Shown: positions 1 through 64,000 of the stretch, piece by piece
Layout of the letters: each line of letters opens with the position of its first letter
Position numbering within the stretch: position 1 is the first letter of the stretch
Assembly: GCA_964617735.1 (NCBI GenBank)
Contig: CAZTXT010000001.1
Location: forward strand, 12,260 to 76,259
Source of the DNA: an uncultured Candidatus Saccharibacteria bacterium
Lineage (GTDB): Bacteria > Patescibacteriota > Minisyncoccia > Phycocordibacterales > DSPV01
Direction: 5' to 3'
DNA length: 64,000 nt
Translations under genes and position numbers: made by a program
Notes under the pieces: generated by a model
Seen by the model: only the letters and a program-made list of their open reading frames with translations
What the model was told of the DNA's origin: nothing
Database searches by the model: none

Positions 1-2091
1 GCCGGGGTGGTAGGGCGTGCGACCTACAACAGCTTGACCGTTGCGCTTGGCATTGGCTATTTCATGTTCCCGTTGATCCTTTTCCTCTACGGCATCGCAT
101 CACTCAAAGACTTGCACCGGAAGCTATCGACGCTCAAGATTGTGGCAGCGATCATTTTCTTCCTCTCGGGACTCGCTTCGATCGAGGTCATATTCACGGG
201 GCAAGGTGGCTTGGTGGGAAAGCTCTTGGCACTACCCTTCCTCAAATTATTCGGCGTCATTGCGACACCACTCCTCCTTATTACGGTTTTGATAATTTGC
301 GTACTGATCATTTTAGACACCGGTATCAATATCACTCCCCTTATCCAACTACTGAAACTCCCGCTCTTCTCAAAAAAAGATCGGGTGAAGGTTAAGAACG
401 CGATGCAATCAAGCGAAGAGCCAGAAGAGGAAAGCGTAGAGGAAACTAACGAAGAGGATACGGGTGATAGGGCACTCGACGAGCCTGACGAGGGCGAGCG
501 AGAAGTGAAGGTCAATGCACCGATCGCCGCGAAGAAAGCTCCGGGGGGAGAATTTGCAGTCAGCCAGCAGAAGTTCAGACACACCAAACATGTGTTCGAA
601 CCCGTACCGTTGAGCCTCCTTGAAAAAGACCGCGGAACACCCGGGGTCGGAGACATCAAAGGTAACGTTAACATCATAAAACGAACGCTCCAAAATTTCG
701 GCATCGACGTGGAAATGGATGAGGTGACTATCGGACCGACCGTAACGCGCTATGCGCTCAAGCCCGCTGAAGGAGTCAAACTCTCGCGCATCGTCGGACT
801 GCAAAACGACCTCTCGCTGGCGCTCGCCGCCCACCCCTTGCGCATCGAAGCTCCGATCCCCGGCAAGTCGCTGGTCGGCATCGAGGTCCCCAACAGCACC
901 AAGTCGACCGTAGGCCTCGCATCAATGCTCTCCGACGAAGAATTCAAGAAGCCTGAAAAGCCGCTCTTGGTCGCGCTCGGCAAATCGATCGCGGGAAGCG
1001 GTATCTTCGGCAACCTCGCTAAAATGCCTCATCTCCTTATCGCGGGAGCCACCGGATCCGGAAAATCCGTTACGATACATGGCATCACCACTTCCCTGCT
1101 CTATCGCAACTCGCCTGAACAGCTTAAATTCATCATGATCGACCCCAAACGTGTCGAGCTCACGCTCTACAACAAAATTCCCCATCTGCTCACGCCGGTC
1201 ATCACTGAAGCCAAAAAAGCCATCCTCTCGCTCAAGTGGGCCGCGAAAGAAATGGACCGCCGCTATGACATTCTCGAGGCGGAATCGGTCCGAGACATCG
1301 ACTCGTATCATAAAAACGTCCTGATGCCCGCACTCAAGAAAATGGAAGGCAAGGAAAATCGAGTGGATGGCGATTCTCCCAAAATACCCGAGACGATGCC
1401 CTATATCGTCATTGTCATCGATGAATTGGCAGATATCATGTCCACCTATCCGCGCGAGCTAGAAGCGGCCGTGGTGCGCATCGCGCAAATGAGCCGCGCG
1501 GTCGGCATCCATCTGATCCTCTCCACTCAAAGACCGAGCGTCAACATCATCACGGGTCTTATCAAGGCCAACATCCCAGCCCGCATCGCCTTGCAGGTCT
1601 CCTCGCAGATCGATTCGCGTACCATACTCGACACCGGCGGCGCGGAGAAGTTGCTCGGCGCAGGAGATCTTCTCTATCTTTCGGGCGATATGTCCAAACC
1701 ATCGCGTCTGCAGGCGCCCTTCATCTCCGAAACCGAAGTTAAAAAAGTCGTCAAATTTCTCGTGGATTCTTATTCGGATATGCTCTCCGATGAGATCAAT
1801 TTCGCCGAAGGCGATGCCGATCAGAACATACTTTCGATGAACCTCGACGACACCTCCCTTGATGATGAGGACGATCTCTATGAGCAGGCGCGCGATGAGG
1901 TCATCCGCGCCGGGAAAGCTTCGACCTCATACCTCCAGCGAAAGCTCTCGGTCGGCTATTCGCGCGCCGCGCGCCTCATCGACCTCTTGGAAAAACGGGG
2001 CGTCATCGGTGCGGGACACGGAGCCAAACCCCGTGAGGTCATCGGTGCCCCGACTCCTCAAGAAGACGCCGAGCATGCGGTAGAACCCTGA
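1..2091 (+). CDS. ftsK: DNA translocase FtsK/SpoIIIE (5' end probably truncated by window start)
   Basis: N-terminal TM helices, Walker A AGATGSGKS, Walker B VIVIDELAD, C-terminal winged-helix gamma domain (YLQRKLSVGYSRAARLIDLLE). Frame is open from nt 1; first in-frame start is GTG at 7. Confidence 0.9.
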   Translation, partial: AGVVGRATYNSLTVALGIGYFMFPLILFLYGIASLKDLHRKLSTLKIVAAIIFFLSGLASIEVIFTGQGGLVGKLLALPFLKLFGVIATPLLLITVLIICVLIILDTGINITPLIQLLKLPLFSKKDRVKVKNAMQSSEEPEEESVEETNEEDTGDRALDEPDEGEREVKVNAPIAAKKAPGGEFAVSQQKFRHTKHVFEPVPLSLLEKDRGTPGVGDIKGNVNIIKRTLQNFGIDVEMDEVTIGPTVTRYALKPAEGVKLSRIVGLQNDLSLALAAHPLRIEAPIPGKSLVGIEVPNSTKSTVGLASMLSDEEFKKPEKPLLVALGKSIAGSGIFGNLAKMPHLLIAGATGSGKSVTIHGITTSLLYRNSPEQLKFIMIDPKRVELTLYNKIPHLLTPVITEAKKAILSLKWAAKEMDRRYDILEAESVRDIDSYHKNVLMPALKKMEGKENRVDGDSPKIPETMPYIVIVIDELADIMSTYPRELEAAVVRIAQMSRAVGIHLILSTQRPSVNIITGLIKANIPARIALQVSSQIDSRTILDTGGAEKLLGAGDLLYLSGDMSKPSRLQAPFISETEVKKVVKFLVDSYSDMLSDEINFAEGDADQNILSMNLDDTSLDDEDDLYEQARDEVIRAGKASTSYLQRKLSVGYSRAARLIDLLEKRGVIGAGHGAKPREVIGAPTPQEDAEHAVEP

Positions 2092-2092
2092 C

Positions 2093-2449
2093 ATGTCGGC
2101 TCTAACCTCCCGCTCCATCATCAAGTGGGTCGTCGCACTTGTCTCGCTCTCGATCCTGTCTTTCTATGCATACTTCCAAGCGCAGAGCCTCCTGCAGGGG
2201 CCTAAACTGGAAATAACATCGCCCCAAAACGGAGCAACCATCGCATCAAGTAGCCCCGAGATCGTCGTCAAAGGCAGCGCCCACAACATCTCCTTCATCA
2301 CGATAAACGGGCTCCAGATCTTTACCGATGAAGGAGGAGATTTCGCCCGCACATTGTTGCTCTCCCCCGGCTATAATATAATCACCATTGAGGTACAGGA
2401 TAAGTTTAAGAGATCTATCAGCAAGCAATTACAATTAGTCGTTAAATAG
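2093..2449 (+). CDS. hypothetical membrane-anchored protein (N-terminal TM, beta-rich C-terminal part)
   Basis: ORF starts 1 nt after the ftsK stop; one N-terminal hydrophobic helix; no recognisable motif. Confidence 0.5.
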
Positions 2450-2450
2450 C

Positions 2451-3494
2451 ATGGCACTAGCAAAAAAAGAGAAGGTAGCACGTCCCCCGATACCGGAAAA
2501 ATCACTCGCAAATATCGAAGATACGTTAAAACAGATCAAAACGAAGTTCGGTGAAGAGGCGATCATGAAGCTCGGCGAGAAGCCGCGCGTGGACATCGAC
2601 GTCGTTCCGACCGGCTCCATTGGTCTCGACTCGGCACTGGGTGTCGGCGGAGTCCCTCGCGGACGCATCATAGAGATCTTCGGGCCGGAATCGAGCGGCA
2701 AGACGACCCTCGCCCTCCATATCGTCGCTGAAGCGCAGAAAAAGGGTGGCATTTGTGCCTATATCGACGCCGAGCATGCGATGGATCCCGAGTATGCAAA
2801 GAAGATTGGTGTGAAGATCGACGACCTCCTTATCTCCCAGCCCGACACCGGCGAGCAGTCGCTTGAGATCGTAGAATCACTCGTGCGATCGGGCAAGATC
2901 GACGTCATCGTCGTTGATTCCGTCGCGGCGCTCACACCCAAAGACGAGATCGAGGGCGATATGGGGCAACAACACGTCGGCAAGCAGGCACGACTCATGT
3001 CGCAAGCGCTTCGCAAACTGACCGCTATCGTCGCCAAATCAAAGACTATCGTCATTTTTATCAACCAAATCCGTATGCAAATCGGCGTGATGTTCGGCAA
3101 TCCCGAGACAACGCCAGGCGGCAAGGCACTTAAGTTTTACACATCTATCCGCATAGACGTGCGGCGAATCGCACAGATAAAGAAGGGGGACGAAGTCATG
3201 GGTGGTCGCGTGCGCGTCAAAATCGTCAAAAACAAAGTCGCAGCGCCATTCAAACAGACCGAGTTTGACCTCATGTACAACGAAGGTATATCGCGCGAAG
3301 GTGAAATGCTCGCGCTCGGCGAGAAGTTCGGCATCGTTAAGAAATCATCGGGCGGCAGTTACAGTTACGAACCCGAAGGGAAAGAGGAAGTGAAGCTCGG
3401 CCGCGGCTACGACGCCGCTCGGCAGTACTTACGGGAGAATAAAAAAGAGGCGAATGAGATTTTGAAAGAGATCAAGGCAAAATTAAAGGAATAG
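2451..3494 (+). CDS. recA: recombinase RecA
   Basis: Walker [15 protein letters not shown]1/L2 loop regions, full-length ~347 aa, strong family-level similarity. Confidence 0.97.
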
Positions 3495-3749
3495 ATGAAA
3501 TTCTTCAGGAAATCCCTAGGTTCGTTAATACTTATCGTTGGGACTCTTGCCGTTTTGGCATATCTAGCGATGTTTGTTGTTATTTTATTTGGCATGGGAT
3601 TTCGTCTCCCCGATCCAATATCCAATCTGCTTGATACAACATATCCGATAATCTTTTGGCTACTATTTATCGGAGGTGCACTCTTTATTGCGATTGGGCT
3701 AAGACGACGGAGGAAAGAGGCAAAAGATAAATCACTTCCAAGAAATTAG
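3495..3749 (+). CDS. small hypothetical membrane protein (AT-rich, probably horizontally acquired)
   Basis: Two predicted TM helices; local GC ~40% against ~55% background; ATG immediately follows the recA stop. Confidence 0.45.
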   Translation: MKFFRKSLGSLILIVGTLAVLAYLAMFVVILFGMGFRLPDPISNLLDTTYPIIFWLLFIGGALFIAIGLRRRRKEAKDKSLPRN

Positions 3750-3776
3750 GAGAGGACTAAAAGAAAATTAGCAGGG

Positions 3777-4376
3777 ATGAAAAACACGCTTATACAAGTA
3801 ATTCGGGTCATCTGCTTCATCCTTATATCTATAGGTTTATACCCCTTTATACAACTAGTCCTGTGGCTTTTTTCAGGTGACCTTGATGCTGGGATATTTG
3901 TGTTTGCGCTCGAGTCAATCCTACTCTTCATTCTCCCGATTCTTGTAGTTATATTTGTTCATCCTGTGCCGAAGATGGCGGAAGGCATCCCTCCGGCGGA
4001 GTTGTCCGCACAAATTGCCGCGGTCCGAAAGAAACAACGCAAATTCAGTTTGGCTCTGATTGCTGGCACGACTTGGCTTGGCCTTTTGTTTTTCTCTCTC
4101 ATGACTCTTTTCTTTACAGGACTCGCAGGATCAAACGGGCGTGATGTGTATATACTCCCCCTCGCTTTATTTCTGACAATGTTGTTTTTACCTCCCGTGG
4201 TCGGTTTTTATATACTCATCCGTAACATAATTAATAGACACAATAAAGCGGCTGAGCAAAAGACAGCGACTCAAGGTGTAGTAGCTGTTCCATGGGTATT
4301 GATATTAATTGGGGTTGCTATAACATTTTTGTTCATCTGGGTTGCTGTCTCGGCATTTTTAAATCCTCATCCATAA
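3777..4376 (+). CDS. hypothetical multi-pass membrane protein (AT-rich, probably horizontally acquired)
   Basis: 4-5 hydrophobic segments, low GC, preceded by RBS-like GGAGAGGA. Confidence 0.5.
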   Translation: MKNTLIQVIRVICFILISIGLYPFIQLVLWLFSGDLDAGIFVFALESILLFILPILVVIFVHPVPKMAEGIPPAELSAQIAAVRKKQRKFSLALIAGTTWLGLLFFSLMTLFFTGLAGSNGRDVYILPLALFLTMLFLPPVVGFYILIRNIINRHNKAAEQKTATQGVVAVPWVLILIGVAITFLFIWVAVSAFLNPHP

Positions 4377-4383
4377 GAGACCT

Positions 4384-4483
4384 GTTACGCGGCTACGACG
4401 CCGCACGGCAATATCTTCGAGAGAATAAAAAAGAGGCGAATGAGATTTTGAAAGAGATCAAAACGAAGTTGAAGGAAGCATAA
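4384..4483 (+). pseudogene. displaced duplicate of the recA 3' terminus (last ~33 codons), in frame to its own stop
   Basis: Nucleotide alignment to 3398..3494: 41 consecutive identical nt plus flanks differing mostly at synonymous positions; encodes [31 protein letters not shown] against RecA ...[30 protein letters not shown]. Confidence 0.7.
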
Positions 4484-4492
4484 AAGAAAAAC

Positions 4493-4525
4493 GGTGCAGC
4501 ATATGCTGCACCGTTTCGTTTTTCG
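4493..4525 (+). terminator. rho-independent terminator
   Basis: GGTGCAGCA-ta-TGCTGCACC hairpin followed by GTTTCGTTTTTCG. Confidence 0.7.
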
Positions 4526-4749
4526 CGTCACTCTGACGCAAGTTTTGCCGCCTGCGGCACTATCTCTTTGACTCCCCTGAGAAGACATTCCGAACAGATA
4601 GGCTTGGCGCCCAGATAAACGATCTTCTCCGGGGCCTCATGTTCGATCGGATGTCCCCATTGGGCACAAATAGGTATTTCATCCATATATACGTCTCCCT
4701 CTTAAGATATTATTGCATTGCCGCTATATTTTGGCTACAATGGCGACTT

Positions 4750-5316
4750 ATGGCAATTCTTCAATACAACGAAGCTACGGTTGGAACGTTCATCATTTTA
4801 GATGACCAACCGTATGAGGTCCTGGAATCTCGCGTCTTTCGCATGCAGCAAAGGAAGCCGGTCAACGCGACCAAACTGCGCAATCTGATCACCGGCAACG
4901 TCGTTCAGCATTCATTTGCCGTATCCGACAAAGTGGAAGAGGCTGAACTGGATAAGAAACAGGTGAAGTATCTCTACACGAACCGCGGCGAGTATTGGTT
5001 CTGCGAAGTCAACGACGCCTCGAAGCGCTTCAAGCTCGAACCCTCGCTCTTAGGTGACGGCATCCGCTTCATCAAAGCAAATTCACTCGTTGATGCGCTC
5101 GTTTTCGACGAAAAGATCATCGGCATCAAGCTCCCCATCAAAGTAGAGCTCAAGGTGGTCGAAGCGCCGCCCGGCGTCAAAGGCGATACCGCCAAAGGCG
5201 CAAGCAAGCAGATCAAACTCGAGACCGGCGCGACCATCAATGCCCCCCTTTTCATCAACGAAGGCGAAGTCATCCGCGTGAATACCGGCAGCGGTGAATA
5301 CGTAGAACGCGCCTAG
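4750..5316 (+). CDS. efp: elongation factor P
   Basis: MAILQYNE... start, KOW-like N domain and OB folds typical of EF-P; 188 aa. The upstream part of the computed ORF (4639-) is a non-protein-like extension. Confidence 0.9.
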   Translation: MAILQYNEATVGTFIILDDQPYEVLESRVFRMQQRKPVNATKLRNLITGNVVQHSFAVSDKVEEAELDKKQVKYLYTNRGEYWFCEVNDASKRFKLEPSLLGDGIRFIKANSLVDALVFDEKIIGIKLPIKVELKVVEAPPGVKGDTAKGASKQIKLETGATINAPLFINEGEVIRVNTGSGEYVERA

Positions 5317-5330
5317 ATCAATTGTAAGAA

Positions 5331-5356
5331 AAAACCCCGCCGCAGCGGGTTTTTTC
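5331..5356. terminator. bidirectional rho-independent terminator between efp and rpsR
   Basis: AAAAA-CCCGC-cgca-GCGGG-TTTTTT. Confidence 0.75.
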
Positions 5357-5572
5357 TTATCGTGCGATATACGGAAGAAGTCCTAGGAATCGCGCACGCT
5401 TGACCGCAAGCGCTACCTCCTTCTGGACCTTTGCGGAAACGCCGGTGCGCTTGCGCGAGATGATGCGCCCATATGAGTTGAGGAATTTCTTCAGCGTTTC
5501 GACATCTTTATAATCCACATAGCGGATGTGGGAGAGATTCGGCGTTGTGTTGGTTGTTTGATGCTCTCGCAT
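5357..5572 (-). CDS. rpsR: 30S ribosomal protein S18
   Basis: 71 aa, ...[51 protein letters not shown], classic S18. Confidence 0.95.
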
Positions 5573-5599
5573 GACTTTCTCAAAAAATGGATTTAAATT

Positions 5600-6055
5600 T
5601 TAAAACGGTATGTCCTCCGCGTTTATCTCTTCCTGCGGATACTCTATCGCCTCCGGCATTTTCCCTTCTGCACCACTTGATGCCTCTTTCGTCCGGGGTG
5701 CTGCCGATCCAGTGCCCGCAGAACCACTGCCACGCGGACCGAACTGCACGCGATCTGCGACTATCTCGGTACGATACTTTTTCTGTCCATCCTGCCCGTC
5801 CCAGCTGCGGGTCTGCATCCTCCCTTCTACCAAAACCGAGCTGCCTTTTTTAAGATACTGCGCGGTGGTCTCCGCCTGACGGCCGAACACCACGACGTTA
5901 TGAAAATCAGCCTGCTCTTTTTTATTTCCGTCTTTATCTTTGTACACGCGGTTCGTCGCAACGCTGAAACTCGCCACTTGAATGCCCGAGGGAAGCGAGC
6001 GGAGCTCCGGATCGCGGGTCAAATTGCCGATGATAATAGCGCGGTTGAGATACAT
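5600..6055 (-). CDS. ssb: single-stranded DNA-binding protein
   Basis: OB fold, Gly/Ser-rich linker, acidic C-terminal tail ending DIPF; sits between rpsF and rpsR as in many bacteria. Confidence 0.95.
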   Translation of the reverse strand: MYLNRAIIIGNLTRDPELRSLPSGIQVASFSVATNRVYKDKDGNKKEQADFHNVVVFGRQAETTAQYLKKGSSVLVEGRMQTRSWDGQDGQKKYRTEIVADRVQFGPRGSGSAGTGSAAPRTKEASSGAEGKMPEAIEYPQEEINAEDIPF

Positions 6056-6061
6056 ATGAGG

Positions 6062-6544
6062 TTATTCTACCACCAATTCTTCGATGGTCTTGTCGATCTC
6101 GGCTTCGGTCATCGTGGGAGTCGTTTTCCCTTCTGGTTTCTGCGTCTCGCGCTTCGGAGCGTCTTTGCGCCAGAACGCGGGTTTGGCCGGGAACTTCGCC
6201 TCACGATCGGTTTTGACGATCAAAAATCGCACGATGCCGCCCTCATGCTCAACATCGGTCTTTATATCCGCGAGCGTATCCGAACCGGATTCAAATTTCA
6301 CCCACCCGAAGTAGGCACTTGAGTATTTCTCATTCTTGCCTCCCAGAGGCTTGGTAAGAACATACGAGAGCTGCCTGAATTTAGGAAATTCTTCGGAAAG
6401 AATGTACGCCCCTTTTTTCTCTACGATAGCGCGTATGCGGGTCGCCTGTTCAGCGACTTTCTCTTCGGAGATAGTGGGCGAAACCAAAAAAGCGAGCTCG
6501 TAGACTCGCACCGGCGCCTTGTCCTCTTCGTTCCCTTCAGTCAT
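6062..6544 (-). CDS. rpsF: 30S ribosomal protein S6 with extended C-terminal tail
   Basis: YELAFLVSP...RQLSYVL matches S6 core; conserved rpsF-ssb-rpsR synteny. Confidence 0.85.
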   Translation of the reverse strand: MTEGNEEDKAPVRVYELAFLVSPTISEEKVAEQATRIRAIVEKKGAYILSEEFPKFRQLSYVLTKPLGGKNEKYSSAYFGWVKFESGSDTLADIKTDVEHEGGIVRFLIVKTDREAKFPAKPAFWRKDAPKRETQKPEGKTTPTMTEAEIDKTIEELVVE

Positions 6545-6596
6545 AGGTTCTAAAGCCTAGCATATCAAATACTTTGAATCAAGAAGCGCTCTGGCC

Positions 6597-7412
6597 TTAA
6601 AGGCCGAAGAACTTCCCGGCATTCGCCGCCACATGTGTCCGTACATTCTCGGCTGGCATTCCCTTTACGGCAGCCAATCGTTCGACGACATAGGCCACGA
6701 AGCGCGGCTCATTGCGTTTGCCCCGGTGGGGCTCGGGCGCAACATAGGGCGCGTCGGTTTCGGACATGATCCGATCGAGTGGGAGGAACTTTATCACCTC
6801 GTCATAATTGTGCGTGAACGTGATAACTCCGGTAAAAGAAAAAGAACATCCTAACTCCAGAAATGGTTTTGCGTCCTCAAGTGTCCCTGCGAAGAAATGC
6901 AGATTGGCCGGAACGCGCGCGTTGGCTTTAAGCAGCGCGTAGGCATCCGCGTACGCATTCCGGATGTGCAACATCAGCGGCTTTTCTAGCTCATTGGCAA
7001 GCTGTATCTGCTGCAGAAATATTTCCTGCTGGCGCACCTTCGTATCAGGCTCAAGCCGGAAATAATCGAGGCCGCACTCTCCAATAGCGACCACTTTTTT
7101 ATCCGCCGCCATCGAACGATAGAGATCCATATCGAAAACTTCCTCACGGGAAGTGAATTCCGCACCGCCCTCACCCAATTCGTTGGTGTCGTGAAAAGAC
7201 TTAGCCGTATGGATCGGGTGGAGACCCACCGCGGCAAAAAGCCCGTCATAGGTGCGCGCGAGGGTGAGAGCAGTGTGAGAGGTAGCGGCTTGCGTACCGA
7301 CATTGATGGCCCAGACACCGGCTTCAAGCGTTCGGCGTATAACCCGCTCGCGGTCCGGCTCAAAAGCGGCAAAGTTGAGGTGCGTATGGACGTCTACATA
7401 GTCGGGTTTCAT
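6597..7412 (-). CDS. tatD: TatD-family metal-dependent hydrolase/DNase
   Basis: N-terminal VDVHTHL metal-binding motif, TIM-barrel hydrolase length 271 aa. Confidence 0.85.
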   Translation of the reverse strand: MKPDYVDVHTHLNFAAFEPDRERVIRRTLEAGVWAINVGTQAATSHTALTLARTYDGLFAAVGLHPIHTAKSFHDTNELGEGGAEFTSREEVFDMDLYRSMAADKKVVAIGECGLDYFRLEPDTKVRQQEIFLQQIQLANELEKPLMLHIRNAYADAYALLKANARVPANLHFFAGTLEDAKPFLELGCSFSFTGVITFTHNYDEVIKFLPLDRIMSETDAPYVAPEPHRGKRNEPRFVAYVVERLAAVKGMPAENVRTHVAANAGKFFGL

Positions 7413-7436
7413 ACAGGAATGATAGCACGAGGAAAG

Positions 7437-8195
7437 CTACTTCTTCCCTCTGCCTCCCTTCTTCCACGGAGCATTGGCAAGGAACGGACCATAGAGATCC
7501 TCCTCAAGGGGAATATCGAGTGTCTTCGTCTTGTCGCGAGGGCGAAAGGGTTTATTCGTGAATCTCAAAAAAGAAACGTCTGTGATAAGCGCGAGCGGCG
7601 TGCATTCGCTCCCCTCGCCCATCACTACCACAGCAGCCGCAGCGAGCGAGTCTACATAATTCGCCTGAGAGAATTTGAACGTCCGTCCAAAGAGGTCCGG
7701 TTCATGACGATAATCATGCAAAGGCTCGAATCCAAAGCTCCCGAGCGAGATACCGACGACGCCGCGCCGCAGCGGTATCGTGTGCGAGTCGGTGATGAGC
7801 ACGCCACATTCTTTCACTTTGTAGGTCTTCCGCAGCCAGCGCTGGATATCGGCAGCGACACCATTCGAATCTTTTGGCCATAATATATAGTACCCGTTCG
7901 CGTTGGACTCATCTATTCCTGATGACGGAATGAAAATGTTTTCCTTAAGGGTATGCATGACATATCCTCCCGGCACAAAATCGCGGGAAAGATACGCATC
8001 GGCCTCTTCGATGATGAGCTCGTCTTTTTTGCGCGATATGATCGGTAAGCATCGCCCTTGCGCAATAGCGACGACTTTCGAAGTTACAACAAAAATGCTC
8101 TTTTCGGGAAGACGTTTCAGTGACGCGCGGATAACTGCCCGCAAGTCATCTTTCGGCGGCAAAAGGCGCCTGGTCTTTATAGGCTTTATCACCAT
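7437..8195 (-). CDS. CofE-like (F420-0:gamma-glutamyl ligase family) protein, possibly a folate/cofactor gamma-glutamyl ligase
   Basis: Family resemblance (VVTSKVVAIAQGR..., SSGIDESNANG...); no F420 pathway visible, so function is uncertain. Confidence 0.45.
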   Translation of the reverse strand: MVIKPIKTRRLLPPKDDLRAVIRASLKRLPEKSIFVVTSKVVAIAQGRCLPIISRKKDELIIEEADAYLSRDFVPGGYVMHTLKENIFIPSSGIDESNANGYYILWPKDSNGVAADIQRWLRKTYKVKECGVLITDSHTIPLRRGVVGISLGSFGFEPLHDYRHEPDLFGRTFKFSQANYVDSLAAAAVVVMGEGSECTPLALITDVSFLRFTNKPFRPRDKTKTLDIPLEEDLYGPFLANAPWKKGGRGKK

Positions 8196-8213
8196 TACCG
8201 CGATACTGTAACA

Positions 8214-9686
8214 CTACTCTTTGCGTGGGAAAAGCGGAGTGTCCGGAGATTTATGATTGGATAATAAATCCTTTATTTTCTTTGCTGTCACTGGCATAAA
8301 AGGTAAGAGAAGGTCAGAAATCAATTTTAGATCGTAGAGAAGAAATTGAATTTCAGTCTTTGCTTGGGAATAATTAATTTTAATCTTTTTGAAGGGTTGA
8401 TTTGATTGTATTGAACGGTCAGCCCAAGAAATAACATCCCAAATCGAACTTATTGCCTCTGAGAGATTGCATATTTCCATTGCTTTCCTATATTTCTTAA
8501 CGAAAACATCATTCTCGTTTCTCGTAAGATTCTGATCAGAAAGAATATTATAATTACTTGCCATCTTCATGACGCGACTGACGAGATTCCCGATACCATT
8601 CGCTAAGTTCGCGTTGTACCATTCCTTCAATTTCTCTTTTGAAACTGCGGTGTCTTCGAAGGGATGGAACTCGCGAAGCACGAAGTAGCGCAACGCTTCA
8701 GTTCCATATTCTTTCACGATATCGAGCGGATCTACGACATTCCCCAGCGCTTTGGACATTTTCATCCCGCCGTCGCCGAGAACAAAACCGTCGACGATGA
8801 TCTGGTAGGTAGGAGACAAATCTGCAGCCATAAGCATCGCCTGCCACATCAGTCCCTGGAATCTCGTATTATCCTTGCCACAGTACTGCGTCGGCGTACC
8901 CTCCACCCAAAATCTCTTGAAATCCCCTTTTTCGTCCGGCCAGCCAAGCGTCGAGACATAGTTGACCAGCGCATCGAACCAGACATACATCACCTGCTCG
9001 GAATCGTCGGGGACTGGAATACCCCACGGCAATTTCGATTTAAGGCGTGAGATGCTGAAATCCTTGAGCCCGCGCTTGATGAACTCGCGCAATTCGTTGA
9101 GACGATAGGAAGGGACGACAAAATCAGGATGAGCGTCATAAAACGCGAGGAGTTTGTCCCCGAAGACGCTCAATTTGAAGAAATAATTCTCTTCGTTGAT
9201 GATTTCGGGGACGCGGTCATGGATCGGACATTTCCCATTGACGAGCTCGCTGTCGGTCTTCTCTTCCTCGCAACCGATGCAGTATTTCGCTTGGTAATTC
9301 TTTTTGTAAACATATCCGTTCTGGTCGCACCGCCGCCAAAATTCCTGTGCGGCTTTTATATGATGGGCATCGGTCGTGCGAATGTAGTGAGCGTCTTCTG
9401 ACACACCGAGTTTCTGAAGCGTCTTTCGGTAGAGCGTGGCATATTCATCGACGAATTGCTGCACCTCCTTTCCTGCTTTTTGCGCCGCCTCGAATATCTT
9501 CATGCCATGCTCGTCGGTTCCGGTGTTGAAAAAAACTTCAAAACCAAGCGACTTCCGGTAGCGCGCAACGGCATCCGCGCGAATGATCTCCGTCGCATGC
9601 CCCAAATGCAGCGGTGCATTCACATATGGAAGCGTGGTCGTGATATAGAACGAGCGCGAAGCGCCTGTCTCACCTTTTTTCTTCAT
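8214..9686 (-). CDS. metG: methionine--tRNA ligase
   Basis: HLGH (HIGH) motif, KMSKALGNVVDP (KMSKS), zinc knuckle CIGCEE...CPIHD, anticodon-binding C-terminal domain. Confidence 0.95.
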   Translation of the reverse strand: MKKKGETGASRSFYITTTLPYVNAPLHLGHATEIIRADAVARYRKSLGFEVFFNTGTDEHGMKIFEAAQKAGKEVQQFVDEYATLYRKTLQKLGVSEDAHYIRTTDAHHIKAAQEFWRRCDQNGYVYKKNYQAKYCIGCEEEKTDSELVNGKCPIHDRVPEIINEENYFFKLSVFGDKLLAFYDAHPDFVVPSYRLNELREFIKRGLKDFSISRLKSKLPWGIPVPDDSEQVMYVWFDALVNYVSTLGWPDEKGDFKRFWVEGTPTQYCGKDNTRFQGLMWQAMLMAADLSPTYQIIVDGFVLGDGGMKMSKALGNVVDPLDIVKEYGTEALRYFVLREFHPFEDTAVSKEKLKEWYNANLANGIGNLVSRVMKMASNYNILSDQNLTRNENDVFVKKYRKAMEICNLSEAISSIWDVISWADRSIQSNQPFKKIKINYSQAKTEIQFLLYDLKLISDLLLPFMPVTAKKIKDLLSNHKSPDTPLFPRKE

Positions 9687-9691
9687 ATACG

Positions 9692-10771
9692 TTACCCGGC
9701 CGCCTTATTGGTCCGCGCGATCTTCGATCGCTGCACGTCATTGAGCAATTCAACCAAAACCGCCGCGATCGGCACAGAGATGAGCACGCCCAACACGCCC
9801 GCGAGCTCGAACCCAGCGATAAGCGCCAAGATGACCAGGATCGGCGGGATGCCAACGATCTTCTTCACGACGAGTGGATAGATAAGATGATTCTCAAATT
9901 GATGGATGAGCAGATAGAATCCGACGACCAGAAGCCCTTTCGCAAGCCCTCCGTCCGCCAAAGCGATCAGGGTGCTCGGTATCGCCGAAAGGATAGGCCC
10001 GAAAACGGGGATGATCTCAAACATCGCGGCAAGTATCGCCAAGAGGAGCGCGTTGCGGATACCTAATACCGACAAGCCCAGAAAGACCAGGATGCCGATC
10101 AAAAGTCCGAGCAGAAGCTGTCCCTGCAGCCAGCGCCCGATCTTTACATGTGAGCGATGCCAGAGGTCGAGGATATATTCTTCCGAACGCGCCGGCAGAA
10201 CGATGCGTAAAAACTGACCGATACCGTCTTCTTGCACCGCCAGATAGAAGGAGAGCACCAAAATGAGGACAAAGCTCAAAACACCGCCAAAGAGGTTCGA
10301 GATAGTCTGCACAAATCCTTGGGACGTGCTGATGAATGCGCTGTTGAATTCCCCGATGAGATCGCTGAACGAGAATCCTTGGGTCAATCCGAAGTTCTCA
10401 ACCACCGGCGAGGCGGTAGACATTTCCCCCTTGAACGGATTCCAAATGCTCACCGAATCAAGATAGGCTGGCAGTTTTCCCAAAAGATCGGAGAGGTCGG
10501 AGATCAAAGACGGCAAGAAGAAATAAAAGAGTCCTGCAAGGATCAAGAGCAGTAAAAGATAGATAACGATGACGGCAAGGATCCGCGGGAAACGGCGCTT
10601 ACAAAGCCATATGATAAGGGGCTCGATGGCAGAAGCGATGACGAGCGCAGTGAGGATGACAACGACTAGATCGCGCATGAAGTACAAGAACCAGACCACC
10701 AAGAGGATGACGACTGTCTTGATGATGGTCGATGACGAGATCGTGATGTTGAATTCCCTTCCGGATTCCAT
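9692..10771 (-). CDS. AI-2E family transporter (PerM/UPF0118)
   Basis: Eight predicted TM helices, length and conserved C-terminal half typical of PF01594. Confidence 0.75.
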   Translation of the reverse strand: MESGREFNITISSSTIIKTVVILLVVWFLYFMRDLVVVILTALVIASAIEPLIIWLCKRRFPRILAVIVIYLLLLLILAGLFYFFLPSLISDLSDLLGKLPAYLDSVSIWNPFKGEMSTASPVVENFGLTQGFSFSDLIGEFNSAFISTSQGFVQTISNLFGGVLSFVLILVLSFYLAVQEDGIGQFLRIVLPARSEEYILDLWHRSHVKIGRWLQGQLLLGLLIGILVFLGLSVLGIRNALLLAILAAMFEIIPVFGPILSAIPSTLIALADGGLAKGLLVVGFYLLIHQFENHLIYPLVVKKIVGIPPILVILALIAGFELAGVLGVLISVPIAAVLVELLNDVQRSKIARTNKAAG

Positions 10772-10809
10772 AAGTCCTATGGTAATACGTTATCTCTATA
10801 ATGCAAAGG

Positions 10810-12096
10810 TTAGACTGCCAAGAGAGGCAGAAATTCGCCGGCGTCTTTGAAACGCCCGACGAGCGTAAAATTGAGATGCGGGCTCACGAACACTTCGTTC
10901 GCGAGCTCCCGCAGATCATTGGCTTTCACTTTCGAAATAAGATCGCGGGTTTCATCGGGAGTCCGGATCGGTTTGCGTAGGATTTCCTGATAGCCGTAGA
11001 TATCGGCGAGAGCGTCCGACGTCTCGAGCGAAAGATACATCGTACCGATGAGGTGTTCTTTCGCTTTTTTAAGTTCCTCAGCAGAGACTTCCTCGTTTTT
11101 AAGCCGCTGCATCTCGCCTAAAACCGCGGCGAGCACATCTTTGACCCGACGCTGATCCACGCCTGCGGCGACCTGAAAATATCCGTGATCCGTGAAGGAA
11201 TCGTTCGATGCCCCGACATAGTACGCGGCACCCATCTCATCGCGCACTTTCTGGAACAACCGCGAGCTCATCCCGCCGCCGAGCACCGCAGAGAGCACGC
11301 GCAGGATCGGATTGCGGGGATCATAGACATCGAACGTCCGAACGCCCACCACGAAGTGCGCTTGATCGGTCTCTTTGTGGAAGATGCGCGCAGCTGGCGA
11401 CGCTTGCTGCTCAACGACCTTTTCTTTCTGGCCTTTAGCGCCCTGCCGCGCTACTGAAAAGGTGTCGGTCACTTTCTCAAGCGCCTGCGCTGCATCGATA
11501 TTCCCCGCGATCACGACGACAGTCGAATCGGCGACATAATGTTGACTGCGATAGTCGATGAGCTGCTGCCGCGTGAATGAACTCACGATCTCTTTAGTGC
11601 CGGCGATATCCCAGCCAGCGGGCGTATCACCATACAAGAGCGATGAGAACAGCTCCTGCACTTTTCGCTGGGGGAGATCCTCGTACATATTGATCTCTTC
11701 GATGACGACACCTTTCTCTTTCTGCACGTCGGCTTCGGGAAGTTTCGAGTGCAGGTAGATGTCGGAGACAACATCGAGCGCGGTATCGAAATGCTTAAAG
11801 GCGCATTTGGCGAAATAGCCGGTGAACTCATGTGAGGTGAACGCATTATACTGCGCGCCCAAAGTATCAAGCTCCCGCGTGATGTCGAGCGCACTCTTGC
11901 GCTTCTCGGTTCCCTTGAAGCACATGTGCTCGAGGAAATGTGAAATACCGTTTATCTCTTTACGCTCATATTTCGAGCCTGCTTCGACGAGAACCATCAC
12001 AGTTACGGTCGGATGGTCTTTGATAGGCGCGATGACGACCCTCAAGCCGCTCGGCAAAACTGTTTTAGAGAATGTCATGCATGCACAGTGTATCAT
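10810..12096 (-). CDS. M16-family zinc metallopeptidase (pitrilysin-like)
   Basis: Inverted zinc motif HFLEHMCFKGT (HxxEH) plus downstream E; ~428 aa, two M16 lobes. Confidence 0.85.
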   Translation of the reverse strand: MIHCACMTFSKTVLPSGLRVVIAPIKDHPTVTVMVLVEAGSKYERKEINGISHFLEHMCFKGTEKRKSALDITRELDTLGAQYNAFTSHEFTGYFAKCAFKHFDTALDVVSDIYLHSKLPEADVQKEKGVVIEEINMYEDLPQRKVQELFSSLLYGDTPAGWDIAGTKEIVSSFTRQQLIDYRSQHYVADSTVVVIAGNIDAAQALEKVTDTFSVARQGAKGQKEKVVEQQASPAARIFHKETDQAHFVVGVRTFDVYDPRNPILRVLSAVLGGGMSSRLFQKVRDEMGAAYYVGASNDSFTDHGYFQVAAGVDQRRVKDVLAAVLGEMQRLKNEEVSAEELKKAKEHLIGTMYLSLETSDALADIYGYQEILRKPIRTPDETRDLISKVKANDLRELANEVFVSPHLNFTLVGRFKDAGEFLPLLAV

Positions 12097-12127
12097 AAAA
12101 AGCGTGCTCCCGCTTCATAATACTAAA

Positions 12128-12152
12128 GTCCCGCTCTCATACGAGAGCGGGG
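12128..12152 (-). terminator. hairpin downstream of the 12168..12758 gene
   Basis: CCCGCTCTC-atac-GAGAGCGGG, 9-bp stem. Confidence 0.4.
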
Positions 12153-12167
12153 TGGACCAACTAAAAT

Positions 12168-12758
12168 TTACAGCGAACGCCAGAAACTCGGTATGCTGCG
12201 GCGGCGCCTGAATGTAAGCGGCACTGGATTGGTCGAGACATCATTCCATGAATCTCTCAAGGCTCTGAAAAAGAACCTTCCCTTCTCAAACTCCACACGA
12301 TCAAATATTTTGAAGTGACTCGGCGGATCGAAGGTTAGATGCCAGACCTCCCCCTTAAAGGATGCAAGCGGAGAGCGGCAATGCGAAACCGATTTCCTAC
12401 GCATCGGCGAGAGTGCACGGAGATTCTCTTGGTTCGACCCTCGTGCAGGGGAGATCCCGATGACGACGCATGGTCCGCAAAAAGACTCTCCCCTGTGTAG
12501 GGAGCCGTCCATGCTCACCTTACCAAACTGATTGAAGACATTACAGAATATCTTCTCGAGCTGTGGCTCCTCCTGCGGTTTTGGAATATACTCTCCGACC
12601 TTCCATGTAAAGATGATGCCGCAGATAATGCGATCTGCTCTCACTGGAGACGTTTTGTGATCGTACTGCGCTTCCTCTGGCAACAAGCGCTGACGGGCAG
12701 TCAATTTCTTCTTCATTCGTTCCTTTCTAGCCCTAAGGCAAGGTTTATCTGTCGGCAT
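12168..12758 (-). CDS. hypothetical protein (Cys/Arg-rich, no recognisable family)
   Basis: Long ORF with a downstream hairpin, but the sequence is not clearly protein-like; weak call. Confidence 0.3.
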   Translation of the reverse strand: MPTDKPCLRARKERMKKKLTARQRLLPEEAQYDHKTSPVRADRIICGIIFTWKVGEYIPKPQEEPQLEKIFCNVFNQFGKVSMDGSLHRGESFCGPCVVIGISPARGSNQENLRALSPMRRKSVSHCRSPLASFKGEVWHLTFDPPSHFKIFDRVEFEKGRFFFRALRDSWNDVSTNPVPLTFRRRRSIPSFWRSL

Positions 12759-12811
12759 TTAATCACAGCGATACACCTCCGGTCAATCCATATGCTATAG
12801 TATGGTCTACC

Positions 12812-13846
12812 ATGCGCTTGAAGAAGTTGCTGTTCAACCTTCCCGTCGTGACCGCCTGCATCGTGGGGCTTATACTCGGCTGGTTCGCGCATCACCTCAT
12901 CGAAGATTCTATACAGCCAACGCCGCGCGGCTCGATCTTGCGCCTGAAGAATACGGGTTACCGTTTTATAGACCCGATGATCACCTGCGACATCGGTCCC
13001 GAATCGTCGTTTCCCGAGCTCGTGCCGACTAAAAAAGCCCTCAATGATATCGTCTCGCAAGCGATCCGGTCGGGAAGGGCCAACCACGTATCAGTCTATC
13101 TGCGTTCATCCAAAGTCGGCCGATGGTTCGAGATCAATGGAGACACGACATATGCACCCGCAAGCTTGCTCAAGGTGCTCATCATGATGGCCTATTTCAA
13201 AGAAGCATCGGATGCACCCGCCATCCTCGAGAAAATGATACCGTTCGAGGGCGAATCCGGCGCCGGAGTGGAAAAAGCTCAAGCGGAAACTCCGCAACTC
13301 CAAATTGGTAAGCAATACTCGATCGAAAAGATCATCGAACAGATGATCATCTACTCCGACAACGGCGCGTTGAACACGCTCGTCGATAACTTCGACGAAA
13401 AAACGCTGGACGATCTTAAACAGATCTTCTCCGATCTCAACATCCCCTCCGTCTTAACCCAAGATGAATCCAAGCTCAACGTCATGTCGGTGTCGAGCTA
13501 CAGCATGATCTTCCGCGTGCTCTTCAATGCCAGCTACCTCGACCGCGAATACTCCGAGCGCGCCCTCGAGTTGCTCTCCCGCACCAACTACACCGATGGC
13601 ATCGTCAAAGGAGTACCTCCGAACCTGCCGGTCGCACACAAGTTCGGCGTCAAAAATCTACCGGCCGATGCAACAGGCAATCCGGTCTCCGAATTGCATG
13701 ACTGCGGCATCGTCTACTATCCCAATCGTCCCTATCTTCTGTGCGTGATGACTGAAGGAAACGACCTCGACGCCCTCCAGAGCCTCATTCAAGACATATC
13801 GAAAGCGGCGTATCAAAATCTCGATATCTTCTTCTCTCATTCCTAA
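12812..13846 (+). CDS. class A beta-lactamase-like serine hydrolase, membrane-anchored
   Basis: SxxK (ASLLK), SDN (YSDNGALN) and KTG-like (HKFG) motifs in canonical order; N-terminal TM/signal. Confidence 0.7.
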   Translation: MRLKKLLFNLPVVTACIVGLILGWFAHHLIEDSIQPTPRGSILRLKNTGYRFIDPMITCDIGPESSFPELVPTKKALNDIVSQAIRSGRANHVSVYLRSSKVGRWFEINGDTTYAPASLLKVLIMMAYFKEASDAPAILEKMIPFEGESGAGVEKAQAETPQLQIGKQYSIEKIIEQMIIYSDNGALNTLVDNFDEKTLDDLKQIFSDLNIPSVLTQDESKLNVMSVSSYSMIFRVLFNASYLDREYSERALELLSRTNYTDGIVKGVPPNLPVAHKFGVKNLPADATGNPVSELHDCGIVYYPNRPYLLCVMTEGNDLDALQSLIQDISKAAYQNLDIFFSHS

Positions 13847-15162
13847 AGATCCTTGAGCGCGTGGAAATGGGCAGGAAGCTCCTCGAGTGCAACACGCTGC
13901 TGTTCTCCCGAATCGCGATCGCGGACGGTCACCGTGTCATCTTTTTCTATCGTATCGAAATCAACGGTGACACAGTAGGGCGTGCCGATCTCATCCTGCC
14001 TTCGATAGCGCTTGCCGATGTTGCCGTTGTCATCGAACTCAACGCGGCCGAGTTCTTTCTTGAGCATCGCATAAATCCCCTTTGCTTTCTCCACGAGCTT
14101 CGGTTTGTTGCGCAAAAGCGGAAACACCGCGACCTTCACCGGCGCGATCGTGGGCGAGAGTTTAAGTACCGTGCGTTTCTCTCCGCTAAGCTCATCTTCA
14201 GTGTAGGCGCTATCGAGCACCGCAAGAACGCTCCGGTCGAGGCCGAACGACGGCTCTATGCAATGCGGAATGAAACGCTCTTTCGTCGGCTCATCAGTGA
14301 ATGATAAATCAACGCCGCTTGCGGCTGAATGGGCCATGAGATCGAAGTCAGTGCGGTACGCCAGACCATACAATTCTTTCTTGCCGAACGGGAATTCGTA
14401 CTCGAAATCGATGGTTCTCTTTGAATAGTGCGCCCGTTCATTCTCGGGAACTTCGAGTTCGGAAACATTCGCGACGGCAATGCCGATATCTCTGATGAAC
14501 GCATGCATCTCCAGTCTAAATTCCTCGAAAGTCTTCTCCCAAAGCTTGGGGTGCACGAAATACTCGATCTCCATCTGCTCGAACTCGCGTGCGCGGAACG
14601 TGAAGTCGCGCGGGGCGATCTCATTGCGGAAAGCCTTGCCGATCTGCGCAAGCCCGAATGGCAATGCTGGGTGGAAAGAGTCTACGATATTCTTGAAATT
14701 AACGAACATTCCTTGCGCGGTCTCGGGACGCAGGTAAGAAACGGCGTTCTCCCCTTCTTCAGCCCCGACGTGGGTCTTGAACATCATATTGAAGGTGCGT
14801 TCAGAAGAAAGTTTGCCGCCACAGTCCGGACATTTAGTTTTATGCTCAAGTTGATCGGCACGGAATCGGTGGCCACACTTCTGGCACTCCACCAGAGGAT
14901 CGGTAAAACCCGATACATGACCCGACGCTTTCCACACCTCCTGTCGCATCAAAATAGCGGCGTCCACACCGTACATATCCTCACGGGAGTCAACAAAACG
15001 TTTCCACCACAGGCGTTTAATATTGTTCTTGAGCGCAACACCCAAAGGCCCATAATCCCACATGCCGGCGAGCCCGCCATAGATTTCAGAGCCCGGATAG
15101 ATGAATCCTCTCCGTTTGGCCAGCGAAACTATTTTATCTAAAGAATTGCTCATGTGATGCAC
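13843..15162 (-). CDS. glyQS: glycine--tRNA ligase (dimeric class II GlyQS type)
   Basis: N-terminal FIYPGSEIYGGLAGMWDYGPLG..., class II motifs, Cys-rich insertion; ~439 aa. Confidence 0.9.
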   Translation of the reverse strand: MHHMSNSLDKIVSLAKRRGFIYPGSEIYGGLAGMWDYGPLGVALKNNIKRLWWKRFVDSREDMYGVDAAILMRQEVWKASGHVSGFTDPLVECQKCGHRFRADQLEHKTKCPDCGGKLSSERTFNMMFKTHVGAEEGENAVSYLRPETAQGMFVNFKNIVDSFHPALPFGLAQIGKAFRNEIAPRDFTFRAREFEQMEIEYFVHPKLWEKTFEEFRLEMHAFIRDIGIAVANVSELEVPENERAHYSKRTIDFEYEFPFGKKELYGLAYRTDFDLMAHSAASGVDLSFTDEPTKERFIPHCIEPSFGLDRSVLAVLDSAYTEDELSGEKRTVLKLSPTIAPVKVAVFPLLRNKPKLVEKAKGIYAMLKKELGRVEFDDNGNIGKRYRRQDEIGTPYCVTVDFDTIEKDDTVTVRDRDSGEQQRVALEELPAHFHALKDL

Positions 15163-15190
15163 ACTCTACCTCTATGACATTTTTTCGCAA

Positions 15191-17149
15191 TCACTGCTGG
15201 ACTTCACCGACGCTACCACCCTGATTTCCTCCATCTTCGATACGGGTCGTAACCGGCCGTGCACTCGCTTTTATCTGGGCACCGCTAAAGCGATCGGTAG
15301 CAATGATCGTCGAATCACCCAATAGATTCGGCGTTTGTCCGTGTTGGCTTAGGCTCGGCACGAACGAGACCTGGAACGAGACTTCGCGCGGCGGGGTCGA
15401 GAAGCCGCTTCCTGCGCGGATATCGCCCGCATCCCACGTTACCTGACGCGACGAGGGATCAAAGGTCACTTCGCCGGAAGGGCTTACGTTTCCCAGCCAC
15501 GTGATATAGCCGGGCAATTCGGCCTGAACCTCGGCGCCAGACACATCGTTGAGCGTATTGGTGACTGACCAGACAATCGTGTAGGTCGTATTCTGGTCCG
15601 CCTTCGGAGGGATCGGCCCCTGATTGGAGAAGGGTCCAGTGTAATAGAGGCTCCGGCCGGTGAGCGCAAGGTTGGATGAGAGACGAATCTTGCGCGATGC
15701 GCCCGAAACGATCTCTTCGGGCACATTGGCATCGGAGAGTCGGCGCGCGCGTACGCTAACGTCGACAGAAAGCTCATTACCGCGAGTCCCTGAATAGATG
15801 AGCGAGCTGACCGGCAGCGAGGCGAACGTGAAGGACACCACGCCGCTCTCTCCCGGCTCGATGACTGCAAATTGATCCGATACACTCTTATCCCAGAGCA
15901 CCACATTGTCTACGGAGCGATAGAAGCCATCGGAGGTATCCACTGCTTGGCGATTGAGCGTATCACCGGAGAGCTTCGCTTGGATCTCGAGGTCGGCGAT
16001 GCGGCTGGGGAGGTTGTTGGCCCATGCGATCTGCGCGCGCGTCGCCTGTCCTGCGGGCATCGCAAACGGGTCGGCGCTCGAACCGTCGAGAGTAAGGGCG
16101 ACGCTCACAAATGGTTTTTTGAGCGCGATGACCTGACTGTTCGTAAGAAAAACCGTCCCGATGACTTTGGCGTCCTGCTTGCTCGGCAGACCGAGGTTGA
16201 ATCTGAAATTCCTGTCTTCCCCTTCCTGGCCTTCGAGCGTGCCGCGGATGTGGATGACGCGCCGATCGGCAGGGCGCAGATCGCCGAGGAGAAAGATATT
16301 ATTCGAATAGGTCGGAGCGGGCGATGCAGCAGAGAATGTGAACCCGAACGGATAATCGGCCTTCAGCATAAGGCCGCTCACAACACTCGCCGAGTTTGAA
16401 ACGACCTCGATCGAAAAATCTATCTCATGTCCGCTGACCGCCTCTTTGACAGCATCCACCTTCATACTGACCGGCGAACTTGAAATGACCACATCGTAAC
16501 TCTCTTCTTTGAAATAGGTCGCGCTCGAATCTTTAACACGATATTCGACGGATATTTGAATGTGTTCAACCGTATTGGCTTCGCCGAAAAGCAACGCTCG
16601 CTTGCTGCGGGTGACGACGGTCCCCGCCGCGATATTCCCCAGCGACTCCGACTCCCGCGGAAAATCTTTCTCTTCGGCATCCGCCGTATGCGTCCCCGGA
16701 GGGTATTCGATAAGCAGGGTTGCATCTTCAAGATCGACATTGTTTTGATTGGCGATGGAGAGCTCGAATGAAAGCGGCTCGCCAGCGCCGATTGACGAAG
16801 GACCGGAAACCGAGATGGAGACGTTGTTGGTCGAGATATTATTGATGCCGCCGAAAAAGATGAACACGCCGATAGAAAGCGACAGAACAAAAAATGCCAC
16901 CGCTCCCCAGATTATCTTTTTCATGACCGACTTTTGTATCGTGAACACTTTGCTCATCCGTGAAGGAATCTCTGGCTCGTTACGCCAATCCGTTGATGCT
17001 CCAATCGAGTCTTGGCTTTGAATCCCTCCCGGCAAATCCTGTTTTTCTGAAAAAGCAGCGCTGGGTGTTTCGCGTTTATAGAGGCTCTTTCGGAGCTTAT
17101 CGAGTTTATCGAACGACAACCGTGATTTTTTGGGCTCTTGCTCCGGCAT
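15191..17149 (-). CDS. large membrane-anchored surface protein (hypothetical)
   Basis: Start taken at MPEQEPKK (17149) rather than 17332 to avoid overlapping recO; one TM helix then ~550 aa of Ser/Val-rich extracellular beta-type sequence. Confidence 0.55.
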   Translation of the reverse strand: MPEQEPKKSRLSFDKLDKLRKSLYKRETPSAAFSEKQDLPGGIQSQDSIGASTDWRNEPEIPSRMSKVFTIQKSVMKKIIWGAVAFFVLSLSIGVFIFFGGINNISTNNVSISVSGPSSIGAGEPLSFELSIANQNNVDLEDATLLIEYPPGTHTADAEEKDFPRESESLGNIAAGTVVTRSKRALLFGEANTVEHIQISVEYRVKDSSATYFKEESYDVVISSSPVSMKVDAVKEAVSGHEIDFSIEVVSNSASVVSGLMLKADYPFGFTFSAASPAPTYSNNIFLLGDLRPADRRVIHIRGTLEGQEGEDRNFRFNLGLPSKQDAKVIGTVFLTNSQVIALKKPFVSVALTLDGSSADPFAMPAGQATRAQIAWANNLPSRIADLEIQAKLSGDTLNRQAVDTSDGFYRSVDNVVLWDKSVSDQFAVIEPGESGVVSFTFASLPVSSLIYSGTRGNELSVDVSVRARRLSDANVPEEIVSGASRKIRLSSNLALTGRSLYYTGPFSNQGPIPPKADQNTTYTIVWSVTNTLNDVSGAEVQAELPGYITWLGNVSPSGEVTFDPSSRQVTWDAGDIRAGSGFSTPPREVSFQVSFVPSLSQHGQTPNLLGDSTIIATDRFSGAQIKASARPVTTRIEDGGNQGGSVGEVQQ

Positions 17150-17195
17150 TCTCAAAATAATACCACATTTCTGCCGCCAATCTCGAGACAGCCCC

Positions 17196-17780
17196 CTACA
17201 GCTGGCTTGCTTTGAGCGACTCGTTGACCGAGCGCACCAAGTCACGCCGATTATGCAGCGCGGTATCCAACAGATGCTCACCCCACGCTTCGGTAGCGAG
17301 CGCTTTGGTATAGGAGGGTGAACTCCCGACATAGCCGAGGCAATAGAGGATGCGCAGAACGAAAATCAGCTCGACTTCGGCCACCGAAGCAAGCGGCGCG
17401 CGGGCAAGGAATCCGAACCCTTCAGAGAGCACCGCGAAAAGATCAGGGTTCTTCTCTTCTCCGTGAAGCATCCGGCGCAGCAGAGAAAAAATGCGCGCGA
17501 GGATGATAAGCCGCGGGCGCTCTGACTGGAAATCCTTGAAAAGGTTCTCATGGAGAGCAGCGTTGACGATGCGCCAGCCGGCGCGGCCGCGCACGAGATT
17601 GACGGTCGACAACGAGTACGGCTGCAAGCTGTAGCGCAATTTCGATTTTATCTCGCGCAAACCCTGCGCGACTGCGCGCAGCAAACCAAACTCCTGCGTG
17701 TAGAGCAGAACCTGCCGGTCTGCCTCACCCAAAGGCAGTCCTCCCAACACAAAACTTTTTGTCTCGTAGATATGATGCAT
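17196..17780 (-). CDS. recO: DNA repair protein RecO
   Basis: N-terminal OB fold (VLGGLPLGEADRQVLLYTQEFGLLRAVAQG...) typical of RecO; ~194 aa. Confidence 0.75.
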   Translation of the reverse strand: MHHIYETKSFVLGGLPLGEADRQVLLYTQEFGLLRAVAQGLREIKSKLRYSLQPYSLSTVNLVRGRAGWRIVNAALHENLFKDFQSERPRLIILARIFSLLRRMLHGEEKNPDLFAVLSEGFGFLARAPLASVAEVELIFVLRILYCLGYVGSSPSYTKALATEAWGEHLLDTALHNRRDLVRSVNESLKASQL

Positions 17781-18379
17781 TACATCTCCTCGCGTACCGT
17801 TGCCGCCGCAATCTTTTCTCCGGAGAGTTCGAGCACTGCATCCAAAACGCTGGGAAGTTCGAGGACTCCGTCGCGTGCAGTAAAATGACCTTTCTTGTGC
17901 TCGACGATAAGACTGCCGCCGAGCTGTTCGTGGAATGAGCGGCCCAGGGCGAGCGGAACGCTCGTATCATTATCGGAGAGAATTGAGACAAATGAATGGC
18001 AGTGGCGCTTAGCGCCGGTAACGTCGAAGGGTAATGTCGAGAATTCCGCTATCTCGGGTTCTTTACTATCTCCTGAAAAACCGCCGACGAACACACACCC
18101 TCCCACGCGCGTGCCGTCAAAAAGAGTGCTTAGGTACCGTGCAACCGCGATGCAGCCGAGGCTGTGCGCGACAAAATAAGTATCACGATCGGGAAGCACG
18201 ACTGCCTTCTGCAGTGCCTCGATCCATTCGTCTACTTTCGGATGAGCCGCGTTGGGCATCGCAAGGGCGAAGACGGTAAAACCATACCGCCCAAGCTCAC
18301 GCTTAAGCCACGGGAACCAATGATTCTCGGGATTGCCATCCCAGCCGTGGACGAGGAATACGCGCTTCGTATGCTCCAT
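17780..18379 (-). CDS. alpha/beta hydrolase, YdeN/RBBP9-like serine hydrolase
   Basis: VFLVHGW... start, nucleophile elbow HSLGC, ~199 aa, matches the DUF1234/YdeN family pattern. Confidence 0.7.
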   Translation of the reverse strand: MEHTKRVFLVHGWDGNPENHWFPWLKRELGRYGFTVFALAMPNAAHPKVDEWIEALQKAVVLPDRDTYFVAHSLGCIAVARYLSTLFDGTRVGGCVFVGGFSGDSKEPEIAEFSTLPFDVTGAKRHCHSFVSILSDNDTSVPLALGRSFHEQLGGSLIVEHKKGHFTARDGVLELPSVLDAVLELSGEKIAAATVREEM

Positions 18380-18440
18380 AGGAATAATGGTAGCAGAAAG
18401 AAAACATCAACGCACCCAAGCTCGAGCTTTAAAATTATGA

Positions 18441-18478
18441 ACAACCAGCGCCTGGGCTTGGGGCCCAGGCGCTGGTTG
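18441..18478 (-). terminator. strong terminator downstream of the major pilin gene
   Basis: Perfect 15-bp inverted repeat AACCAGCGCCTGGGC-ttgg-GCCCAGGCGCTGGTT followed (minus strand) by a T-rich tract. Confidence 0.7.
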
Positions 18479-18533
18479 ATTTATCCGCGCTAAGAGATTT
18501 ACCCGTTAAATCGCAACGCGATTTGGTCGGGAT

Positions 18534-19016
18534 TTAGCGAGTGACAGAAATATCTGCGGAAGCTGGAGGCTTCTGCGTACTAGGTGCAAAGATAGTGACA
18601 CGACCCGCTGAATCTACTCCGGCAGTGTATCCCGTAGTATATGTTGCGTTGCATGTAGCAACAGAGCCACCTGTAACAGTTGGGTCTACAGGGAGAGCAG
18701 GGAGATAAGTAGTGACGAGCGCTGGGCAGAGGTCAACCTTTGCGGTACCACTGAGACCTGTTATCGTACATGGGGTTGCCACAGGACATGCGGCAACTGT
18801 GAGGCCAGCTGGCAAATCTCCTTTGTGGTCAGAAGAATACTGTCCAATTGCATTAAGAATTGCGTTTACGTTTGCCTCGCGCTGACTGTTATTCGCCTGC
18901 GCAAACTGACGAGCGGGATTGATCGCAACCAATACCACTGCCGCCAGGATGGCAATGATTCCGATGACAACGAGAATTTCAATGAGTGTAAAACCTTTAT
19001 TTTTATTTTTCTTCAT
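18534..19016 (-). CDS. type IV major pilin (prepilin-type N-terminal cleavage/methylation domain)
   Basis: KGFTLIEILVVIGIIAILAAVV class III signal (G-1, E+5), small Cys-containing C-terminal globular domain; own promoter and terminator. Confidence 0.85.
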   Translation of the reverse strand: MKKNKNKGFTLIEILVVIGIIAILAAVVLVAINPARQFAQANNSQREANVNAILNAIGQYSSDHKGDLPAGLTVAACPVATPCTITGLSGTAKVDLCPALVTTYLPALPVDPTVTGGSVATCNATYTTGYTAGVDSAGRVTIFAPSTQKPPASADISVTR

Positions 19017-19127
19017 AATTTCATTATTAAACCTTTAAAACAACGATATTCGACCTCGTTTATGTGCCTATTTAAGACAAGTGCTGTTTTACCATGAAGC
19101 GCGACAAATGGCAATTGACAAAGATAT

Positions 19128-19544
19128 CTAGGGTGTTGGAGTTTCCTTCCAGCTTATGATGTTTCCGTTAGTGGTACCGACAACCACTTCAAGATTGGTA
19201 GTCGCTGCGCTCGTGCTTGCCGTAGTTTTTATCAAACTATTCCCTGCCGAAGGAGTATTCGGAGTGATGGAATAAATCCCGCACGTCGCTGATCCTATGT
19301 GAACGATCTTCCAGTTAGTAGACGAGATCGTAAGAGTCGGATCATTTACCACTGCCACAATAGCAGACTGCAGACATCCTTGGGCAAGCGCATCGCTTGC
19401 ATCCTTTCTCTCTAAATCCAAGAACATGAATCGCTGGGCTAAACCGCGATTAGCCAAGGAAAGAACTGCGGCCATGAGCACGATGCCCAAGATGATCACC
19501 GAGATAAGCGCGACAAACCCGCCTTGTTCATTTTTAGTAGGCAT
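19128..19544 (-). CDS. pilus-associated membrane-anchored protein (pseudopilin-like, non-canonical signal)
   Basis: N-terminal GGFVALISVIILGIVLMAAV hydrophobic helix without Glu+5; positioned within the pilin gene run. Confidence 0.5.
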   Translation of the reverse strand: MPTKNEQGGFVALISVIILGIVLMAAVLSLANRGLAQRFMFLDLERKDASDALAQGCLQSAIVAVVNDPTLTISSTNWKIVHIGSATCGIYSITPNTPSAGNSLIKTTASTSAATTNLEVVVGTTNGNIISWKETPTP

Positions 19545-20034
19545 AGATATAGCGTGTGTTGGGGCCGAAGTGTACTCCGTTCGCATCGAACTCAACGGAG
19601 AGTGAGCGCGGAACTCCTCCAGCAGGTGAAGTATGACGAACACTAAAATTCGAAAACGTGACTCGGGAAGCTGTTAGCGGGAGCCATGTTATACCGCCAT
19701 CTTTTGAGACTTCAATACTATTTTGAGTTAAAACACCCTGACGTAATGAGATTTTGGGGCCGGTAGTGCAATCTGGCCCTGCAGTACGAACGATAAGAGT
19801 GTTTCCAGAAAAACCTGCGCTAGGTGTACAAATTTCCACAAGGGAAGAAAGCGCCCATGCGACCTTGCGCGAGACAAAAGCCGATTCCCCATCTGTCGTT
19901 GTGCGCAGTGATAATTTATCGGCACCAGTTATCAGCGGATACGAAGTAACGATCACACCGGTGAGGATGATACCGAACAAAGCGATATAGACTAATGTTT
20001 CGATCAGGGTAAAACCCTTAATAGAAGACCTCAT
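19534..20034 (-). CDS. minor type IV pilin
   Basis: KGFTLIETLVYIALFGIIL prepilin motif. Confidence 0.8.
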   Translation of the reverse strand: MRSSIKGFTLIETLVYIALFGIILTGVIVTSYPLITGADKLSLRTTTDGESAFVSRKVAWALSSLVEICTPSAGFSGNTLIVRTAGPDCTTGPKISLRQGVLTQNSIEVSKDGGITWLPLTASRVTFSNFSVRHTSPAGGVPRSLSVEFDANGVHFGPNTRYIYAY

Positions 20035-20039
20035 TTTAT

Positions 20040-22586
20040 TTAGTTCTCGATAATCTTGAAGATGTTGCTTGGAGGAGGAACTGGTACGGTTGTTCCACTA
20101 ATTGTATTACTATTCCAAGATTTATGACCTACCCTTGTCGTTGTATACCTGAAGATTACAACGCATGCGTATGGAGCAACTGCGTTTGGCGTACAGGAAC
20201 TTGAAACTGGAATTGCTGTAACTGAAATAGTTGACGGTGATGGATTTGGGGTTGGCATGAGAGTAACAGGCTGAGGTGATGCTCCTGCAGCCATAGTTAC
20301 TGTTACACTTAGATCAAATGGTGCCCCACCATTACTTATGGCGACATCAGGTAAATTATTAGGAAGTGTATAAGAGAATGGTACCGGATCAGCAACAGTC
20401 ATACTAAAGGTAGTAGTCTTTGCCGGGGATGCACCATTTACTGTTATCGTTCGTGTGCCGAGAGTAGCTCCCGCCGACGCAGTATACGTAAAGGTGACTG
20501 TACATGTGTATGGGGCAACAGTAGTTGGCGTGCACGACTCAGAAGCTGGGACCGAAGTGAATGCAACTCCTGGTGCTAGATTTGACGGAGTCAATGTAAC
20601 TAACTGCGGAGAACCTAACGCCGCCGTCTGTGTAACAGTTACAATGTTTGTGAACGATCCTACACCTCGGTAAACAGTACCAGAACTCGGAGCGGGTGAA
20701 TTAAGTGAATAATCAAACGGAGCCGGATTTACGACTAAATTAAACTGGGTCGTCTGTGCTCCTCCAGAAACCGTGATCGTATAATTTCCCACCGGCGTAG
20801 TCGGATAGGTGGTCGCGATAGTCAGCTGACTTGAGCAGGTCGGCGTGCATGGATTATTGGTAAACGTTGCTGATGCGCCCGCAGGAAGTCCGGATGCGTT
20901 GAGCACAACGTCGGATGGGGCGCCGAAGGTAAGCGTGCGCGTGATTGTATTACTACCAGACGAGCCTTGTGTTACGGCGATATTTCCGCCATTTGAGAGC
21001 GTGTAGCCAAATCCGGCAGAATACAGAACATAGAATGCAACGTTTCCTTGATTGGCATGGGTTGCATAAACGAGATCCTTAGATGAATCGATCCCGACGG
21101 TTGTAAAAGGTTCTGTATATACTCCATAGGGAGCGGTAGAAGGTCTGACGATAGAGCTCGGGTCAGAGACGTTCAGAACACGGAGCGCGTTGCTCGTCGC
21201 CAAGAACGCAAATCCTCCGGCAACCGCAACATCATTGATATCTTCGTTATAGGGCACAATCGTGCTGTTGGCGTGGCAGGTACCGCAGACGGTAGGAGAG
21301 CGCGGATCTGATATATCAACAACATAAAAGTTCGGGCTCGCACCGCTCCCCAAACCTACATACGCATAATTACCCAACACTGAAAGTGCTAGTCCGTACT
21401 GATTCCCTGCAGGATTGAACGTACCGACCGTTGGCACAGGAGCTGCTACAACGGCAGGCGAAGTTACGTCGATAATCTCAACTTCAGGAGAACCAGAACT
21501 ACTCGAGATCGCAAGATACGCGAGCGTCCGAGTGCCGAGCCCAGGAACGATTTGCTCCCGCACAACGATCTTATAGATATTGTGATTGATATCGTAGGTA
21601 CCGAGCAATGTAGGACCCAACGGAGAACCGGAACCGGATGCATTGTGTACATCGTAAACGAGGAGTTCGGGATTGCTGACATTGTAGCCGATTCCGACGT
21701 ATAATCTTCCATTGTAGAAATAAAGAGTTCCTCCGCCATTACCCGGAGTAGAAGGGGGGAAACTGATCACCGTAGGAGACGGATGCGGAATGACCGTCAT
21801 CGCATTCGTCATGTCGATTATCTGAAGTTGATTTGAGGCTGCATCATTGCCTACATAGTTGTAGGCGTAGGTAATACCACTCGCGGCATTTCGAGCAACC
21901 TCGATCGCACTGTATTGCATCTCTCCTTCATTCTCTCGATCGCCGTCCACGATATCATTGGCGGGTGTAATCGGGGGATAGGAAGGCAAATTTCTTCCAT
22001 CTTCCGCGATAATGTCAGGCTTTCCAACCGCGTTGCCGCCGCTCGCTATATAGAGAATGCTGTTCTGCAGATCAAAATCATTGGTATCCACGTTACCGAG
22101 ATGACTGCGACTGACTTGGGTCAACAGTTCCGGATCATGCCAATCATTCCCTGGCGTCGGAGGAAAGGGGTTGCAACCGCCACCCATGGCCTTTGCAACA
22201 GCGATGTTCGCCACGAGCGTAGAGAAATTGAAGTACTGCGCGCGATTTTTTTCTGATGTCCAATTCGAATTATCGCCAACCAATTTCATGCACGGCGAAA
22301 CATCACCGATAGTGGTGTTCATGCTATAGATATCAGAAGTTGTGGCTTGCACAGTACCCGCCTGATTCCACAGAACCGCGGTCGCGACCGTTGAGGAACC
22401 GAGATCGCTCTCTATCCGGTACATACCGTGATTGGTGAGGTTCGAATCCAAGCTTGAGCTCTGGCCACCGAACGAGACCAGCGTAGCTCCGGTGATAAAG
22501 AAAATAGCTAGAGCAAATGCGATGAGCAACTCCAATGTGGCAATTCCCCGCTGTTTGTGATGTTTCTGAACCATAAATATCACCAT
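20040..22586 (-). CDS. giant pilin-like protein (prepilin-type N-terminus plus beta-propeller/LVIVD-like repeats and C-terminal Ig-like Thr-rich domains); candidate pilus tip adhesin
   Basis: N-terminal RGIATLELLIAFALAIF; repeated motifs YVVDISDP / LRVLNVSDP / VEIIDVTSP resembling LVIVD beta-propeller blades; 848 aa. Confidence 0.7.
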   Translation of the reverse strand: MVIFMVQKHHKQRGIATLELLIAFALAIFFITGATLVSFGGQSSSLDSNLTNHGMYRIESDLGSSTVATAVLWNQAGTVQATTSDIYSMNTTIGDVSPCMKLVGDNSNWTSEKNRAQYFNFSTLVANIAVAKAMGGGCNPFPPTPGNDWHDPELLTQVSRSHLGNVDTNDFDLQNSILYIASGGNAVGKPDIIAEDGRNLPSYPPITPANDIVDGDRENEGEMQYSAIEVARNAASGITYAYNYVGNDAASNQLQIIDMTNAMTVIPHPSPTVISFPPSTPGNGGGTLYFYNGRLYVGIGYNVSNPELLVYDVHNASGSGSPLGPTLLGTYDINHNIYKIVVREQIVPGLGTRTLAYLAISSSSGSPEVEIIDVTSPAVVAAPVPTVGTFNPAGNQYGLALSVLGNYAYVGLGSGASPNFYVVDISDPRSPTVCGTCHANSTIVPYNEDINDVAVAGGFAFLATSNALRVLNVSDPSSIVRPSTAPYGVYTEPFTTVGIDSSKDLVYATHANQGNVAFYVLYSAGFGYTLSNGGNIAVTQGSSGSNTITRTLTFGAPSDVVLNASGLPAGASATFTNNPCTPTCSSQLTIATTYPTTPVGNYTITVSGGAQTTQFNLVVNPAPFDYSLNSPAPSSGTVYRGVGSFTNIVTVTQTAALGSPQLVTLTPSNLAPGVAFTSVPASESCTPTTVAPYTCTVTFTYTASAGATLGTRTITVNGASPAKTTTFSMTVADPVPFSYTLPNNLPDVAISNGGAPFDLSVTVTMAAGASPQPVTLMPTPNPSPSTISVTAIPVSSSCTPNAVAPYACVVIFRYTTTRVGHKSWNSNTISGTTVPVPPPSNIFKIIEN

Positions 22587-23050
22587 TCAATACGCCCCTC
22601 GCTATTAATGTCAATAGTGTAGGATTGCCCGCTTTGTGTGAGTGTTACGGTGCCCGCACCAGAATAGGCACTCCCGGACAATCGATCAAATACAAGTGTT
22701 GTCGGGCTTGGAGATACCGTGATAGCCGAATTCCGCGGAGTACTCCTTTGATTGACACCCGGGTAAGTGTCCCCTTCGAACGCGATAATGTTGGATGAGT
22801 CGATGTAGACACCCTGCCTCATCTGATCGACGTTGGCGAGTGCGCGAGCACGAGCACCGAGCAGCATTTGCACGATTAAGTCACGCTCACTAGAAACCGT
22901 TGAGCGATTTATAGAATTTAAACTAAGAATAGCAGTGGCACCTGCAAGTAAGATAAAGACTCCTAGTACTACCAATACTTCAATGAGCGTGAAGCCTTTA
23001 TTAAGCCAAAGGGTGTGGCTTTTAGCGTGAAAGGTGTTGGGTAATTTCAT
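22580..23050 (-). CDS. minor type IV pilin (GspH/FimT-like)
   Basis: KGFTLIEVLVVLGVFILLAG prepilin motif. Confidence 0.8.
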   Translation of the reverse strand: MKLPNTFHAKSHTLWLNKGFTLIEVLVVLGVFILLAGATAILSLNSINRSTVSSERDLIVQMLLGARARALANVDQMRQGVYIDSSNIIAFEGDTYPGVNQRSTPRNSAITVSPSPTTLVFDRLSGSAYSGAGTVTLTQSGQSYTIDINSEGRIEW

Positions 23051-24329
23051 AGATCGGGGTGATAACAGAAACGGCGACGAATCCGACGATAAGGCCCATG
23101 AAGATCATCAGCACCGGCTCGATGGAGCTCGAGAGATTCTTCACGGCATCATCCACTTCGGCCTCATAGTGCTCCGAGAGATACATGAGCGAGTCGGAGA
23201 GCGTGCCCGATGCCTCGCCGATCGAGATCATGTGGCAGACAATGTCGGGAAAGAGCTTAGGCTCGGTCTCAAGATACGTCGAGATGCGCTCGCCTTTGAC
23301 GATGCGCTCGCGCAGCTCGATGCACTCTTCCTTATACACCGGGTTCGCGGTCGAATCGCTCGTTACCGTCGCCGCTTCGACGACGTTGAAACCGCTGCGC
23401 AACAGCAAGCTAAGCGTGCGGGAGAAATTCGCCATGTTGTAATCCTGCACGAGCCTGCCGAGAAGTGGCACGCGCAGTATGGTCCGCGCCACAAAGTAGC
23501 GGAAGGTTTTGTTGGCCCGGAGCAAAAAGAAGAACCCTGCAGCGGCAATGATAAGGCCGATCAAGGTATAGATGCCCCAATGGCGCAAGAAATTGCTGAT
23601 GAACAAAAGCGTCACCGTGGTAAAAGGCAAGCTGACATTGAGGCTTGCGAAGATCGGCATGACCTTCGGGAATATATAGACCGTGAGCAGGGTTGAGATG
23701 CCGATGGTTGCGAGCGTTATGAACGCGGGATAGACCAACGCGCCGATGACTTTGCGCCGGAGTGCATAGCGCTTTTGCAGTTCCTCGGAGAGATACACGA
23801 GATTGTTGCTCAAACTGCCGCTCATCTCGCCGACGCGAATGACGTTTATCGCGAAATCGCCGAAGCTCTCCTTAAAGCGCGCGAGTCCCGAAGAGAGCGG
23901 GCGTCCATTCGACACATCGTCGATGACGACTTCCAAAATCTTCTTCTTCGACTTTGCCTTCGTCTGTTTTTGCAAGAGGTGAAGACTTTCGAGTATAGGA
24001 ATGCCGGAGCGGATCAAAAAGGCGAGGCGCTTGGCGAAATGGACCAGGTCTTTCGTCGAGTAGCTTCCGAACACAAAAAGGCGGGAACGGCGCTTTTTCG
24101 TTTCTTTAGTTCCATACCCGATCGCGGGTGTTTGAGGCCCCGCCGGCCTATCTTTTTTCGAGAACGGCAGCTTCATGCGCTTGGGTGCATCCTTTTTCAC
24201 GTCGGACTTCTTGAGCGCCGGCGGCGTGACCGGAGTCGCTTTCTGTATCTGCGGCAAGAGCGGCGCTTGGGTTTCCCGCTCCGGCGTCGTCTTTATCGAA
24301 ATCTTTATTCTATGCTCCGAATCACTCAT
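23022..24329 (-). CDS. pilC: type IV pilus assembly platform protein PilC (GspF family) with Lys/Pro-rich N-terminal extension
   Basis: Two T2SSF repeats and three TM segments in the typical arrangement; ~90-aa basic N-terminal extension. Confidence 0.85.
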   Translation of the reverse strand: MSDSEHRIKISIKTTPERETQAPLLPQIQKATPVTPPALKKSDVKKDAPKRMKLPFSKKDRPAGPQTPAIGYGTKETKKRRSRLFVFGSYSTKDLVHFAKRLAFLIRSGIPILESLHLLQKQTKAKSKKKILEVVIDDVSNGRPLSSGLARFKESFGDFAINVIRVGEMSGSLSNNLVYLSEELQKRYALRRKVIGALVYPAFITLATIGISTLLTVYIFPKVMPIFASLNVSLPFTTVTLLFISNFLRHWGIYTLIGLIIAAAGFFFLLRANKTFRYFVARTILRVPLLGRLVQDYNMANFSRTLSLLLRSGFNVVEAATVTSDSTANPVYKEECIELRERIVKGERISTYLETEPKLFPDIVCHMISIGEASGTLSDSLMYLSEHYEAEVDDAVKNLSSSIEPVLMIFMGLIVGFVAVSVITPIYEITQHLSR

Positions 24330-25569
24330 GGGTTACGCGCAAAATCTCTTGGAAGGTCGTGTCTCCCGCGACAGCTTTACGCACACCGTCTTCGATCATT
24401 GGCGTCATGCCATTTTTGATTGCGATCTGCTTGATCTCGCTCGCCGATGCTTTGCGCAACATCGCCTCGCGAACCTCACTGTCAACCACGAGTACTTCTC
24501 CGATCACCGTGCGGCCGCGATACCCCGTATTGCCGCAGGACTCGCACCCTCTGCCTTGATAGATCTTGTCGATACTCTCAAGAAGATGCGCCGGCAGCGA
24601 ACCCGAGAGGCTCTGCCGCTCCGCGGCGGAGAGCACGCGCTCTTCTTTGCAATGTTGGCAGATCTTGCGGACCAAGCGCTGACCGATCGCGATGTTCACC
24701 GTCGAAGCGACGAGAAACGGCTCGATGCGCATATCCAGAAGGCGCGGCAAGGTCGTCGCGGCATCATTGGTGTGTATGGTAGAGAGCAGAAGGTGGCCTG
24801 TGAGTGCGGTGTTAACTGAGATCGAAGCGGTTTCGACATCGCGGATCTCGCCAACCATTATGATGTTGGGGTCCTGGCGGAGTATCGAGCGGAGGCCGTC
24901 TGCGAAGGTGAGCCCCGTGCGCGGATTGACCTGTATCTGCTCAATGCCTTCAACGGCATACTCGATGGGGTCTTCGATGGTAACGATCGAAGTGTCGCGC
25001 GTGTTGAGCAATTTGATAAGCGTGTAGAGTGTCGTGGTCTTGCCCGAGCCAGTCGGACCCGTCGAGAGGATCATCCCATGCGGACGTTTTGCCGCGCGGA
25101 GTATTTTTTCCTGATCTTGTTTTGAAAAGCCGATCGCTTCGAGCGTGAATTGCGCTGACTTATCGGAGAGGAGACGGAGCACCGCGTTCTCGCCGTAGTA
25201 GGTTGGGATTATGGAAATGCGAATGTCCACCGGATCACCGTCATAGCTGGTACGGAAGCGGCCGTCCTGTGCCGCTTGGTGTTCATCGGTGCGCAAACCA
25301 GCAAGCACTTTGATGCGCGAGATGACCGGCGCGTGCAGTTCTTTCGGGAGCGTGTAGGAATCGAGCAATACGCCGTCCACGCGGATGCGGACATGTACCG
25401 ACTGCGCATGGGGGTCTATATGGATATCGGACGCACGGGCCTGATGGGCATGCTCGATAAGGGATTGCACGAGGTTGATAACGGATGCCTCGGCGCCCCG
25501 CGCGATTTCATGCTGGACCGTTGTTTTGCTCGGATTTGTGGTCGGATTCATAAGATATCTTGCAAACAA
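24322..25569 (-). CDS. pilB: type IV pilus assembly ATPase, GspE/PilB family (short form lacking N1 domain)
   Basis: Walker A LSTGPTGSGKTTTLYT, Asp box, His box, C-terminal tetracysteine CQHC...CESCGNTGYRGR. Confidence 0.85.
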   Translation of the reverse strand: MFARYLMNPTTNPSKTTVQHEIARGAEASVINLVQSLIEHAHQARASDIHIDPHAQSVHVRIRVDGVLLDSYTLPKELHAPVISRIKVLAGLRTDEHQAAQDGRFRTSYDGDPVDIRISIIPTYYGENAVLRLLSDKSAQFTLEAIGFSKQDQEKILRAAKRPHGMILSTGPTGSGKTTTLYTLIKLLNTRDTSIVTIEDPIEYAVEGIEQIQVNPRTGLTFADGLRSILRQDPNIIMVGEIRDVETASISVNTALTGHLLLSTIHTNDAATTLPRLLDMRIEPFLVASTVNIAIGQRLVRKICQHCKEERVLSAAERQSLSGSLPAHLLESIDKIYQGRGCESCGNTGYRGRTVIGEVLVVDSEVREAMLRKASASEIKQIAIKNGMTPMIEDGVRKAVAGDTTFQEILRVTHE

Positions 25570-25683
25570 TACTCATCTTCATCAAATAATACAAGCTTAA
25601 AGCGGCATTTCTGCCCTAATCATCAAACGGGTAAATTATAATGTAAATAATAGATTTGTCAATCTGTCTCCCGCTTCTTACGG

Positions 25684-25711
25684 TTGACGGATCAGAAGTA
25701 ATACGTACTAT
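25684..25711 (+). promoter_or_regulatory. candidate sigma70-type promoter for purB
   Basis: TTGACG - 16 nt - TACTAT, ~50 nt upstream of the RBS AAGGAAAA preceding ATG 25764; AT-rich divergent region between pilB and purB. Confidence 0.35.
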
Positions 25712-25763
25712 GTTCGCAGACCCAGTCGAATAAAATTCGACATTGAAAATAGAAAGGAAAACG

Positions 25764-27236
25764 ATGAACACGGAAAAAAATCTTGTACTTCCGGGAAATC
25801 CCCGCTATCAGCCGAGATCGCTCAAAGACATCTTTGGCTATGACAACCTAATGCGCTCTGTCGGAGAAGTGGAACTCGCTTCGCTCGAAGTCCTCCACCA
25901 ACTGGGAGTCGTGCCAAAAAAGGCCTTCGACTCGCTCACTCCAGAAGCGCGAGAAGCGATACTCAACATCAAAACGACCGACGTCGACGACATCGAGCGT
26001 AAAATAACCAAGCACGACATCCGTGCTTGGGTGAGATGTGCACAGGAAATAGTTCCTCCCCTCGCTACGTACATTCATATCATTCTCACGAGCTACGACC
26101 CCCTGGAGACCGCTCGGGCACTCCAATTCCGGCGGGCGCATGAGCTCGTCGTGAAACCGAAAGCCCTCGAGATCGCGGGGATATTTGCAGAACATATTGA
26201 GGCTTCTGCCAAGACAGTGATGTGCGGGCGGACGCACGGACAGCATGCTCTCCCGATAACGGTCGGCTTCTGGCTGGCGACTATCCTCTCGCGCATCCTC
26301 ACGAACCTCGGGATGATGGACCTCTTCGCGCGCGGCCTCGTCGGCAAGATATCAGGTGCCGTCGGCGCACATAACGCGCAGGTCGGCCTCAGCATCGCAG
26401 TGTACTGCGAGAACGCGGCGAGCGATGCAGGCGCGCCGTATGGTGATAAGGACTTCGAGCACCGAGTGCTCCGCAAGCTCGGACTCGAACCCGCGACGAT
26501 ATCGACGCAGATACTGCCGCCGGAGCCTCTGGCGTATTATCTGCACTCCGCAGTGCTCTTATCTGCATCGCTCGCACAGCTCGGGCGCGACTGTCGGCAC
26601 TTGATGAGGAGCGAAATCGCAGAAGTATCGGAACCGTTCGAGATCGGACAGGTTGGATCATCCACCATGGCCCATAAGCGCAATCCGATAAACTTCGAGA
26701 ACTTGGAGGGTATGTACATTCGCACGATGGCCGAGCATCAAAAAGTGCTCTCGACCTTGATCAGCGAACATCAGCGTGACCTCGTGGGAAGCTCGGTCGC
26801 ACGAGACTTCCCTATCATCATCATAAACGTCGTGCAACAGCTCGAGACGCTCCTCCGTAAGAACGACGCGGGAGTAGCATTCCTCGCGCGTATCCAAGTC
26901 AGCGAAGCGGCGTGCCTTGAAAACCTAGCTAAGAGCAAGAACCTCATCATGGCAGAGCCGATATATATCGCTCTCCAGATGGCCGGCTACGAAGGCGATG
27001 CGCACGAGCTGATAAACCGCAAGGCGATGCGTATCGCCCAGGAGAAGAACGTACCGCTCATCGCGGCCGTCCTCGAGCTGGCGGGCAGTGAGCCGAAACT
27101 CAACGCGGCGATCAGCGGGATTCCGTCCGAGGTCTTCGATACCTTCGGCACGCCCGAGAAATATGTCGGGGACTCGGCGGCAAAAGCCCTCGAAATAGCC
27201 CGATGGGCACGGGAACGCATAGCTGAATACAACTAG
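25764..27236 (+). CDS. purB: adenylosuccinate lyase
   Basis: Fumarate-lyase signature GSSTMAHKRNP; start placed at the ATG with RBS (25764) rather than 25743. Confidence 0.9.
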   Translation: MNTEKNLVLPGNPRYQPRSLKDIFGYDNLMRSVGEVELASLEVLHQLGVVPKKAFDSLTPEAREAILNIKTTDVDDIERKITKHDIRAWVRCAQEIVPPLATYIHIILTSYDPLETARALQFRRAHELVVKPKALEIAGIFAEHIEASAKTVMCGRTHGQHALPITVGFWLATILSRILTNLGMMDLFARGLVGKISGAVGAHNAQVGLSIAVYCENAASDAGAPYGDKDFEHRVLRKLGLEPATISTQILPPEPLAYYLHSAVLLSASLAQLGRDCRHLMRSEIAEVSEPFEIGQVGSSTMAHKRNPINFENLEGMYIRTMAEHQKVLSTLISEHQRDLVGSSVARDFPIIIINVVQQLETLLRKNDAGVAFLARIQVSEAACLENLAKSKNLIMAEPIYIALQMAGYEGDAHELINRKAMRIAQEKNVPLIAAVLELAGSEPKLNAAISGIPSEVFDTFGTPEKYVGDSAAKALEIARWARERIAEYN

Positions 27237-27245
27237 AAAAAGCGC

Positions 27246-27276
27246 GCGGCGCTCCTCCTCGGAGCGCCGCTTTTTT
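27246..27276. terminator. bidirectional rho-independent terminator between purB and ileS
   Basis: 10-bp GC stem GCGGCGCTCC-tcctc-GGAGCGCCGC followed by TTTTTT. Confidence 0.8.
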
Positions 27277-30200
27277 ATTTCAATTCGAAATCGCCGGAGG
27301 AGAGGACGCCGTGGTTTATTTTTGAAAGTGACGCAGATTTCTTGATTTCAGATTCAAACTCCTGAAGCAGCCCTGTCGCGGCGACCGATGAAGAAGTTGA
27401 GAGAATTGCGGACTGGCCGGGCTTGAGCCCTTTTTGCTTGCGCAACTCTTGAATAGTGCGGATGGCTTCGCGCAAATCCCCTTCCCGCTTGAGCGCAGGA
27501 GTTATGGCGGTATCGAGCTCAACGTCAGTAGCGAGTTTCGCATCGACGACTATTTCTTTTACATTCACCTCGTCGAGGATGAGCTCTGGTGCAGAGACTT
27601 TCGTTTTTATCGTGAGCTTGGCGAGCGGCTGGCGAACATTGATCTTGGTTTTGGCGCGAGTCTCAAGCGCACGTGAGACGATGTCGCGTACAACCTTCAT
27701 GTCCGCAATAACCGACTGGTCCACCCGCTTCGCTTCTGGCCAATCTTCAAGATGAACGCTTTCTCTCGCTCCCCCCGCATTTTTGTAGAGATATTCCGCA
27801 AAGAATGGCGTGAACGGGGCCATCAGCTTGCTCAACCCGATGAGTATTTCTCGCAAGGTCGCGAGCGCTGCCGCTTTGTCCTTTTCGTCATCGCCCTTGA
27901 TGCGCTCGCGTGAGCGGCGCAGATACCACTGCGAGAGATCCTCGATAAACTCGCGAATGGCGCGTGTCGGCTCAAGGAGCTGGAATGCATCCAGGCGCTT
28001 GGTCACTTCAAGCGTAAGCTCGGAGAGCCGTGCGAGTATCCAGCGATCGAGGACGTCGACTGGGCTAGGAATTGAAGCGGTCTTTTTGTCCTCTGGTGCA
28101 TATAAGAGATAGAACGAGAGAACGTTTGCGGCAAGATTGAAAACTTTTTTGACCACTTCATCCACCGTGCGCTCATCGAAATTCTTCGCCTCGCCGGGCT
28201 GGTTGACCGAGTACATCCAGAAGCGTAAGGGGTCCGCGCCGTACTTTTCTATAGCGAGCCACGGGTCAACGGTGTTGCCGAGGGATTTGCTCATCTTCTT
28301 TCCCTGCGCATCGAGAATATGACCGAGGCAGATGACATTTTTGTACGCTTTGCCCTTGCCCATAAGAATTCCTACCGCATGAAGGGTATAGAACCACCCA
28401 CGCGTCTGATCGATCGCTTCGGAGATGAAATCGGCTGGATACCCTTGTGCCTTGTGAAAAAAGCTGGAATCAATGCGCTCCCGATTTTCAAAGGGATAGT
28501 GTTCCTCGGCGAACGGCATCGCTCCCGAATCGAACCAGACGTCCATCACCTCTTTGACGCGCTCCATCTCGCCACCGCAGTGGTCGCAGACGAGCTTTAC
28601 CGCATCAATGTACGGCCGGTGCAAATCGAGCTCGAAATTTCGGTTGCGCGGAATCCGGCGCCATTTCAATTCTTTGATGGCTGAGTTTTGCATAAACAGC
28701 TTCCCCTTCGGCCTTACGGCAAGGGACTGGGATACGTCAAAACCTTCTGCAGCCGAGGTCATCATCCACAATGGACCGTCGTGGCTGACGATGAGAACAT
28801 TCTTGCCGGCATAGGCCGCGTCGACTTCTTGGAGAAAAGATGCGACCCTTGCCTTAATCTGCAAGCGGCCCTCGATACCCCGAGCGTTTTGATAGAAATC
28901 CTCCGAGCGATTGATAAATAAATTGGAGAGCTCGGCGCTCGGCATACCTTCAAGCTCACCAACGCCCATTTCACGGAGTCGCTCGTCGAAAACTATTTTC
29001 TCTTGGGGGATGCCGAGCCTCTCTGCGATTATCCCTGCAGTTTCTCTTGTACGCTGAAACGGCGAAGAGAAGATAACATCGATATGCTGACGGGCAAGAA
29101 CCTCGCCCGTAGCTTTCGCCTGCTCTATCCCCTGTTCGGTCAACGAGTACGCCTGGCTGCGATCCGAGTTGAGTACTCGCTCGACATTATTTTTCGCTTC
29201 GGCATGACGCACCAAATAGAAATGCGCCCCGTCGCTTTTGCCCTCTATGTCGGCAACCGAGCCAGCCACTTTCTCTCTGTGGCATTTCCCACACTTCCAA
29301 ACCGGAAGCGGTGTTCCCCAGTAGCGTTCACGAGAGATCGCCCAGTCTTTTATTTCGCGCAGCCACTCGCCGAAGCGACCGTCTTTGATGTATGACGGTT
29401 CCCAGTTGATAGTCTGATTCTCGGCGACGAGCTTGTCTTTGAGCGCGCTCATCTTGATGTACCACGAGTCGCGCGCGAAGTAGATGAGCGGTGTGTGGCA
29501 TCGCCAACAGAAGGGATAAGAGTGCTGGTATTTTTCTTTATCAAAGAGAAGCCCGCGCCCAGCGAGATCTTTGATGATGGCGACATCAGTCTCGGGATCT
29601 TTGACGAACTTTCCCGCGAGAAAGCCGGTTTCTTCTTTGAAGGTCCCATCGTCTTTGACGAGGTGTTGTTTCGGAAGTCCAACCTTCGTGCCAAGTTCAA
29701 AGTCATCCTGTCCATACATCGGCGCAATATGGACGATCCCGGTGCCGTCGGCAGTCGTCACGAAATCTGCCGCGTACACTTTGCATGCCGTTCCGTTTGT
29801 TTTCATAAAGGGATAGATCGGCTCGTACTGACCGCCGACCAGATCTTCACCGGAAGCGAATACTTTGAATACTTTGTATTTTTTATCTTTCAAAACCGAA
29901 AGACGTTTGGTCGCAAGAATAAGACGCTCTTTTGTCTCTTCGAGCTCAACTTCGGTGTATTCGATCTTTGCCCCTACCGCGAGTGCGACATTGCCCGGAA
30001 GCGTCCAGGGAGTGGTCGTCCACGCCAGAAGATACGTGTTGTCTTTCCCAACAACTTTGAATTTCACATAGACCGAGAGATCTTTGACATCTTCATACCC
30101 TTGCGCGAGCTCGTGGGATGAGAGCGCAGTACCACAGCGCGGGCACCACGGCACGACTTTGTAATCCTTGTAGAGTAAGCCTTTGCCGTGAACATGCTTG

Positions 30201-30706
30201 ACGATATTCCAGAGTGACTCGATATACTGCGGTTGGTAAGTGATGTACGGATTTTTAAGATCAACCCAGTAGCCGATACGATTGGTGAAATCAGTCCACT
30301 CATTCACATGTTTCCAAACACTCACACGGCAATGCTCGTTGAACTCGGCGATACCGTATTTCTCGATTTCTTTTTTTGATTTGAGCCCGAGCTCTTTTTC
30401 AACCTGGAGCTCCACCGGAAGCCCATGCGTATCCCACCCGCCCTTGCGAGGGACTCGGTAGCCGCGCATCGTCTTGTAGCGAGGAATCGCATCTTTGAAT
30501 GCCCGCGCCTCGAGGTGATGGATGCCAGGCTTTGCATTTGCCGTCGGCGGCCCTTCGTAGAAAACGAATTCTTTACCACCGTTGTTTTTCTCCAGTGACT
30601 TCTCAAAAATCCCCTCTTTCTGCCAGAAGGCTAGTATTTCCTCTTCCTGCTGAACAAGTTTATTTTTTGGCTTTTCATCCATAAAAAAATGCCAGAATGG
30701 AGCCAT
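27275..30706 (-). CDS. ileS: isoleucine--tRNA ligase carrying an inserted histidine-phosphatase (PGAM-family) domain
   Basis: IleRS hallmarks: HIGH-like PGIHH, editing-domain WTTTPWTLPGN and GTGIVHIAPMYGQDDFELG, YPFCWRCHTPLIY, DLHRPYID...WFDSGAMPF, KMSKSLGN. Between the CGKC zinc-knuckle and DLHRPYID, where family members have ~30 aa, lies a ~200-aa block with LVRHAE, SSPFQRTRETA, ERLREMGVGELEG and SHDG. Start taken at MAPFWHFFMDEKPKNK (30706) or MDEK (30682); the upstream 85 codons of the computed ORF are not protein-like. Confidence 0.85.
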   Translation of the reverse strand: MAPFWHFFMDEKPKNKLVQQEEEILAFWQKEGIFEKSLEKNNGGKEFVFYEGPPTANAKPGIHHLEARAFKDAIPRYKTMRGYRVPRKGGWDTHGLPVELQVEKELGLKSKKEIEKYGIAEFNEHCRVSVWKHVNEWTDFTNRIGYWVDLKNPYITYQPQYIESLWNIVKHVHGKGLLYKDYKVVPWCPRCGTALSSHELAQGYEDVKDLSVYVKFKVVGKDNTYLLAWTTTPWTLPGNVALAVGAKIEYTEVELEETKERLILATKRLSVLKDKKYKVFKVFASGEDLVGGQYEPIYPFMKTNGTACKVYAADFVTTADGTGIVHIAPMYGQDDFELGTKVGLPKQHLVKDDGTFKEETGFLAGKFVKDPETDVAIIKDLAGRGLLFDKEKYQHSYPFCWRCHTPLIYFARDSWYIKMSALKDKLVAENQTINWEPSYIKDGRFGEWLREIKDWAISRERYWGTPLPVWKCGKCHREKVAGSVADIEGKSDGAHFYLVRHAEAKNNVERVLNSDRSQAYSLTEQGIEQAKATGEVLARQHIDVIFSSPFQRTRETAGIIAERLGIPQEKIVFDERLREMGVGELEGMPSAELSNLFINRSEDFYQNARGIEGRLQIKARVASFLQEVDAAYAGKNVLIVSHDGPLWMMTSAAEGFDVSQSLAVRPKGKLFMQNSAIKELKWRRIPRNRNFELDLHRPYIDAVKLVCDHCGGEMERVKEVMDVWFDSGAMPFAEEHYPFENRERIDSSFFHKAQGYPADFISEAIDQTRGWFYTLHAVGILMGKGKAYKNVICLGHILDAQGKKMSKSLGNTVDPWLAIEKYGADPLRFWMYSVNQPGEAKNFDERTVDEVVKKVFNLAANVLSFYLLYAPEDKKTASIPSPVDVLDRWILARLSELTLEVTKRLDAFQLLEPTRAIREFIEDLSQWYLRRSRERIKGDDEKDKAAALATLREILIGLSKLMAPFTPFFAEYLYKNAGGARESVHLEDWPEAKRVDQSVIADMKVVRDIVSRALETRAKTKINVRQPLAKLTIKTKVSAPELILDEVNVKEIVVDAKLATDVELDTAITPALKREGDLREAIRTIQELRKQKGLKPGQSAILSTSSSVAATGLLQEFESEIKKSASLSKINHGVLSSGDFELK

Positions 30707-30734
30707 TCTAGCATTTTGAACATGTTTTTGAAAT

Positions 30735-31067
30735 TTACCCGTTGAGGTGGCGGAAAGTCGAGACAACGTGTTGCCACGCAATGAGGTTAGCGACAAACGG
30801 TATCGCGACCTGATGTGTGAGCAAGCCTTCGAGGTCTCTGACCTGATCGAGGGCAGACTTGAAGGTGCTGATGAGTATCGAATACTCATCCAACTGTTCG
30901 CTGTTGAGCTTTGCGCACAGCTCGCTATCGTCCTCCTTGGCAAATCTAACCGCATTATCATAAGCGACGCTAAGTTGCTGCTCTCGCTCGGTTTCGGAGA
31001 GTCTCAAGAATTTTCTTGAGAAAACCTCGGTGATTATCTGTGGATTCGTAATATCAAGAGTATTCAT
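30735..31067 (-). CDS. hypothetical protein (~110 aa)
   Basis: Start taken at MNTLDITNPQ; the upstream part of the computed ORF overlaps a strongly structured non-coding element. Confidence 0.4.
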   Translation of the reverse strand: MNTLDITNPQIITEVFSRKFLRLSETEREQQLSVAYDNAVRFAKEDDSELCAKLNSEQLDEYSILISTFKSALDQVRDLEGLLTHQVAIPFVANLIAWQHVVSTFRHLNG

Positions 31068-31123
31068 TATGGAGACCTTTCTGATGACAAGGTTACTCTG
31101 CGGAATTAATTTGTCAAAACACG

Positions 31124-31242
31124 AATCCGCTGAAAATCGATGAGGTGCGAGGCGCGGGCGAGAAGAGAAGTGAGCCATAGGAAACCTATGGTGAACGAGC
31201 ATCTCAGCCCGCAACAAAGCAGGTCGCGATTTTCAGCGGATT
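31124..31242. ncRNA. candidate structured RNA (~120 nt; closing 16-bp perfect helix, internal GC helices and apical hairpin). Class undetermined: small SRP-like RNA, sRNA or cis-regulatory leader.
   Basis: AATCCGCTGAAAATCG ... CGATTTTCAGCGGATT pairs perfectly across ~85 nt; internal GCGGGCGAGA/TCTCAGCCCGC helix and CCATAGG-aaa-CCTATGG hairpin. Sits 3 nt after the argS stop and upstream of ileS on the minus strand. Confidence 0.4.
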
Positions 31243-31245
31243 TTG

Positions 31246-32967
31246 CTACATCTTCTCCGGAACCTTGATACCCAGAAGCCACAACCCGTTGGTCATCACG
31301 GTTTTGAAGCTTCTGGTGAGCGCAACACGATACGGAGCGGTTTTTTCTTTCGCATCGGCGATCTGACGCTCGCCATAGTAGCGATTGAAGGCGGATGAGA
31401 GCTCGAGGAGATAGGTTGCGATGATATTCGGAGAAAGTTCACTCGCTGCGCGCGCTACGATGTCGGGGAAATGGGCGATGAGCCGCTCGACATCGGAGAT
31501 CGGCTCGAGAGCGGCGAGCGCGGCTGTCGCGCTCGCCGCGACCTTCGCCTCCTGTGCTTTTTTAAGGACCGACTGCGCCCGCGTCGCTGCGTACTGCAGA
31601 TACGGTCCCGAGTCGCCCTCAAGCGAAACTGATTTCTCAAAATCAAACACGATATCGCTGCCGATGGACTGTTTCAAGATGAAATACTTGAGCGCAGCGA
31701 TGCTCACCTGCTCGGTTATCTCCTCTTTTTCTGTATCGCTATATCCTCGGTCCACAATCTTTTCGCGCACTAAGTCAGAGATGCGCGCGATGAGCGCATC
31801 GGCAGTGATAATGTCGCCGCTGCGCGACGACATCTTTCCTGATGGCAGACGGAGCATCCCATGCGAGATGTGAACGGTCTTCTCCGCGAGCTTGGGAAGA
31901 ACCAGCTTCATGGCGGCTAAGAGAACTCGGAAATAATCGTTGACTTCATTGCCAGTCACGACGACCGAGCGGTCATATTTCCATTGCTCATATTTCATCT
32001 CTGCAAGGCCGAGTTCCTTTGCCTCGTAGGTCGGTATGCCCTGCGAGTTGATGAACACGCGGGTGTGCAGCTTAGGATCGTGTTTCTGTGCGTGAAAGAC
32101 CACGGCGCCGTCGCTCTTCTCGAAAATCTTCTTCTTGAGGCCTTCGTTGACAACCTTCATCCCCGTCGGGCCAGCCTCGCTTTCGAAGAAATAGAAATCG
32201 AACTTCGTGTCGAGGCGTTTATATTGCATCTCAAAATAGTCGAGTGAGACTTTCCGACCCCAGTCATAGAACGTATTGACCTCGCTATCGCTCCTCTCGT
32301 AGATCTTATGATTGAGCTTCTCGATATCTTCTTTATGGCCGTCTTCGTACGCCGCCGCGCCGAGCGCATACGCATGCCCGAGATAGCGCGCCTGCGCCTC
32401 AAGTCCCAGATTCTTTAAAGGGCTCTTGTCGCGATTCGGAACGCTCTGCATTCCCCAGATGGCTTTCGCAACATGAAGGCCAACATCGCCCTGATAGCAC
32501 GCTCGCTTAACATCTACTCCTTGTGCCTGAAAAAGTCTCGAGACCGATTCGCCGATTGTATTACTCATCAAATGGCCAATGTGAAATTCTTTGAAGGGGT
32601 TGGGGTCGGTGTACTCGACCATCACTTTCTCCTTTTTATCCGCTGTGCTCCAGCCAAAGTCTTTATTGTTCACTGCTTCGGCCAAGATTTCCGAGAAGTA
32701 TTCGCGCGTCAAGAATATATTGATGAATCCGGGCCCGGCGACCTCTACAGCGGCAACGCCGGCGATGTTCGCCGCGCGAATATCGCCGGCGATTTCCTCC
32801 GCAAGTTTTTTTGGGTTTGTTTTAAGAGTCTTTGCAGCAGTGAGCCCTACGTTCGTCGTTAAATCGCCGTTTACAAGATCTTCCGGCCGCTCGACGGAAA
32901 AACCAACAGAACCCGCACCCCGTGCGGACAGTATTTTCTGCAAGACCCTTTCAATAGTTTGTTTCAT
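31246..32967 (-). CDS. argS: arginine--tRNA ligase
   Basis: HIGH motif FHIGHLMSNTIG, KMSK-like MSSRSGD, C-terminal DALR anticodon-binding domain (...YLLELSSAFNRYY); 573 aa. Confidence 0.95.
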   Translation of the reverse strand: MKQTIERVLQKILSARGAGSVGFSVERPEDLVNGDLTTNVGLTAAKTLKTNPKKLAEEIAGDIRAANIAGVAAVEVAGPGFINIFLTREYFSEILAEAVNNKDFGWSTADKKEKVMVEYTDPNPFKEFHIGHLMSNTIGESVSRLFQAQGVDVKRACYQGDVGLHVAKAIWGMQSVPNRDKSPLKNLGLEAQARYLGHAYALGAAAYEDGHKEDIEKLNHKIYERSDSEVNTFYDWGRKVSLDYFEMQYKRLDTKFDFYFFESEAGPTGMKVVNEGLKKKIFEKSDGAVVFHAQKHDPKLHTRVFINSQGIPTYEAKELGLAEMKYEQWKYDRSVVVTGNEVNDYFRVLLAAMKLVLPKLAEKTVHISHGMLRLPSGKMSSRSGDIITADALIARISDLVREKIVDRGYSDTEKEEITEQVSIAALKYFILKQSIGSDIVFDFEKSVSLEGDSGPYLQYAATRAQSVLKKAQEAKVAASATAALAALEPISDVERLIAHFPDIVARAASELSPNIIATYLLELSSAFNRYYGERQIADAKEKTAPYRVALTRSFKTVMTNGLWLLGIKVPEKM

Positions 32968-33629
32968 AAGAGGATTTTCTGAACAGCCGCATACACGAGT
33001 TCGTGCACCTCGGGAATAGAGAGAAGTTTTCCGTTACGCTCACAATCAACCCGATGCCAGAAACTCTCTCTTGAGAGCATATATTTGCCGGCATCTTTCG
33101 AATTCTTGAGATACTCGAAATTCGAGTCTGCAGAATCGCGTATGCCTTCCCGTCTCGAAATAAGCTCAAGCGAGTGCTCATAGGACATATCCAGGTAGAT
33201 TATCGCATCGGGCTTTAATACGCCGAGTGTCCCGTACTCCATTGATTCGAGCCAGTTGAGGAATCGCGCGCGCTTCTTGTCATCGCGTATCTTTCCCCCT
33301 TGATGGATCTGATTGGAAGACACGTACCGATCGGCCACGACGATTTTCCCCGCATCGAGCCACTCTTTGATCCGTGGAACCGTCTCGAACCGGTCGCAGG
33401 CATATAAAACAGAGGTGATCTTCGGATCAAGCGAGATGAAATCGCCGCGTTTACCATCGAGACATTCACGGATAAGACCGCCGAAAAGATTCTTCTCATA
33501 TTGAGGAAAGCGGATGGACTCGGCAGGAATATGCTCTTTCTTGAATCGAAGAAGAAGCGCTTCAGTTTGAGTCGTTTTCCCTGATCCGTCCGTTCCCTCG
33601 ATCACGATGAACTTTCCTTTCCCCTTCAT
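32964..33629 (-). CDS. tmk: thymidylate kinase
   Basis: P-loop FIVIEGTDGSGKTTQ, DRY motif, LID region; 221 aa. Confidence 0.9.
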   Translation of the reverse strand: MKGKGKFIVIEGTDGSGKTTQTEALLLRFKKEHIPAESIRFPQYEKNLFGGLIRECLDGKRGDFISLDPKITSVLYACDRFETVPRIKEWLDAGKIVVADRYVSSNQIHQGGKIRDDKKRARFLNWLESMEYGTLGVLKPDAIIYLDMSYEHSLELISRREGIRDSADSNFEYLKNSKDAGKYMLSRESFWHRVDCERNGKLLSIPEVHELVYAAVQKILL

Positions 33630-33650
33630 GCCGACATAGTAACAAACCAG

Positions 33651-34358
33651 CTACTTTTCGGCGAGTAACTCTTTAAGAAACACCAATGTCTCGTCGGGGT
33701 TTTTCACCGGATGCGTATCGATTACTCCGAGCACCGTGTCGTCGTTGCCGCCCGGGAAAAGCCTATCCCCGACATAGACGCATGCTGCTTTGTTCCAACC
33801 CTTTTGCTCGATCAACTGCGCAACATTGTAGCCTTTATTCTTGCCTTTGGGAGAATAGTCGAAGGTCGTCGTACCCCCGATCTTTACTTCCACGGTCTTT
33901 GAATTGAACGGGTGCTCGGCGAGCATCGTCGCGCGCCTCTTAGTATCGGGATCGAACGCCTCCTTTTTCTCTACATCCTCATTGTGACCCAAGAGACTAT
34001 AGGAGATCTGACTTCCTCGATCCTGCACCAAGTCGTCCTCATTGGAGACCTCCCACGTCCTCGGGATCGAAAGTATGTGCTTCCAAATCTCTTCTTTCTC
34101 GTCGGCAGAAAGGTCGCGGCGCCACAGCTCTTCTCCGGAAACCACATCGACGGCATGATTGCCGTTTTGGCAGAGATAGAGACAGGGAAAGCCTTCGGTT
34201 TGTTTTTCGATCAACTCTTTGGTTTGGCCGGAAACGATGATGACATCCCTGCCGCTTTTCTGCAGGGCACCGAGCGTCTCGCGCATCTCTTTGGTGATAA
34301 GCGACTTCGCTCGCGTGACCGTCCCATCCATGTCAAAAAATAAGTGAGTATAGCGCAT
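33651..34358 (-). CDS. phosphomannomutase, eukaryotic PMM/Sec53 type (HAD-IIB)
   Basis: LFFDMDGTVTRAKSLITKEM closely parallels PMM LFDVDGTLT...KITKEM; C-terminal GWNKAACVYVGDRLFPGGNDD parallels GWDKRYCL...FGDKTMPGGNDHE. Confidence 0.65.
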   Translation of the reverse strand: MRYTHLFFDMDGTVTRAKSLITKEMRETLGALQKSGRDVIIVSGQTKELIEKQTEGFPCLYLCQNGNHAVDVVSGEELWRRDLSADEKEEIWKHILSIPRTWEVSNEDDLVQDRGSQISYSLLGHNEDVEKKEAFDPDTKRRATMLAEHPFNSKTVEVKIGGTTTFDYSPKGKNKGYNVAQLIEQKGWNKAACVYVGDRLFPGGNDDTVLGVIDTHPVKNPDETLVFLKELLAEK

Positions 34359-35530
34359 TAGTGGTTACGTAAGATTGTATCGATACTCCGTGCAATGGCG
34401 ATGAAGTCTTCCTCCTTTTTACCGCGGGTCGTTTCCGCCGGTGTTCCCAGGCGGATGCCCGAGGGATCAGCCGGATTACGAGTGTCGAACGGGATCGCAT
34501 TTTTATTGACAATGATACCCGCGGTTTCAAGCAATGCGCTGGCATCCTTGCCACCCATGCCGATCGTGCCGAAAACGTCCACTAAAAGCAGATGCGTATC
34601 GGTGCCGCCCGAGACCAGCCGCCACCCCAGTTTCTGAAGGTTTTCCGCAAGCACTGCCGCATTTTTGATGACTTGCAGGGCGTATTTTTTAAATGCCGAC
34701 GTGTCGGCTTCTTTGAGCGCCACCGCGACCGCAGCGATCTGATTGGCATGCGGACCTCCCTGAAGGCCGGGGAACACGGCCTTGTCTATTTTTTTGTAAA
34801 GCTCACGGGTGTCAATGCGCGAGAAGATCATCGCCGCGCGCGGGCCGCGAAGCGTTTTGTGGACCGTGGTTGTGACCACATCCGCATACTCAAACGGCGA
34901 CGGGTAGACACCGCCCGCAACGAGGCCTGCGAAATGGGACATGTCCACCATTAAAATCGCCCCGCATGCATCGGCGATCGCCCTGAACTTTTTGAAATCA
35001 ACAATGCGCGGATAGGCAGTAAATCCTGCGACGATAATCGCAGGTTTCTCGGCAAGTGCGATCTCACTTAAATTCTCATAATCAAGCAGTTCGGTCTTCT
35101 TGTTCACCCCATACGGCACTTGCGTCCAGAATTTTCCGGTTGCCGAGACTTTGTGTCCATGTGTCAGATGCCCGCCGTGGTCAAGTGACATGCCCATGAT
35201 CTTTCCGCCGAGGGGCACGAGCGCGGTGTAGACCGCGAGGTTCGCCGGAGAGCCGGAGAGTGGCTGGACATTCACATGCCACTTGCCGAGCGAGAGGTTG
35301 AAGAGTTTGAGCGCGCGATTTTTCGCGAGCGTCTCGATCTTGTCTATGATCTGGTTGCCACCGTAGTAGCGAAAGCCCGAATATCCTTCTGAATATTTAT
35401 TCGTCAGTTCCGAACCCAGTGCCTCCAGTACGTCTTTGGAGACATAATTCTCGGACGCGATGAGATTGATAACTTTCTTCTGCCGCGCTTTCTCCGCGGC
35501 AATGAGTTTTTTGATTTGAGAATCCTTCAT
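34358..35530 (-). CDS. glyA: serine hydroxymethyltransferase
   Basis: NLIASENYVS start region, PLP-lysine region TTTVHKTLRGPR; 390 aa. Confidence 0.95.
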   Translation of the reverse strand: MKDSQIKKLIAAEKARQKKVINLIASENYVSKDVLEALGSELTNKYSEGYSGFRYYGGNQIIDKIETLAKNRALKLFNLSLGKWHVNVQPLSGSPANLAVYTALVPLGGKIMGMSLDHGGHLTHGHKVSATGKFWTQVPYGVNKKTELLDYENLSEIALAEKPAIIVAGFTAYPRIVDFKKFRAIADACGAILMVDMSHFAGLVAGGVYPSPFEYADVVTTTVHKTLRGPRAAMIFSRIDTRELYKKIDKAVFPGLQGGPHANQIAAVAVALKEADTSAFKKYALQVIKNAAVLAENLQKLGWRLVSGGTDTHLLLVDVFGTIGMGGKDASALLETAGIIVNKNAIPFDTRNPADPSGIRLGTPAETTRGKKEEDFIAIARSIDTILRNH

Positions 35531-35595
35531 TGGAATAGGTTAAAAGGTAATCAGGTCAGCCGTTTTTGTGTGTACCTATACCATGAAAGTGTAAT

Positions 35596-35612
35596 AAAGG
35601 AATTATAGCAAT
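35596..35612 (-). promoter_or_regulatory. candidate extended -10 promoter for glyA
   Basis: Minus-strand TGcTATAAT ~65 nt upstream of the glyA start codon; weak -35. Confidence 0.3.
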
Positions 35613-35621
35613 TTTAAGAAT

Positions 35622-35665
35622 AAAAAAAAGGCCGGGCGTCGAGTCCCGAAGGATGCGCGCGGCCT
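35622..35665 (-). terminator. rho-independent terminator (minus strand) between the dCMP deaminase gene and the glyA promoter
   Basis: GGCCGGGCG...CGCGCGGCC GC-rich hairpin followed on the minus strand by T8. Confidence 0.55.
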
Positions 35666-35876
35666 TATAGTGAATGTAGCTCGTAGCTACTCGCTGGGTC
35701 GGCAGACCCATCTGTTTGCGGTGTTACCCGCATTGGCTCAAAGAACGTTTTTCTTTTGTACCGAAGATAATGCTACTCCTTCACTCCAGCCTCATCAAGA
35801 ATACATGTGCATAACTTTTTCATCTTTCTGAAGTTCTCGAATCACGTCTGATCTTTTCTGGCAAACTTTCAGGAGT

Positions 35877-36389
35877 TTAACGCGCGAACAAACGCTCGCT
35901 CCCCTCCAAGAGATACACGTCTCTGATGCCTGCCGCGATCATCGAATCCCAGCACGGCTTGCAGCACCACCAGTGGCCGTAGAGATAGATATCCGCACCG
36001 GAGAGATCTACGCCGGCCTTCTGCGCAGCGCGCACGAGACTGCTTTCCGCATGCTCTCGATGAGTCGAGCAGCCCGGGCAGACCCAGTAGGCCTTTCCCG
36101 TCGGGACATGGAGCATCTTTCTGATGCAGTAACGCTTATGCAATGCCAACAGTCTCGGATTTCGAAGGCGCGACTGATTTGCAGCGCGTGCGATTACCAC
36201 CGCGTCTTTGACCGCTACGCACCCCGTCGGATGGTTCGATTCTGTCGAAAGCGTATTGCGCACCCGCATAGCCTCCTGCATACAGGGGTCATCGGCAGAA
36301 ACATATTTGAAGGAACGATCATGCGGAAGATACGGATATTGAATTACCATATTGGCCAATTCTACATTATCTGAAAGATAATGGGGCAA
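35877..36389 (-). CDS. deoxycytidylate (dCMP) deaminase, ComEB-like
   Basis: Zinc ligands HAE (HREHAESSLV) and C-x-x-C (CKPC), GCVAVKDAVVIARAAN core; 170 aa. Confidence 0.8.
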   Translation of the reverse strand: MPHYLSDNVELANMVIQYPYLPHDRSFKYVSADDPCMQEAMRVRNTLSTESNHPTGCVAVKDAVVIARAANQSRLRNPRLLALHKRYCIRKMLHVPTGKAYWVCPGCSTHREHAESSLVRAAQKAGVDLSGADIYLYGHWWCCKPCWDSMIAAGIRDVYLLEGSERLFAR

Positions 36390-36460
36390 GGGGTCGGGAA
36401 AACGAGAGTTTCCCCATTGAAGGTGCTTCGCCTTCGATCAAGAGTTATACTGTCTGCAAC

Positions 36461-37297
36461 ATGACATGCTTCGACGAGCTCTATCAGGGTTTGGTGCGCG
36501 ATATCATGACAGAGGGCATTGACGAATATTCCGAGCGCACTAAGTACGGAACGAAAGCGCTGCCGGGAGCGCATTTCCAAACTGATCTTGAAACCGATGG
36601 ATTCCCAATCCTTACCTTGCGCAAAATCCCTCTGAAGATGTTCATCGCGGAGCAAGTCTGGTTCATCTCGGGACAGCGCAAGCCAGAAGTTTTTCTGCGC
36701 GACTTTACGAAGATTTGGGATAATTTCACCAATCCGCAGGATGTCGTGACGGTCGCGTATGGCTATCGCTGGCGCAAACATTTCGGCCGCGACCAGCTTA
36801 AACTTCTTATAGAGCTGTTGAAGAAAGAGCCGAGCTCGCGACAAGGAGTGGTGGTAACGTGGGACCCCGGTCAAGACGGACTCTCGCTCGCTAAAAAGAA
36901 AAATGTGCCTTGCCCCTATACGTTCACTGTTAATATCATCGGTGGACGGCTCCATCTCCACAACATCATCCGCTCGAACGATGTCATGCTCGGCGTCCCC
37001 GCCGACGTCAGCGGCTTTGCACTCCTCGCATACATTCTGGCGCAGCACCTCGGCGTGCGGCCCGGAATCTATTCTCACTCCATCTCAAACGCGCATATCT
37101 ATGAGAATCATTACGATGGCGCACGGGAGATCATGAAGCGAACGAACGACCATCCAAAAGTGACGCTCAAGCTCCCGAAGAACTCGTATGAACGCGCTGA
37201 GAAACTGGACAAAACGCTCGTGAACGAAATATTCGAGAACCTCTCTGCGCAATACAACCCGCTGGAAGCCATATCAGGACTAAAGATCGCGCTATGA
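36461..37297 (+). CDS. thyA: thymidylate synthase (ThyA) family enzyme with Asp at the Asn177 specificity position; predicted cytosine-nucleotide C5 methylase/hydroxymethylase or divergent ThyA
   Basis: Family motifs conserved: ERTKYGT, EQVWFISG, catalytic Cys in VPCPY (36911-36913), RSND, HIYENH. The segment LGVPADVSGFALL aligns gap-free with ThyA LGLPFNIASYALL, placing Asp (GAC 37004-37006) where TS has Asn177. Confidence 0.8.
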   Translation: MTCFDELYQGLVRDIMTEGIDEYSERTKYGTKALPGAHFQTDLETDGFPILTLRKIPLKMFIAEQVWFISGQRKPEVFLRDFTKIWDNFTNPQDVVTVAYGYRWRKHFGRDQLKLLIELLKKEPSSRQGVVVTWDPGQDGLSLAKKKNVPCPYTFTVNIIGGRLHLHNIIRSNDVMLGVPADVSGFALLAYILAQHLGVRPGIYSHSISNAHIYENHYDGAREIMKRTNDHPKVTLKLPKNSYERAEKLDKTLVNEIFENLSAQYNPLEAISGLKIAL

Positions 37298-37809
37298 TCC
37301 CTGCCTTTATTATCGCTGCAGTCTCGGCTGATGGATTCATCGCGCGAAACCCGGGCGAGAGTTCCATGGACTGGACTAGTGCCGCTGACAGGCAATTCTT
37401 TAGAGAAAGAACTAAGCAGGCGGGTGTGGTTGTGATGGGCTCGAAAACCTTCAAGACGATCGGTAAAGCGCTCCCCGGAAGAACCACGATCGTCTATTCA
37501 CGCCAGCCGAGAAATTATCTTGCCGGAGTCGAAGTAACCGACCAGGATCCGCAAACACTGCTCGCCGATCTAGAACGGCGGGGCTTTAAAGAAGTCGCTA
37601 TCTGCGGCGGCGCTTCTATCTATACCGCCTTCGCAAAAGCCGGATGTATAGAGAAGGCATACATCACGGTGGAACCGCATTTTTTTGGCGACGGTATCCG
37701 GCTCTTCAACGAAGCATTGGGCATCTCTCTCTCGCTCGCCGCAAGTAAACAACTCGCTCCCGATGTTTTACTATTAGAGTACAGCATCAAGCATGTCGGT
37801 ACTGACTAA
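37294..37809 (+). CDS. folA: dihydrofolate reductase
   Basis: MIPAFIIAAVSADGFIA..., VVMGSKTF, 171 aa; ATGA overlap with the thyA-like stop. Confidence 0.9.
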   Translation: MIPAFIIAAVSADGFIARNPGESSMDWTSAADRQFFRERTKQAGVVVMGSKTFKTIGKALPGRTTIVYSRQPRNYLAGVEVTDQDPQTLLADLERRGFKEVAICGGASIYTAFAKAGCIEKAYITVEPHFFGDGIRLFNEALGISLSLAASKQLAPDVLLLEYSIKHVGTD

Positions 37810-38434
37810 AAAAGAAATTCTGAAGCGCATACGAACGAACGATCTGCGCTTCAAGCCAGCGCTCGACTCGTTCCAGTTGCATGACCACGTCGTGGACTTG
37901 CGGCTGGGATTCACCTTTCTTATTCCAAAAACCTGGCGGCTGACGCCGAAGGGTCGGGAGACGGTGACCATAACCCACTTCAACAAAACAGGCCTGCAAT
38001 ATTTCGACGTCGTCGAACTGGAACAGGGGCAATACTTCGAGCTGCTCCCCCACGAGTACGTTATCGTTTCAACCCTCGAAACCATCACCGTTCCCAACGA
38101 CCTCATGGCAATCCTCTATCCCCGCTCCTCGACAAACCGCAAAGGGCTTTCACTCGACTTAACGGGCGTCATCGATTGCGGTTATGAAGGCACCTTGGCA
38201 CTTCCCGTGCGCAACAATACCGAGGCCCAAGTTGTGCGGCTCTACCCGGGTGAGCGGATCTGTCAGGTCGCATTCGAAGAATTGACCGAGGCGGTCGCAA
38301 CGCCGCACAAGCACAAATATCACCAGAAAGATATCATCGAGGGCGTAGGAAAGGAGAAAAACGCCGAAGCGACCCTCATTATGAAAGGAGACATTGACGG
38401 ACTTAAAAAACGCTACGGGATAGAGAGGATGTAA
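37793..38434 (+). CDS. dcd: dCTP deaminase/dUTPase-family protein (catalytic-Glu position not conserved; possibly a dUTPase-type enzyme)
   Basis: Dcd/Dut-fold motifs: PRSSTNRKGLS matches GRSSLARLGL, IDCGYEG matches IDPGWSG; the Glu of the dCTP-deaminase VLEF motif is absent. Confidence 0.7.
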   Translation: MSVLTKKEILKRIRTNDLRFKPALDSFQLHDHVVDLRLGFTFLIPKTWRLTPKGRETVTITHFNKTGLQYFDVVELEQGQYFELLPHEYVIVSTLETITVPNDLMAILYPRSSTNRKGLSLDLTGVIDCGYEGTLALPVRNNTEAQVVRLYPGERICQVAFEELTEAVATPHKHKYHQKDIIEGVGKEKNAEATLIMKGDIDGLKKRYGIERM

Positions 38435-38437
38435 AAA

Positions 38438-38468
38438 CGGTCTTCGCGTAGACGCGAAGACCGTTTTA
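38438..38468. terminator. bidirectional rho-independent terminator
   Basis: CGGTCTTCGCG-taga-CGCGAAGACCG followed by TTTT; flanked by A-run. Confidence 0.8.
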
Positions 38469-38885
38469 TCAATACGACGGAATGCTGCATGCCCATTCTT
38501 CCCTGATCGCTTTCGCCGGATACTCCTCCGAGGCGAAGGTGCCGTAGAAGAAAAGTGACGGGTAAGACTCTCGGCACACGCACCGATTTATCTCCCCTTC
38601 CACAAATAAAAACCTCGGCTTCTGTAAACGCTTTGAGGCTTCGAGCGCCGACATACTGAAGCCGAGCGAAGAACCGCCAGCGAGAACCGCAACCACATCA
38701 ACAAAGGCGACGAAATCCGCAATATCCGCTTCGAATGGATCAAATGGGAGATCGGGAGTTGTGAAGTTGACAACCTCAATACCGCCGGCACGCAGAGCGT
38801 CCGCAAACCTCCGGAAACGACGGCTAAATTCCTGCCGTCGAACAATGGTAGAAGAACGTTCCAAACTATCGACATAGACTTTCAT
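38469..38885 (-). CDS. hypothetical protein, possibly a divergent nucleoside 2-deoxyribosyltransferase-like paralog
   Basis: MKVYV start and GGSSLGFSMSALEAS loosely resemble the NDT fold motif; weak call. Confidence 0.3.
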   Translation of the reverse strand: MKVYVDSLERSSTIVRRQEFSRRFRRFADALRAGGIEVVNFTTPDLPFDPFEADIADFVAFVDVVAVLAGGSSLGFSMSALEASKRLQKPRFLFVEGEINRCVCRESYPSLFFYGTFASEEYPAKAIREEWACSIPSY

Positions 38886-38963
38886 ACTAAAGATCTCCTT
38901 TCTAAGGTAAGTATAGCAGAAAAACGCCGCTCTCCCTTAAGGGACAGCGGCGTTGCCGGATTT

Positions 38964-39416
38964 CTACCGTATCCGCGCAAGGCGCAAGGCTTTCGGGGAC
39001 ATATATCTCCCGAAACGAACTACCTGAACGGTTGCGACGATATCTTCGATCCTTTGATAAACGACCGGAGAGTCAAGGCCGTGGGATTTGAGCGAGTCCG
39101 GTACGATCTGCGTTAAGTGCTGTTGTTCGTGCACAAACACACGCAACTGCTTCTTCGTCGTGTATGCATGCTTGAGCTCCATCCCCAGTCCGATGGACGC
39201 GTGATCGCAGACCGCAACAAAGAGCTCCGCGCGGTCTATGCACGACATATCATGATCGTACACATTGACATCCAAAAGCGGCTTCCCACCTTTGGATGCG
39301 TACTGGAGGACTTCACAACCATCATTTTCCAGCAACACGATCAGCCTCTCCATCTCCGCCAGAAATTCGGGTGGCGCACCCGTGATCTTGTGACCAACAT
39401 ATACAGGATATTTCAT
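38964..39416 (-). CDS. nucleoside 2-deoxyribosyltransferase / DNPH1 (Rcl)-like protein
   Basis: ASIGLGMELKHAY matches the catalytic-Glu motif DVGLGMELGYA of PF05014; ~150 aa. Confidence 0.65.
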   Translation of the reverse strand: MKYPVYVGHKITGAPPEFLAEMERLIVLLENDGCEVLQYASKGGKPLLDVNVYDHDMSCIDRAELFVAVCDHASIGLGMELKHAYTTKKQLRVFVHEQQHLTQIVPDSLKSHGLDSPVVYQRIEDIVATVQVVRFGRYMSPKALRLARIR

Positions 39417-39447
39417 AGAAGGCCCTTTCTAGAAAGGAGATTAGCAT

Positions 39448-39488
39448 ACGGCATACAAAATCACCATTTAAGAATGGTGATTTTGTAT
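39448..39488 (-). terminator. perfect 17-bp hairpin immediately downstream of rplK
   Basis: CATACAAAATCACCATT-ctta-AATGGTGATTTTGTATG. Confidence 0.45.
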
Positions 39489-39506
39489 GCCCAGTATCTT
39501 ATTCTG

Positions 39507-39929
39507 TTACTTTACTTCGATTCCCATCGAGCGCGCAGAGCCTTCGACGATCTTCATCGCAGCGTCCACATCATTAGCATTGAGATCCTTGAGCTTCTTC
39601 TCCGCGATCTGCTTGAGCTGACTTTTGGTTATCGAACCCGCCTTGCTCTGGAGACTTTTGCCGGAACCTTTCTCGACTCCAGCGGCTTTGAGTAAAAGAT
39701 TGGTCGCCGGCGGCGTCTTGAAATCGAGATTGAATGTTTTATCCTCGTAAACCGTGATCTCCACGGGTACCAGATCACCTTTCATGTCCTTCGTCCCCGC
39801 ATTGAAACGGGTGACGAACTCACCGATATTGACTTTTGCCTGACCCAACGCAGGACCAATGGGCGGTGCCGGCGTCGCTTTTCCCGCTTCGATGGTCAAT
39901 TTCAACTTTCTCGCTATTTTTTTCGCCAT
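39507..39929 (-). CDS. rplK: 50S ribosomal protein L11
   Basis: [17 protein letters not shown]..., 140 aa. Confidence 0.95.
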
Positions 39930-39938
39930 GACAGATGA

Positions 39939-40484
39939 TTATATCTTTTTAACCTGAAGGTAATCGAGCTCCACGGGGGTTTCGCGGCCGAACATCGAAA
40001 CCAAGACCTTGACCTTACCGCGTTCTTCATCGACTTCCCCCACCTTCCCCTCAAAATCCTTGAACGGACCATCCGCGATGATAACCGCGTCATCAACCGC
40101 AAGATCAATCGTATGCTTGACCGTATCGGAACTCATCCGAGAGAACAATTCATCGACTTCCTTTTTATTCAAGGGCACCGGATAGATGCCCGAGCCGACG
40201 AATCCGGTCACACGCGGCGTGTTGCGCACTACATACCACGAATCATCGGTAACGACCATGTCGACAAGAATGTAGCCTGGATATACTTTCTCCTGCTCCT
40301 CGACGCGCTTGTTGCCTTTGACTTTTATCTTTTTCTCGGTCGGGACGACCACGCTGAAGATCTTATCCTCCATGCCGAGCGATTCGATGCGCTGCTTGAG
40401 GTTGCGCGCCACGGCATTTTCGTACCCCGCGTAGGTATGAATAGCATACCAATTGCGCACTTGTTCTATTTTTTGTTTGGACAT
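39939..40484 (-). CDS. nusG: transcription termination/antitermination factor NusG
   Basis: NGN domain WYAIHTYAGYEN, C-terminal KOW; 181 aa. Confidence 0.95.
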   Translation of the reverse strand: MSKQKIEQVRNWYAIHTYAGYENAVARNLKQRIESLGMEDKIFSVVVPTEKKIKVKGNKRVEEQEKVYPGYILVDMVVTDDSWYVVRNTPRVTGFVGSGIYPVPLNKKEVDELFSRMSSDTVKHTIDLAVDDAVIIADGPFKDFEGKVGEVDEERGKVKVLVSMFGRETPVELDYLQVKKI

Positions 40485-40496
40485 TGCCTTAGAGAA

Positions 40497-40676
40497 TTAA
40501 AAAAGCCGCGAGAGACCGATCCTGAAGAGATAATCGAAAAGGCCAAGGAAAGCGGCGAACGTGATGGAGATCCCGACAACCGCTGCGGTATAGGCAAGGG
40601 CTTGGCGCCGCGTCGGCCAATTGACGTGTTTCATCTCGACTTTCGTCTCTTTGAGATAATCGTTAACCTTTGCCAT
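40497..40676 (-). CDS. secE: preprotein translocase subunit SecE (59 aa; absent from the supplied ORF track, below its size cut-off)
   Basis: Manual translation: MAKVNDYLKETKVEMKHVNWPTRRQALAYTAAVVGISITFAAFLGLFDYLFRIGLSRLF; single TM, conserved position upstream of nusG. Confidence 0.7.
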   Translation of the reverse strand: MAKVNDYLKETKVEMKHVNWPTRRQALAYTAAVVGISITFAAFLGLFDYLFRIGLSRLF

Positions 40677-40827
40677 ACTGTCGTGTTCCTTAATTTCCTA
40701 TAAAAAACCGCCCACGCGGGCAAGTAGGGACAGCGTATACCTGATGGGCTCAAAAGTCAAATTGATCTTCTAAGGGGAAACCGTTCTGATGCTCACGAGC
40801 GGTTTCCCCTACCAATGAATCCACAAG

Positions 40828-41625
40828 CTAGCGAATCTCGTAGGTGATGGTGATATTCGAGATGAATTGATTCTCTCCAGCCGGCAACTGGGCTGTTTCG
40901 GATGCACCACCGCCGTCAGCCGATTTCGCCGCATACATCATCGGTACCGGATAATTCCCCGATTCAGAGAAGTTTACGATGCGCACGAGGGTAACGCCCA
41001 GATCATGCGCGAGCTCTTTCGCTTTCGTCTGCGCATCATCAATCGCTTTCTGCCGCGCCGCGCGCAAGACTGCATCCTCTTTGTCGATACTGAAGGTCAA
41101 ACCCGACACGTCCGTAACGCCGAGTCCTCCGACTCCGCCGATGATCCTGCCAGCGTCGGCGAGCGTGCGTATCTTCACCTGAACACTTTGGCTCACATCA
41201 TACCCCGCGAGCGTCTGCTTCCCTTGCGGACAGGGATACACGAGACAGCGGATCTCGGGATATTCGTAGCGCGGGTAAATGTTGTACCCTTGGGTTTTTA
41301 TATCCTTATCCTCTACCCCGTTCTTTTTAAGAAACGAGATAATGCTCGCGATCTTTTCGTCGACTACCTTTTGCGCATCGCTCACGACCATCTTTTCTTC
41401 TTGCACCGTAAAACTGAAGGTTGCAATATCCGGCGCCGCGTAGCTCTCTCCTTTGCCCGACACCGAGATGGTATTGACCGCCGCGACATCGCGACCAACA
41501 TACGGGATGCTCTTAAATTCTTTTATCGTAAGCGCGAGTAAAAAAAGCGAAAGCATTGTCGCAACAACAACTGCCATTCCCCTCGGTTTAGCCATCACAC
41601 CCATCCATTTATTGTTTTCTTCCAT
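40828..41625 (-). CDS. SIMPL-domain (DUF541/YggE-like) secreted/membrane-anchored protein
   Basis: N-terminal TM helix, SIMPL-like repeats; 265 aa. Confidence 0.7.
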   Translation of the reverse strand: MEENNKWMGVMAKPRGMAVVVATMLSLFLLALTIKEFKSIPYVGRDVAAVNTISVSGKGESYAAPDIATFSFTVQEEKMVVSDAQKVVDEKIASIISFLKKNGVEDKDIKTQGYNIYPRYEYPEIRCLVYPCPQGKQTLAGYDVSQSVQVKIRTLADAGRIIGGVGGLGVTDVSGLTFSIDKEDAVLRAARQKAIDDAQTKAKELAHDLGVTLVRIVNFSESGNYPVPMMYAAKSADGGGASETAQLPAGENQFISNITITYEIR

Positions 41626-41660
41626 ACAAATGAGTTATTACTATGAATAATTGATTGAGA

Positions 41661-42536
41661 CTACTGGGTCCACCGAACCTGACGCCCTGCCGCCTCAATG
41701 AGATTTTCAAAGAGGGAGAGCACGGTCATGGGGCCGACTCCCCCGGGCACGGGAGAGAGCGCACCCACGATGCCTTTGACTGACTCGAAATCAACGTCAC
41801 CCATAAGACGTGTGGCTTTATGCTCTTCAGAAACTAAAGCGCCGCCCTCGAGACTGATACCGACATCAACGATAGTCTGTTGCGCACTGACATGCTCGGA
41901 GCGGATGAGCGCGGGTTTCCCCACTGCCGATATGAGTATATCCGCCTGTTTGGTGATCCGCGGCAGATCTTGCGTGAACCGATGACAGATCGTCACGGTG
42001 GCGTTTCGATTGAGCAGCGCGAGCGCGGTGCTTTTGCCTGCCAAGAGCGAACGCCCAACAACCACTACCTGCTTCCCTTCGATTACTACGCTATAGTAGT
42101 CCAAAAGTAACAAAATGCCCTTGGCGGTCGCTGGCACGAAACCCTGGTGGTCGTTCTCAAGGAGGGACTTGAGGTTGAGGGCGGTGAGACCATCGACATC
42201 TTTGTTCGGTTCGATGGTCTCGATGATGACGCGCCGATCGAGCTGCTTGGGCAGTGGGAACTGCACGATGATACCGTTGACCGACGATTCGCTATTGAGA
42301 CGCTCAATCTCGTAGAGCACTTCGTCGAGGGGAACATCGGCGTTAAAGCTCACGAGCTCTACATGGACGCCGATCTCCTCCGCGAACTTCTGCTTTTGAC
42401 TGATGTAGGACTGCGAGCGTTCATTATCCCCTATCTTAACGATACCGAGCACGGGCGTAAAGCCGAGTTCTTTGATACGGCGGCGCAGATGCGGCACGGC
42501 GCTCTCCTTGATTATTTTTCCGTCGAGCAGAAGCAT
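41661..42536 (-). CDS. folD: bifunctional methylenetetrahydrofolate dehydrogenase/cyclohydrolase
   Basis: FolD family core (GIIVQFPLP, VVGRSLLAGK, PVPGGVGPMT); start taken at MLLLDGKII. Confidence 0.9.
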   Translation of the reverse strand: MLLLDGKIIKESAVPHLRRRIKELGFTPVLGIVKIGDNERSQSYISQKQKFAEEIGVHVELVSFNADVPLDEVLYEIERLNSESSVNGIIVQFPLPKQLDRRVIIETIEPNKDVDGLTALNLKSLLENDHQGFVPATAKGILLLLDYYSVVIEGKQVVVVGRSLLAGKSTALALLNRNATVTICHRFTQDLPRITKQADILISAVGKPALIRSEHVSAQQTIVDVGISLEGGALVSEEHKATRLMGDVDFESVKGIVGALSPVPGGVGPMTVLSLFENLIEAAGRQVRWTQ

Positions 42537-42611
42537 AGGTGTAAGAAATTGTAGCATTCGCATGGAGCAAAGAAAAACGCGATCCGTGATAGGCGAATCG
42601 CGTTGAGCGAA

Positions 42612-42902
42612 CTATCGCTGCGAGAATCGGGCGATCGTTTTGAGATTCGCGGGATTATCGGTCAGTCTCTCTGCCATACATCCCAATCTTTTCGCCAGAT
42701 ACGCGAGTGTTGAACGGATCGAGACCGTGACGCTCTCGATCGCTGCTTTTCTTGAACTTCCGAATCCGCTAACCATAAGTTCCGGGCAAATGGCCATATA
42801 CCAGTCACCAACCTCCGAGGTAATTACGGTGAGGAACTTGTGGCCGCGCCTACTGACTTTCAGGCTGGGCTTTTCACTGCTCAAGGGCTTTCGTACTTTC
42901 AT
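42612..42902 (-). CDS. HicB-like (UPF0150) antitoxin-fold protein, orphan
   Basis: GDWYMAICPEL...GFGSSRKAAIESV resembles HicB N-terminal domain; no HicA partner found nearby. Confidence 0.4.
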   Translation of the reverse strand: MKVRKPLSSEKPSLKVSRRGHKFLTVITSEVGDWYMAICPELMVSGFGSSRKAAIESVTVSIRSTLAYLAKRLGCMAERLTDNPANLKTIARFSQR

Positions 42903-43081
42903 AATGCTTCCTTTCGGTAGAACTGGAGGGATTCTAGAGCAATATCCCAAAAATAACAAATAAAAAAATCGGCCCACCATCATCGGTGAGCCGATCACTA
43001 TGAAAGGGGAACTCAACCACACAAATGAGTACCCTTATTATCCAGAGCATAGCACAGGGTCGAGAAAATCAAAACAAGACC

Positions 43082-44320
43082 TTACTCGTATCGCAGCGCT
43101 TCTATGGGACTTTTCTTGCTAGCTTGTCGTGCCGGGTATCCACCGAAGACAAGGCCTACGAGGGTCGAGACGATGAGTCCGAGCACCAGACCCGAAATCG
43201 GGAATACGAATTTCCAGTCGACGCCCAAACCCTTGGAAAGACCGATGGATATCAAAAATGAAAGCCCAGTACCGAGGGTAATACCCACGAGCCCTCCGAT
43301 GGCCGTCAAAAAGACGGCCTCGAGGAGAAATTGCCGGAGTATATCGCTGTCAGTAGCGCCGAGGGCCTTGCGCAGGCCGATCTCGCGCGTCCGCTCGGTG
43401 ACGGAGACGAGCATAATGTTCATGATGCCGATACCGCCGACGAAGAGCGATATCGATGCCATTGCGATCAAAAACCACGTCAGCGAAGCCGTGATCGTGC
43501 CAAGGCGATTGGCGAGGTCTGCCTGAGTAGAAACGAAAAAGTCGTCCTTCGAGGGATCATCGATATCGTGCGAGGCTCGCAAGGTCGCACGGATATCATC
43601 GGCAGTGGACTCCACATTCTCTGCGCTGTCAGCTTGAATAATGAATCGGTGATAGTACTTGATGCCAAAGACATAATCGCGCGCGGTCGTATACGGCATG
43701 ACCGCCGCCTCATCTAAATTGAAAAGAGAGCCGCCTCCGGTCGGCGGAAGTACGCCGACCACCTTGAAATTGCGGTCCTTGATGCGGATCTTTTGGCCTA
43801 AGGGATCGACTCCATCGAAGAGATGGTCCTTGACCTTCGAACCGATGACAACGACATCCGCGCGCGCTTTCACGTCGGTGTCATCGAAGAAATAGCCTTC
43901 GACCGGATGCAGATCGAATACTTGAGACATCAGCTCCGAACCTGAAAAAATGCTTAGGTGATAGGTTTCAGAACCATAAATGGCAGTCTCGGCACCGAAG
44001 AGAACCGGCATCAAGGACTTGAGATGCGGCACATTGAATTTGCTCTCTAAAGCCGTGATGTCTTTGTCTTTGAGCGAATCACTGTAGATCTGGCTGACAT
44101 CAGAGGGTCCCGACGGTTCGCGGCCCGGGATAACGGCGATGGTCTCGGCGCCGAGACCCTGGACTTGCCCCAAGATAAGCGCTTGCGCCCCAGCACCGAG
44201 CGAAACCACCAGCATGATCGCCGTGATGCCGATGACGATACCAAGGATGGTGAGCGCTGAACGCGAGCGATTCGCGCGCAAACCGGTGAACGCCGTTTCA
44301 ATGAGGTGTTTGTAGGTCAT
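43082..44320 (-). CDS. ABC transporter permease, MacB/FtsX family
   Basis: N-terminal TM helix, large periplasmic domain, C-terminal FtsX 3-TM bundle; 412 aa. Confidence 0.85.
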   Translation of the reverse strand: MTYKHLIETAFTGLRANRSRSALTILGIVIGITAIMLVVSLGAGAQALILGQVQGLGAETIAVIPGREPSGPSDVSQIYSDSLKDKDITALESKFNVPHLKSLMPVLFGAETAIYGSETYHLSIFSGSELMSQVFDLHPVEGYFFDDTDVKARADVVVIGSKVKDHLFDGVDPLGQKIRIKDRNFKVVGVLPPTGGGSLFNLDEAAVMPYTTARDYVFGIKYYHRFIIQADSAENVESTADDIRATLRASHDIDDPSKDDFFVSTQADLANRLGTITASLTWFLIAMASISLFVGGIGIMNIMLVSVTERTREIGLRKALGATDSDILRQFLLEAVFLTAIGGLVGITLGTGLSFLISIGLSKGLGVDWKFVFPISGLVLGLIVSTLVGLVFGGYPARQASKKSPIEALRYE

Positions 44321-44321
44321 G

Positions 44322-45035
44322 TTATTTCACAAAGCCTTCAGCGGTCGCGCGTTGCGTTATGACGGCGTCCGACTCGATGACGCCGTCCTTGAGTTTGATA
44401 ATGCGCTTGGCGTTCTCAGCGGTGTATGTCTCGTGCGTGATGAGGATGATCGTGTGCCCATCGTCATTGAGCCGGCGAATGATCTCCATGACGATCTTCC
44501 CTGATTTCGAATCGAGATTTCCTGTGGGCTCGTCGGCAAAGATAACGGCAGGGTTTAGGACGAGCGCTCGCGCGATCGCCGCGCGTTGCTTCTCGCCACC
44601 GGAGAGAGTCGCGGGCTGTGCATTGAGCCGATGAAAAAGGTCTACCGATTTGATGGCGGCGATCGAGCGCTCTTTCCACTGCCGCTCCGGCACTTTCGAG
44701 TAGCGCAGGGGCAATATCACATTGTCGAGCACGGATGTACGGGGGAGGAGATTGAATGCTTGGAACACGAAACCGAGCTTTTCGTTACGGATATGCGCGA
44801 TCTCATCCGGAGAATACTTCGAAACATCTTTACCATCAAATATATAAGAGCCGCTCGAGAGCGTGTCGAGAAAACCGAGTATGTGCAGGAGGGTTGATTT
44901 TCCCGAGCCCGACGGACCCATGACCGCAACGAACTCGCCCTTTTGTATGTCAAATGAAATGTCACGCAGTGCCACAGTCGCCCCTTCGTCAAAGACTTTG
45001 CTGACATCTTTTATCTGCATCAGTGGAGCGTTCAT
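44322..45035 (-). CDS. ABC transporter ATP-binding protein (MacB/LolD-type)
   Basis: Walker A GPSGSGKST, signature LSGGEKQR, Walker B VIFADEPTGNLD; start at MNAPLMQIKD. Confidence 0.9.
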   Translation of the reverse strand: MNAPLMQIKDVSKVFDEGATVALRDISFDIQKGEFVAVMGPSGSGKSTLLHILGFLDTLSSGSYIFDGKDVSKYSPDEIAHIRNEKLGFVFQAFNLLPRTSVLDNVILPLRYSKVPERQWKERSIAAIKSVDLFHRLNAQPATLSGGEKQRAAIARALVLNPAVIFADEPTGNLDSKSGKIVMEIIRRLNDDGHTIILITHETYTAENAKRIIKLKDGVIESDAVITQRATAEGFVK

Positions 45036-45099
45036 AGTGAGATTGTAGCACAGAAATACCCTTATTCTAAGGCCTATAATAATGTTTCGACGGGAGAAA

Positions 45100-46641
45100 C
45101 TATTTACTCCCCACGACCACACTCTGGCCTTCGAGAAGACCCGAGAGTATTTCGATCTGACCGTCAGAACTTTTGAGCCCGGTTTGCACCTGCCGCTCGG
45201 TCGTGGTTCCGTTCGCGGTCGGAAGGCGGACGATCTTCGTGCCATTGCGCTCTACGACCGCGCGGACGGGGACTAAAAGCACACCCTCCTTTTTTGCGGT
45301 CTGCACATCGAGATTGGCGGTCATACCTGATCTGATGCGCGGATCGCTTTTGAGGAAATTGAAGGTTACTTTGTAGGTCGCAACATTATCGATGAGGGTT
45401 TCAGCGGGATCGATCTTCGAGATCACCGCGGCGAAGACCACATCACCCCCGTATGCGTCGAGAGTAACCGACGTAGAGGCGCCGACAAAAAGCTTGGCGA
45501 TATCCGCCTCAGGCACATTCGATTCGATCTGAAATCCTCCTTCGCCGATCAGCGATACCAGCGGAACATTGGCTGCCACGACCGCGCCGATCTTTCCGTC
45601 CTGCTTCGTCACAACCCCCGTGAAGGGAGCCCGTAAGGATGCGGTGGCGATCGTGTGCCGTATCGAATCAATGTTCGCTTCATCACCCTGCACACGTGCG
45701 TCTGCTGCAGCGATGTCTTCGGGGGCCGAGCCGGCAAGGCCAACCTTGAGGTTCTTGTCAGCTATATCGAGGTCCGCCGAAGCATTCACCCAACTATCCT
45801 GCACTGCTGAGAGATTCGAGAGCGCGGTATTGACGCTGGCCCGCGCAGTCGAAATATTCGATCGGTAGGTGTTGATCGTTGTCTGACTGAGCGTCTGCGT
45901 CGGAGTGAGCGCATTAACCGCAAGCGCAAGCTCGTCAAGGAATGCGCTCACTACGGTGAGGTTCGCGCGCGCATCGGATGCAGCCGAGAGGCCGCCGGTG
46001 AAAGCTGACGAGGCAAGCGATGCCTGCCACGACGTCAGCACTGTCTCCACTTTGACGCGGTCGGCATTGATGTTATTTCTGAATTGAGTATCGGTGACCG
46101 TTATGTTTATCTGCGCCGATGACGAGCGTGGATTGTCGAAAAACTGGTCGCCATAATTGCGCACGGCATCATCTGCGCGCGTGTATCCGTCTTTGATCTT
46201 GTCGGTCAGGCTTTTTTGCGCCTCAAGATTCGTCGAGGCTGCGGCATTGTACTTTGATTGGAGCACCGCGAGATCTTCGGGGCGTGTACCTTGTTTGAGT
46301 TTGAGAAGCGTCGCTTCATCAGCGGCAAGGGTCGCCTGCGCCTGCTTGAGAGAGAGAAGATCGTTCGTTGCATCGAGGGAAAGCATGGTTTGACCTGCAA
46401 CAACCCTATCCCCCACCGTGGCGGGAACCGAGGCGATGCGACCGCCATGCTCAAAAGAGAGCTCGACGCTCTCAACGGGCTTTACGCTACCGGTGATGCT
46501 GACCTCTTGCACCAAAGTGCCACGAGTGACCTGTGCCATCTCTACTGTGGCGGGGTGCCTGCGCGAGAGGACAATACCAACTACCACGACTACCACGACC
46601 GCGGAGATGATGAACCATTTTTTCGTGAAGATCTTTTTCAT
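45100..46641 (-). CDS. periplasmic adaptor (HlyD/MacA-type membrane fusion protein) with long coiled-coil
   Basis: N-terminal TM, beta-barrel/lipoyl segments flanking a ~200-aa coiled-coil. Confidence 0.8.
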   Translation of the reverse strand: MKKIFTKKWFIISAVVVVVVVGIVLSRRHPATVEMAQVTRGTLVQEVSITGSVKPVESVELSFEHGGRIASVPATVGDRVVAGQTMLSLDATNDLLSLKQAQATLAADEATLLKLKQGTRPEDLAVLQSKYNAAASTNLEAQKSLTDKIKDGYTRADDAVRNYGDQFFDNPRSSSAQINITVTDTQFRNNINADRVKVETVLTSWQASLASSAFTGGLSAASDARANLTVVSAFLDELALAVNALTPTQTLSQTTINTYRSNISTARASVNTALSNLSAVQDSWVNASADLDIADKNLKVGLAGSAPEDIAAADARVQGDEANIDSIRHTIATASLRAPFTGVVTKQDGKIGAVVAANVPLVSLIGEGGFQIESNVPEADIAKLFVGASTSVTLDAYGGDVVFAAVISKIDPAETLIDNVATYKVTFNFLKSDPRIRSGMTANLDVQTAKKEGVLLVPVRAVVERNGTKIVRLPTANGTTTERQVQTGLKSSDGQIEILSGLLEGQSVVVGSK

Positions 46642-46650
46642 AGGTAGACC

Positions 46651-47814
46651 TTATCGTGAGAGCAAGAAATGCCGATAACTTAAATACGAGAGCGAACCGA
46701 AGGCGCAGAGGAAGAAGATACAGTATATCAAAAGTCCTAACTGCGGCACCAAAAAGATAACGCTAAGGCCGAGCATTCCCAGCACCGCATCCTGCCAGAG
46801 CACCACGGGCGGCAGCGGCTTACGCAGGAGATATTTCCGCACAACCCCGGCCAGAAGCACCCCCGCATAGACCTGTGAGATCAAAACCAGAAGCAACCAG
46901 CAGATCATCGCGATAACTGCGATGAGACTTCCGAACACCGTCAGCGCCACGATCAGGCTCGCAAACGGTACGGCAACGAAAACCGCCAACCCTAACGCTA
47001 GTCTCTTCCAGAAACCATCGAAAGCGATCTGTACGATGCTTATAGAGACGCGTCTGAAAACAAGTACGAAGAGAAGCGCCGCAGCGATGAGCACCAAGAA
47101 TTTGGTTATGAACAATACTCCAAAGAGCCCGGCGAAGAAACCATGGACATCGTGTGCGGAGAGCACGGGCGCAAGATAAGTGTATTCCGTTTTACCTTTT
47201 ACCACGGCGCCAGTATCGAGCTGCGCAGGTTCGGGGGAATGATAGATAAGATCTCCCCCGATGATCGCATGCGGTCCAAGATGCACCTTCCCCATCGAAT
47301 AGATGTGGACACTGCCGAGGATCTTTCCATCAATGAAAACTGCTCGACCGGCGACGTGCACGTCGCCGGAGATGTTGCCGAGGATATTGACGTTTCCGCC
47401 GGCAAGCAAGGCGTCACCCGAAACCGCTGAACCGGAAAGTAGCGAGAGAGACCCACCCGCGAGTGCTGCATCGCCGCCAATGGTGTTTGAGAGTGTTATC
47501 TGCCCTCCCGCCGCACGGACGTTCTCGCCTACGGCACCTAAGATCTCCACGGTACCGGCAGCCGCCAATACGTCGCGCGAAATCGGACCGGAAAGCGCGG
47601 CATGGCCACCTGCCGCCGCGACATCGCCTAAGACCGGCCCCGATATGAGCACGGTTCCCGCAGCCGCATAGAGATTATGCTCGACGCGCCCCGATGAAGG
47701 TAGCGCGTAGGTCTCTCCCCACACAAGCGTCGCTGCAGCAGCAGGCAGGGCAACCAGAAAGGACGTCACCGAGAGGGCCAAAAGAATAGAGGCTCTGGCG
47801 CGCACGATTTTCAT
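46651..47814 (-). CDS. bactofilin-repeat (DUF583-like) protein fused to a C-terminal polytopic membrane domain
   Basis: Signal/TM followed by ~8 repeats of the G(D/N)V.V.G...I.G pattern, then ~5 TM helices. Confidence 0.6.
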   Translation of the reverse strand: MKIVRARASILLALSVTSFLVALPAAAATLVWGETYALPSSGRVEHNLYAAAGTVLISGPVLGDVAAAGGHAALSGPISRDVLAAAGTVEILGAVGENVRAAGGQITLSNTIGGDAALAGGSLSLLSGSAVSGDALLAGGNVNILGNISGDVHVAGRAVFIDGKILGSVHIYSMGKVHLGPHAIIGGDLIYHSPEPAQLDTGAVVKGKTEYTYLAPVLSAHDVHGFFAGLFGVLFITKFLVLIAAALLFVLVFRRVSISIVQIAFDGFWKRLALGLAVFVAVPFASLIVALTVFGSLIAVIAMICWLLLVLISQVYAGVLLAGVVRKYLLRKPLPPVVLWQDAVLGMLGLSVIFLVPQLGLLIYCIFFLCAFGSLSYLSYRHFLLSR

Positions 47815-47861
47815 TGCCGCATTATAGCAAAAATGCCCTATTTTCACATTCGCAAAGGATG

Positions 47862-48317
47862 CTACGGCGCTGAAACAGCAGATATTTCTTGCGTTCGCAT
47901 CGCCAGCTGGGAGACGACCGCAATGACAGTGCTCGTGAGAGCGCTCCCCATGCAGTACACGCAGAGCGCATCGAGCACGAAGACCTGGAGGTAGACGAGG
48001 TAGAGCGTGAAGAGAAAAGCGGGAATGGAAATGATGCGGATGATCGTTATGAGCGATCGAGCGCGCCGGTCAAGATATGCGATCATCAGCACCAAAACCA
48101 AAAAATAGAAAGCGAAACCGAGCAGAGCGACGGGCACCGGACCGATCTTGGAATAGACGCTGGTAGTCACCGTATCGCAACCGGAGAAAAGGACGCAGGT
48201 GGGTGTCTCGCCTAAAAGCGCTTTCGCAGAGAGATAGGCGGTATCGGCGAAGCCGATGAAGCTGGCCAGTACAAGGGTCCACACGGCCCACTTAGGAACT
48301 CGTGGCGATGGCGGCAT
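47862..48317 (-). CDS. vitamin K epoxide reductase (VKOR) family protein
   Basis: Loop Cys pair CVLFSGC and active-site CVYC in TM4; 151 aa. Confidence 0.8.
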   Translation of the reverse strand: MPPSPRVPKWAVWTLVLASFIGFADTAYLSAKALLGETPTCVLFSGCDTVTTSVYSKIGPVPVALLGFAFYFLVLVLMIAYLDRRARSLITIIRIISIPAFLFTLYLVYLQVFVLDALCVYCMGSALTSTVIAVVSQLAMRTQEISAVSAP

Positions 48318-48969
48318 CGATCAGCTGTTTAAACTGTTCGTAACTCGAGGGATTCTGTAATCTCCTTCCGTTGAGGAAAAATGTCGGAGTTGAATTTATA
48401 TCAATGTTTATTCCTGCCGCATAGTCGCGGTCAACCCGATCTTTGACTTCAGTAGAAGCTGAATCGGCGCGGAATTGGATGAGATTGAGCCCCAGACGAG
48501 TTGCGTACGATTCGAATGTCTGCGGGGCGGTCGATTTTTCAGCCCAGTCACTCTGATTTTGGAAGAGGAGGCGGTACATCTCCCAGAATTTTCCCTGCTT
48601 CGCCGCCGCTTCTGCCGCGTAGGCCGCCGGTTTCGCTTGCAGATGCTGGGAGAGCGGGAAATGACGGTAGACGTAGCGCAGCGACTGCGCATGCTCGGAG
48701 ACGACTTGCTCGACCATCGGGAAATAGTACCCGCAGGCCGGACATTGAAAATCGCTGTACTCGATCAAGGTAGCAGGAGCGTTTGCTGGTCCCGATACAT
48801 GATCGTCAGCGGCGATAGGCGGGAGGTCTTTAACGATCGCGTTAGGATCCACCGTTGTGCCACTTCCAGGACTGGCGAGCTTGAAAACCCCGATGAGCAC
48901 GACCGTGATAATCAACGCCGCGCCCACCCACAATGCGATGCTTTTCCCCGAAATTTCGCTAGATTCCAT
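48292..48969 (-). CDS. DsbA-like thioredoxin-fold oxidoreductase, membrane-anchored
   Basis: CPAC active site in thioredoxin fold, N-terminal TM; translationally overlaps the VKOR gene. Confidence 0.8.
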   Translation of the reverse strand: MESSEISGKSIALWVGAALIITVVLIGVFKLASPGSGTTVDPNAIVKDLPPIAADDHVSGPANAPATLIEYSDFQCPACGYYFPMVEQVVSEHAQSLRYVYRHFPLSQHLQAKPAAYAAEAAAKQGKFWEMYRLLFQNQSDWAEKSTAPQTFESYATRLGLNLIQFRADSASTEVKDRVDRDYAAGINIDINSTPTFFLNGRRLQNPSSYEQFKQLIDAAIATSS

Positions 48970-49067
48970 CGTTATGTTGGATTAAACAATTAACGGCGGC
49001 ATTATAGCATAGATCGAATTCTTTGCTTCTTGGGCACATGTGCTCGAATGCAATGACAAAAATAAGA

Positions 49068-49099
49068 AAGCCCCTGGTGGAATTAATTCCACCAGGGGC
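49068..49099 (-). terminator. terminator hairpin (perfect 15+15 palindrome) downstream of the 146-aa gene
   Basis: GCCCCTGGTGGAATT/AATTCCACCAGGGGC, with a T-rich tract on the minus strand. Confidence 0.6.
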
Positions 49100-49125
49100 T
49101 TAGTGTAAGAGGTATTTCCTCGTTG

Positions 49126-49566
49126 CTAGAAACTCGCGGGCCCTTCCTCGAAACGCGATTGTTGATCGTAAAGGGTAATGTTGATCTTGACTCCGAAGGT
49201 TGATGACAGCTCTTCGGCCAATTGCTCGACCCGCCCCACGTTTCGGCGACCATACATTTTGAAAACCCAATTCTGCTCGGTGGCATAGAAGTTGGGCAAA
49301 CGACAGTCCCGGAAATAAATCGTGCCGAGAAAAAGCCGAGGGACCTTTCTTGGTATGAGACCGAACAGATATCTCTTCGGTCTCGCTTCAGGATCACTAG
49401 CTAAGATGTGCAGGGTGCTGCTCTCAATTAACTTCGGCACTATCGGGTTCACGTACCCAATGTTATTCGAGAGGTCATATCCTTTCGAGAGAAGGAATCT
49501 TCCGACTCTGATTGAAAGGGGTTCCTCATAGGTCACGCATTTCGCTCCGTCGCTCTTTGTCTTCAT
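49126..49566 (-). CDS. hypothetical protein (146 aa), co-oriented just downstream of tRNA-Arg
   Basis: Protein-like composition, own terminator; no family recognised. Confidence 0.45.
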   Translation of the reverse strand: MKTKSDGAKCVTYEEPLSIRVGRFLLSKGYDLSNNIGYVNPIVPKLIESSTLHILASDPEARPKRYLFGLIPRKVPRLFLGTIYFRDCRLPNFYATEQNWVFKMYGRRNVGRVEQLAEELSSTFGVKINITLYDQQSRFEEGPASF

Positions 49567-49680
49567 CGTCTGTTCCTTTCTGTGTTTACAAGGTGTTATA
49601 TCAAGTCATAGACTCGATCCTGCGCAACCGTACCATATTCAGTCGTATATATCAAGGGCTCCTTGAAATCGGGCTTCTTT

Positions 49681-49752
49681 TGCTCCCGGCAGGAATCGAA
49701 CCTGCATCTTCTCCTTCGGAGGGAGATGTCCTATCCATTGAACTACGGGAGC
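49681..49752 (-). tRNA. tRNA-Arg (anticodon CCG)
   Basis: Manual fold: acceptor GCTCCCG/CGGGAGC, D stem GTTC/GGAC, anticodon stem TCTCC/GGAGA with loop CU-CCG-AA, T arm GCAGG-TTCGATT-CCTGC, discriminator A; 72 nt, CCA not encoded. Confidence 0.85.
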
Positions 49753-49833
49753 AGTCGGTTACTAGAACTTACCACAAGCATAAAAAAATCGCACCAAGAG
49801 GCTCTTGGTGCGATTGTGTTTGGCAAAACGATA

Positions 49834-50424
49834 TTACGGTACGAGCCGCAGCCGATAGAACGCGATCGGCCGACCGGGTGTATCTGACCATTCGGGATAG
49901 AGGATCGTATTGGTCACCGTGCGATCCTTGCCCTCTCCGTAGATAGGCTGATTGGTCACCGCGAGCACATCGCCGTTCATACTCAAGAGCACGAACGATA
50001 CGCTTCCGGTCAACACTTGACCCGTCAGGTAATAGCGGCCGGACCACGGCCCATCAAGTGACTGCGCGGTTTCAAGCTCCAGAGAGAAGTTGGTCACTCC
50101 TTCCGGCAACTGTGGTATATCGCCTGCACTGGAGGCTTTTATCACAACCGGCGTATCGCAGACAAAGCTTTTCAGCTCGTTCGTCGGCGATGAAAGCAGT
50201 GTGAAGCCGCTTAGCTGCTGCCGGGAGAGCCAATCTCGAGGCAGTACTGCTTGCACCATATTGTTGGTGTTCGTTCCTCCTTCTGGAGGCGGTATCATTT
50301 TGCAGAGATTAAGAATGACCTTGATCGCCACACCGCCGATGATGATGACAAGCACCACCACCACGCAGACAAAGAACAGTGACGCTGCGAGCTGGTCCCG
50401 TTGCGGATTTCGTTTTATCTTCAT
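49834..50424 (-). CDS. hypothetical membrane-anchored protein
   Basis: N-terminal TM helix; beta-rich ectodomain; no motif. Confidence 0.5.
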   Translation of the reverse strand: MKIKRNPQRDQLAASLFFVCVVVVLVIIIGGVAIKVILNLCKMIPPPEGGTNTNNMVQAVLPRDWLSRQQLSGFTLLSSPTNELKSFVCDTPVVIKASSAGDIPQLPEGVTNFSLELETAQSLDGPWSGRYYLTGQVLTGSVSFVLLSMNGDVLAVTNQPIYGEGKDRTVTNTILYPEWSDTPGRPIAFYRLRLVP

Positions 50425-50427
50425 AGG

Positions 50428-50652
50428 TCACTCGAAGTTGAAGAGGCGGTACAGGCCGTGACTGATGCTCTGCACCAGTGGACGGTACGACTCGATGTTC
50501 ACGAGCATAATGAGAAGCCGTAGTAGAACCAAAAGCAGCGCCGCGATGATCAGAAGCTCTTGCCAAAGCTTCATGCCATTGAACGCCTTCAAGGGGTAAT
50601 GCTTAAAATCGCGCTCCCTGAAGGGCTCGCGTATCAGTTTTCGAACATTCAT
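50428..50652 (-). CDS. small hypothetical membrane protein
   Basis: Single TM helix, 74 aa, directly upstream of the 49834..50424 gene. Confidence 0.4.
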   Translation of the reverse strand: MNVRKLIREPFRERDFKHYPLKAFNGMKLWQELLIIAALLLVLLRLLIMLVNIESYRPLVQSISHGLYRLFNFE

Positions 50653-50751
50653 ACTTCCTTTCTTTAGAAGTTTTCCCCGAAAGACCTCTGACAGACGTTG
50701 TCAAAGACCCATCCCCATCTGCACAGTACTTAATATAGAGAAAATAGTCAA

Positions 50752-51168
50752 CTACTCGCGCGCCGTAAATCCCCTCCAGAGCATCTCTGAAATAAGGAAC
50801 GAGGCTGCGAAGAGGAGCGCGAGCTGGATCGTCGGTGAGAGTCCCGTGCCAAGCACAGGAATAAGCGGCATCGCCGGCGCGTAGCGCCAGCGTCCGGTAG
50901 CGAGCGCATATCGTTCGATGGCAACGGCGAGCACGAGCGCGCCAAGCATACCGATCCAAAGACGGCGGCGCAGAGAAGCGCTGATCAAAAAAGGAGCAGC
51001 GATGAGCGTAATGAAAATCGCATCGGCAAGCGTGGCGCGGGCAAGAACGCTATTCGTTATTGCGCCGCCTTTGTAGGAGAGATAGAGGACCGAATGCAGA
51101 TGCTCCCACATGAAATTGAGCGCGAAGGAAAGCGCGAAGATCGTGCTGAGTTTTTTGATGATCACCAC
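50752..51168 (-). CDS. hypothetical polytopic membrane protein
   Basis: Four hydrophobic segments; 138 aa. Confidence 0.5.
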   Translation of the reverse strand: MVIIKKLSTIFALSFALNFMWEHLHSVLYLSYKGGAITNSVLARATLADAIFITLIAAPFLISASLRRRLWIGMLGALVLAVAIERYALATGRWRYAPAMPLIPVLGTGLSPTIQLALLFAASFLISEMLWRGFTARE

Positions 51169-51854
51169 GGCAGCCTCTCCCCGTTATACCAAAAACCTCC
51201 CGTCTCGGGCCTTCCCGACGCGAATGCAAAGATATGCGCCGCAGCCTCTTCGGCCGTAACGTCTGCATCATCCCCACCCATATCGGTCTTAACCCAACCC
51301 GGGTGCACCGATGAGATGATGATGTCCTTTCCTTCATGCTGCATCCGAAGTGCAAGTGTGCACGTGTACATGTTGAGCGCAGCTTTGGATATCTTGTAGG
51401 CAGGATACCGATATGGAGCGTGCGAATGCTCGAAATGTTTCATTTCACCCAAAGATCCCGCCGTCGACGAGATATTGATGATATGTCCACCCAAAGCGAC
51501 GATGGGCAGCATCCGCTCCGTGAAATCGATGGTCCCGATCAGATTGACCTCCAGGGTCTTGCGCAACTTATCGATCGTTACGGCTGTTTCGTCGTCATCC
51601 AAAAGTACCGCTGCATTGTTGATGAGCACATCGATCGTCTTGCCATCGCGAGCAATAGTCCGCGCGCATCCGGCGATGCTCTCCGAAGAAGAAAGTTCGA
51701 GTTGATACACCGTCAAACGCTCGTGGGAAAGACCTACAGAGCCCGTCGTCGCAGTCCCGAGCACCGCAAAACCTTCATTCAAAAATTTCTCGGCAAGCGC
51801 TTGACCGATACCCTTGCCGATGCCGGTGATAAGCACTGACTTCATGCGAGACAT
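51162..51854 (-). CDS. short-chain dehydrogenase/reductase (SDR) family oxidoreductase
   Basis: TGIGKGIG Rossmann motif, NNAAV, catalytic YxxxK (YKISK). Confidence 0.85.
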   Translation of the reverse strand: MSRMKSVLITGIGKGIGQALAEKFLNEGFAVLGTATTGSVGLSHERLTVYQLELSSSESIAGCARTIARDGKTIDVLINNAAVLLDDDETAVTIDKLRKTLEVNLIGTIDFTERMLPIVALGGHIINISSTAGSLGEMKHFEHSHAPYRYPAYKISKAALNMYTCTLALRMQHEGKDIIISSVHPGWVKTDMGGDDADVTAEEAAAHIFAFASGRPETGGFWYNGERLPW

Positions 51855-51866
51855 TGTAGCACACGC

Positions 51867-52349
51867 TCAAACCGCTGATCGCGCCGCTTTCACAAGCCTG
51901 TATTCGTGATAGACGAGATAGATGACGATGATATCGAAGACGGTCAACACTACCAGGAAGAGTGAGTGCGTGTAGGTAAAACGGATGCTTTGATACACGA
52001 TGAAAACACCCAAAAAGAAAAGGGATGCAGGATATGCCCACAATTTGTCGCGCAAAAGCCCCCAGACCAGAAACGCCTTGATCAGTCCATGGCCTATCAG
52101 GTAGAGGGCCGCGAACCACTGCCCATGCAGAGAAAAATACGGAAGTACTTTGCTGATCTGCGTTGCAAAGAAATCGGTGGGATCTTCGATGAGCTCCGAT
52201 TGCACCAAAGAATATACGAGACGCGTGGCCTGCGCGGTGAACAAGAGCAGCACCCCCGAGCCGATTTGGACCAGAGCGCTCAATCCTTTAAGGACGACGC
52301 TGAAGACAAAAAACTGATGGATCCTTTTCTCCGCGATCCTGGTATTCAT
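51867..52349 (-). CDS. hypothetical membrane protein
   Basis: Four TM helices; 160 aa. Confidence 0.5.
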   Translation of the reverse strand: MNTRIAEKRIHQFFVFSVVLKGLSALVQIGSGVLLLFTAQATRLVYSLVQSELIEDPTDFFATQISKVLPYFSLHGQWFAALYLIGHGLIKAFLVWGLLRDKLWAYPASLFFLGVFIVYQSIRFTYTHSLFLVVLTVFDIIVIYLVYHEYRLVKAARSAV

Positions 52350-52360
52350 AGCATCAAAAG

Positions 52361-52855
52361 TTATAAACCCCGCATGAGCGTCTCGCGCAGGCGATTGATA
52401 TCGGTCTTGTGTTTCATGCGCGCAAGCTCTTTGTCATCGTGAGGATCGAGGCCGAGATGGTCATGTATCTCATCGAGCATATTGAGAATCCGCGTGATCT
52501 CTTCTTCGGCTTGGATGTTCACGATGAAATCAAGCTCTTGCCGCAAGCTTGCGACCTTGCTCGAACGATTCTGGCTGATCAGAACGATGACGCTTAAAAA
52601 TATCGCTTCGAGCGATACGATCATGGTGAGTAAGCCGAACGGAAAGCGATCGAAGGGTGCAACACCGGGAAGGAAACCGAGATTGACGAGAAGCCAGAGA
52701 ATGAAGAATACGGTATTGACGAGTAAGAACTCCACCGTGCCGAAAGAAGAGGTGAGAGCATCCGCGAGCTTCTCGCTCCAGCTTCTATTGCGATTGATTT
52801 TCTCTTCCAATCGCATGACCATTTTCTGGCTGGGTAGTAGATCTTTATGTTCCAT
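52361..52855 (-). CDS. hypothetical membrane protein with C-terminal coiled-coil/charged domain
   Basis: Two TM helices then a soluble charged tail; 164 aa. Confidence 0.5.
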   Translation of the reverse strand: MEHKDLLPSQKMVMRLEEKINRNRSWSEKLADALTSSFGTVEFLLVNTVFFILWLLVNLGFLPGVAPFDRFPFGLLTMIVSLEAIFLSVIVLISQNRSSKVASLRQELDFIVNIQAEEEITRILNMLDEIHDHLGLDPHDDKELARMKHKTDINRLRETLMRGL

Positions 52856-52952
52856 AGCGCAATGATAGCACGAAAAGAATGCGGATCACGATCTGGTCGC
52901 GGGCCCACTTATGCGATGATCGGTATCATCACGTGCACCGCGCTCGGAAACG

Positions 52953-53231
52953 TTACTGCAGCGGCAACTGATGATTCTGCGTCTCCAGGATTTTTTTTAC
53001 TCGCTCGGCCGCTTGGATGGCATTCTCTGCCGTACTCGTTCCCGCTCCTGCGGGAACATTCACCGGAGAAAATGAGCTCTGCAAGCTTTTCGCCAAAATG
53101 ATCGCGGCAAGCGCGGCAACGACCAGCACTGCGATGATGCCGACAAACCCGCTATCCCTCTTTCTCACGACCATACCGTTATCCATAGAATCTTTTCCCA
53201 TAATGGGGAGGCATGTGGGATTCGCACCCAC
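52953..53231 (-). CDS. small hypothetical membrane-anchored protein
   Basis: One TM helix; 92 aa. Confidence 0.35.
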   Translation of the reverse strand: MGANPTCLPIMGKDSMDNGMVVRKRDSGFVGIIAVLVVAALAAIILAKSLQSSFSPVNVPAGAGTSTAENAIQAAERVKKILETQNHQLPLQ

Positions 53232-53374
53232 GATAACAGATCCACAGTCTGTTGTGTTACTACTACACCAATGCCTCCATGCTGACCTTTGATATTATAG
53301 TCTCTGCGCCGAAAAATCTAGTTCACTTACGAATGCTCCGAATTGCAGGGGATTTTTCTGTAGCCCGCATCGCA

Positions 53375-53405
53375 AAAGAAAAACCCGACCACATACGGAT
53401 CGGGC
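53375..53405 (-). terminator. rho-independent terminator downstream of the 53423..53734 gene
   Basis: CCCGA...TCGGG hairpin followed on the minus strand by TTTTTCTTTT. Confidence 0.5.
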
Positions 53406-53422
53406 TTTTGCATCTCGGAGAG

Positions 53423-53734
53423 TTAAGAACCTTTCGGTATCTGCCGATCTCCCGTGACCTTTTGAATAAGCACAAAGGTCTGCGGGAATTTCTTGGAGAC
53501 CCTCTCGGCCAGAACAAATTCGTTCTTGTCTTGGTCGATAACCTTTCCCCCAGAGATCGCGACAAACCAATCCAGATATCTCACGAGAAGATTCGGCAGC
53601 AGTTCTTGAAATGCCTCGAACTCGCGGTCGATCCCAACTTGCATTTTCTCGTTCCATTCTTCGACCTGCTCTGCTGATACGGTGCTATTCGCATTCATAA
53701 GACTCCTTTCCTTTTTCAGCAGGCCACGCGCCAA
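53423..53734 (-). CDS. hypothetical protein
   Basis: Protein-like composition; 103 aa; own terminator. Confidence 0.4.
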   Translation of the reverse strand: MARGLLKKERSLMNANSTVSAEQVEEWNEKMQVGIDREFEAFQELLPNLLVRYLDWFVAISGGKVIDQDKNEFVLAERVSKKFPQTFVLIQKVTGDRQIPKGS

Positions 53735-54169
53735 TCGGACGCGAGATGAATGTTTGTAACCTGCTGAACTGGAACCCAGTATAATCTAGGCGAATGCAAG
53801 CTGCAAACACCGTCGCGTCAAAACAGCCCCCTCTGCTTTGAAGCAAAAAGGGGGGGGGATTTGGTTTTGAAACCACCGGCACACCCATGCCAGCGGAGTA
53901 CGAATCTTAATCCAAACTATAAATCATAGTACTATAGAGAGTTCTAAATAAATAATTCTTCTGGAAACTCCCGCCATGCTGTGCGCTTGGTTTAGTATCT
54001 AAAGTGTCGAATGTAATTACATCTTCAAAAATGACAGCTAAAGCCAAAGCACTGTGGGAGATAGAGGTTGTCGATGAAAGACCCAAGGAAAAGTTGAGAA
54101 GATCAATTGACAACAAAATTCCTCGGTATGATTCCGAGGAATTTCGGTGAGTTGATGCGGATATCTTGG

Positions 54170-54439
54170 TCAACGAGTAGCTTTGCGTGATGTGATAGCT
54201 ACCACGACCCACTCAAAGAGAAGTACTGTACTCCAGAGAGAACCGAGAAATCGAATCAGCTCATTCTTGGACGTCATTGCAAAGAACACAATTATCATGC
54301 CCGCAACGACACCGGCGAACATGAAACTTCTGGGCAAATCTTTTTTGCCCGATGCAATTGCCTTCATACTAGGAGCCTTTCGTTTTGTGACGGAATTGGG
54401 TTCCTTGTACATTTGATAGAACCCAAGAGTGGAAGACAA
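54170..54439 (-). CDS. small hypothetical membrane protein
   Basis: Two TM helices; 89 aa. Confidence 0.4.
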   Translation of the reverse strand: MSSTLGFYQMYKEPNSVTKRKAPSMKAIASGKKDLPRSFMFAGVVAGMIIVFFAMTSKNELIRFLGSLWSTVLLFEWVVVAITSRKATR

Positions 54440-54505
54440 TCCACTTCATTTCTTAATCCACTGTAAATTATACAGGAGCAAGCACTTATATCGCAACGTC
54501 CAATC

Positions 54506-54589
54506 TGGTGCGCGGGAGAGGACTTGCACCTCCACGCCTTGCGGCATACGCCCCTCAAGCGTACGTGTCTGCTGTTTCACCACCCGCGC
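54506..54589 (-). tRNA. tRNA-Leu (anticodon GAG), long variable arm, CCA encoded, atypical T-loop
   Basis: Manual fold: acceptor GCGCGGG/CCCGCGC, 3-bp D stem, anticodon stem TACGC/GCGTA with loop UU-GAG-GG, variable arm GCC-GCAA-GGC, T arm GGAGG-TGCAAGT-CCTCT, discriminator A plus CCA; 84 nt. Confidence 0.6.
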
Positions 54590-54638
54590 ATAAACCTGGC
54601 CTATTATGCCAAACTATCTCAAAGTTACAACTTAAAAA

Positions 54639-54657
54639 GAGCCCTACGGCTCTTTTT
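54639..54657 (-). terminator. rho-independent terminator at the 3' end of rplS
   Basis: GAGCC-ctac-GGCTC hairpin flanked by A5 and T5. Confidence 0.65.
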
Positions 54658-55135
54658 ATTCTTCGACTTCAGGCTCGGCGGTAGTCTCTGCGATGATTGC
54701 TTCAGGGGATACGGGAGAGAGAGTCTCGGCGTGAGCGACATGCAACTCACTTTTCATCTGCTTGCGGATCTCTTTCGCCGCTTTTTCACGGATATGATAG
54801 AGCTTGGCGCGACGGACGCGGGCGCGTCGGACAATCTCGATCGTATCGATCAAAGGCGAGTAAAGCGGGAAAATACGCTCAACGCCGACACCATCGAGTA
54901 CTGTCCGTACAGTAAACGACGCTCCAGCTTCGGTTCCGTGTTTGACGGAAAGCACCAGTCCTTCAAAGGCTTGTAGGCGCACGCGCTCTTTTTCTTCTTT
55001 CTTTTTCCCCTTCCCTTCCGCGGCAGCCTTCTCGACGACTTTAACCGTGACGCGCACGGTGTCGCCCGCGCGAATGCCGAGGTTCCTGCGCTCGTCCATA
55101 TTGACCGGAGAGATTGTGATATTCCCGTGTTTCAT
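54656..55135 (-). CDS. rplS: 50S ribosomal protein L19 with acidic C-terminal extension
   Basis: GDTVRVTVKV...FEGLVLSVKHG...TVRTVLDGVGVERIFPLYSP...RRAKLYHIRE matches L19; start at MKHGNITISP. Confidence 0.9.
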   Translation of the reverse strand: MKHGNITISPVNMDERRNLGIRAGDTVRVTVKVVEKAAAEGKGKKKEEKERVRLQAFEGLVLSVKHGTEAGASFTVRTVLDGVGVERIFPLYSPLIDTIEIVRRARVRRAKLYHIREKAAKEIRKQMKSELHVAHAETLSPVSPEAIIAETTAEPEVEE

Positions 55136-55196
55136 TGGATTTGTGTAGGCGGTAAATTTAGCATACCCCCCGATAACACGCAACCGCTAGAGAGTG

Positions 55197-55922
55197 CTAT
55201 GTCGAGGGCGGCTTAAACAGCGACGCAGCATGGGAAAAATCATCGGGATAGGGGGCGGTCGCAGCGATCTCTTTGCCATTTTGATCGAGCAATTGAATCA
55301 TATACGAGTGCAGCGCCGTGCGTTTAAAACCAAGCGCAAAACCGCGCTTGGGAGCGTAGAGCATATCAGAGACGACGGGATGATTGATAGCCTTAAAATG
55401 CACTCTGATCTGATGCGTGCGGCCGGTTTTCGGCTGGGCCTCGACGAAGCTAAAGCCGTCTTTGCGCGCAAGCACTTTAAACCAGGTTACTGCTTCTCTG
55501 AGCGTGCCTCGCGCGCCGCGCCCAGCTGACCACTGCCTGAAATCAGAGACACTGCGGCCGATAGGCTTATCGATGATGCCGCGGTCGTCTCTGACCTCGC
55601 CCCAGAGGAAAGCATGGTAGGTCTTATGAACTTCCCGATTCTGAAAAAGATGCTTGAGATGCAGAAAAGATCTCTGCGTTTTCGCAACGACTATCGCTCC
55701 CGATGTCTCGCGATCCAAGCGATGCACGATGCCGGGGCGCGGGATTTCAATGCCCCCCTCAAGCCCCAGCGGCTCGCCGACTTCCTTTATGGACGGATAG
55801 TTCTCAATCAGCCAATCGACCAAAGTCGGCTCCGTGGTTTTTCCATCTGCATGAACGATTAAGCCAGCGGGTTTATTGATGATCAGTATCTGATCATCGT
55901 CATAAAGGATAGGTATCTCCAT
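55197..55922 (-). CDS. RluA-family pseudouridine synthase
   Basis: Catalytic motif HRLDRETSG, family length; 241 aa. Confidence 0.85.
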   Translation of the reverse strand: MEIPILYDDDQILIINKPAGLIVHADGKTTEPTLVDWLIENYPSIKEVGEPLGLEGGIEIPRPGIVHRLDRETSGAIVVAKTQRSFLHLKHLFQNREVHKTYHAFLWGEVRDDRGIIDKPIGRSVSDFRQWSAGRGARGTLREAVTWFKVLARKDGFSFVEAQPKTGRTHQIRVHFKAINHPVVSDMLYAPKRGFALGFKRTALHSYMIQLLDQNGKEIAATAPYPDDFSHAASLFKPPST

Positions 55923-56975
55923 TTACGGAACGAGCGAACGCTCTGAAACCAGCACCGAGACTTCCGATACGACGAAGGCGTGGTAGACGCAATAGATGCC
56001 GGCGATGAGTATGAGCAGCATGATGACTATGATCGTGTGACGAGTTCGTTTGTCATGCCGAACCACAAGCACCGCCGCGAGCACGAACAAAAGCAGAAGG
56101 CTGATGATGATGTAGGCAATCGCGAGCAGATGTGTGGGACTCGATACGAGGTGCTCGAGACGCGAGGCGTACTGGGGTGGCGCAGATACAGGAGCAACAG
56201 AGACGTCGCCGGATGGCTCTTTATTTTCGACGGCGACGAACGTCTGACTACTCGATTCACCCAAGACTGTTGAAGAAGCGACGGGAGTGGGCCGGGGAAT
56301 TGAAGCAGTAGTGGACGCTGTCGGCTTCTTCGCTAACGATGCCGAAACCGCGCTTTGGGTCACTGCCGCGACCGATGCTGGTCGTGGAGTGCCGAACATT
56401 TGGACCACAAACAGCGTGTCGTGCCCTTCATAGACGCCGCGCGCCGTGGCGATGCCGATCTCTTTGAAATGCTCATTGAGGATATTGGCACGGTGAGACG
56501 GAGAATCCATCCATGCCGTATTGACCGCAGCGGAATCGTCGAAATAAACCGCCAAATTCTCTCCGGCATACGAGAATTGATAACCCGCCTTCTTGATCCA
56601 ATCCCATGGGCTCGTCCCGTCGGGGCCGTAGTGCGCAAAATATCCCTTGGCCGCCATATCATCCGCTTTCATCTGGGCGGCCTGTGCAAGCTCAGAGTTC
56701 ACCGAAAGCGAGCCGAGCGCAAAACCCGCGCGATCGGCGTTGGCAAGGTCAACCAGTACCGCAGGGAGAACCGTCGCAAAAAAGTCCGAGGTTCTAAGAA
56801 CGATCCGCTGTATCTGTGATGCGAAAAAAGCCCCGAGGATGAATACGAGGACGAATGCGACTCCCGCCGCGCGCAACAGATACGGCCTGAAGCTGTTGCT
56901 CTCATGCGGCACCACGTATTTCCTCGCTAGTCGTTTCATAAAAGTGATTATGCAATAAAGACCTCCGAAACGCAA
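55923..56975 (-). CDS. CAP/SCP/PR-1-like domain protein with N- and C-terminal TM anchors
   Basis: CAP signature elements (HYGPDG...GENLA...W.DSPSHRANIL); Ser/Thr/Pro linker and C-terminal TM. Confidence 0.65.
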   Translation of the reverse strand: MRFGGLYCIITFMKRLARKYVVPHESNSFRPYLLRAAGVAFVLVFILGAFFASQIQRIVLRTSDFFATVLPAVLVDLANADRAGFALGSLSVNSELAQAAQMKADDMAAKGYFAHYGPDGTSPWDWIKKAGYQFSYAGENLAVYFDDSAAVNTAWMDSPSHRANILNEHFKEIGIATARGVYEGHDTLFVVQMFGTPRPASVAAVTQSAVSASLAKKPTASTTASIPRPTPVASSTVLGESSSQTFVAVENKEPSGDVSVAPVSAPPQYASRLEHLVSSPTHLLAIAYIIISLLLLFVLAAVLVVRHDKRTRHTIIVIMLLILIAGIYCVYHAFVVSEVSVLVSERSLVP

Positions 56976-56976
56976 A

Positions 56977-57004
56977 GCCCGTCCCGACCTAGGTCGGGAC
57001 GGGC
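56977..57004 (-). terminator. terminator hairpin downstream of the 57028..60249 gene
   Basis: Perfect 13-bp stem GCCCGTCCCGACC-ta-GGTCGGGACGGGC. Confidence 0.5.
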
Positions 57005-57027
57005 TTGATTAGATCGGACGGTTGAAC

Positions 57028-60000
57028 CTAGAAAATCTTCTTGAGGAAATTACCGATGCGCTGCCAGAAACCAGTCTTGGGTTGACCCACCGAATTGATG
57101 ACGGCGGCCGAAGAAGATTGCTTCTTGATCGAACCGACATCGGGAGTAGGAGTCTCTTTAGGCGCTGAAGTACCGGCAGGCGCGGGCGTCACTGACGGAT
57201 GAACAGTCGTGTTCTGAGTGGGAAATGCCGAGTCGCCCATCGCTTTTATGCGCGCGATCTCATCGAGCTGCTGCTGCGTCAGCGGAAATTCTTTCGTGAA
57301 CTTGCAATAGGACTCGTTGATCTTCTTACGCGTCGTGTAGTAGACGTAACCGGTCGAACGCGTTGCACCCCACGGAGCGAGAATATCTTTGGCATAGCGT
57401 AGCTGGAAGGCGTGCACGGCTTTATAGGAGGCGGCATCATAGATGCCCGTGTCGGAAACATCGGTGAATCCTTCCAGGTCACGCAGGAAGCGCTGGAGAC
57501 GAGATACCTGCGTCGAATCGTTCTTCCGATCGATGTGGATGTAGCTGGTCAGGTACTGATCACAGTCTTCAGCAGAAACACCGAGTACCTGTCCGGTCGG
57601 TCCGGTCGAAGCGCCGAGCACTTGACCCACGGGTCCTCCGCTGCCTCCGCCGCCGATCGGCCCATTACCCGGAGGAGGGTTGCCGCCACCGCCTCCACCA
57701 CCCCCGCCCGGAGGCGTCGGGGTGTTAACGGTTACCGTTCGAGTAGTCGTAGCACCTAAAGCACCCGAATCAGTCACTGAATAGGTCCGGGTGTAAGAAC
57801 CTGCAGTGTTCGTATCTACTGTACCCGTCATAACGATGCTTGCGGTAAGATCGCCATCTTCAACATCCGACGCGGTCGCACCCGGATCGGTGAACGTGTC
57901 GCCGACCGTAAGGCTCATCGGGTTCGCTCCATTAAGGGTTATCGTCGGCGGATTATTCGTTGGACCCCCGCCTGAAGCAGTGTCGTCGTTGGTGATCGTG
58001 CATGACTTCACATCGCCTGCAGAAAGGGTGATGTTCCCGCTTGAATCGCAATCACCGCCGATGGTCGCCGTGTAGTTGGGATCAGCAGTCTCCGAAACGG
58101 TATGTGCCCCGACGGTGGTCGTCGTAGTCGCGCCCGAAACAACCGGGCTTCCGTCGATGAAGAGCGGAAAATCAGAGACTTGCTTGGTACCACCGTTGTC
58201 ATTGACGACAATCTTCACGACGGTAAGTGTCGGTACAAACGCGGCGCAATCGGGATCCGCAAGGTCGGTCAGATCGTCACCGTCATTGTCGATGCCGTCG
58301 GTACAGAGCGGCAAGGTATTTTCAACCGGTTGAGCGACCACATGCACCGTCCTTTTAACCTGGACCGCAGGGTTGCCGGCGGCATCACTGACATCATAGG
58401 TAACCCTGTAGGTGCCGAGCGTAGAGGTGTCGACAGGATTTGACGTTACGATGCTTGCGGTCAGATCACCATCGACGATGTCCTGTGCCGTCGCACCCGC
58501 ATCGGTATAAATCGTATTTTGAGTTACATCGAGAGTCGCCGCTCCGGTTAACGTAATGATGGGAGGCGTCGTATCCTCTACGAGAACCGTGGCCGTGTCA
58601 GAGCCAGTATTGCCGGATGAGTCGGCTACAGAACAACTGATCGTACTGGTGCTCAGCGGGAAGGTATCGCCGGTGGCGAAATTGCAAGAAACGGAGCCTG
58701 AGAGATCACCGTCAACGATGTCAGTCGCAGTTACGGTAAAGCTCGCCGGGGTGCCCGAGGGACCGGTTGCTTCAAGGGTTTGAGTATCCGGACTGATCTC
58801 CACGTCGGGTGCTGTCGTGTCCTCTACAGTCACCGAGAATGCGACGCCAGCGCCGACATTACCCGAAGAGTCCGTGGCCGTACACGCGACTTGCGTCGTG
58901 CCGAGCGGGAAGGTACTTCCCGAGACCGGTGTGCAGGAAGTAGGTATGGTGCCATCTGCGTCATCCGTTGCGGTTACCGCAGGATACGTTACGGTGGCGC
59001 CTGCAGGACCGGTCGCCTCGGTAACGATATTAGTTTGCGTATTGATAACGGGAGCATTTACATCAGAAACCGTAACCGTTCGCGTCTTCTCGACGGCAGG
59101 ATTACCGGCGGCATCGATGGCGTTGTAGGTGATCACATATACGCCCGGGACGCTGGTATTGATCGTATCGCCCCCCGTCGTCACCGAAACGGAACCATCG
59201 ACTATATCAACGGCAGTAGCACCGGCGTCGACATAGGAAGCGCCGACCGTAAGATTCACGGAGCTTGACCCGTTGAGCGTTATGACCGGAGGCGTCGTGT
59301 CGACAACGGTCACCGTTGCGCTATCAGAACCCGTATTCCCCGCCGCGTCCGTCGCTGAACAGGTGACGGTTGCGGTTCCGAGAGCGAACGTAGCGCCTGA
59401 CGCGATAGTACAAGTTGCAGATCCGGAGATATCTCCATCAACGGTATCTAGTGCGCTAACGGTGTAGTTCCCAACCGCGCCCGAGGGGCTGGTTGCTTCA
59501 AGGGTTTGAGTGCCGGGAGTTATGGTTACGACCGGAGGAGTGGTATCAGGAGTAGCAGCATCATCATTGGTGACTATACAGCTGTAATTCTCGCCAGCTA
59601 CTACAGTCACTGAGCCATTGGTAGTGGTCGCATTATTACCACTGCAGATAACACTGGTCTGGTTATACCCCGGATGGGCATCTTCCGTAACGCTATAAGT
59701 ACCAGGGTTCAGAAGAAAATCCTGACCATTTTCTGAACCGGAGAATGACTGACTTGCGAAGTGGAGTGTGAAAGCTGAAGAGGTCGCGGTTCCGCCATTA
59801 TCATTCACGACATGCTTCTTTACTGTTACTACCCCCTGCGTCGGTGCAGCAACACACTGGTTCACGCTGAACAGATGGCTGTCATTACCCGTTGGTTGAC
59901 CATGGTAGAGGTAAATGATAATGATATTTCCCCCTTGAGTCGGAGTGAACGTGCCAAGAGTAACATTATGGAAAGGAGTATCGGCTCCAGAAGCGACAGC

Positions 60001-60249
60001 GGTAGTCGATGTTGCATGTCCGTCACCTATATCGATGCTATACGGTCCCCCAGCACTACCAGTTTGACCACTTACCACGACGCTTAACGGACCGGCGATG
60101 CAGTGGCCCGTGTATGGCTGACCATTGATACTGTTAATGGTAACGGATGCCGCAGCAAGTGTTTTTAACGGATTGACGACACCAACGAGAAGCGCAACGA
60201 CGGCGAGAGCCGCAATCGCTTTCCCCACAAAACCTTTATGTATATGCAT
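57028..60249 (-). CDS. giant surface protein: signal peptide, multiple HYR/Ig-like (DUF5011-type) repeats, Gly/Pro-rich linker, C-terminal peptidoglycan-binding-like domain
   Basis: Repeats of ...DTTPPVITLNG...VDGDLS...C...TD.AGN...TVTV...; PGGGGGGGGGNPPPGNG linker; C-terminal QVSRLQRFLRDLEGFTDVSDTGIYDAASYKAVHAFQ matches the PG_binding_1 pattern. Confidence 0.75.
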   Translation of the reverse strand: MHIHKGFVGKAIAALAVVALLVGVVNPLKTLAAASVTINSINGQPYTGHCIAGPLSVVVSGQTGSAGGPYSIDIGDGHATSTTAVASGADTPFHNVTLGTFTPTQGGNIIIIYLYHGQPTGNDSHLFSVNQCVAAPTQGVVTVKKHVVNDNGGTATSSAFTLHFASQSFSGSENGQDFLLNPGTYSVTEDAHPGYNQTSVICSGNNATTTNGSVTVVAGENYSCIVTNDDAATPDTTPPVVTITPGTQTLEATSPSGAVGNYTVSALDTVDGDISGSATCTIASGATFALGTATVTCSATDAAGNTGSDSATVTVVDTTPPVITLNGSSSVNLTVGASYVDAGATAVDIVDGSVSVTTGGDTINTSVPGVYVITYNAIDAAGNPAVEKTRTVTVSDVNAPVINTQTNIVTEATGPAGATVTYPAVTATDDADGTIPTSCTPVSGSTFPLGTTQVACTATDSSGNVGAGVAFSVTVEDTTAPDVEISPDTQTLEATGPSGTPASFTVTATDIVDGDLSGSVSCNFATGDTFPLSTSTISCSVADSSGNTGSDTATVLVEDTTPPIITLTGAATLDVTQNTIYTDAGATAQDIVDGDLTASIVTSNPVDTSTLGTYRVTYDVSDAAGNPAVQVKRTVHVVAQPVENTLPLCTDGIDNDGDDLTDLADPDCAAFVPTLTVVKIVVNDNGGTKQVSDFPLFIDGSPVVSGATTTTTVGAHTVSETADPNYTATIGGDCDSSGNITLSAGDVKSCTITNDDTASGGGPTNNPPTITLNGANPMSLTVGDTFTDPGATASDVEDGDLTASIVMTGTVDTNTAGSYTRTYSVTDSGALGATTTRTVTVNTPTPPGGGGGGGGGNPPPGNGPIGGGGSGGPVGQVLGASTGPTGQVLGVSAEDCDQYLTSYIHIDRKNDSTQVSRLQRFLRDLEGFTDVSDTGIYDAASYKAVHAFQLRYAKDILAPWGATRSTGYVYYTTRKKINESYCKFTKEFPLTQQQLDEIARIKAMGDSAFPTQNTTVHPSVTPAPAGTSAPKETPTPDVGSIKKQSSSAAVINSVGQPKTGFWQRIGNFLKKIF

Positions 60250-60430
60250 AAATCTTTATATAAACTCCTTTAGTAAATCGTATGATATCTTGACGTCAAA
60301 AAAATTTTGTTTTGCGAATTGTCCATTCGCTTAGTTAGGGGTATCCTACGCAGCACTTACGAAATGTCAATGACTTTCGCATCGATGCTATACACCTCTT
60401 TTCCCCACTCTGTCCACAGTAGCAAAAACA

Positions 60431-60464
60431 CAAAACAGCCCCGCTTTCGCGGGGCTGTTTTCTT
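60431..60464 (-). terminator. rho-independent terminator downstream of the giant repeat-protein gene
   Basis: CAGCCCCGC-tttc-GCGGGGCTG flanked by A/T runs. Confidence 0.65.
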
Positions 60465-60487
60465 GACACCGAGCTGCCTCTTCTTAG

Positions 60488-63400
60488 TTAGTTAAGAGGA
60501 CAATTCTCGGGGAAGGTGAACTGTGCTGCGGCTGCTTCATACTGGCTCTTCGTGCCGGGGAAGGCATTGTTGAAGATGCTGATGACCTGCGCCGTGCTCA
60601 ACGGGTTCTGCAAGGATGCCGAATTCATCAAGGCTCCCACTGCAGCCCTACCGAGCATGTTCAGTCCTCCTCCACCTTGCGAGAGCACCTGAACAAGAGT
60701 CATTCCAGGGAATGCATTCTCAAAGACTGCGGAGAATTGCTCATCTGGAGTGAAGCCCGTACCGTTGTAGCTTGCGAAGTGCTGCGGCTGCTTCCAATAG
60801 CCTGGTGAGCAGTACTGCGCTTGCGGCTGGTTGACCGTCAGAACTTCAGTCTGACAGGCGCTCGTTGCAGCCGTGTTCTTGCTGTCACCCGAGTACACCA
60901 CCTGCCAGTTGTAGGTACCGGCAGCGGTGGGTGTGAAGTCACCCGAGTTCGGGATCAACCCGTTCGTAACCGTTTGGCCGCTGGTGAAGACCGGCGTGCC
61001 ACTGCAGGATGAGCCGGCATAGACGTTGTACGTCGCCGTTCCACCCGCATCAGCCGTAGCTCCTGAAAGAGTCGCCGAGTCGTGCACCGGTGTGTTGACA
61101 TTCACTGTTGTCGTCGCGAGTTGCGTTGCGACGGTCGGCTGATTCTTTGCTACCGTGAGCGGTTCACACTGGCCAACGCTCGAGTTGTAGAGACTGTCTC
61201 CACCGTAGCTCGCCTTGTAGGAGAGTCCGGGAACACCAGCGGTCGTCGCGCTCGTTTCGGCGCTGCCGCCGGAAAGCGCTACAACCTGGGGCGCACCATT
61301 GGTTTGTTGACAAGAAACATCAGAGTAGAGCTGGAAGCTGACCGAACCGGTCGGTGTCGCACCCGAACCAGAGACAGTCGCTTTGTCATGCACCTGATCA
61401 CCTATCGCCGCCGACGTGATAACCGCGTGGGAAGCATTGTGGATCTCGGTGACGGTATTCGAGTCGAGCTTGTTGGTCGTAACCGGTTCTGCCTCGCAAC
61501 CGCTTGAAGCTGGATTGTTGTTCACATCGCCCAAGTAGTCAGCCGTCCAGTGATACGTCCCTACGACAAGACTTGTGTAGCCCGGCGAGGTTGCGTACGG
61601 AGCTGAAGTATCAGTGTCGGTGTAGACTGCCGGACCCTGACAGGAATTGTCACCCGGAGCATAGAGCTTGAAGGTTACCGAGCCCGTCGGTGAGTTGCCA
61701 CCGGAGACCGTAGCGGTGTCGTTGAGCACCGTGCCGACCGGGCCGCCTGCTGATGGAGTGGTCGAGATCTGCGGAGAGACTTTATTGATCGTGAGCGGCT
61801 CGCATGCGCCTACGCTCGAATCATAATTTGTGTCACCTGAATATGAAGCGCGGAAACCGTAGCTACCGGCTGCGAGTGGGCCTTCCGAATTTGACGGATG
61901 GGCCACACCGCTACCGTCGAGTGCTACCGTTCCTGCTCCAACAGATTGCGCATCGCAGACGAGAGCGCCCGGACCACTGAAGAAGGTGAAGGTCACCGTT
62001 CCCGTCGGAGTCGGACCTGAACCGGTAACGGTCGCCTTATCATGGACGGTTGTACCCGCATCAGCGGATGTAATGACTGCTTCCGCAGCGTTGTGGATCT
62101 CGGTGGTGGTGTGGGAAGCGATCTTGTTGACGCCCAGCGGCTCACACAAAGCATCGCTCGGGTTGTAGGTACCATCACCATTGTAGTGTGCCTTGAACGA
62201 GTAGGAACCTGCGGAGAGTGGGCCTTCGGTGTTTGAAGGATCAGCAATGCCGCCGGAGAGCGCTACGCTTCCTGCAGCAGTTCCCTGCCCTTCACAAACA
62301 CCATTGTTGTAGAAGGTGAAATCAACCGTGCCGGTCGGAGTCGGACCTGAACCGGAAACAGTTGCGCTGTCGTGTACAGATGATCCAGCATTGACTGTAG
62401 TAGTAGCCTGGTGCTGGGCATCATGAATGGTCGTAACAATGTTCGAATCTATCTTCTGCCAGTTCTTGGTAGCATTCGCGCTATTTGAGTTTAAACCATC
62501 CGTCGTGCGGTGAAGAGTAACTCCGCCTACCACCACATCAGTGGTCGCGCTCACTACAGTCGTACCAACCACTGCAGAAGTCAGCGTCACTGAACAGGAA
62601 CCAGTGCCGCCTGAAGTCGTACACGGATTAGTCGTGGTGAAGCTGCCGGGGCCGGAAACGATAGCGAGCGTGATGGACGTTCCATCCGGAGCGCTCACAT
62701 AGCCGCCCGTGCCGGTATTCACATTTACATGTGCCGTGAGGATGTGATTGTCGCCGACCGGGTCAGTATCCTCTGCCGGAGCTACCTGGATGTTGGCATC
62801 AACCCAGGTTTTGGTCGCCGGTCCGCTGTTACCTGCTGTACCATTCGTCGTGACCGATATCGGGATCGCGTTTACCGTAACCGTTGAAGATGCGTTCACT
62901 ACTGTAACGCCCGCAGTCGGCGATGTGAGGCCGTCGGTGCAAGAGCCCGTGCCACCGGAAGTCGTGCAGGTCGGGGTGTCGAACGTTCCCGGACCACTCG
63001 CCTTCGAGAAGCCGGTAATCGTTCCATCCGGAGCGTTCGCGAATCCTGAACCGTTATCTACATCCACATGCGCTGTGAAGATGTGCTTGTGGTTGATCTC
63101 ATTCGTACCATCCGGAGTAATGCTGATCTTCGCACTCACCCAGTGCTTCGTTGCAGGACCACTGTTGCCGGCTGAACCGTTAGTCGTGCGATGCAACGAT
63201 ACGCCACCAACAGAGACATCCGTGGAAGCGCTGACAACGGTCGTACCCGTTACTGCAGAGTTGAGGGTATCGGTGCAAGAGCCTGTGCCACCGGAAGTCG
63301 TGCAGGTCGGACTGGTAAGAGAGCCGGGGCCTGAATCAATAGAGAGATTGACGAGCGTACCATCCGGAGCGCTCACATAGCCGCCCGTGCCGGTGTTCAC

Positions 63401-64000
63401 ATTCACGTGGACCGTAAGTGTGTGCGGGTCACCGACCTTGTTCGATGCTTCGGCGGGAGTTATCTGGATGTTCGCATCAACCCAGGTCTTCGTAACCGAA
63501 CCGCTATTACCATTAGAACCATTGGTCGTAACTGAAATGGTGGTTCCGCCGATCGTAACATTGCTCGATGCATTGACTGTATCAACACCCGGAGTTGCTG
63601 AATTGTCAGTAACAGTGCAGGAGCCCGTGCCACCCGCAGTCGTGCAGGGTGATCCCGTAATCGTCCCCGGACCAGTCGCCTTTACGACTGAAATCTGCGT
63701 ACCATCTGCTGCGGGAGCAAAACCTGAACCACTATCTACATCCACATGCGCGGTGAAGACGTGCTGGTGATTTATCTCATTGGTCCCCGTCGGAGTGATT
63801 GAGATCTTTGCATGAGCGATTGTTCTGCTGATGCCTGTCGATGCAGTAACGGGACTGTCAGCGCCATCGCGGGCAGAACCGGAATAATCTGTGGTAGCGC
63901 TGATCGTGTTACCCGCGCCTTCGTTTGCATGATTTACCGTATACGGAACGAGTGCCGAGTTAAGACTTGGTACACCCGCACCGCCGATTTCAGGAACACC
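60488..64000 (-). CDS. giant secreted repeat protein (tandem ~95-aa Ig-like modules with the TCTTSGGTGSCT motif); 5' end lies beyond the window
   Basis: At least 7 module repeats visible in protein and nucleotide sequence. The computed ORF begins at a GTG (63745), but the frame stays open to nt 64000 and the repeat pattern continues, so the true start is upstream of the window. Confidence 0.7.
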   Translation of the reverse strand, partial: GVPEIGGAGVPSLNSALVPYTVNHANEGAGNTISATTDYSGSARDGADSPVTASTGISRTIAHAKISITPTGTNEINHQHVFTAHVDVDSGSGFAPAADGTQISVVKATGPGTITGSPCTTAGGTGSCTVTDNSATPGVDTVNASSNVTIGGTTISVTTNGSNGNSGSVTKTWVDANIQITPAEASNKVGDPHTLTVHVNVNTGTGGYVSAPDGTLVNLSIDSGPGSLTSPTCTTSGGTGSCTDTLNSAVTGTTVVSASTDVSVGGVSLHRTTNGSAGNSGPATKHWVSAKISITPDGTNEINHKHIFTAHVDVDNGSGFANAPDGTITGFSKASGPGTFDTPTCTTSGGTGSCTDGLTSPTAGVTVVNASSTVTVNAIPISVTTNGTAGNSGPATKTWVDANIQVAPAEDTDPVGDNHILTAHVNVNTGTGGYVSAPDGTSITLAIVSGPGSFTTTNPCTTSGGTGSCSVTLTSAVVGTTVVSATTDVVVGGVTLHRTTDGLNSNSANATKNWQKIDSNIVTTIHDAQHQATTTVNAGSSVHDSATVSGSGPTPTGTVDFTFYNNGVCEGQGTAAGSVALSGGIADPSNTEGPLSAGSYSFKAHYNGDGTYNPSDALCEPLGVNKIASHTTTEIHNAAEAVITSADAGTTVHDKATVTGSGPTPTGTVTFTFFSGPGALVCDAQSVGAGTVALDGSGVAHPSNSEGPLAAGSYGFRASYSGDTNYDSSVGACEPLTINKVSPQISTTPSAGGPVGTVLNDTATVSGGNSPTGSVTFKLYAPGDNSCQGPAVYTDTDTSAPYATSPGYTSLVVGTYHWTADYLGDVNNNPASSGCEAEPVTTNKLDSNTVTEIHNASHAVITSAAIGDQVHDKATVSGSGATPTGSVSFQLYSDVSCQQTNGAPQVVALSGGSAETSATTAGVPGLSYKASYGGDSLYNSSVGQCEPLTVAKNQPTVATQLATTTVNVNTPVHDSATLSGATADAGGTATYNVYAGSSCSGTPVFTSGQTVTNGLIPNSGDFTPTAAGTYNWQVVYSGDSKNTAATSACQTEVLTVNQPQAQYCSPGYWKQPQHFASYNGTGFTPDEQFSAVFENAFPGMTLVQVLSQGGGGLNMLGRAAVGALMNSASLQNPLSTAQVISIFNNAFPGTKSQYEAAAAQFTFPENCPLN

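Follow-up and report, generated by a model that had tools for sequence, protein, structure and literature searches.

Textbook accounts have cellular dTMP made from dUMP by ThyA or ThyX. In phages, a route from dCMP through 5-methyl-dCMP to thymidine is already published. The ThyA homologues of the Xp12/PaMx74 group make 5-methyl-dCMP, and its production from dCMP has been reported for Xp12 and five metagenomic homologues (bioRxiv 10.1101/2024.12.05.627091). The linked phage deaminases yield dT nucleotides and belong to a family with C-, 5mC- and 5hmC-active members; the sole characterised linked enzyme takes 5mdCTP as its substrate, not 5mdCMP, and in Xp12 and PaMx74 C is wholly replaced by 5mC (bioRxiv 10.1101/2024.12.05.627091). 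The group comprises Xp12, PaMx74, PaMx28, AAT-1, Elanor and Mallos, together with the linked 5mC-selective deaminases (mSCD). Positions 177 and 147 (E. coli numbering) are, in that order, the top two discriminators between cytosine- and uracil-modifying ThyA homologues, and an Asn-to-Asp replacement turns a thymidylate synthase (TS) into a dCMP methylase (PMC8670742). T4 gp42, a dCMP hydroxymethylase with the ThyA fold, the catalytic Cys and a base-reading Asp, lacks the C-terminal tail that closes over the folate and yields THF, so that no DHFR is needed (PMC5175136). The MilA/BcmA CMP hydroxymethylases of nucleoside-antibiotic pathways are Asp-type ThyA homologues that are bacterial and not phage-encoded, and they are sometimes paired with an NDT-family N-glycosidase. 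Their ribose preference is marked by Ala at the position of TS Ser167 and Lys at that of TS Arg126' (PMC5175136), corresponding to Ala176 and Lys133'. No description of the methylated-cytosine route to thymidine in a cellular organism was found in the full-text literature open without subscription.

The window, which is the whole 64 kb stretch of DNA analysed here, carries an open reading frame, thyA(Asp) (Table 1), that is a member of the thymidylate synthase superfamily with the PF00303 fold (Thymidylat_synt, 183.8 bits, E 4.7e-54, cutoff 24.3). HMMER alignment with solved TS structures is gapless through RSNDVMLGVPADVSGFALL against RSADIFLGVPFNIASYALL, and MAFFT aligned the protein to E. 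coli ThyA in an identical register. Both alignments and the codons bear out what an earlier note on this DNA had read from the letters, namely a gap-free match through the substrate pocket with the catalytic Cys kept and Asp in place of Asn177. The AF2 model has a complete TS fold (pLDDT 93.8), and Foldseek comparison with full-length TS structures gave TM scores of 0.83-0.88, the fold being common to canonical ThyA (E. coli, L. casei; EC 2.1.1.45); PDB 1NJC is among the structure matches. The equivalents of Glu58, Tyr94, Arg21, Arg126, Arg166, Ser167, His207 and Tyr209 of canonical ThyA are kept along with the Cys. Among these, Glu64 and Tyr100 (E. coli Glu58 and Tyr94) are the general acid/base residues, and Ser172 and Arg127 (E. 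coli Ser167 and Arg126) form the pair specific for deoxyribose (PMC5175136), in contrast to the ribose pair of MilA/BcmA. The C-terminal tail aligns with those of TS and Xp12, and tail and coupling to DHFR, GlyA and Tmk are shared with canonical ThyA. MilA, by contrast, is an enzyme of secondary metabolism with a large additional C-terminal domain and no link to DHFR.

Several residues differ from canonical ThyA (29% identity). Asn177, which reads the O4/N3 face of uracil, is Asp182; His147 is Pro152; Trp83 is Phe89; the phosphate-binding Arg127 is Gln128, next to a retained Arg127 (E. coli R126); and Phe176 is Ala. The enzyme corresponds in nature to the N177D/N229D dCMP methylases obtained by engineering.

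Table 1. Features of the thyA(Asp) locus, with positions in the window.
Feature	Position	Strand	Remarks
tmk, dTMP kinase	32964..33629	-	PF02223 77 bits; TIGR00041 83.7 bits (cutoff 83.25)
HAD-IIB hydrolase, accessory, between tmk and glyA	33651..34358	-	PF08282 58 bits; in 4/80 related loci
glyA, serine hydroxymethyltransferase	34358..35530	-	PF00464 532 bits; regenerates 5,10-methylene-THF
CDA-fold zinc deaminase, divergent from thyA	35877..36350	-	predicted 5-methyl-dCMP, possibly dCMP, deaminase
thyA(Asp)	36461..37297	+	278 aa; predicted folate-dependent dCMP C5-methyltransferase, Xp12 type
Codons of catalytic Cys151 and Pro152	TGC 36911-36913, CCC 36914-36916	+	E. coli C146 and H147
Codon of base-specifying Asp182	GAC 37004-37006	+	E. 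coli N177; codon read directly
folA, DHFR (DHFR_1/RibD_C type)	37294..37809	+	PF00186 73 bits; PF01872 66.7 bits
Dcd/dUTPase-fold gene	37793..38434	+	17-nt overlap with folA; predicted to supply dCMP as a dCTP diphosphatase
Second small ORF	38469..38885	-	loose alignment with ORF 38964-39416
Small ORF resembling NDT/DNPH1, lineage-specific insertion	38964..39416	-	motif SIGLGMEL; weak
folD, methylene-THF dehydrogenase/cyclohydrolase	41661..42563	-	synteny with PF00763/PF02882 genes in L006-L008

Asp occupies position 177 in all of the 120 closest database homologues (70-100% identity). It does so too in the loci of 80 GTDB species representatives, the best 80 species-level genomes of 439 with a relative and all of them Patescibacteria. 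The earlier note had allowed for a sequencing error or for Asn in the orthologues; with Asp invariant in these 120 + 80 orthologues, an error or strain oddity is ruled out as the source of Asp182. Of the same best 80 genomes, 77 have Pro at position 147 and the other 3 have Leu. Among 150 representatives of the ThyA family, Asp177, Pro147 and Phe83 occur together in 101, and all 19 Asn-type members retain His147, Trp83 and Arg127.

Sequence comparisons place the window enzyme beside the phage dCMP methylases. Its best phage matches are Xp12, PaMx74 and their relatives (35-38% identity, E 1e-39 to 1e-45), compared with an E value of about 1e-27 for T4-like td. An HMM of the Xp12 type scores 283 bits against 222 bits for the canonical HMM, a preference of 61 bits. 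In a tree calculated without T4 gp42 and after removal of the signature columns, the window clade and the Xp12 type separate from canonical ThyA with 98% neighbour-joining bootstrap. At 36-37% identity, the window clade stands as a sister to the Xp12 enzymes that have been characterised and is not nested among them. The window enzyme and the Xp12 type share Asp177, Pro147 and Phe83 on the ThyA fold, the motifs AYGYRWRxHFGRDQ, WDPxxDGL..KNVPCP and AHxYExH, which are absent from E. coli, and a YNP tail. Xp12 and PaMx74 also carry the same module of thyA(Asp), a CDA-fold deaminase and a RibD_C-like DHFR; the window DHFR is homologous to the DHFR-like gene of Xp12 (E 3e-11). The two marks of reductive methylation of the Xp12 type, a TS-like tail and a linked DHFR, are both present. 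The systems differ in that the window enzyme has Gln at position 127 and its deaminase probably comes from another subfamily. The window module lies on the chromosome, in conserved order between argS and rplK across hundreds of cellular genomes, and is linked to Tmk, GlyA and FolD. The HAD hydrolase of the window is not homologous to that of Xp12 and is ruled out as its counterpart.

The order of genes at the locus is argS, tmk/glyA, deaminase, thyA(Asp), folA, Dcd-like gene and rplK; among the 80 Patescibacteria species genomes, the best of 439 hits, argS and rplK-nusG-secE flank the block. In Paceibacteria/Parcubacteria, thyA(Asp) occupies the chromosomal position and operon that normally belong to the housekeeping thymidylate synthase. 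In these best 80 of 439 loci, a deaminase adjoins thyA(Asp) in 78, and the cluster holds a Dcd-like gene of the Pro type in 76, GlyA in 67, DHFR in 66 and Tmk in 44; FolD lies downstream in the same syntenic block in 34 of the 80 flanks. The start of folA overlaps the stop of thyA (CTATGA, an ATGA overlap). This overlap and the presence of tmk and glyA upstream, both asserted in the earlier note, were confirmed, the latter by profile matches. No second TS, whether ThyX or ThyA, was seen in the 64 kb window, which covers part of a contig of about 675 kb, or within 6 kb on either side of the locus in the 80 genomes. No riboswitch was found at the cluster, two tRNAs being the only Rfam matches over the whole window. 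Nearest to the window enzyme outside Paceibacteria are relatives on phage-like contigs. A CDA-fold deaminase is linked to thyA(Asp) in the loci L092-L094, and the phage-like L092 also has a Dcd-like gene of the Pro type.

Two deoxyribosyltransferase/DNPH1-like genes had been proposed at 38469..39416. The claim is a weak one. ORF 38964-39416 matches PF05014 weakly (E 0.025, 15 bits, under the cutoff of 28.8), meets NDT/DNPH1 structures in the PDB only at an E value of about 1, and is homologous (E 4e-11) to an NDT-like gene near the thyA(Asp)-deaminase pair of L093. That L093 gene also carries the SIGLGMEL motif and also matches PF05014 weakly; in NDT/DNPH1 enzymes the catalytic Glu sits in a G-x-G-x-E-L-G motif. 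The AF2 model of the ORF, computed with no alignment input, is unusable (pLDDT 41). ORF 38469-38885 matches no Pfam or NCBIfam family, and the 80 related loci contain no homologue of it. NDT-like genes are not conserved within the cluster: homologues occur in 6 of the best 80 of 439 loci.

The deaminase belongs to PF00383 (43.5 bits) and has the motifs HAE (36045-36053) and CKPC (35952-35963), which are conserved in the family, and an additional His/Cys3 cluster. The earlier note had placed a dCMP deaminase at 35877..36389; a CDA-fold gene does adjoin thyA there, and its start is probably the ATG at 36350, where the conserved N-terminus YPYLPxGR..YV begins, and not the TTG at 36389. A profile of the family searched against the PDB found dCMP deaminases as its best matches, weakly (2HVV, 7.5e-7; 4P9C), and a search of the PDB with the single window sequence found no match. 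Only remote relationship to the Xp12 and mSCD deaminases was detected (hhalign E 0.015). Together with a poor MAFFT alignment, this speaks against orthology with the Xp12/PaMx74 deaminases.

The Dcd-like protein passes the cutoff of TIGR02274 (108.4 against 92.8 bits) and matches PF22769. It shares with Dcd and the Dcd-like dUTPases the Dcd/dUTPase fold and the RSS..R and GxIDxGY motifs, here with Ser111/Arg115, RSSTNR and GVIDCGYEG. In contrast to these, it has Pro138 (CCC 38204-38206) at the position of the catalytic Glu of dCTP deaminase (E. coli E138, from the alignment to 1XS1), a conserved C-terminal extension of 40 residues (KYHxKD...MKGDIxxLK), and a co-occurring classical Dut and thyA(Asp). 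Each of 120 homologues has this Pro, as does every one of the 76 copies in the clusters. The overlap with folA and the missing Glu had both been described in the earlier note and hold. A role as a dCTPase is a guess, because a Dcd homologue that lacks the Glu may be no more than a dUTPase; archaeal Dcd-like dUTPases are such homologues, and Met stands at this position in PDB 9LN0, whose entry names it a dCTP deaminase. However, the protein is probably not simply the dUTPase of the cell, since a classical small Dut also lies within the cluster in 33 of the best 80 of 439 genomes. T4 gp56 shows no similarity and was ruled out as a model. A scan of IMG/VR with patterns from the N-terminal part of the Dcd-like alignment gave no confirmed match, a weak negative given that restriction and the Pro-type homologue on L092.

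On balance, the window gene is probably a deoxycytidylate C5-methyltransferase in a reordered thymidylate pathway running dCTP to dCMP to 5-methyl-dCMP to dTMP. We infer every substrate assignment; what is observed directly is the set of sequence signatures, the grouping in the tree, the fold and the conserved synteny. The Dcd-fold protein, having lost the deaminase Glu, would split dCTP into dCMP and PPi, so that dCMP would presumably come from it and not from a MazG/HAD hydrolase as in Xp12. ThyA(Asp) would convert dCMP and 5,10-methylene-THF into 5-methyl-dCMP and dihydrofolate, as homology and the Asn-to-Asp rule predict. The divergent zinc deaminase may then turn 5-methyl-dCMP into dTMP, which Tmk would phosphorylate, and recycling of the folate would fall to DHFR, translationally coupled to thyA(Asp), together with GlyA and FolD. 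The chemistry would be that of the canonical sequence dCTP to dUTP to dUMP to dTMP, with deamination coming at the end instead of at the start, and a uracil nucleotide would no longer be an obligatory intermediate. As proposed for Xp12, thymidine nucleotides would come from deaminated 5-methyl-deoxycytidine nucleotides; unlike in Xp12, the presumed end product is dTMP and not 5mC DNA. The earlier note had offered methylation of dCMP followed by deamination as one scenario, and it emerges as the best-supported mechanism, backed by the invariant Asp, the Xp12 grouping and the conserved housekeeping locus. The conserved neighbours suggest that thymidine may be made through methylated cytosine nucleotides across the lineage. 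Counting against the mechanism are the remoteness of the deaminase from the phage deaminases, of which the one characterised takes 5mdCTP, the Gln for the phosphate-binding Arg, the position of the enzyme as a sister clade to Xp12, and a deaminase-ThyA(Asp) fusion that fits either order of reactions (P0137; L090, beside a Dcd-like gene of the Pro type). Since classical Dut is present in many clusters, these cells still handle dUTP and dUMP.

The same genes could serve an ordinary pathway in which the Asp enzyme methylates dUMP, the deaminase converts dCMP to dUMP as in the Gram-positive type, and the Dcd-like protein is a Dcd-derived dUTPase. Thymidylate synthase is the name given to the protein in all databases, and it passes the equivalog cutoff of TIGR03284 (133.3 against 108.35 bits). 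The set of dcd-like, dut, dCMP deaminase, thyA, folA, glyA and tmk looks like the dTTP operon of the textbooks, Glu-less Dcd homologues such as 9LN0 exist, and the fusion is compatible with the canonical order. However, the score against the ThyA equivalog NF002497 is far under its cutoff (153 against 327 bits), as with the other PRK01827 models. Asn-to-Asp mutants switch to dCMP, all tested natural Asp-type enzymes use cytosine nucleotides, and the Asp here is accompanied by the co-varying Pro147 and Phe83 of proven dCMP methylases, with which the enzyme groups. Dut and a Dcd-like dUTPase would moreover be redundant in a genome of ~0.7 Mb, both being present in 33 of the 80 clusters. We regard an ordinary TS as unlikely.

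Dual specificity is less probable still. ThyA(Asp) would methylate dUMP as well as dCMP, and the deaminase would take 5-methyl-dCMP as well as dCMP, so that two parallel branches converge on dTMP. dCMP deaminases tolerate 5-substituents, the Dut of many clusters would supply dUMP, and the HMM scores place the window clade between the two types. However, no natural dual-specific ThyA was found documented in the literature examined, and the water network from His147 to uracil O4 is lost with Pro152, as in the cytosine-specific enzymes.

DNA modification in the manner of the phages is of similarly low probability. Here, 5-methyl-dCMP would be phosphorylated and incorporated, 5mC would replace much or all of the chromosomal C, and the deaminase would divert part of the 5-methyl-dCTP to dTTP. 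The module is that of Xp12 and PaMx74, which replace C fully, the nearest relatives outside Paceibacteria sit on phage-like contigs, and the only characterised linked deaminase acts on the triphosphate. Tmk in 44 of the best 80 of 439 loci argues against it, implying dTMP as an intermediate, and the cluster has no phage-type dNMP kinase, whereas the phage-like L093 has a dNK-like kinase. Cytidylate kinase is reported to be poorly represented in Parcubacteria (PMC4508563). The GC content of the window, 52%, shows no obvious long-term decay of 5mC to T, although this is a weak argument, and a search of the literature yielded no account of global methylation in the DNA of Patescibacteria. That part or all of the 5-methyl-dCMP is phosphorylated and used by the replicative polymerase, with pre-replicative 5mC throughout the Paceibacteria chromosome and a deaminase that only splits the pool between 5mC and T, is more doubtful again. 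Least probable is a dCMP hydroxymethylase like T4 gp42, whose 5-hydroxymethyl-dCMP the deaminase and NDT/DNPH1-like proteins would process: the Asp is common to both enzymes and DNPH1, which hydrolyses hmdUMP, has look-alikes nearby, but identity to gp42 is 24%, gp42 scores ~60 bits against both HMMs, the window enzyme keeps the TS-type tail that gp42 lacks and is translationally coupled to a conserved DHFR, required only when dihydrofolate is produced, and NDT-like genes are confined to the few clusters noted above.

In the best 80 of 439 GTDB species, then, a phage-type enzyme, with a deaminase and a Glu-less Dcd-like protein, holds the housekeeping thymidylate locus. The balance tips slightly towards a whole bacterial class lacking a dUMP-dependent thymidylate synthase and using a third cellular route to thymidylate. 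If methylation of dCMP followed by deamination is indeed the route, cells would have a third way of making thymidylate, in which no uracil nucleotide is obligatory. The metabolic models of CPR bacteria would need correction, as would thousands of annotations that read 'thymidylate synthase' or 'dCTP deaminase', and the question of module transfer between CPR bacteria and their phages would be raised. Biotechnology would gain new enzymes from the locus, namely dCMP methylases, 5mC-active deaminases and dCTPases, and pre-replicative 5mC in any cell would become a directly testable question. Were global 5mC to prove true, a free-living or episymbiotic lineage would carry DNA in which one base is replaced wholesale, as in Xp12, the first such case among cellular organisms.

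The pocket segment RSNDVMLGVPADV of the ThyA-family protein, hereafter ThyA(Asp), aligns without gaps with solved thymidylate synthase (TS) structures (HMMER) and with E. coli ThyA (MAFFT), as the earlier note had claimed. Direct translation of the codons showed that Cys151 (TGC 36911-13), Pro152 and Asp182 (GAC 37004-06) correspond to C146, H147 and N177 of E. coli ThyA, bearing out the claims that the catalytic Cys is kept and that Asp replaces the dUMP-specifying Asn. In E. coli numbering, also used below for positions 83, 127, 147 and 177, residues R21, E58, W80, Y94, R126, R166, S167, D169, H207 and Y209 are conserved, and W83, R127 and F176 are substituted by Phe, Gln and Ala, respectively. 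The AlphaFold model built with 21 homologues (pLDDT 93.8) superimposes on full-length TS structures with TM values of 0.83-0.88, and the superposition covers the C-terminal tail.

Homologues with E<=1e-10 numbered 2253 in a word-indexed search with the window protein. Asp rather than Asn stands at position 177 in each of the nearest 120, which share 70-100% identity with it and come from MAGs of Parcubacteria, Taylorbacteria and Paceibacterota. When one genome per GTDB species was scanned, 439 genomes had a relative. The top 80 belong without exception to Patescibacteria (Taylor-, Adler-, Kaiser-, Colwell- and Liptonbacteria, Paceibacterota, Minisyncoccia); Asp177 is present in 80/80, and residue 147 is Pro in 77 and Leu in 3. 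Thus, a sequencing error or strain oddity is ruled out as the source of the Asp.

Residues 177 and 147 separate the ThyA homologues of cytosine-modified phage contigs from those of unmodified ones better than any other position, and TS is described there as becoming a dCMP methylase upon the Asn to Asp change (PMC8670742). Asp-type homologues, that of phage Xp12 among them, make 5-methyl-dCMP in vivo and are typically linked to dCMP-deaminase-family genes (preprint 10.1101/2024.12.05.627091). The best phage-collection matches of the window protein are Xp12, PaMx74, PaMx28, AAT-1, phiH1/2, Elanor and Mallos (35-38% identity, E 1e-39 to 1e-45, vs. ~1e-27 for T4-like td). Pairwise identity to the window protein is 36-37% for the Xp12 and PaMx74 enzymes, 29% for E. 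coli ThyA and 24% for T4 gp42. The Xp12 and PaMx74 enzymes share with it the segments AYGYRWRxHFGRDQ, WDPxxDGL....KNVPCP and AHxYExH and a YNP-containing tail, none of which is in E. coli ThyA. A census of the 150 best family representatives from an exhaustive search showed Asp177 in 126, with Pro147 as well in 101 of these and Phe83 in almost all; all 19 Asn-type representatives among the 150 have His147, Trp83 and Arg127. Bit scores of the window protein are 283 for the Xp12-type HMM and 222 for the Asn-type HMM. With six signature columns removed beforehand against circularity, the split of the window clade and the Xp12 type from canonical ThyA has 98% NJ bootstrap support. The window clade is the sister of the Xp12 group inside the Asp superclade and is not nested in that group.

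The minus strand carries argS, tmk, a HAD gene, glyA and the deaminase gene; thyA(Asp), folA and dcd-like follow on the plus strand, and then two small ORFs, rplK, nusG and, farther on, folD. The neighbours listed earlier (tmk, glyA, deaminase, folA and Dcd-like) are all present. The same block, flanked by argS and rplK-nusG-secE, was found in the compared loci L006-L008 and the 80 species genomes, and is a vertically inherited housekeeping locus rather than an island. The module core of Xp12 and PaMx74 is the same: hydrolase, thyA(Asp), dCMP deaminase and DHFR. ThyX was found in 0/80 loci within the +/-6 kb flanks, and ThyX, a second ThyA and classical Dut were not found within the 64-kb window, part of a ~675 kb contig. 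A published Parcubacteria gene table enters thyA (COG0207), and the available part of its text has no thyX. Elsewhere in the window, the isoleucyl-tRNA synthetase (1228 aa) holds a histidine-phosphatase domain (PF00300, aa 581-746) within its class-I catalytic core, an architecture also seen in L006-L008. This reduced genome, which has a folate cycle (glyA, folA, folD), also encodes a member of the F420-0:gamma-glutamyl ligase family (PF01996, 116 bits), and the substrate that this protein polyglutamylates might be folate, not F420. Two neighbouring ~1075-aa proteins with HYR, Big_3_5 and Ig-like repeats and a peptidoglycan-binding domain probably serve as adhesins on the surface of an episymbiont cell.

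Features of the window and of compared contigs, with occurrence within +/-6 kb in the best 80 of 439 GTDB species genomes
Feature	Coordinates	Strand	Loci	Remark
ThyA(Asp)	36461-37297	+		278 aa; PF00303, 183.8 bits
Deaminase	35877-36350	-	78/80	probable start ATG 36350, set by conserved N-terminus
Dcd-like	37793-38434	+	76/80	
GlyA			67/80	
DHFR			66/80	
Tmk			44/80	
Classical small Dut			33/80	
NDT-like			6/80	
Two small ORFs	38469-39416	-		inserted between dcd-like gene and rplK
Isoleucyl-tRNA synthetase	27275-30961	-		
Gamma-glutamyl ligase family	7437-8195	-		
Two repeat proteins	57028-63745	-		
Contig L090	8001-9973			fusion P0137
Contig L092	2590-6616			phage-like relative
Contig L093	4950-8153			phage-like relative
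Contig L094	6001-7899			phage-like relative

The Dcd-like protein scores 108 bits against the dCTP-deaminase model TIGR02274 (cutoff 92.8 bits). Alignment to E. coli Dcd (1XS1) showed that Ser111, Arg115 and GxIDxGY are conserved and that the catalytic Glu138 is replaced by Pro138, consistent with the earlier reading of Dcd/Dut motifs without the catalytic Glu. The 120 closest homologues and the cluster copies all have Pro at this position. Since 33 of the 80 genomes also have a classical Dut in this cluster, a role of the protein as no more than the cellular dUTPase is improbable. The Pro-type subfamily recurs in two independent contexts, on L090 adjoining P0137, a deaminase-ThyA(Asp) fusion (35% identity to the window's copy, Pro kept), and on the phage-like contig L092, which has thyA(Asp) and then a deaminase (38% identity, E 6e-30). 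The standard partner of a dCMP-modifying enzyme in cytosine-replacing phages is a dCTP pyrophosphatase; partners of this type are the MazG/PRA-PH genes of the Xp12 group and that of fusion P0184, which joins MazG/PRA-PH to ThyA(Asp). By this pairing, the Pro-type Dcd fold is given the same role and would convert dCTP to dCMP and PPi, the weakest link of the argument. PDB entry 9LN0 (156 aa), deposited as 'dCTP deaminase', aligns to the window protein with Met at the E. coli E138 position, and its label may be an annotation carry-over on a dUTPase-type enzyme; 8Y1W, a similar 155-aa chain, is likewise so named. Glu-less, archaeal-type Dcd homologues like 9LN0 are presumably dUTPases.

All sources name ThyA(Asp) and the Dcd-like protein 'thymidylate synthase' and 'dCTP deaminase'. 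A canonical cluster in which ThyA(Asp) still uses dUMP is unlikely, as it conflicts with the known effect of the Asn to Asp change and with every tested Asp-type enzyme, and does not account for the Pro147/Phe83 co-variation or for the Glu to Pro change in Dcd. Dual specificity of ThyA(Asp) is decidedly unlikely.

The deaminase had been described as a dCMP deaminase at 35877..36389; it has the CDA motifs HAE and CKPC, together with a conserved His/Cys3 cluster, and its start probably lies elsewhere. The candidates were TTG 36389 (mechanical ORF), ATG 36350 and 36269 (public gene call on locus L001), the last of which would cut into the conserved YPYLPxGR..YV segment; ATG 36350 was chosen because the conserved N-terminus begins there. 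Every source name seen in the deaminase clade is from Patescibacteria, and the nearest profile matches are, weakly, bacterial and cyanophage dCMP deaminases (2HVV 7.5e-7, 4P9C 7.5e-6). Comparison ruled out orthology to the Xp12 deaminase and to the deaminase domain of P0137, in line with the polyphyletic origin reported for 5mC-active deaminases (10.1101/2024.12.05.627091).

The nearest non-Paceibacteria relatives of ThyA(Asp), P0124, P0128 and P0130, lie on phage-like contigs (L092-L094) that also encode HNH, helicase and DNA pol A proteins. On each of them a CDA-fold deaminase comes after thyA(Asp), so that exchange of the module between these bacteria and phages, in either direction, is plausible. 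A MazG-like gene joins the Pro-type Dcd-like one on L092, and L093 has genes for an NDT-like protein and a dNK-like kinase. P0137 (433 aa) unites a dCMP-deaminase-family domain and an Asp-type ThyA in one gene, with ribonucleotide reductase close by, on a contig that may be cellular or from a jumbo phage. Other fusions of ThyA(Asp) are with HNH (P0161) and with LOG/SLOG (P0259), a possible nucleotide N-glycosidase of MilA/MilB-like logic. The two small ORFs, previously described as deoxyribosyltransferase/DNPH1-like, are accessory genes. That at 38964-39416 retains a weak likeness (PF05014 E 0.025, sub-threshold; NDT and DNPH1 chains E ~1 over the same segment), with a SIGLGMEL motif reminiscent of the one that holds the catalytic Glu in NDT; 6/80 clusters contain homologues of this ORF, which is also homologous (E 4e-11) to an L093 gene with a weak PF05014 match directly 3' of thyA(Asp)-deaminase. 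That at 38469-38885 has no family match. A single-sequence AF2 model of the NDT-like ORF has a pLDDT of just 41.

The presence of Tmk argues for deamination at the monophosphate level, ending in dTMP and not in 5mC DNA. A poor representation of cytidylate kinase among Parcubacteria is reported (PMC4508563), which would likewise hold 5-methyl-dCMP outside the triphosphate pool. The Xp12 scheme transferred to a cell, in which 5mC would be built into the chromosome, has a low probability, and wholesale replacement by 5mC in the chromosome is very improbable.

The ribose-preferring MilA and BcmA have an Ala and Lys pair, and deoxy-specific enzymes have Ser167 and Arg126' (PMC5175136); at these sites the window protein carries, in its own numbering, Ser172 and Arg127 instead of the ribose pair. 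T4 dCMP hydroxymethylase is without the 27-residue C-terminal segment that covers folate in TS, and needs no DHFR because its product is THF (PMC5175136). In contrast, the window protein has a TS-like tail, and the overlap of its stop with the folA ATG, also claimed earlier, was read directly as CTATGA. The Xp12 module contains a DHFR-like homologue of the window DHFR (E 3e-11), and CPR folA genes complement E. coli folA (PMC11974145). Ser172/Arg127, the tail and the overlapping, conserved DHFR together favour reductive methylation of a deoxynucleotide as the predicted reaction, and hydroxymethylation is extremely unlikely.

For phages, both this type of enzyme and the methylate-then-deaminate logic have been published; a literature search found no paper in which a cellular lineage relies on them for its housekeeping thymidylate synthesis. 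The two coordinated losses that are predicted here, of deamination by Dcd and of uracil reading by ThyA, agree in direction, and a separate deaminase gene adjoins thyA(Asp). In the proposed pathway, whose substrates we infer and whose sequences, fold, phylogeny and synteny are observed, the Dcd-like protein (Pro138) would convert dCTP to dCMP, which ThyA-Asp182 would convert with CH2-THF to 5-methyl-dCMP and DHF. DHFR, GlyA and FolD would close the folate cycle; the deaminase would turn 5-methyl-dCMP into dTMP, and Tmk would phosphorylate dTMP to dTDP.
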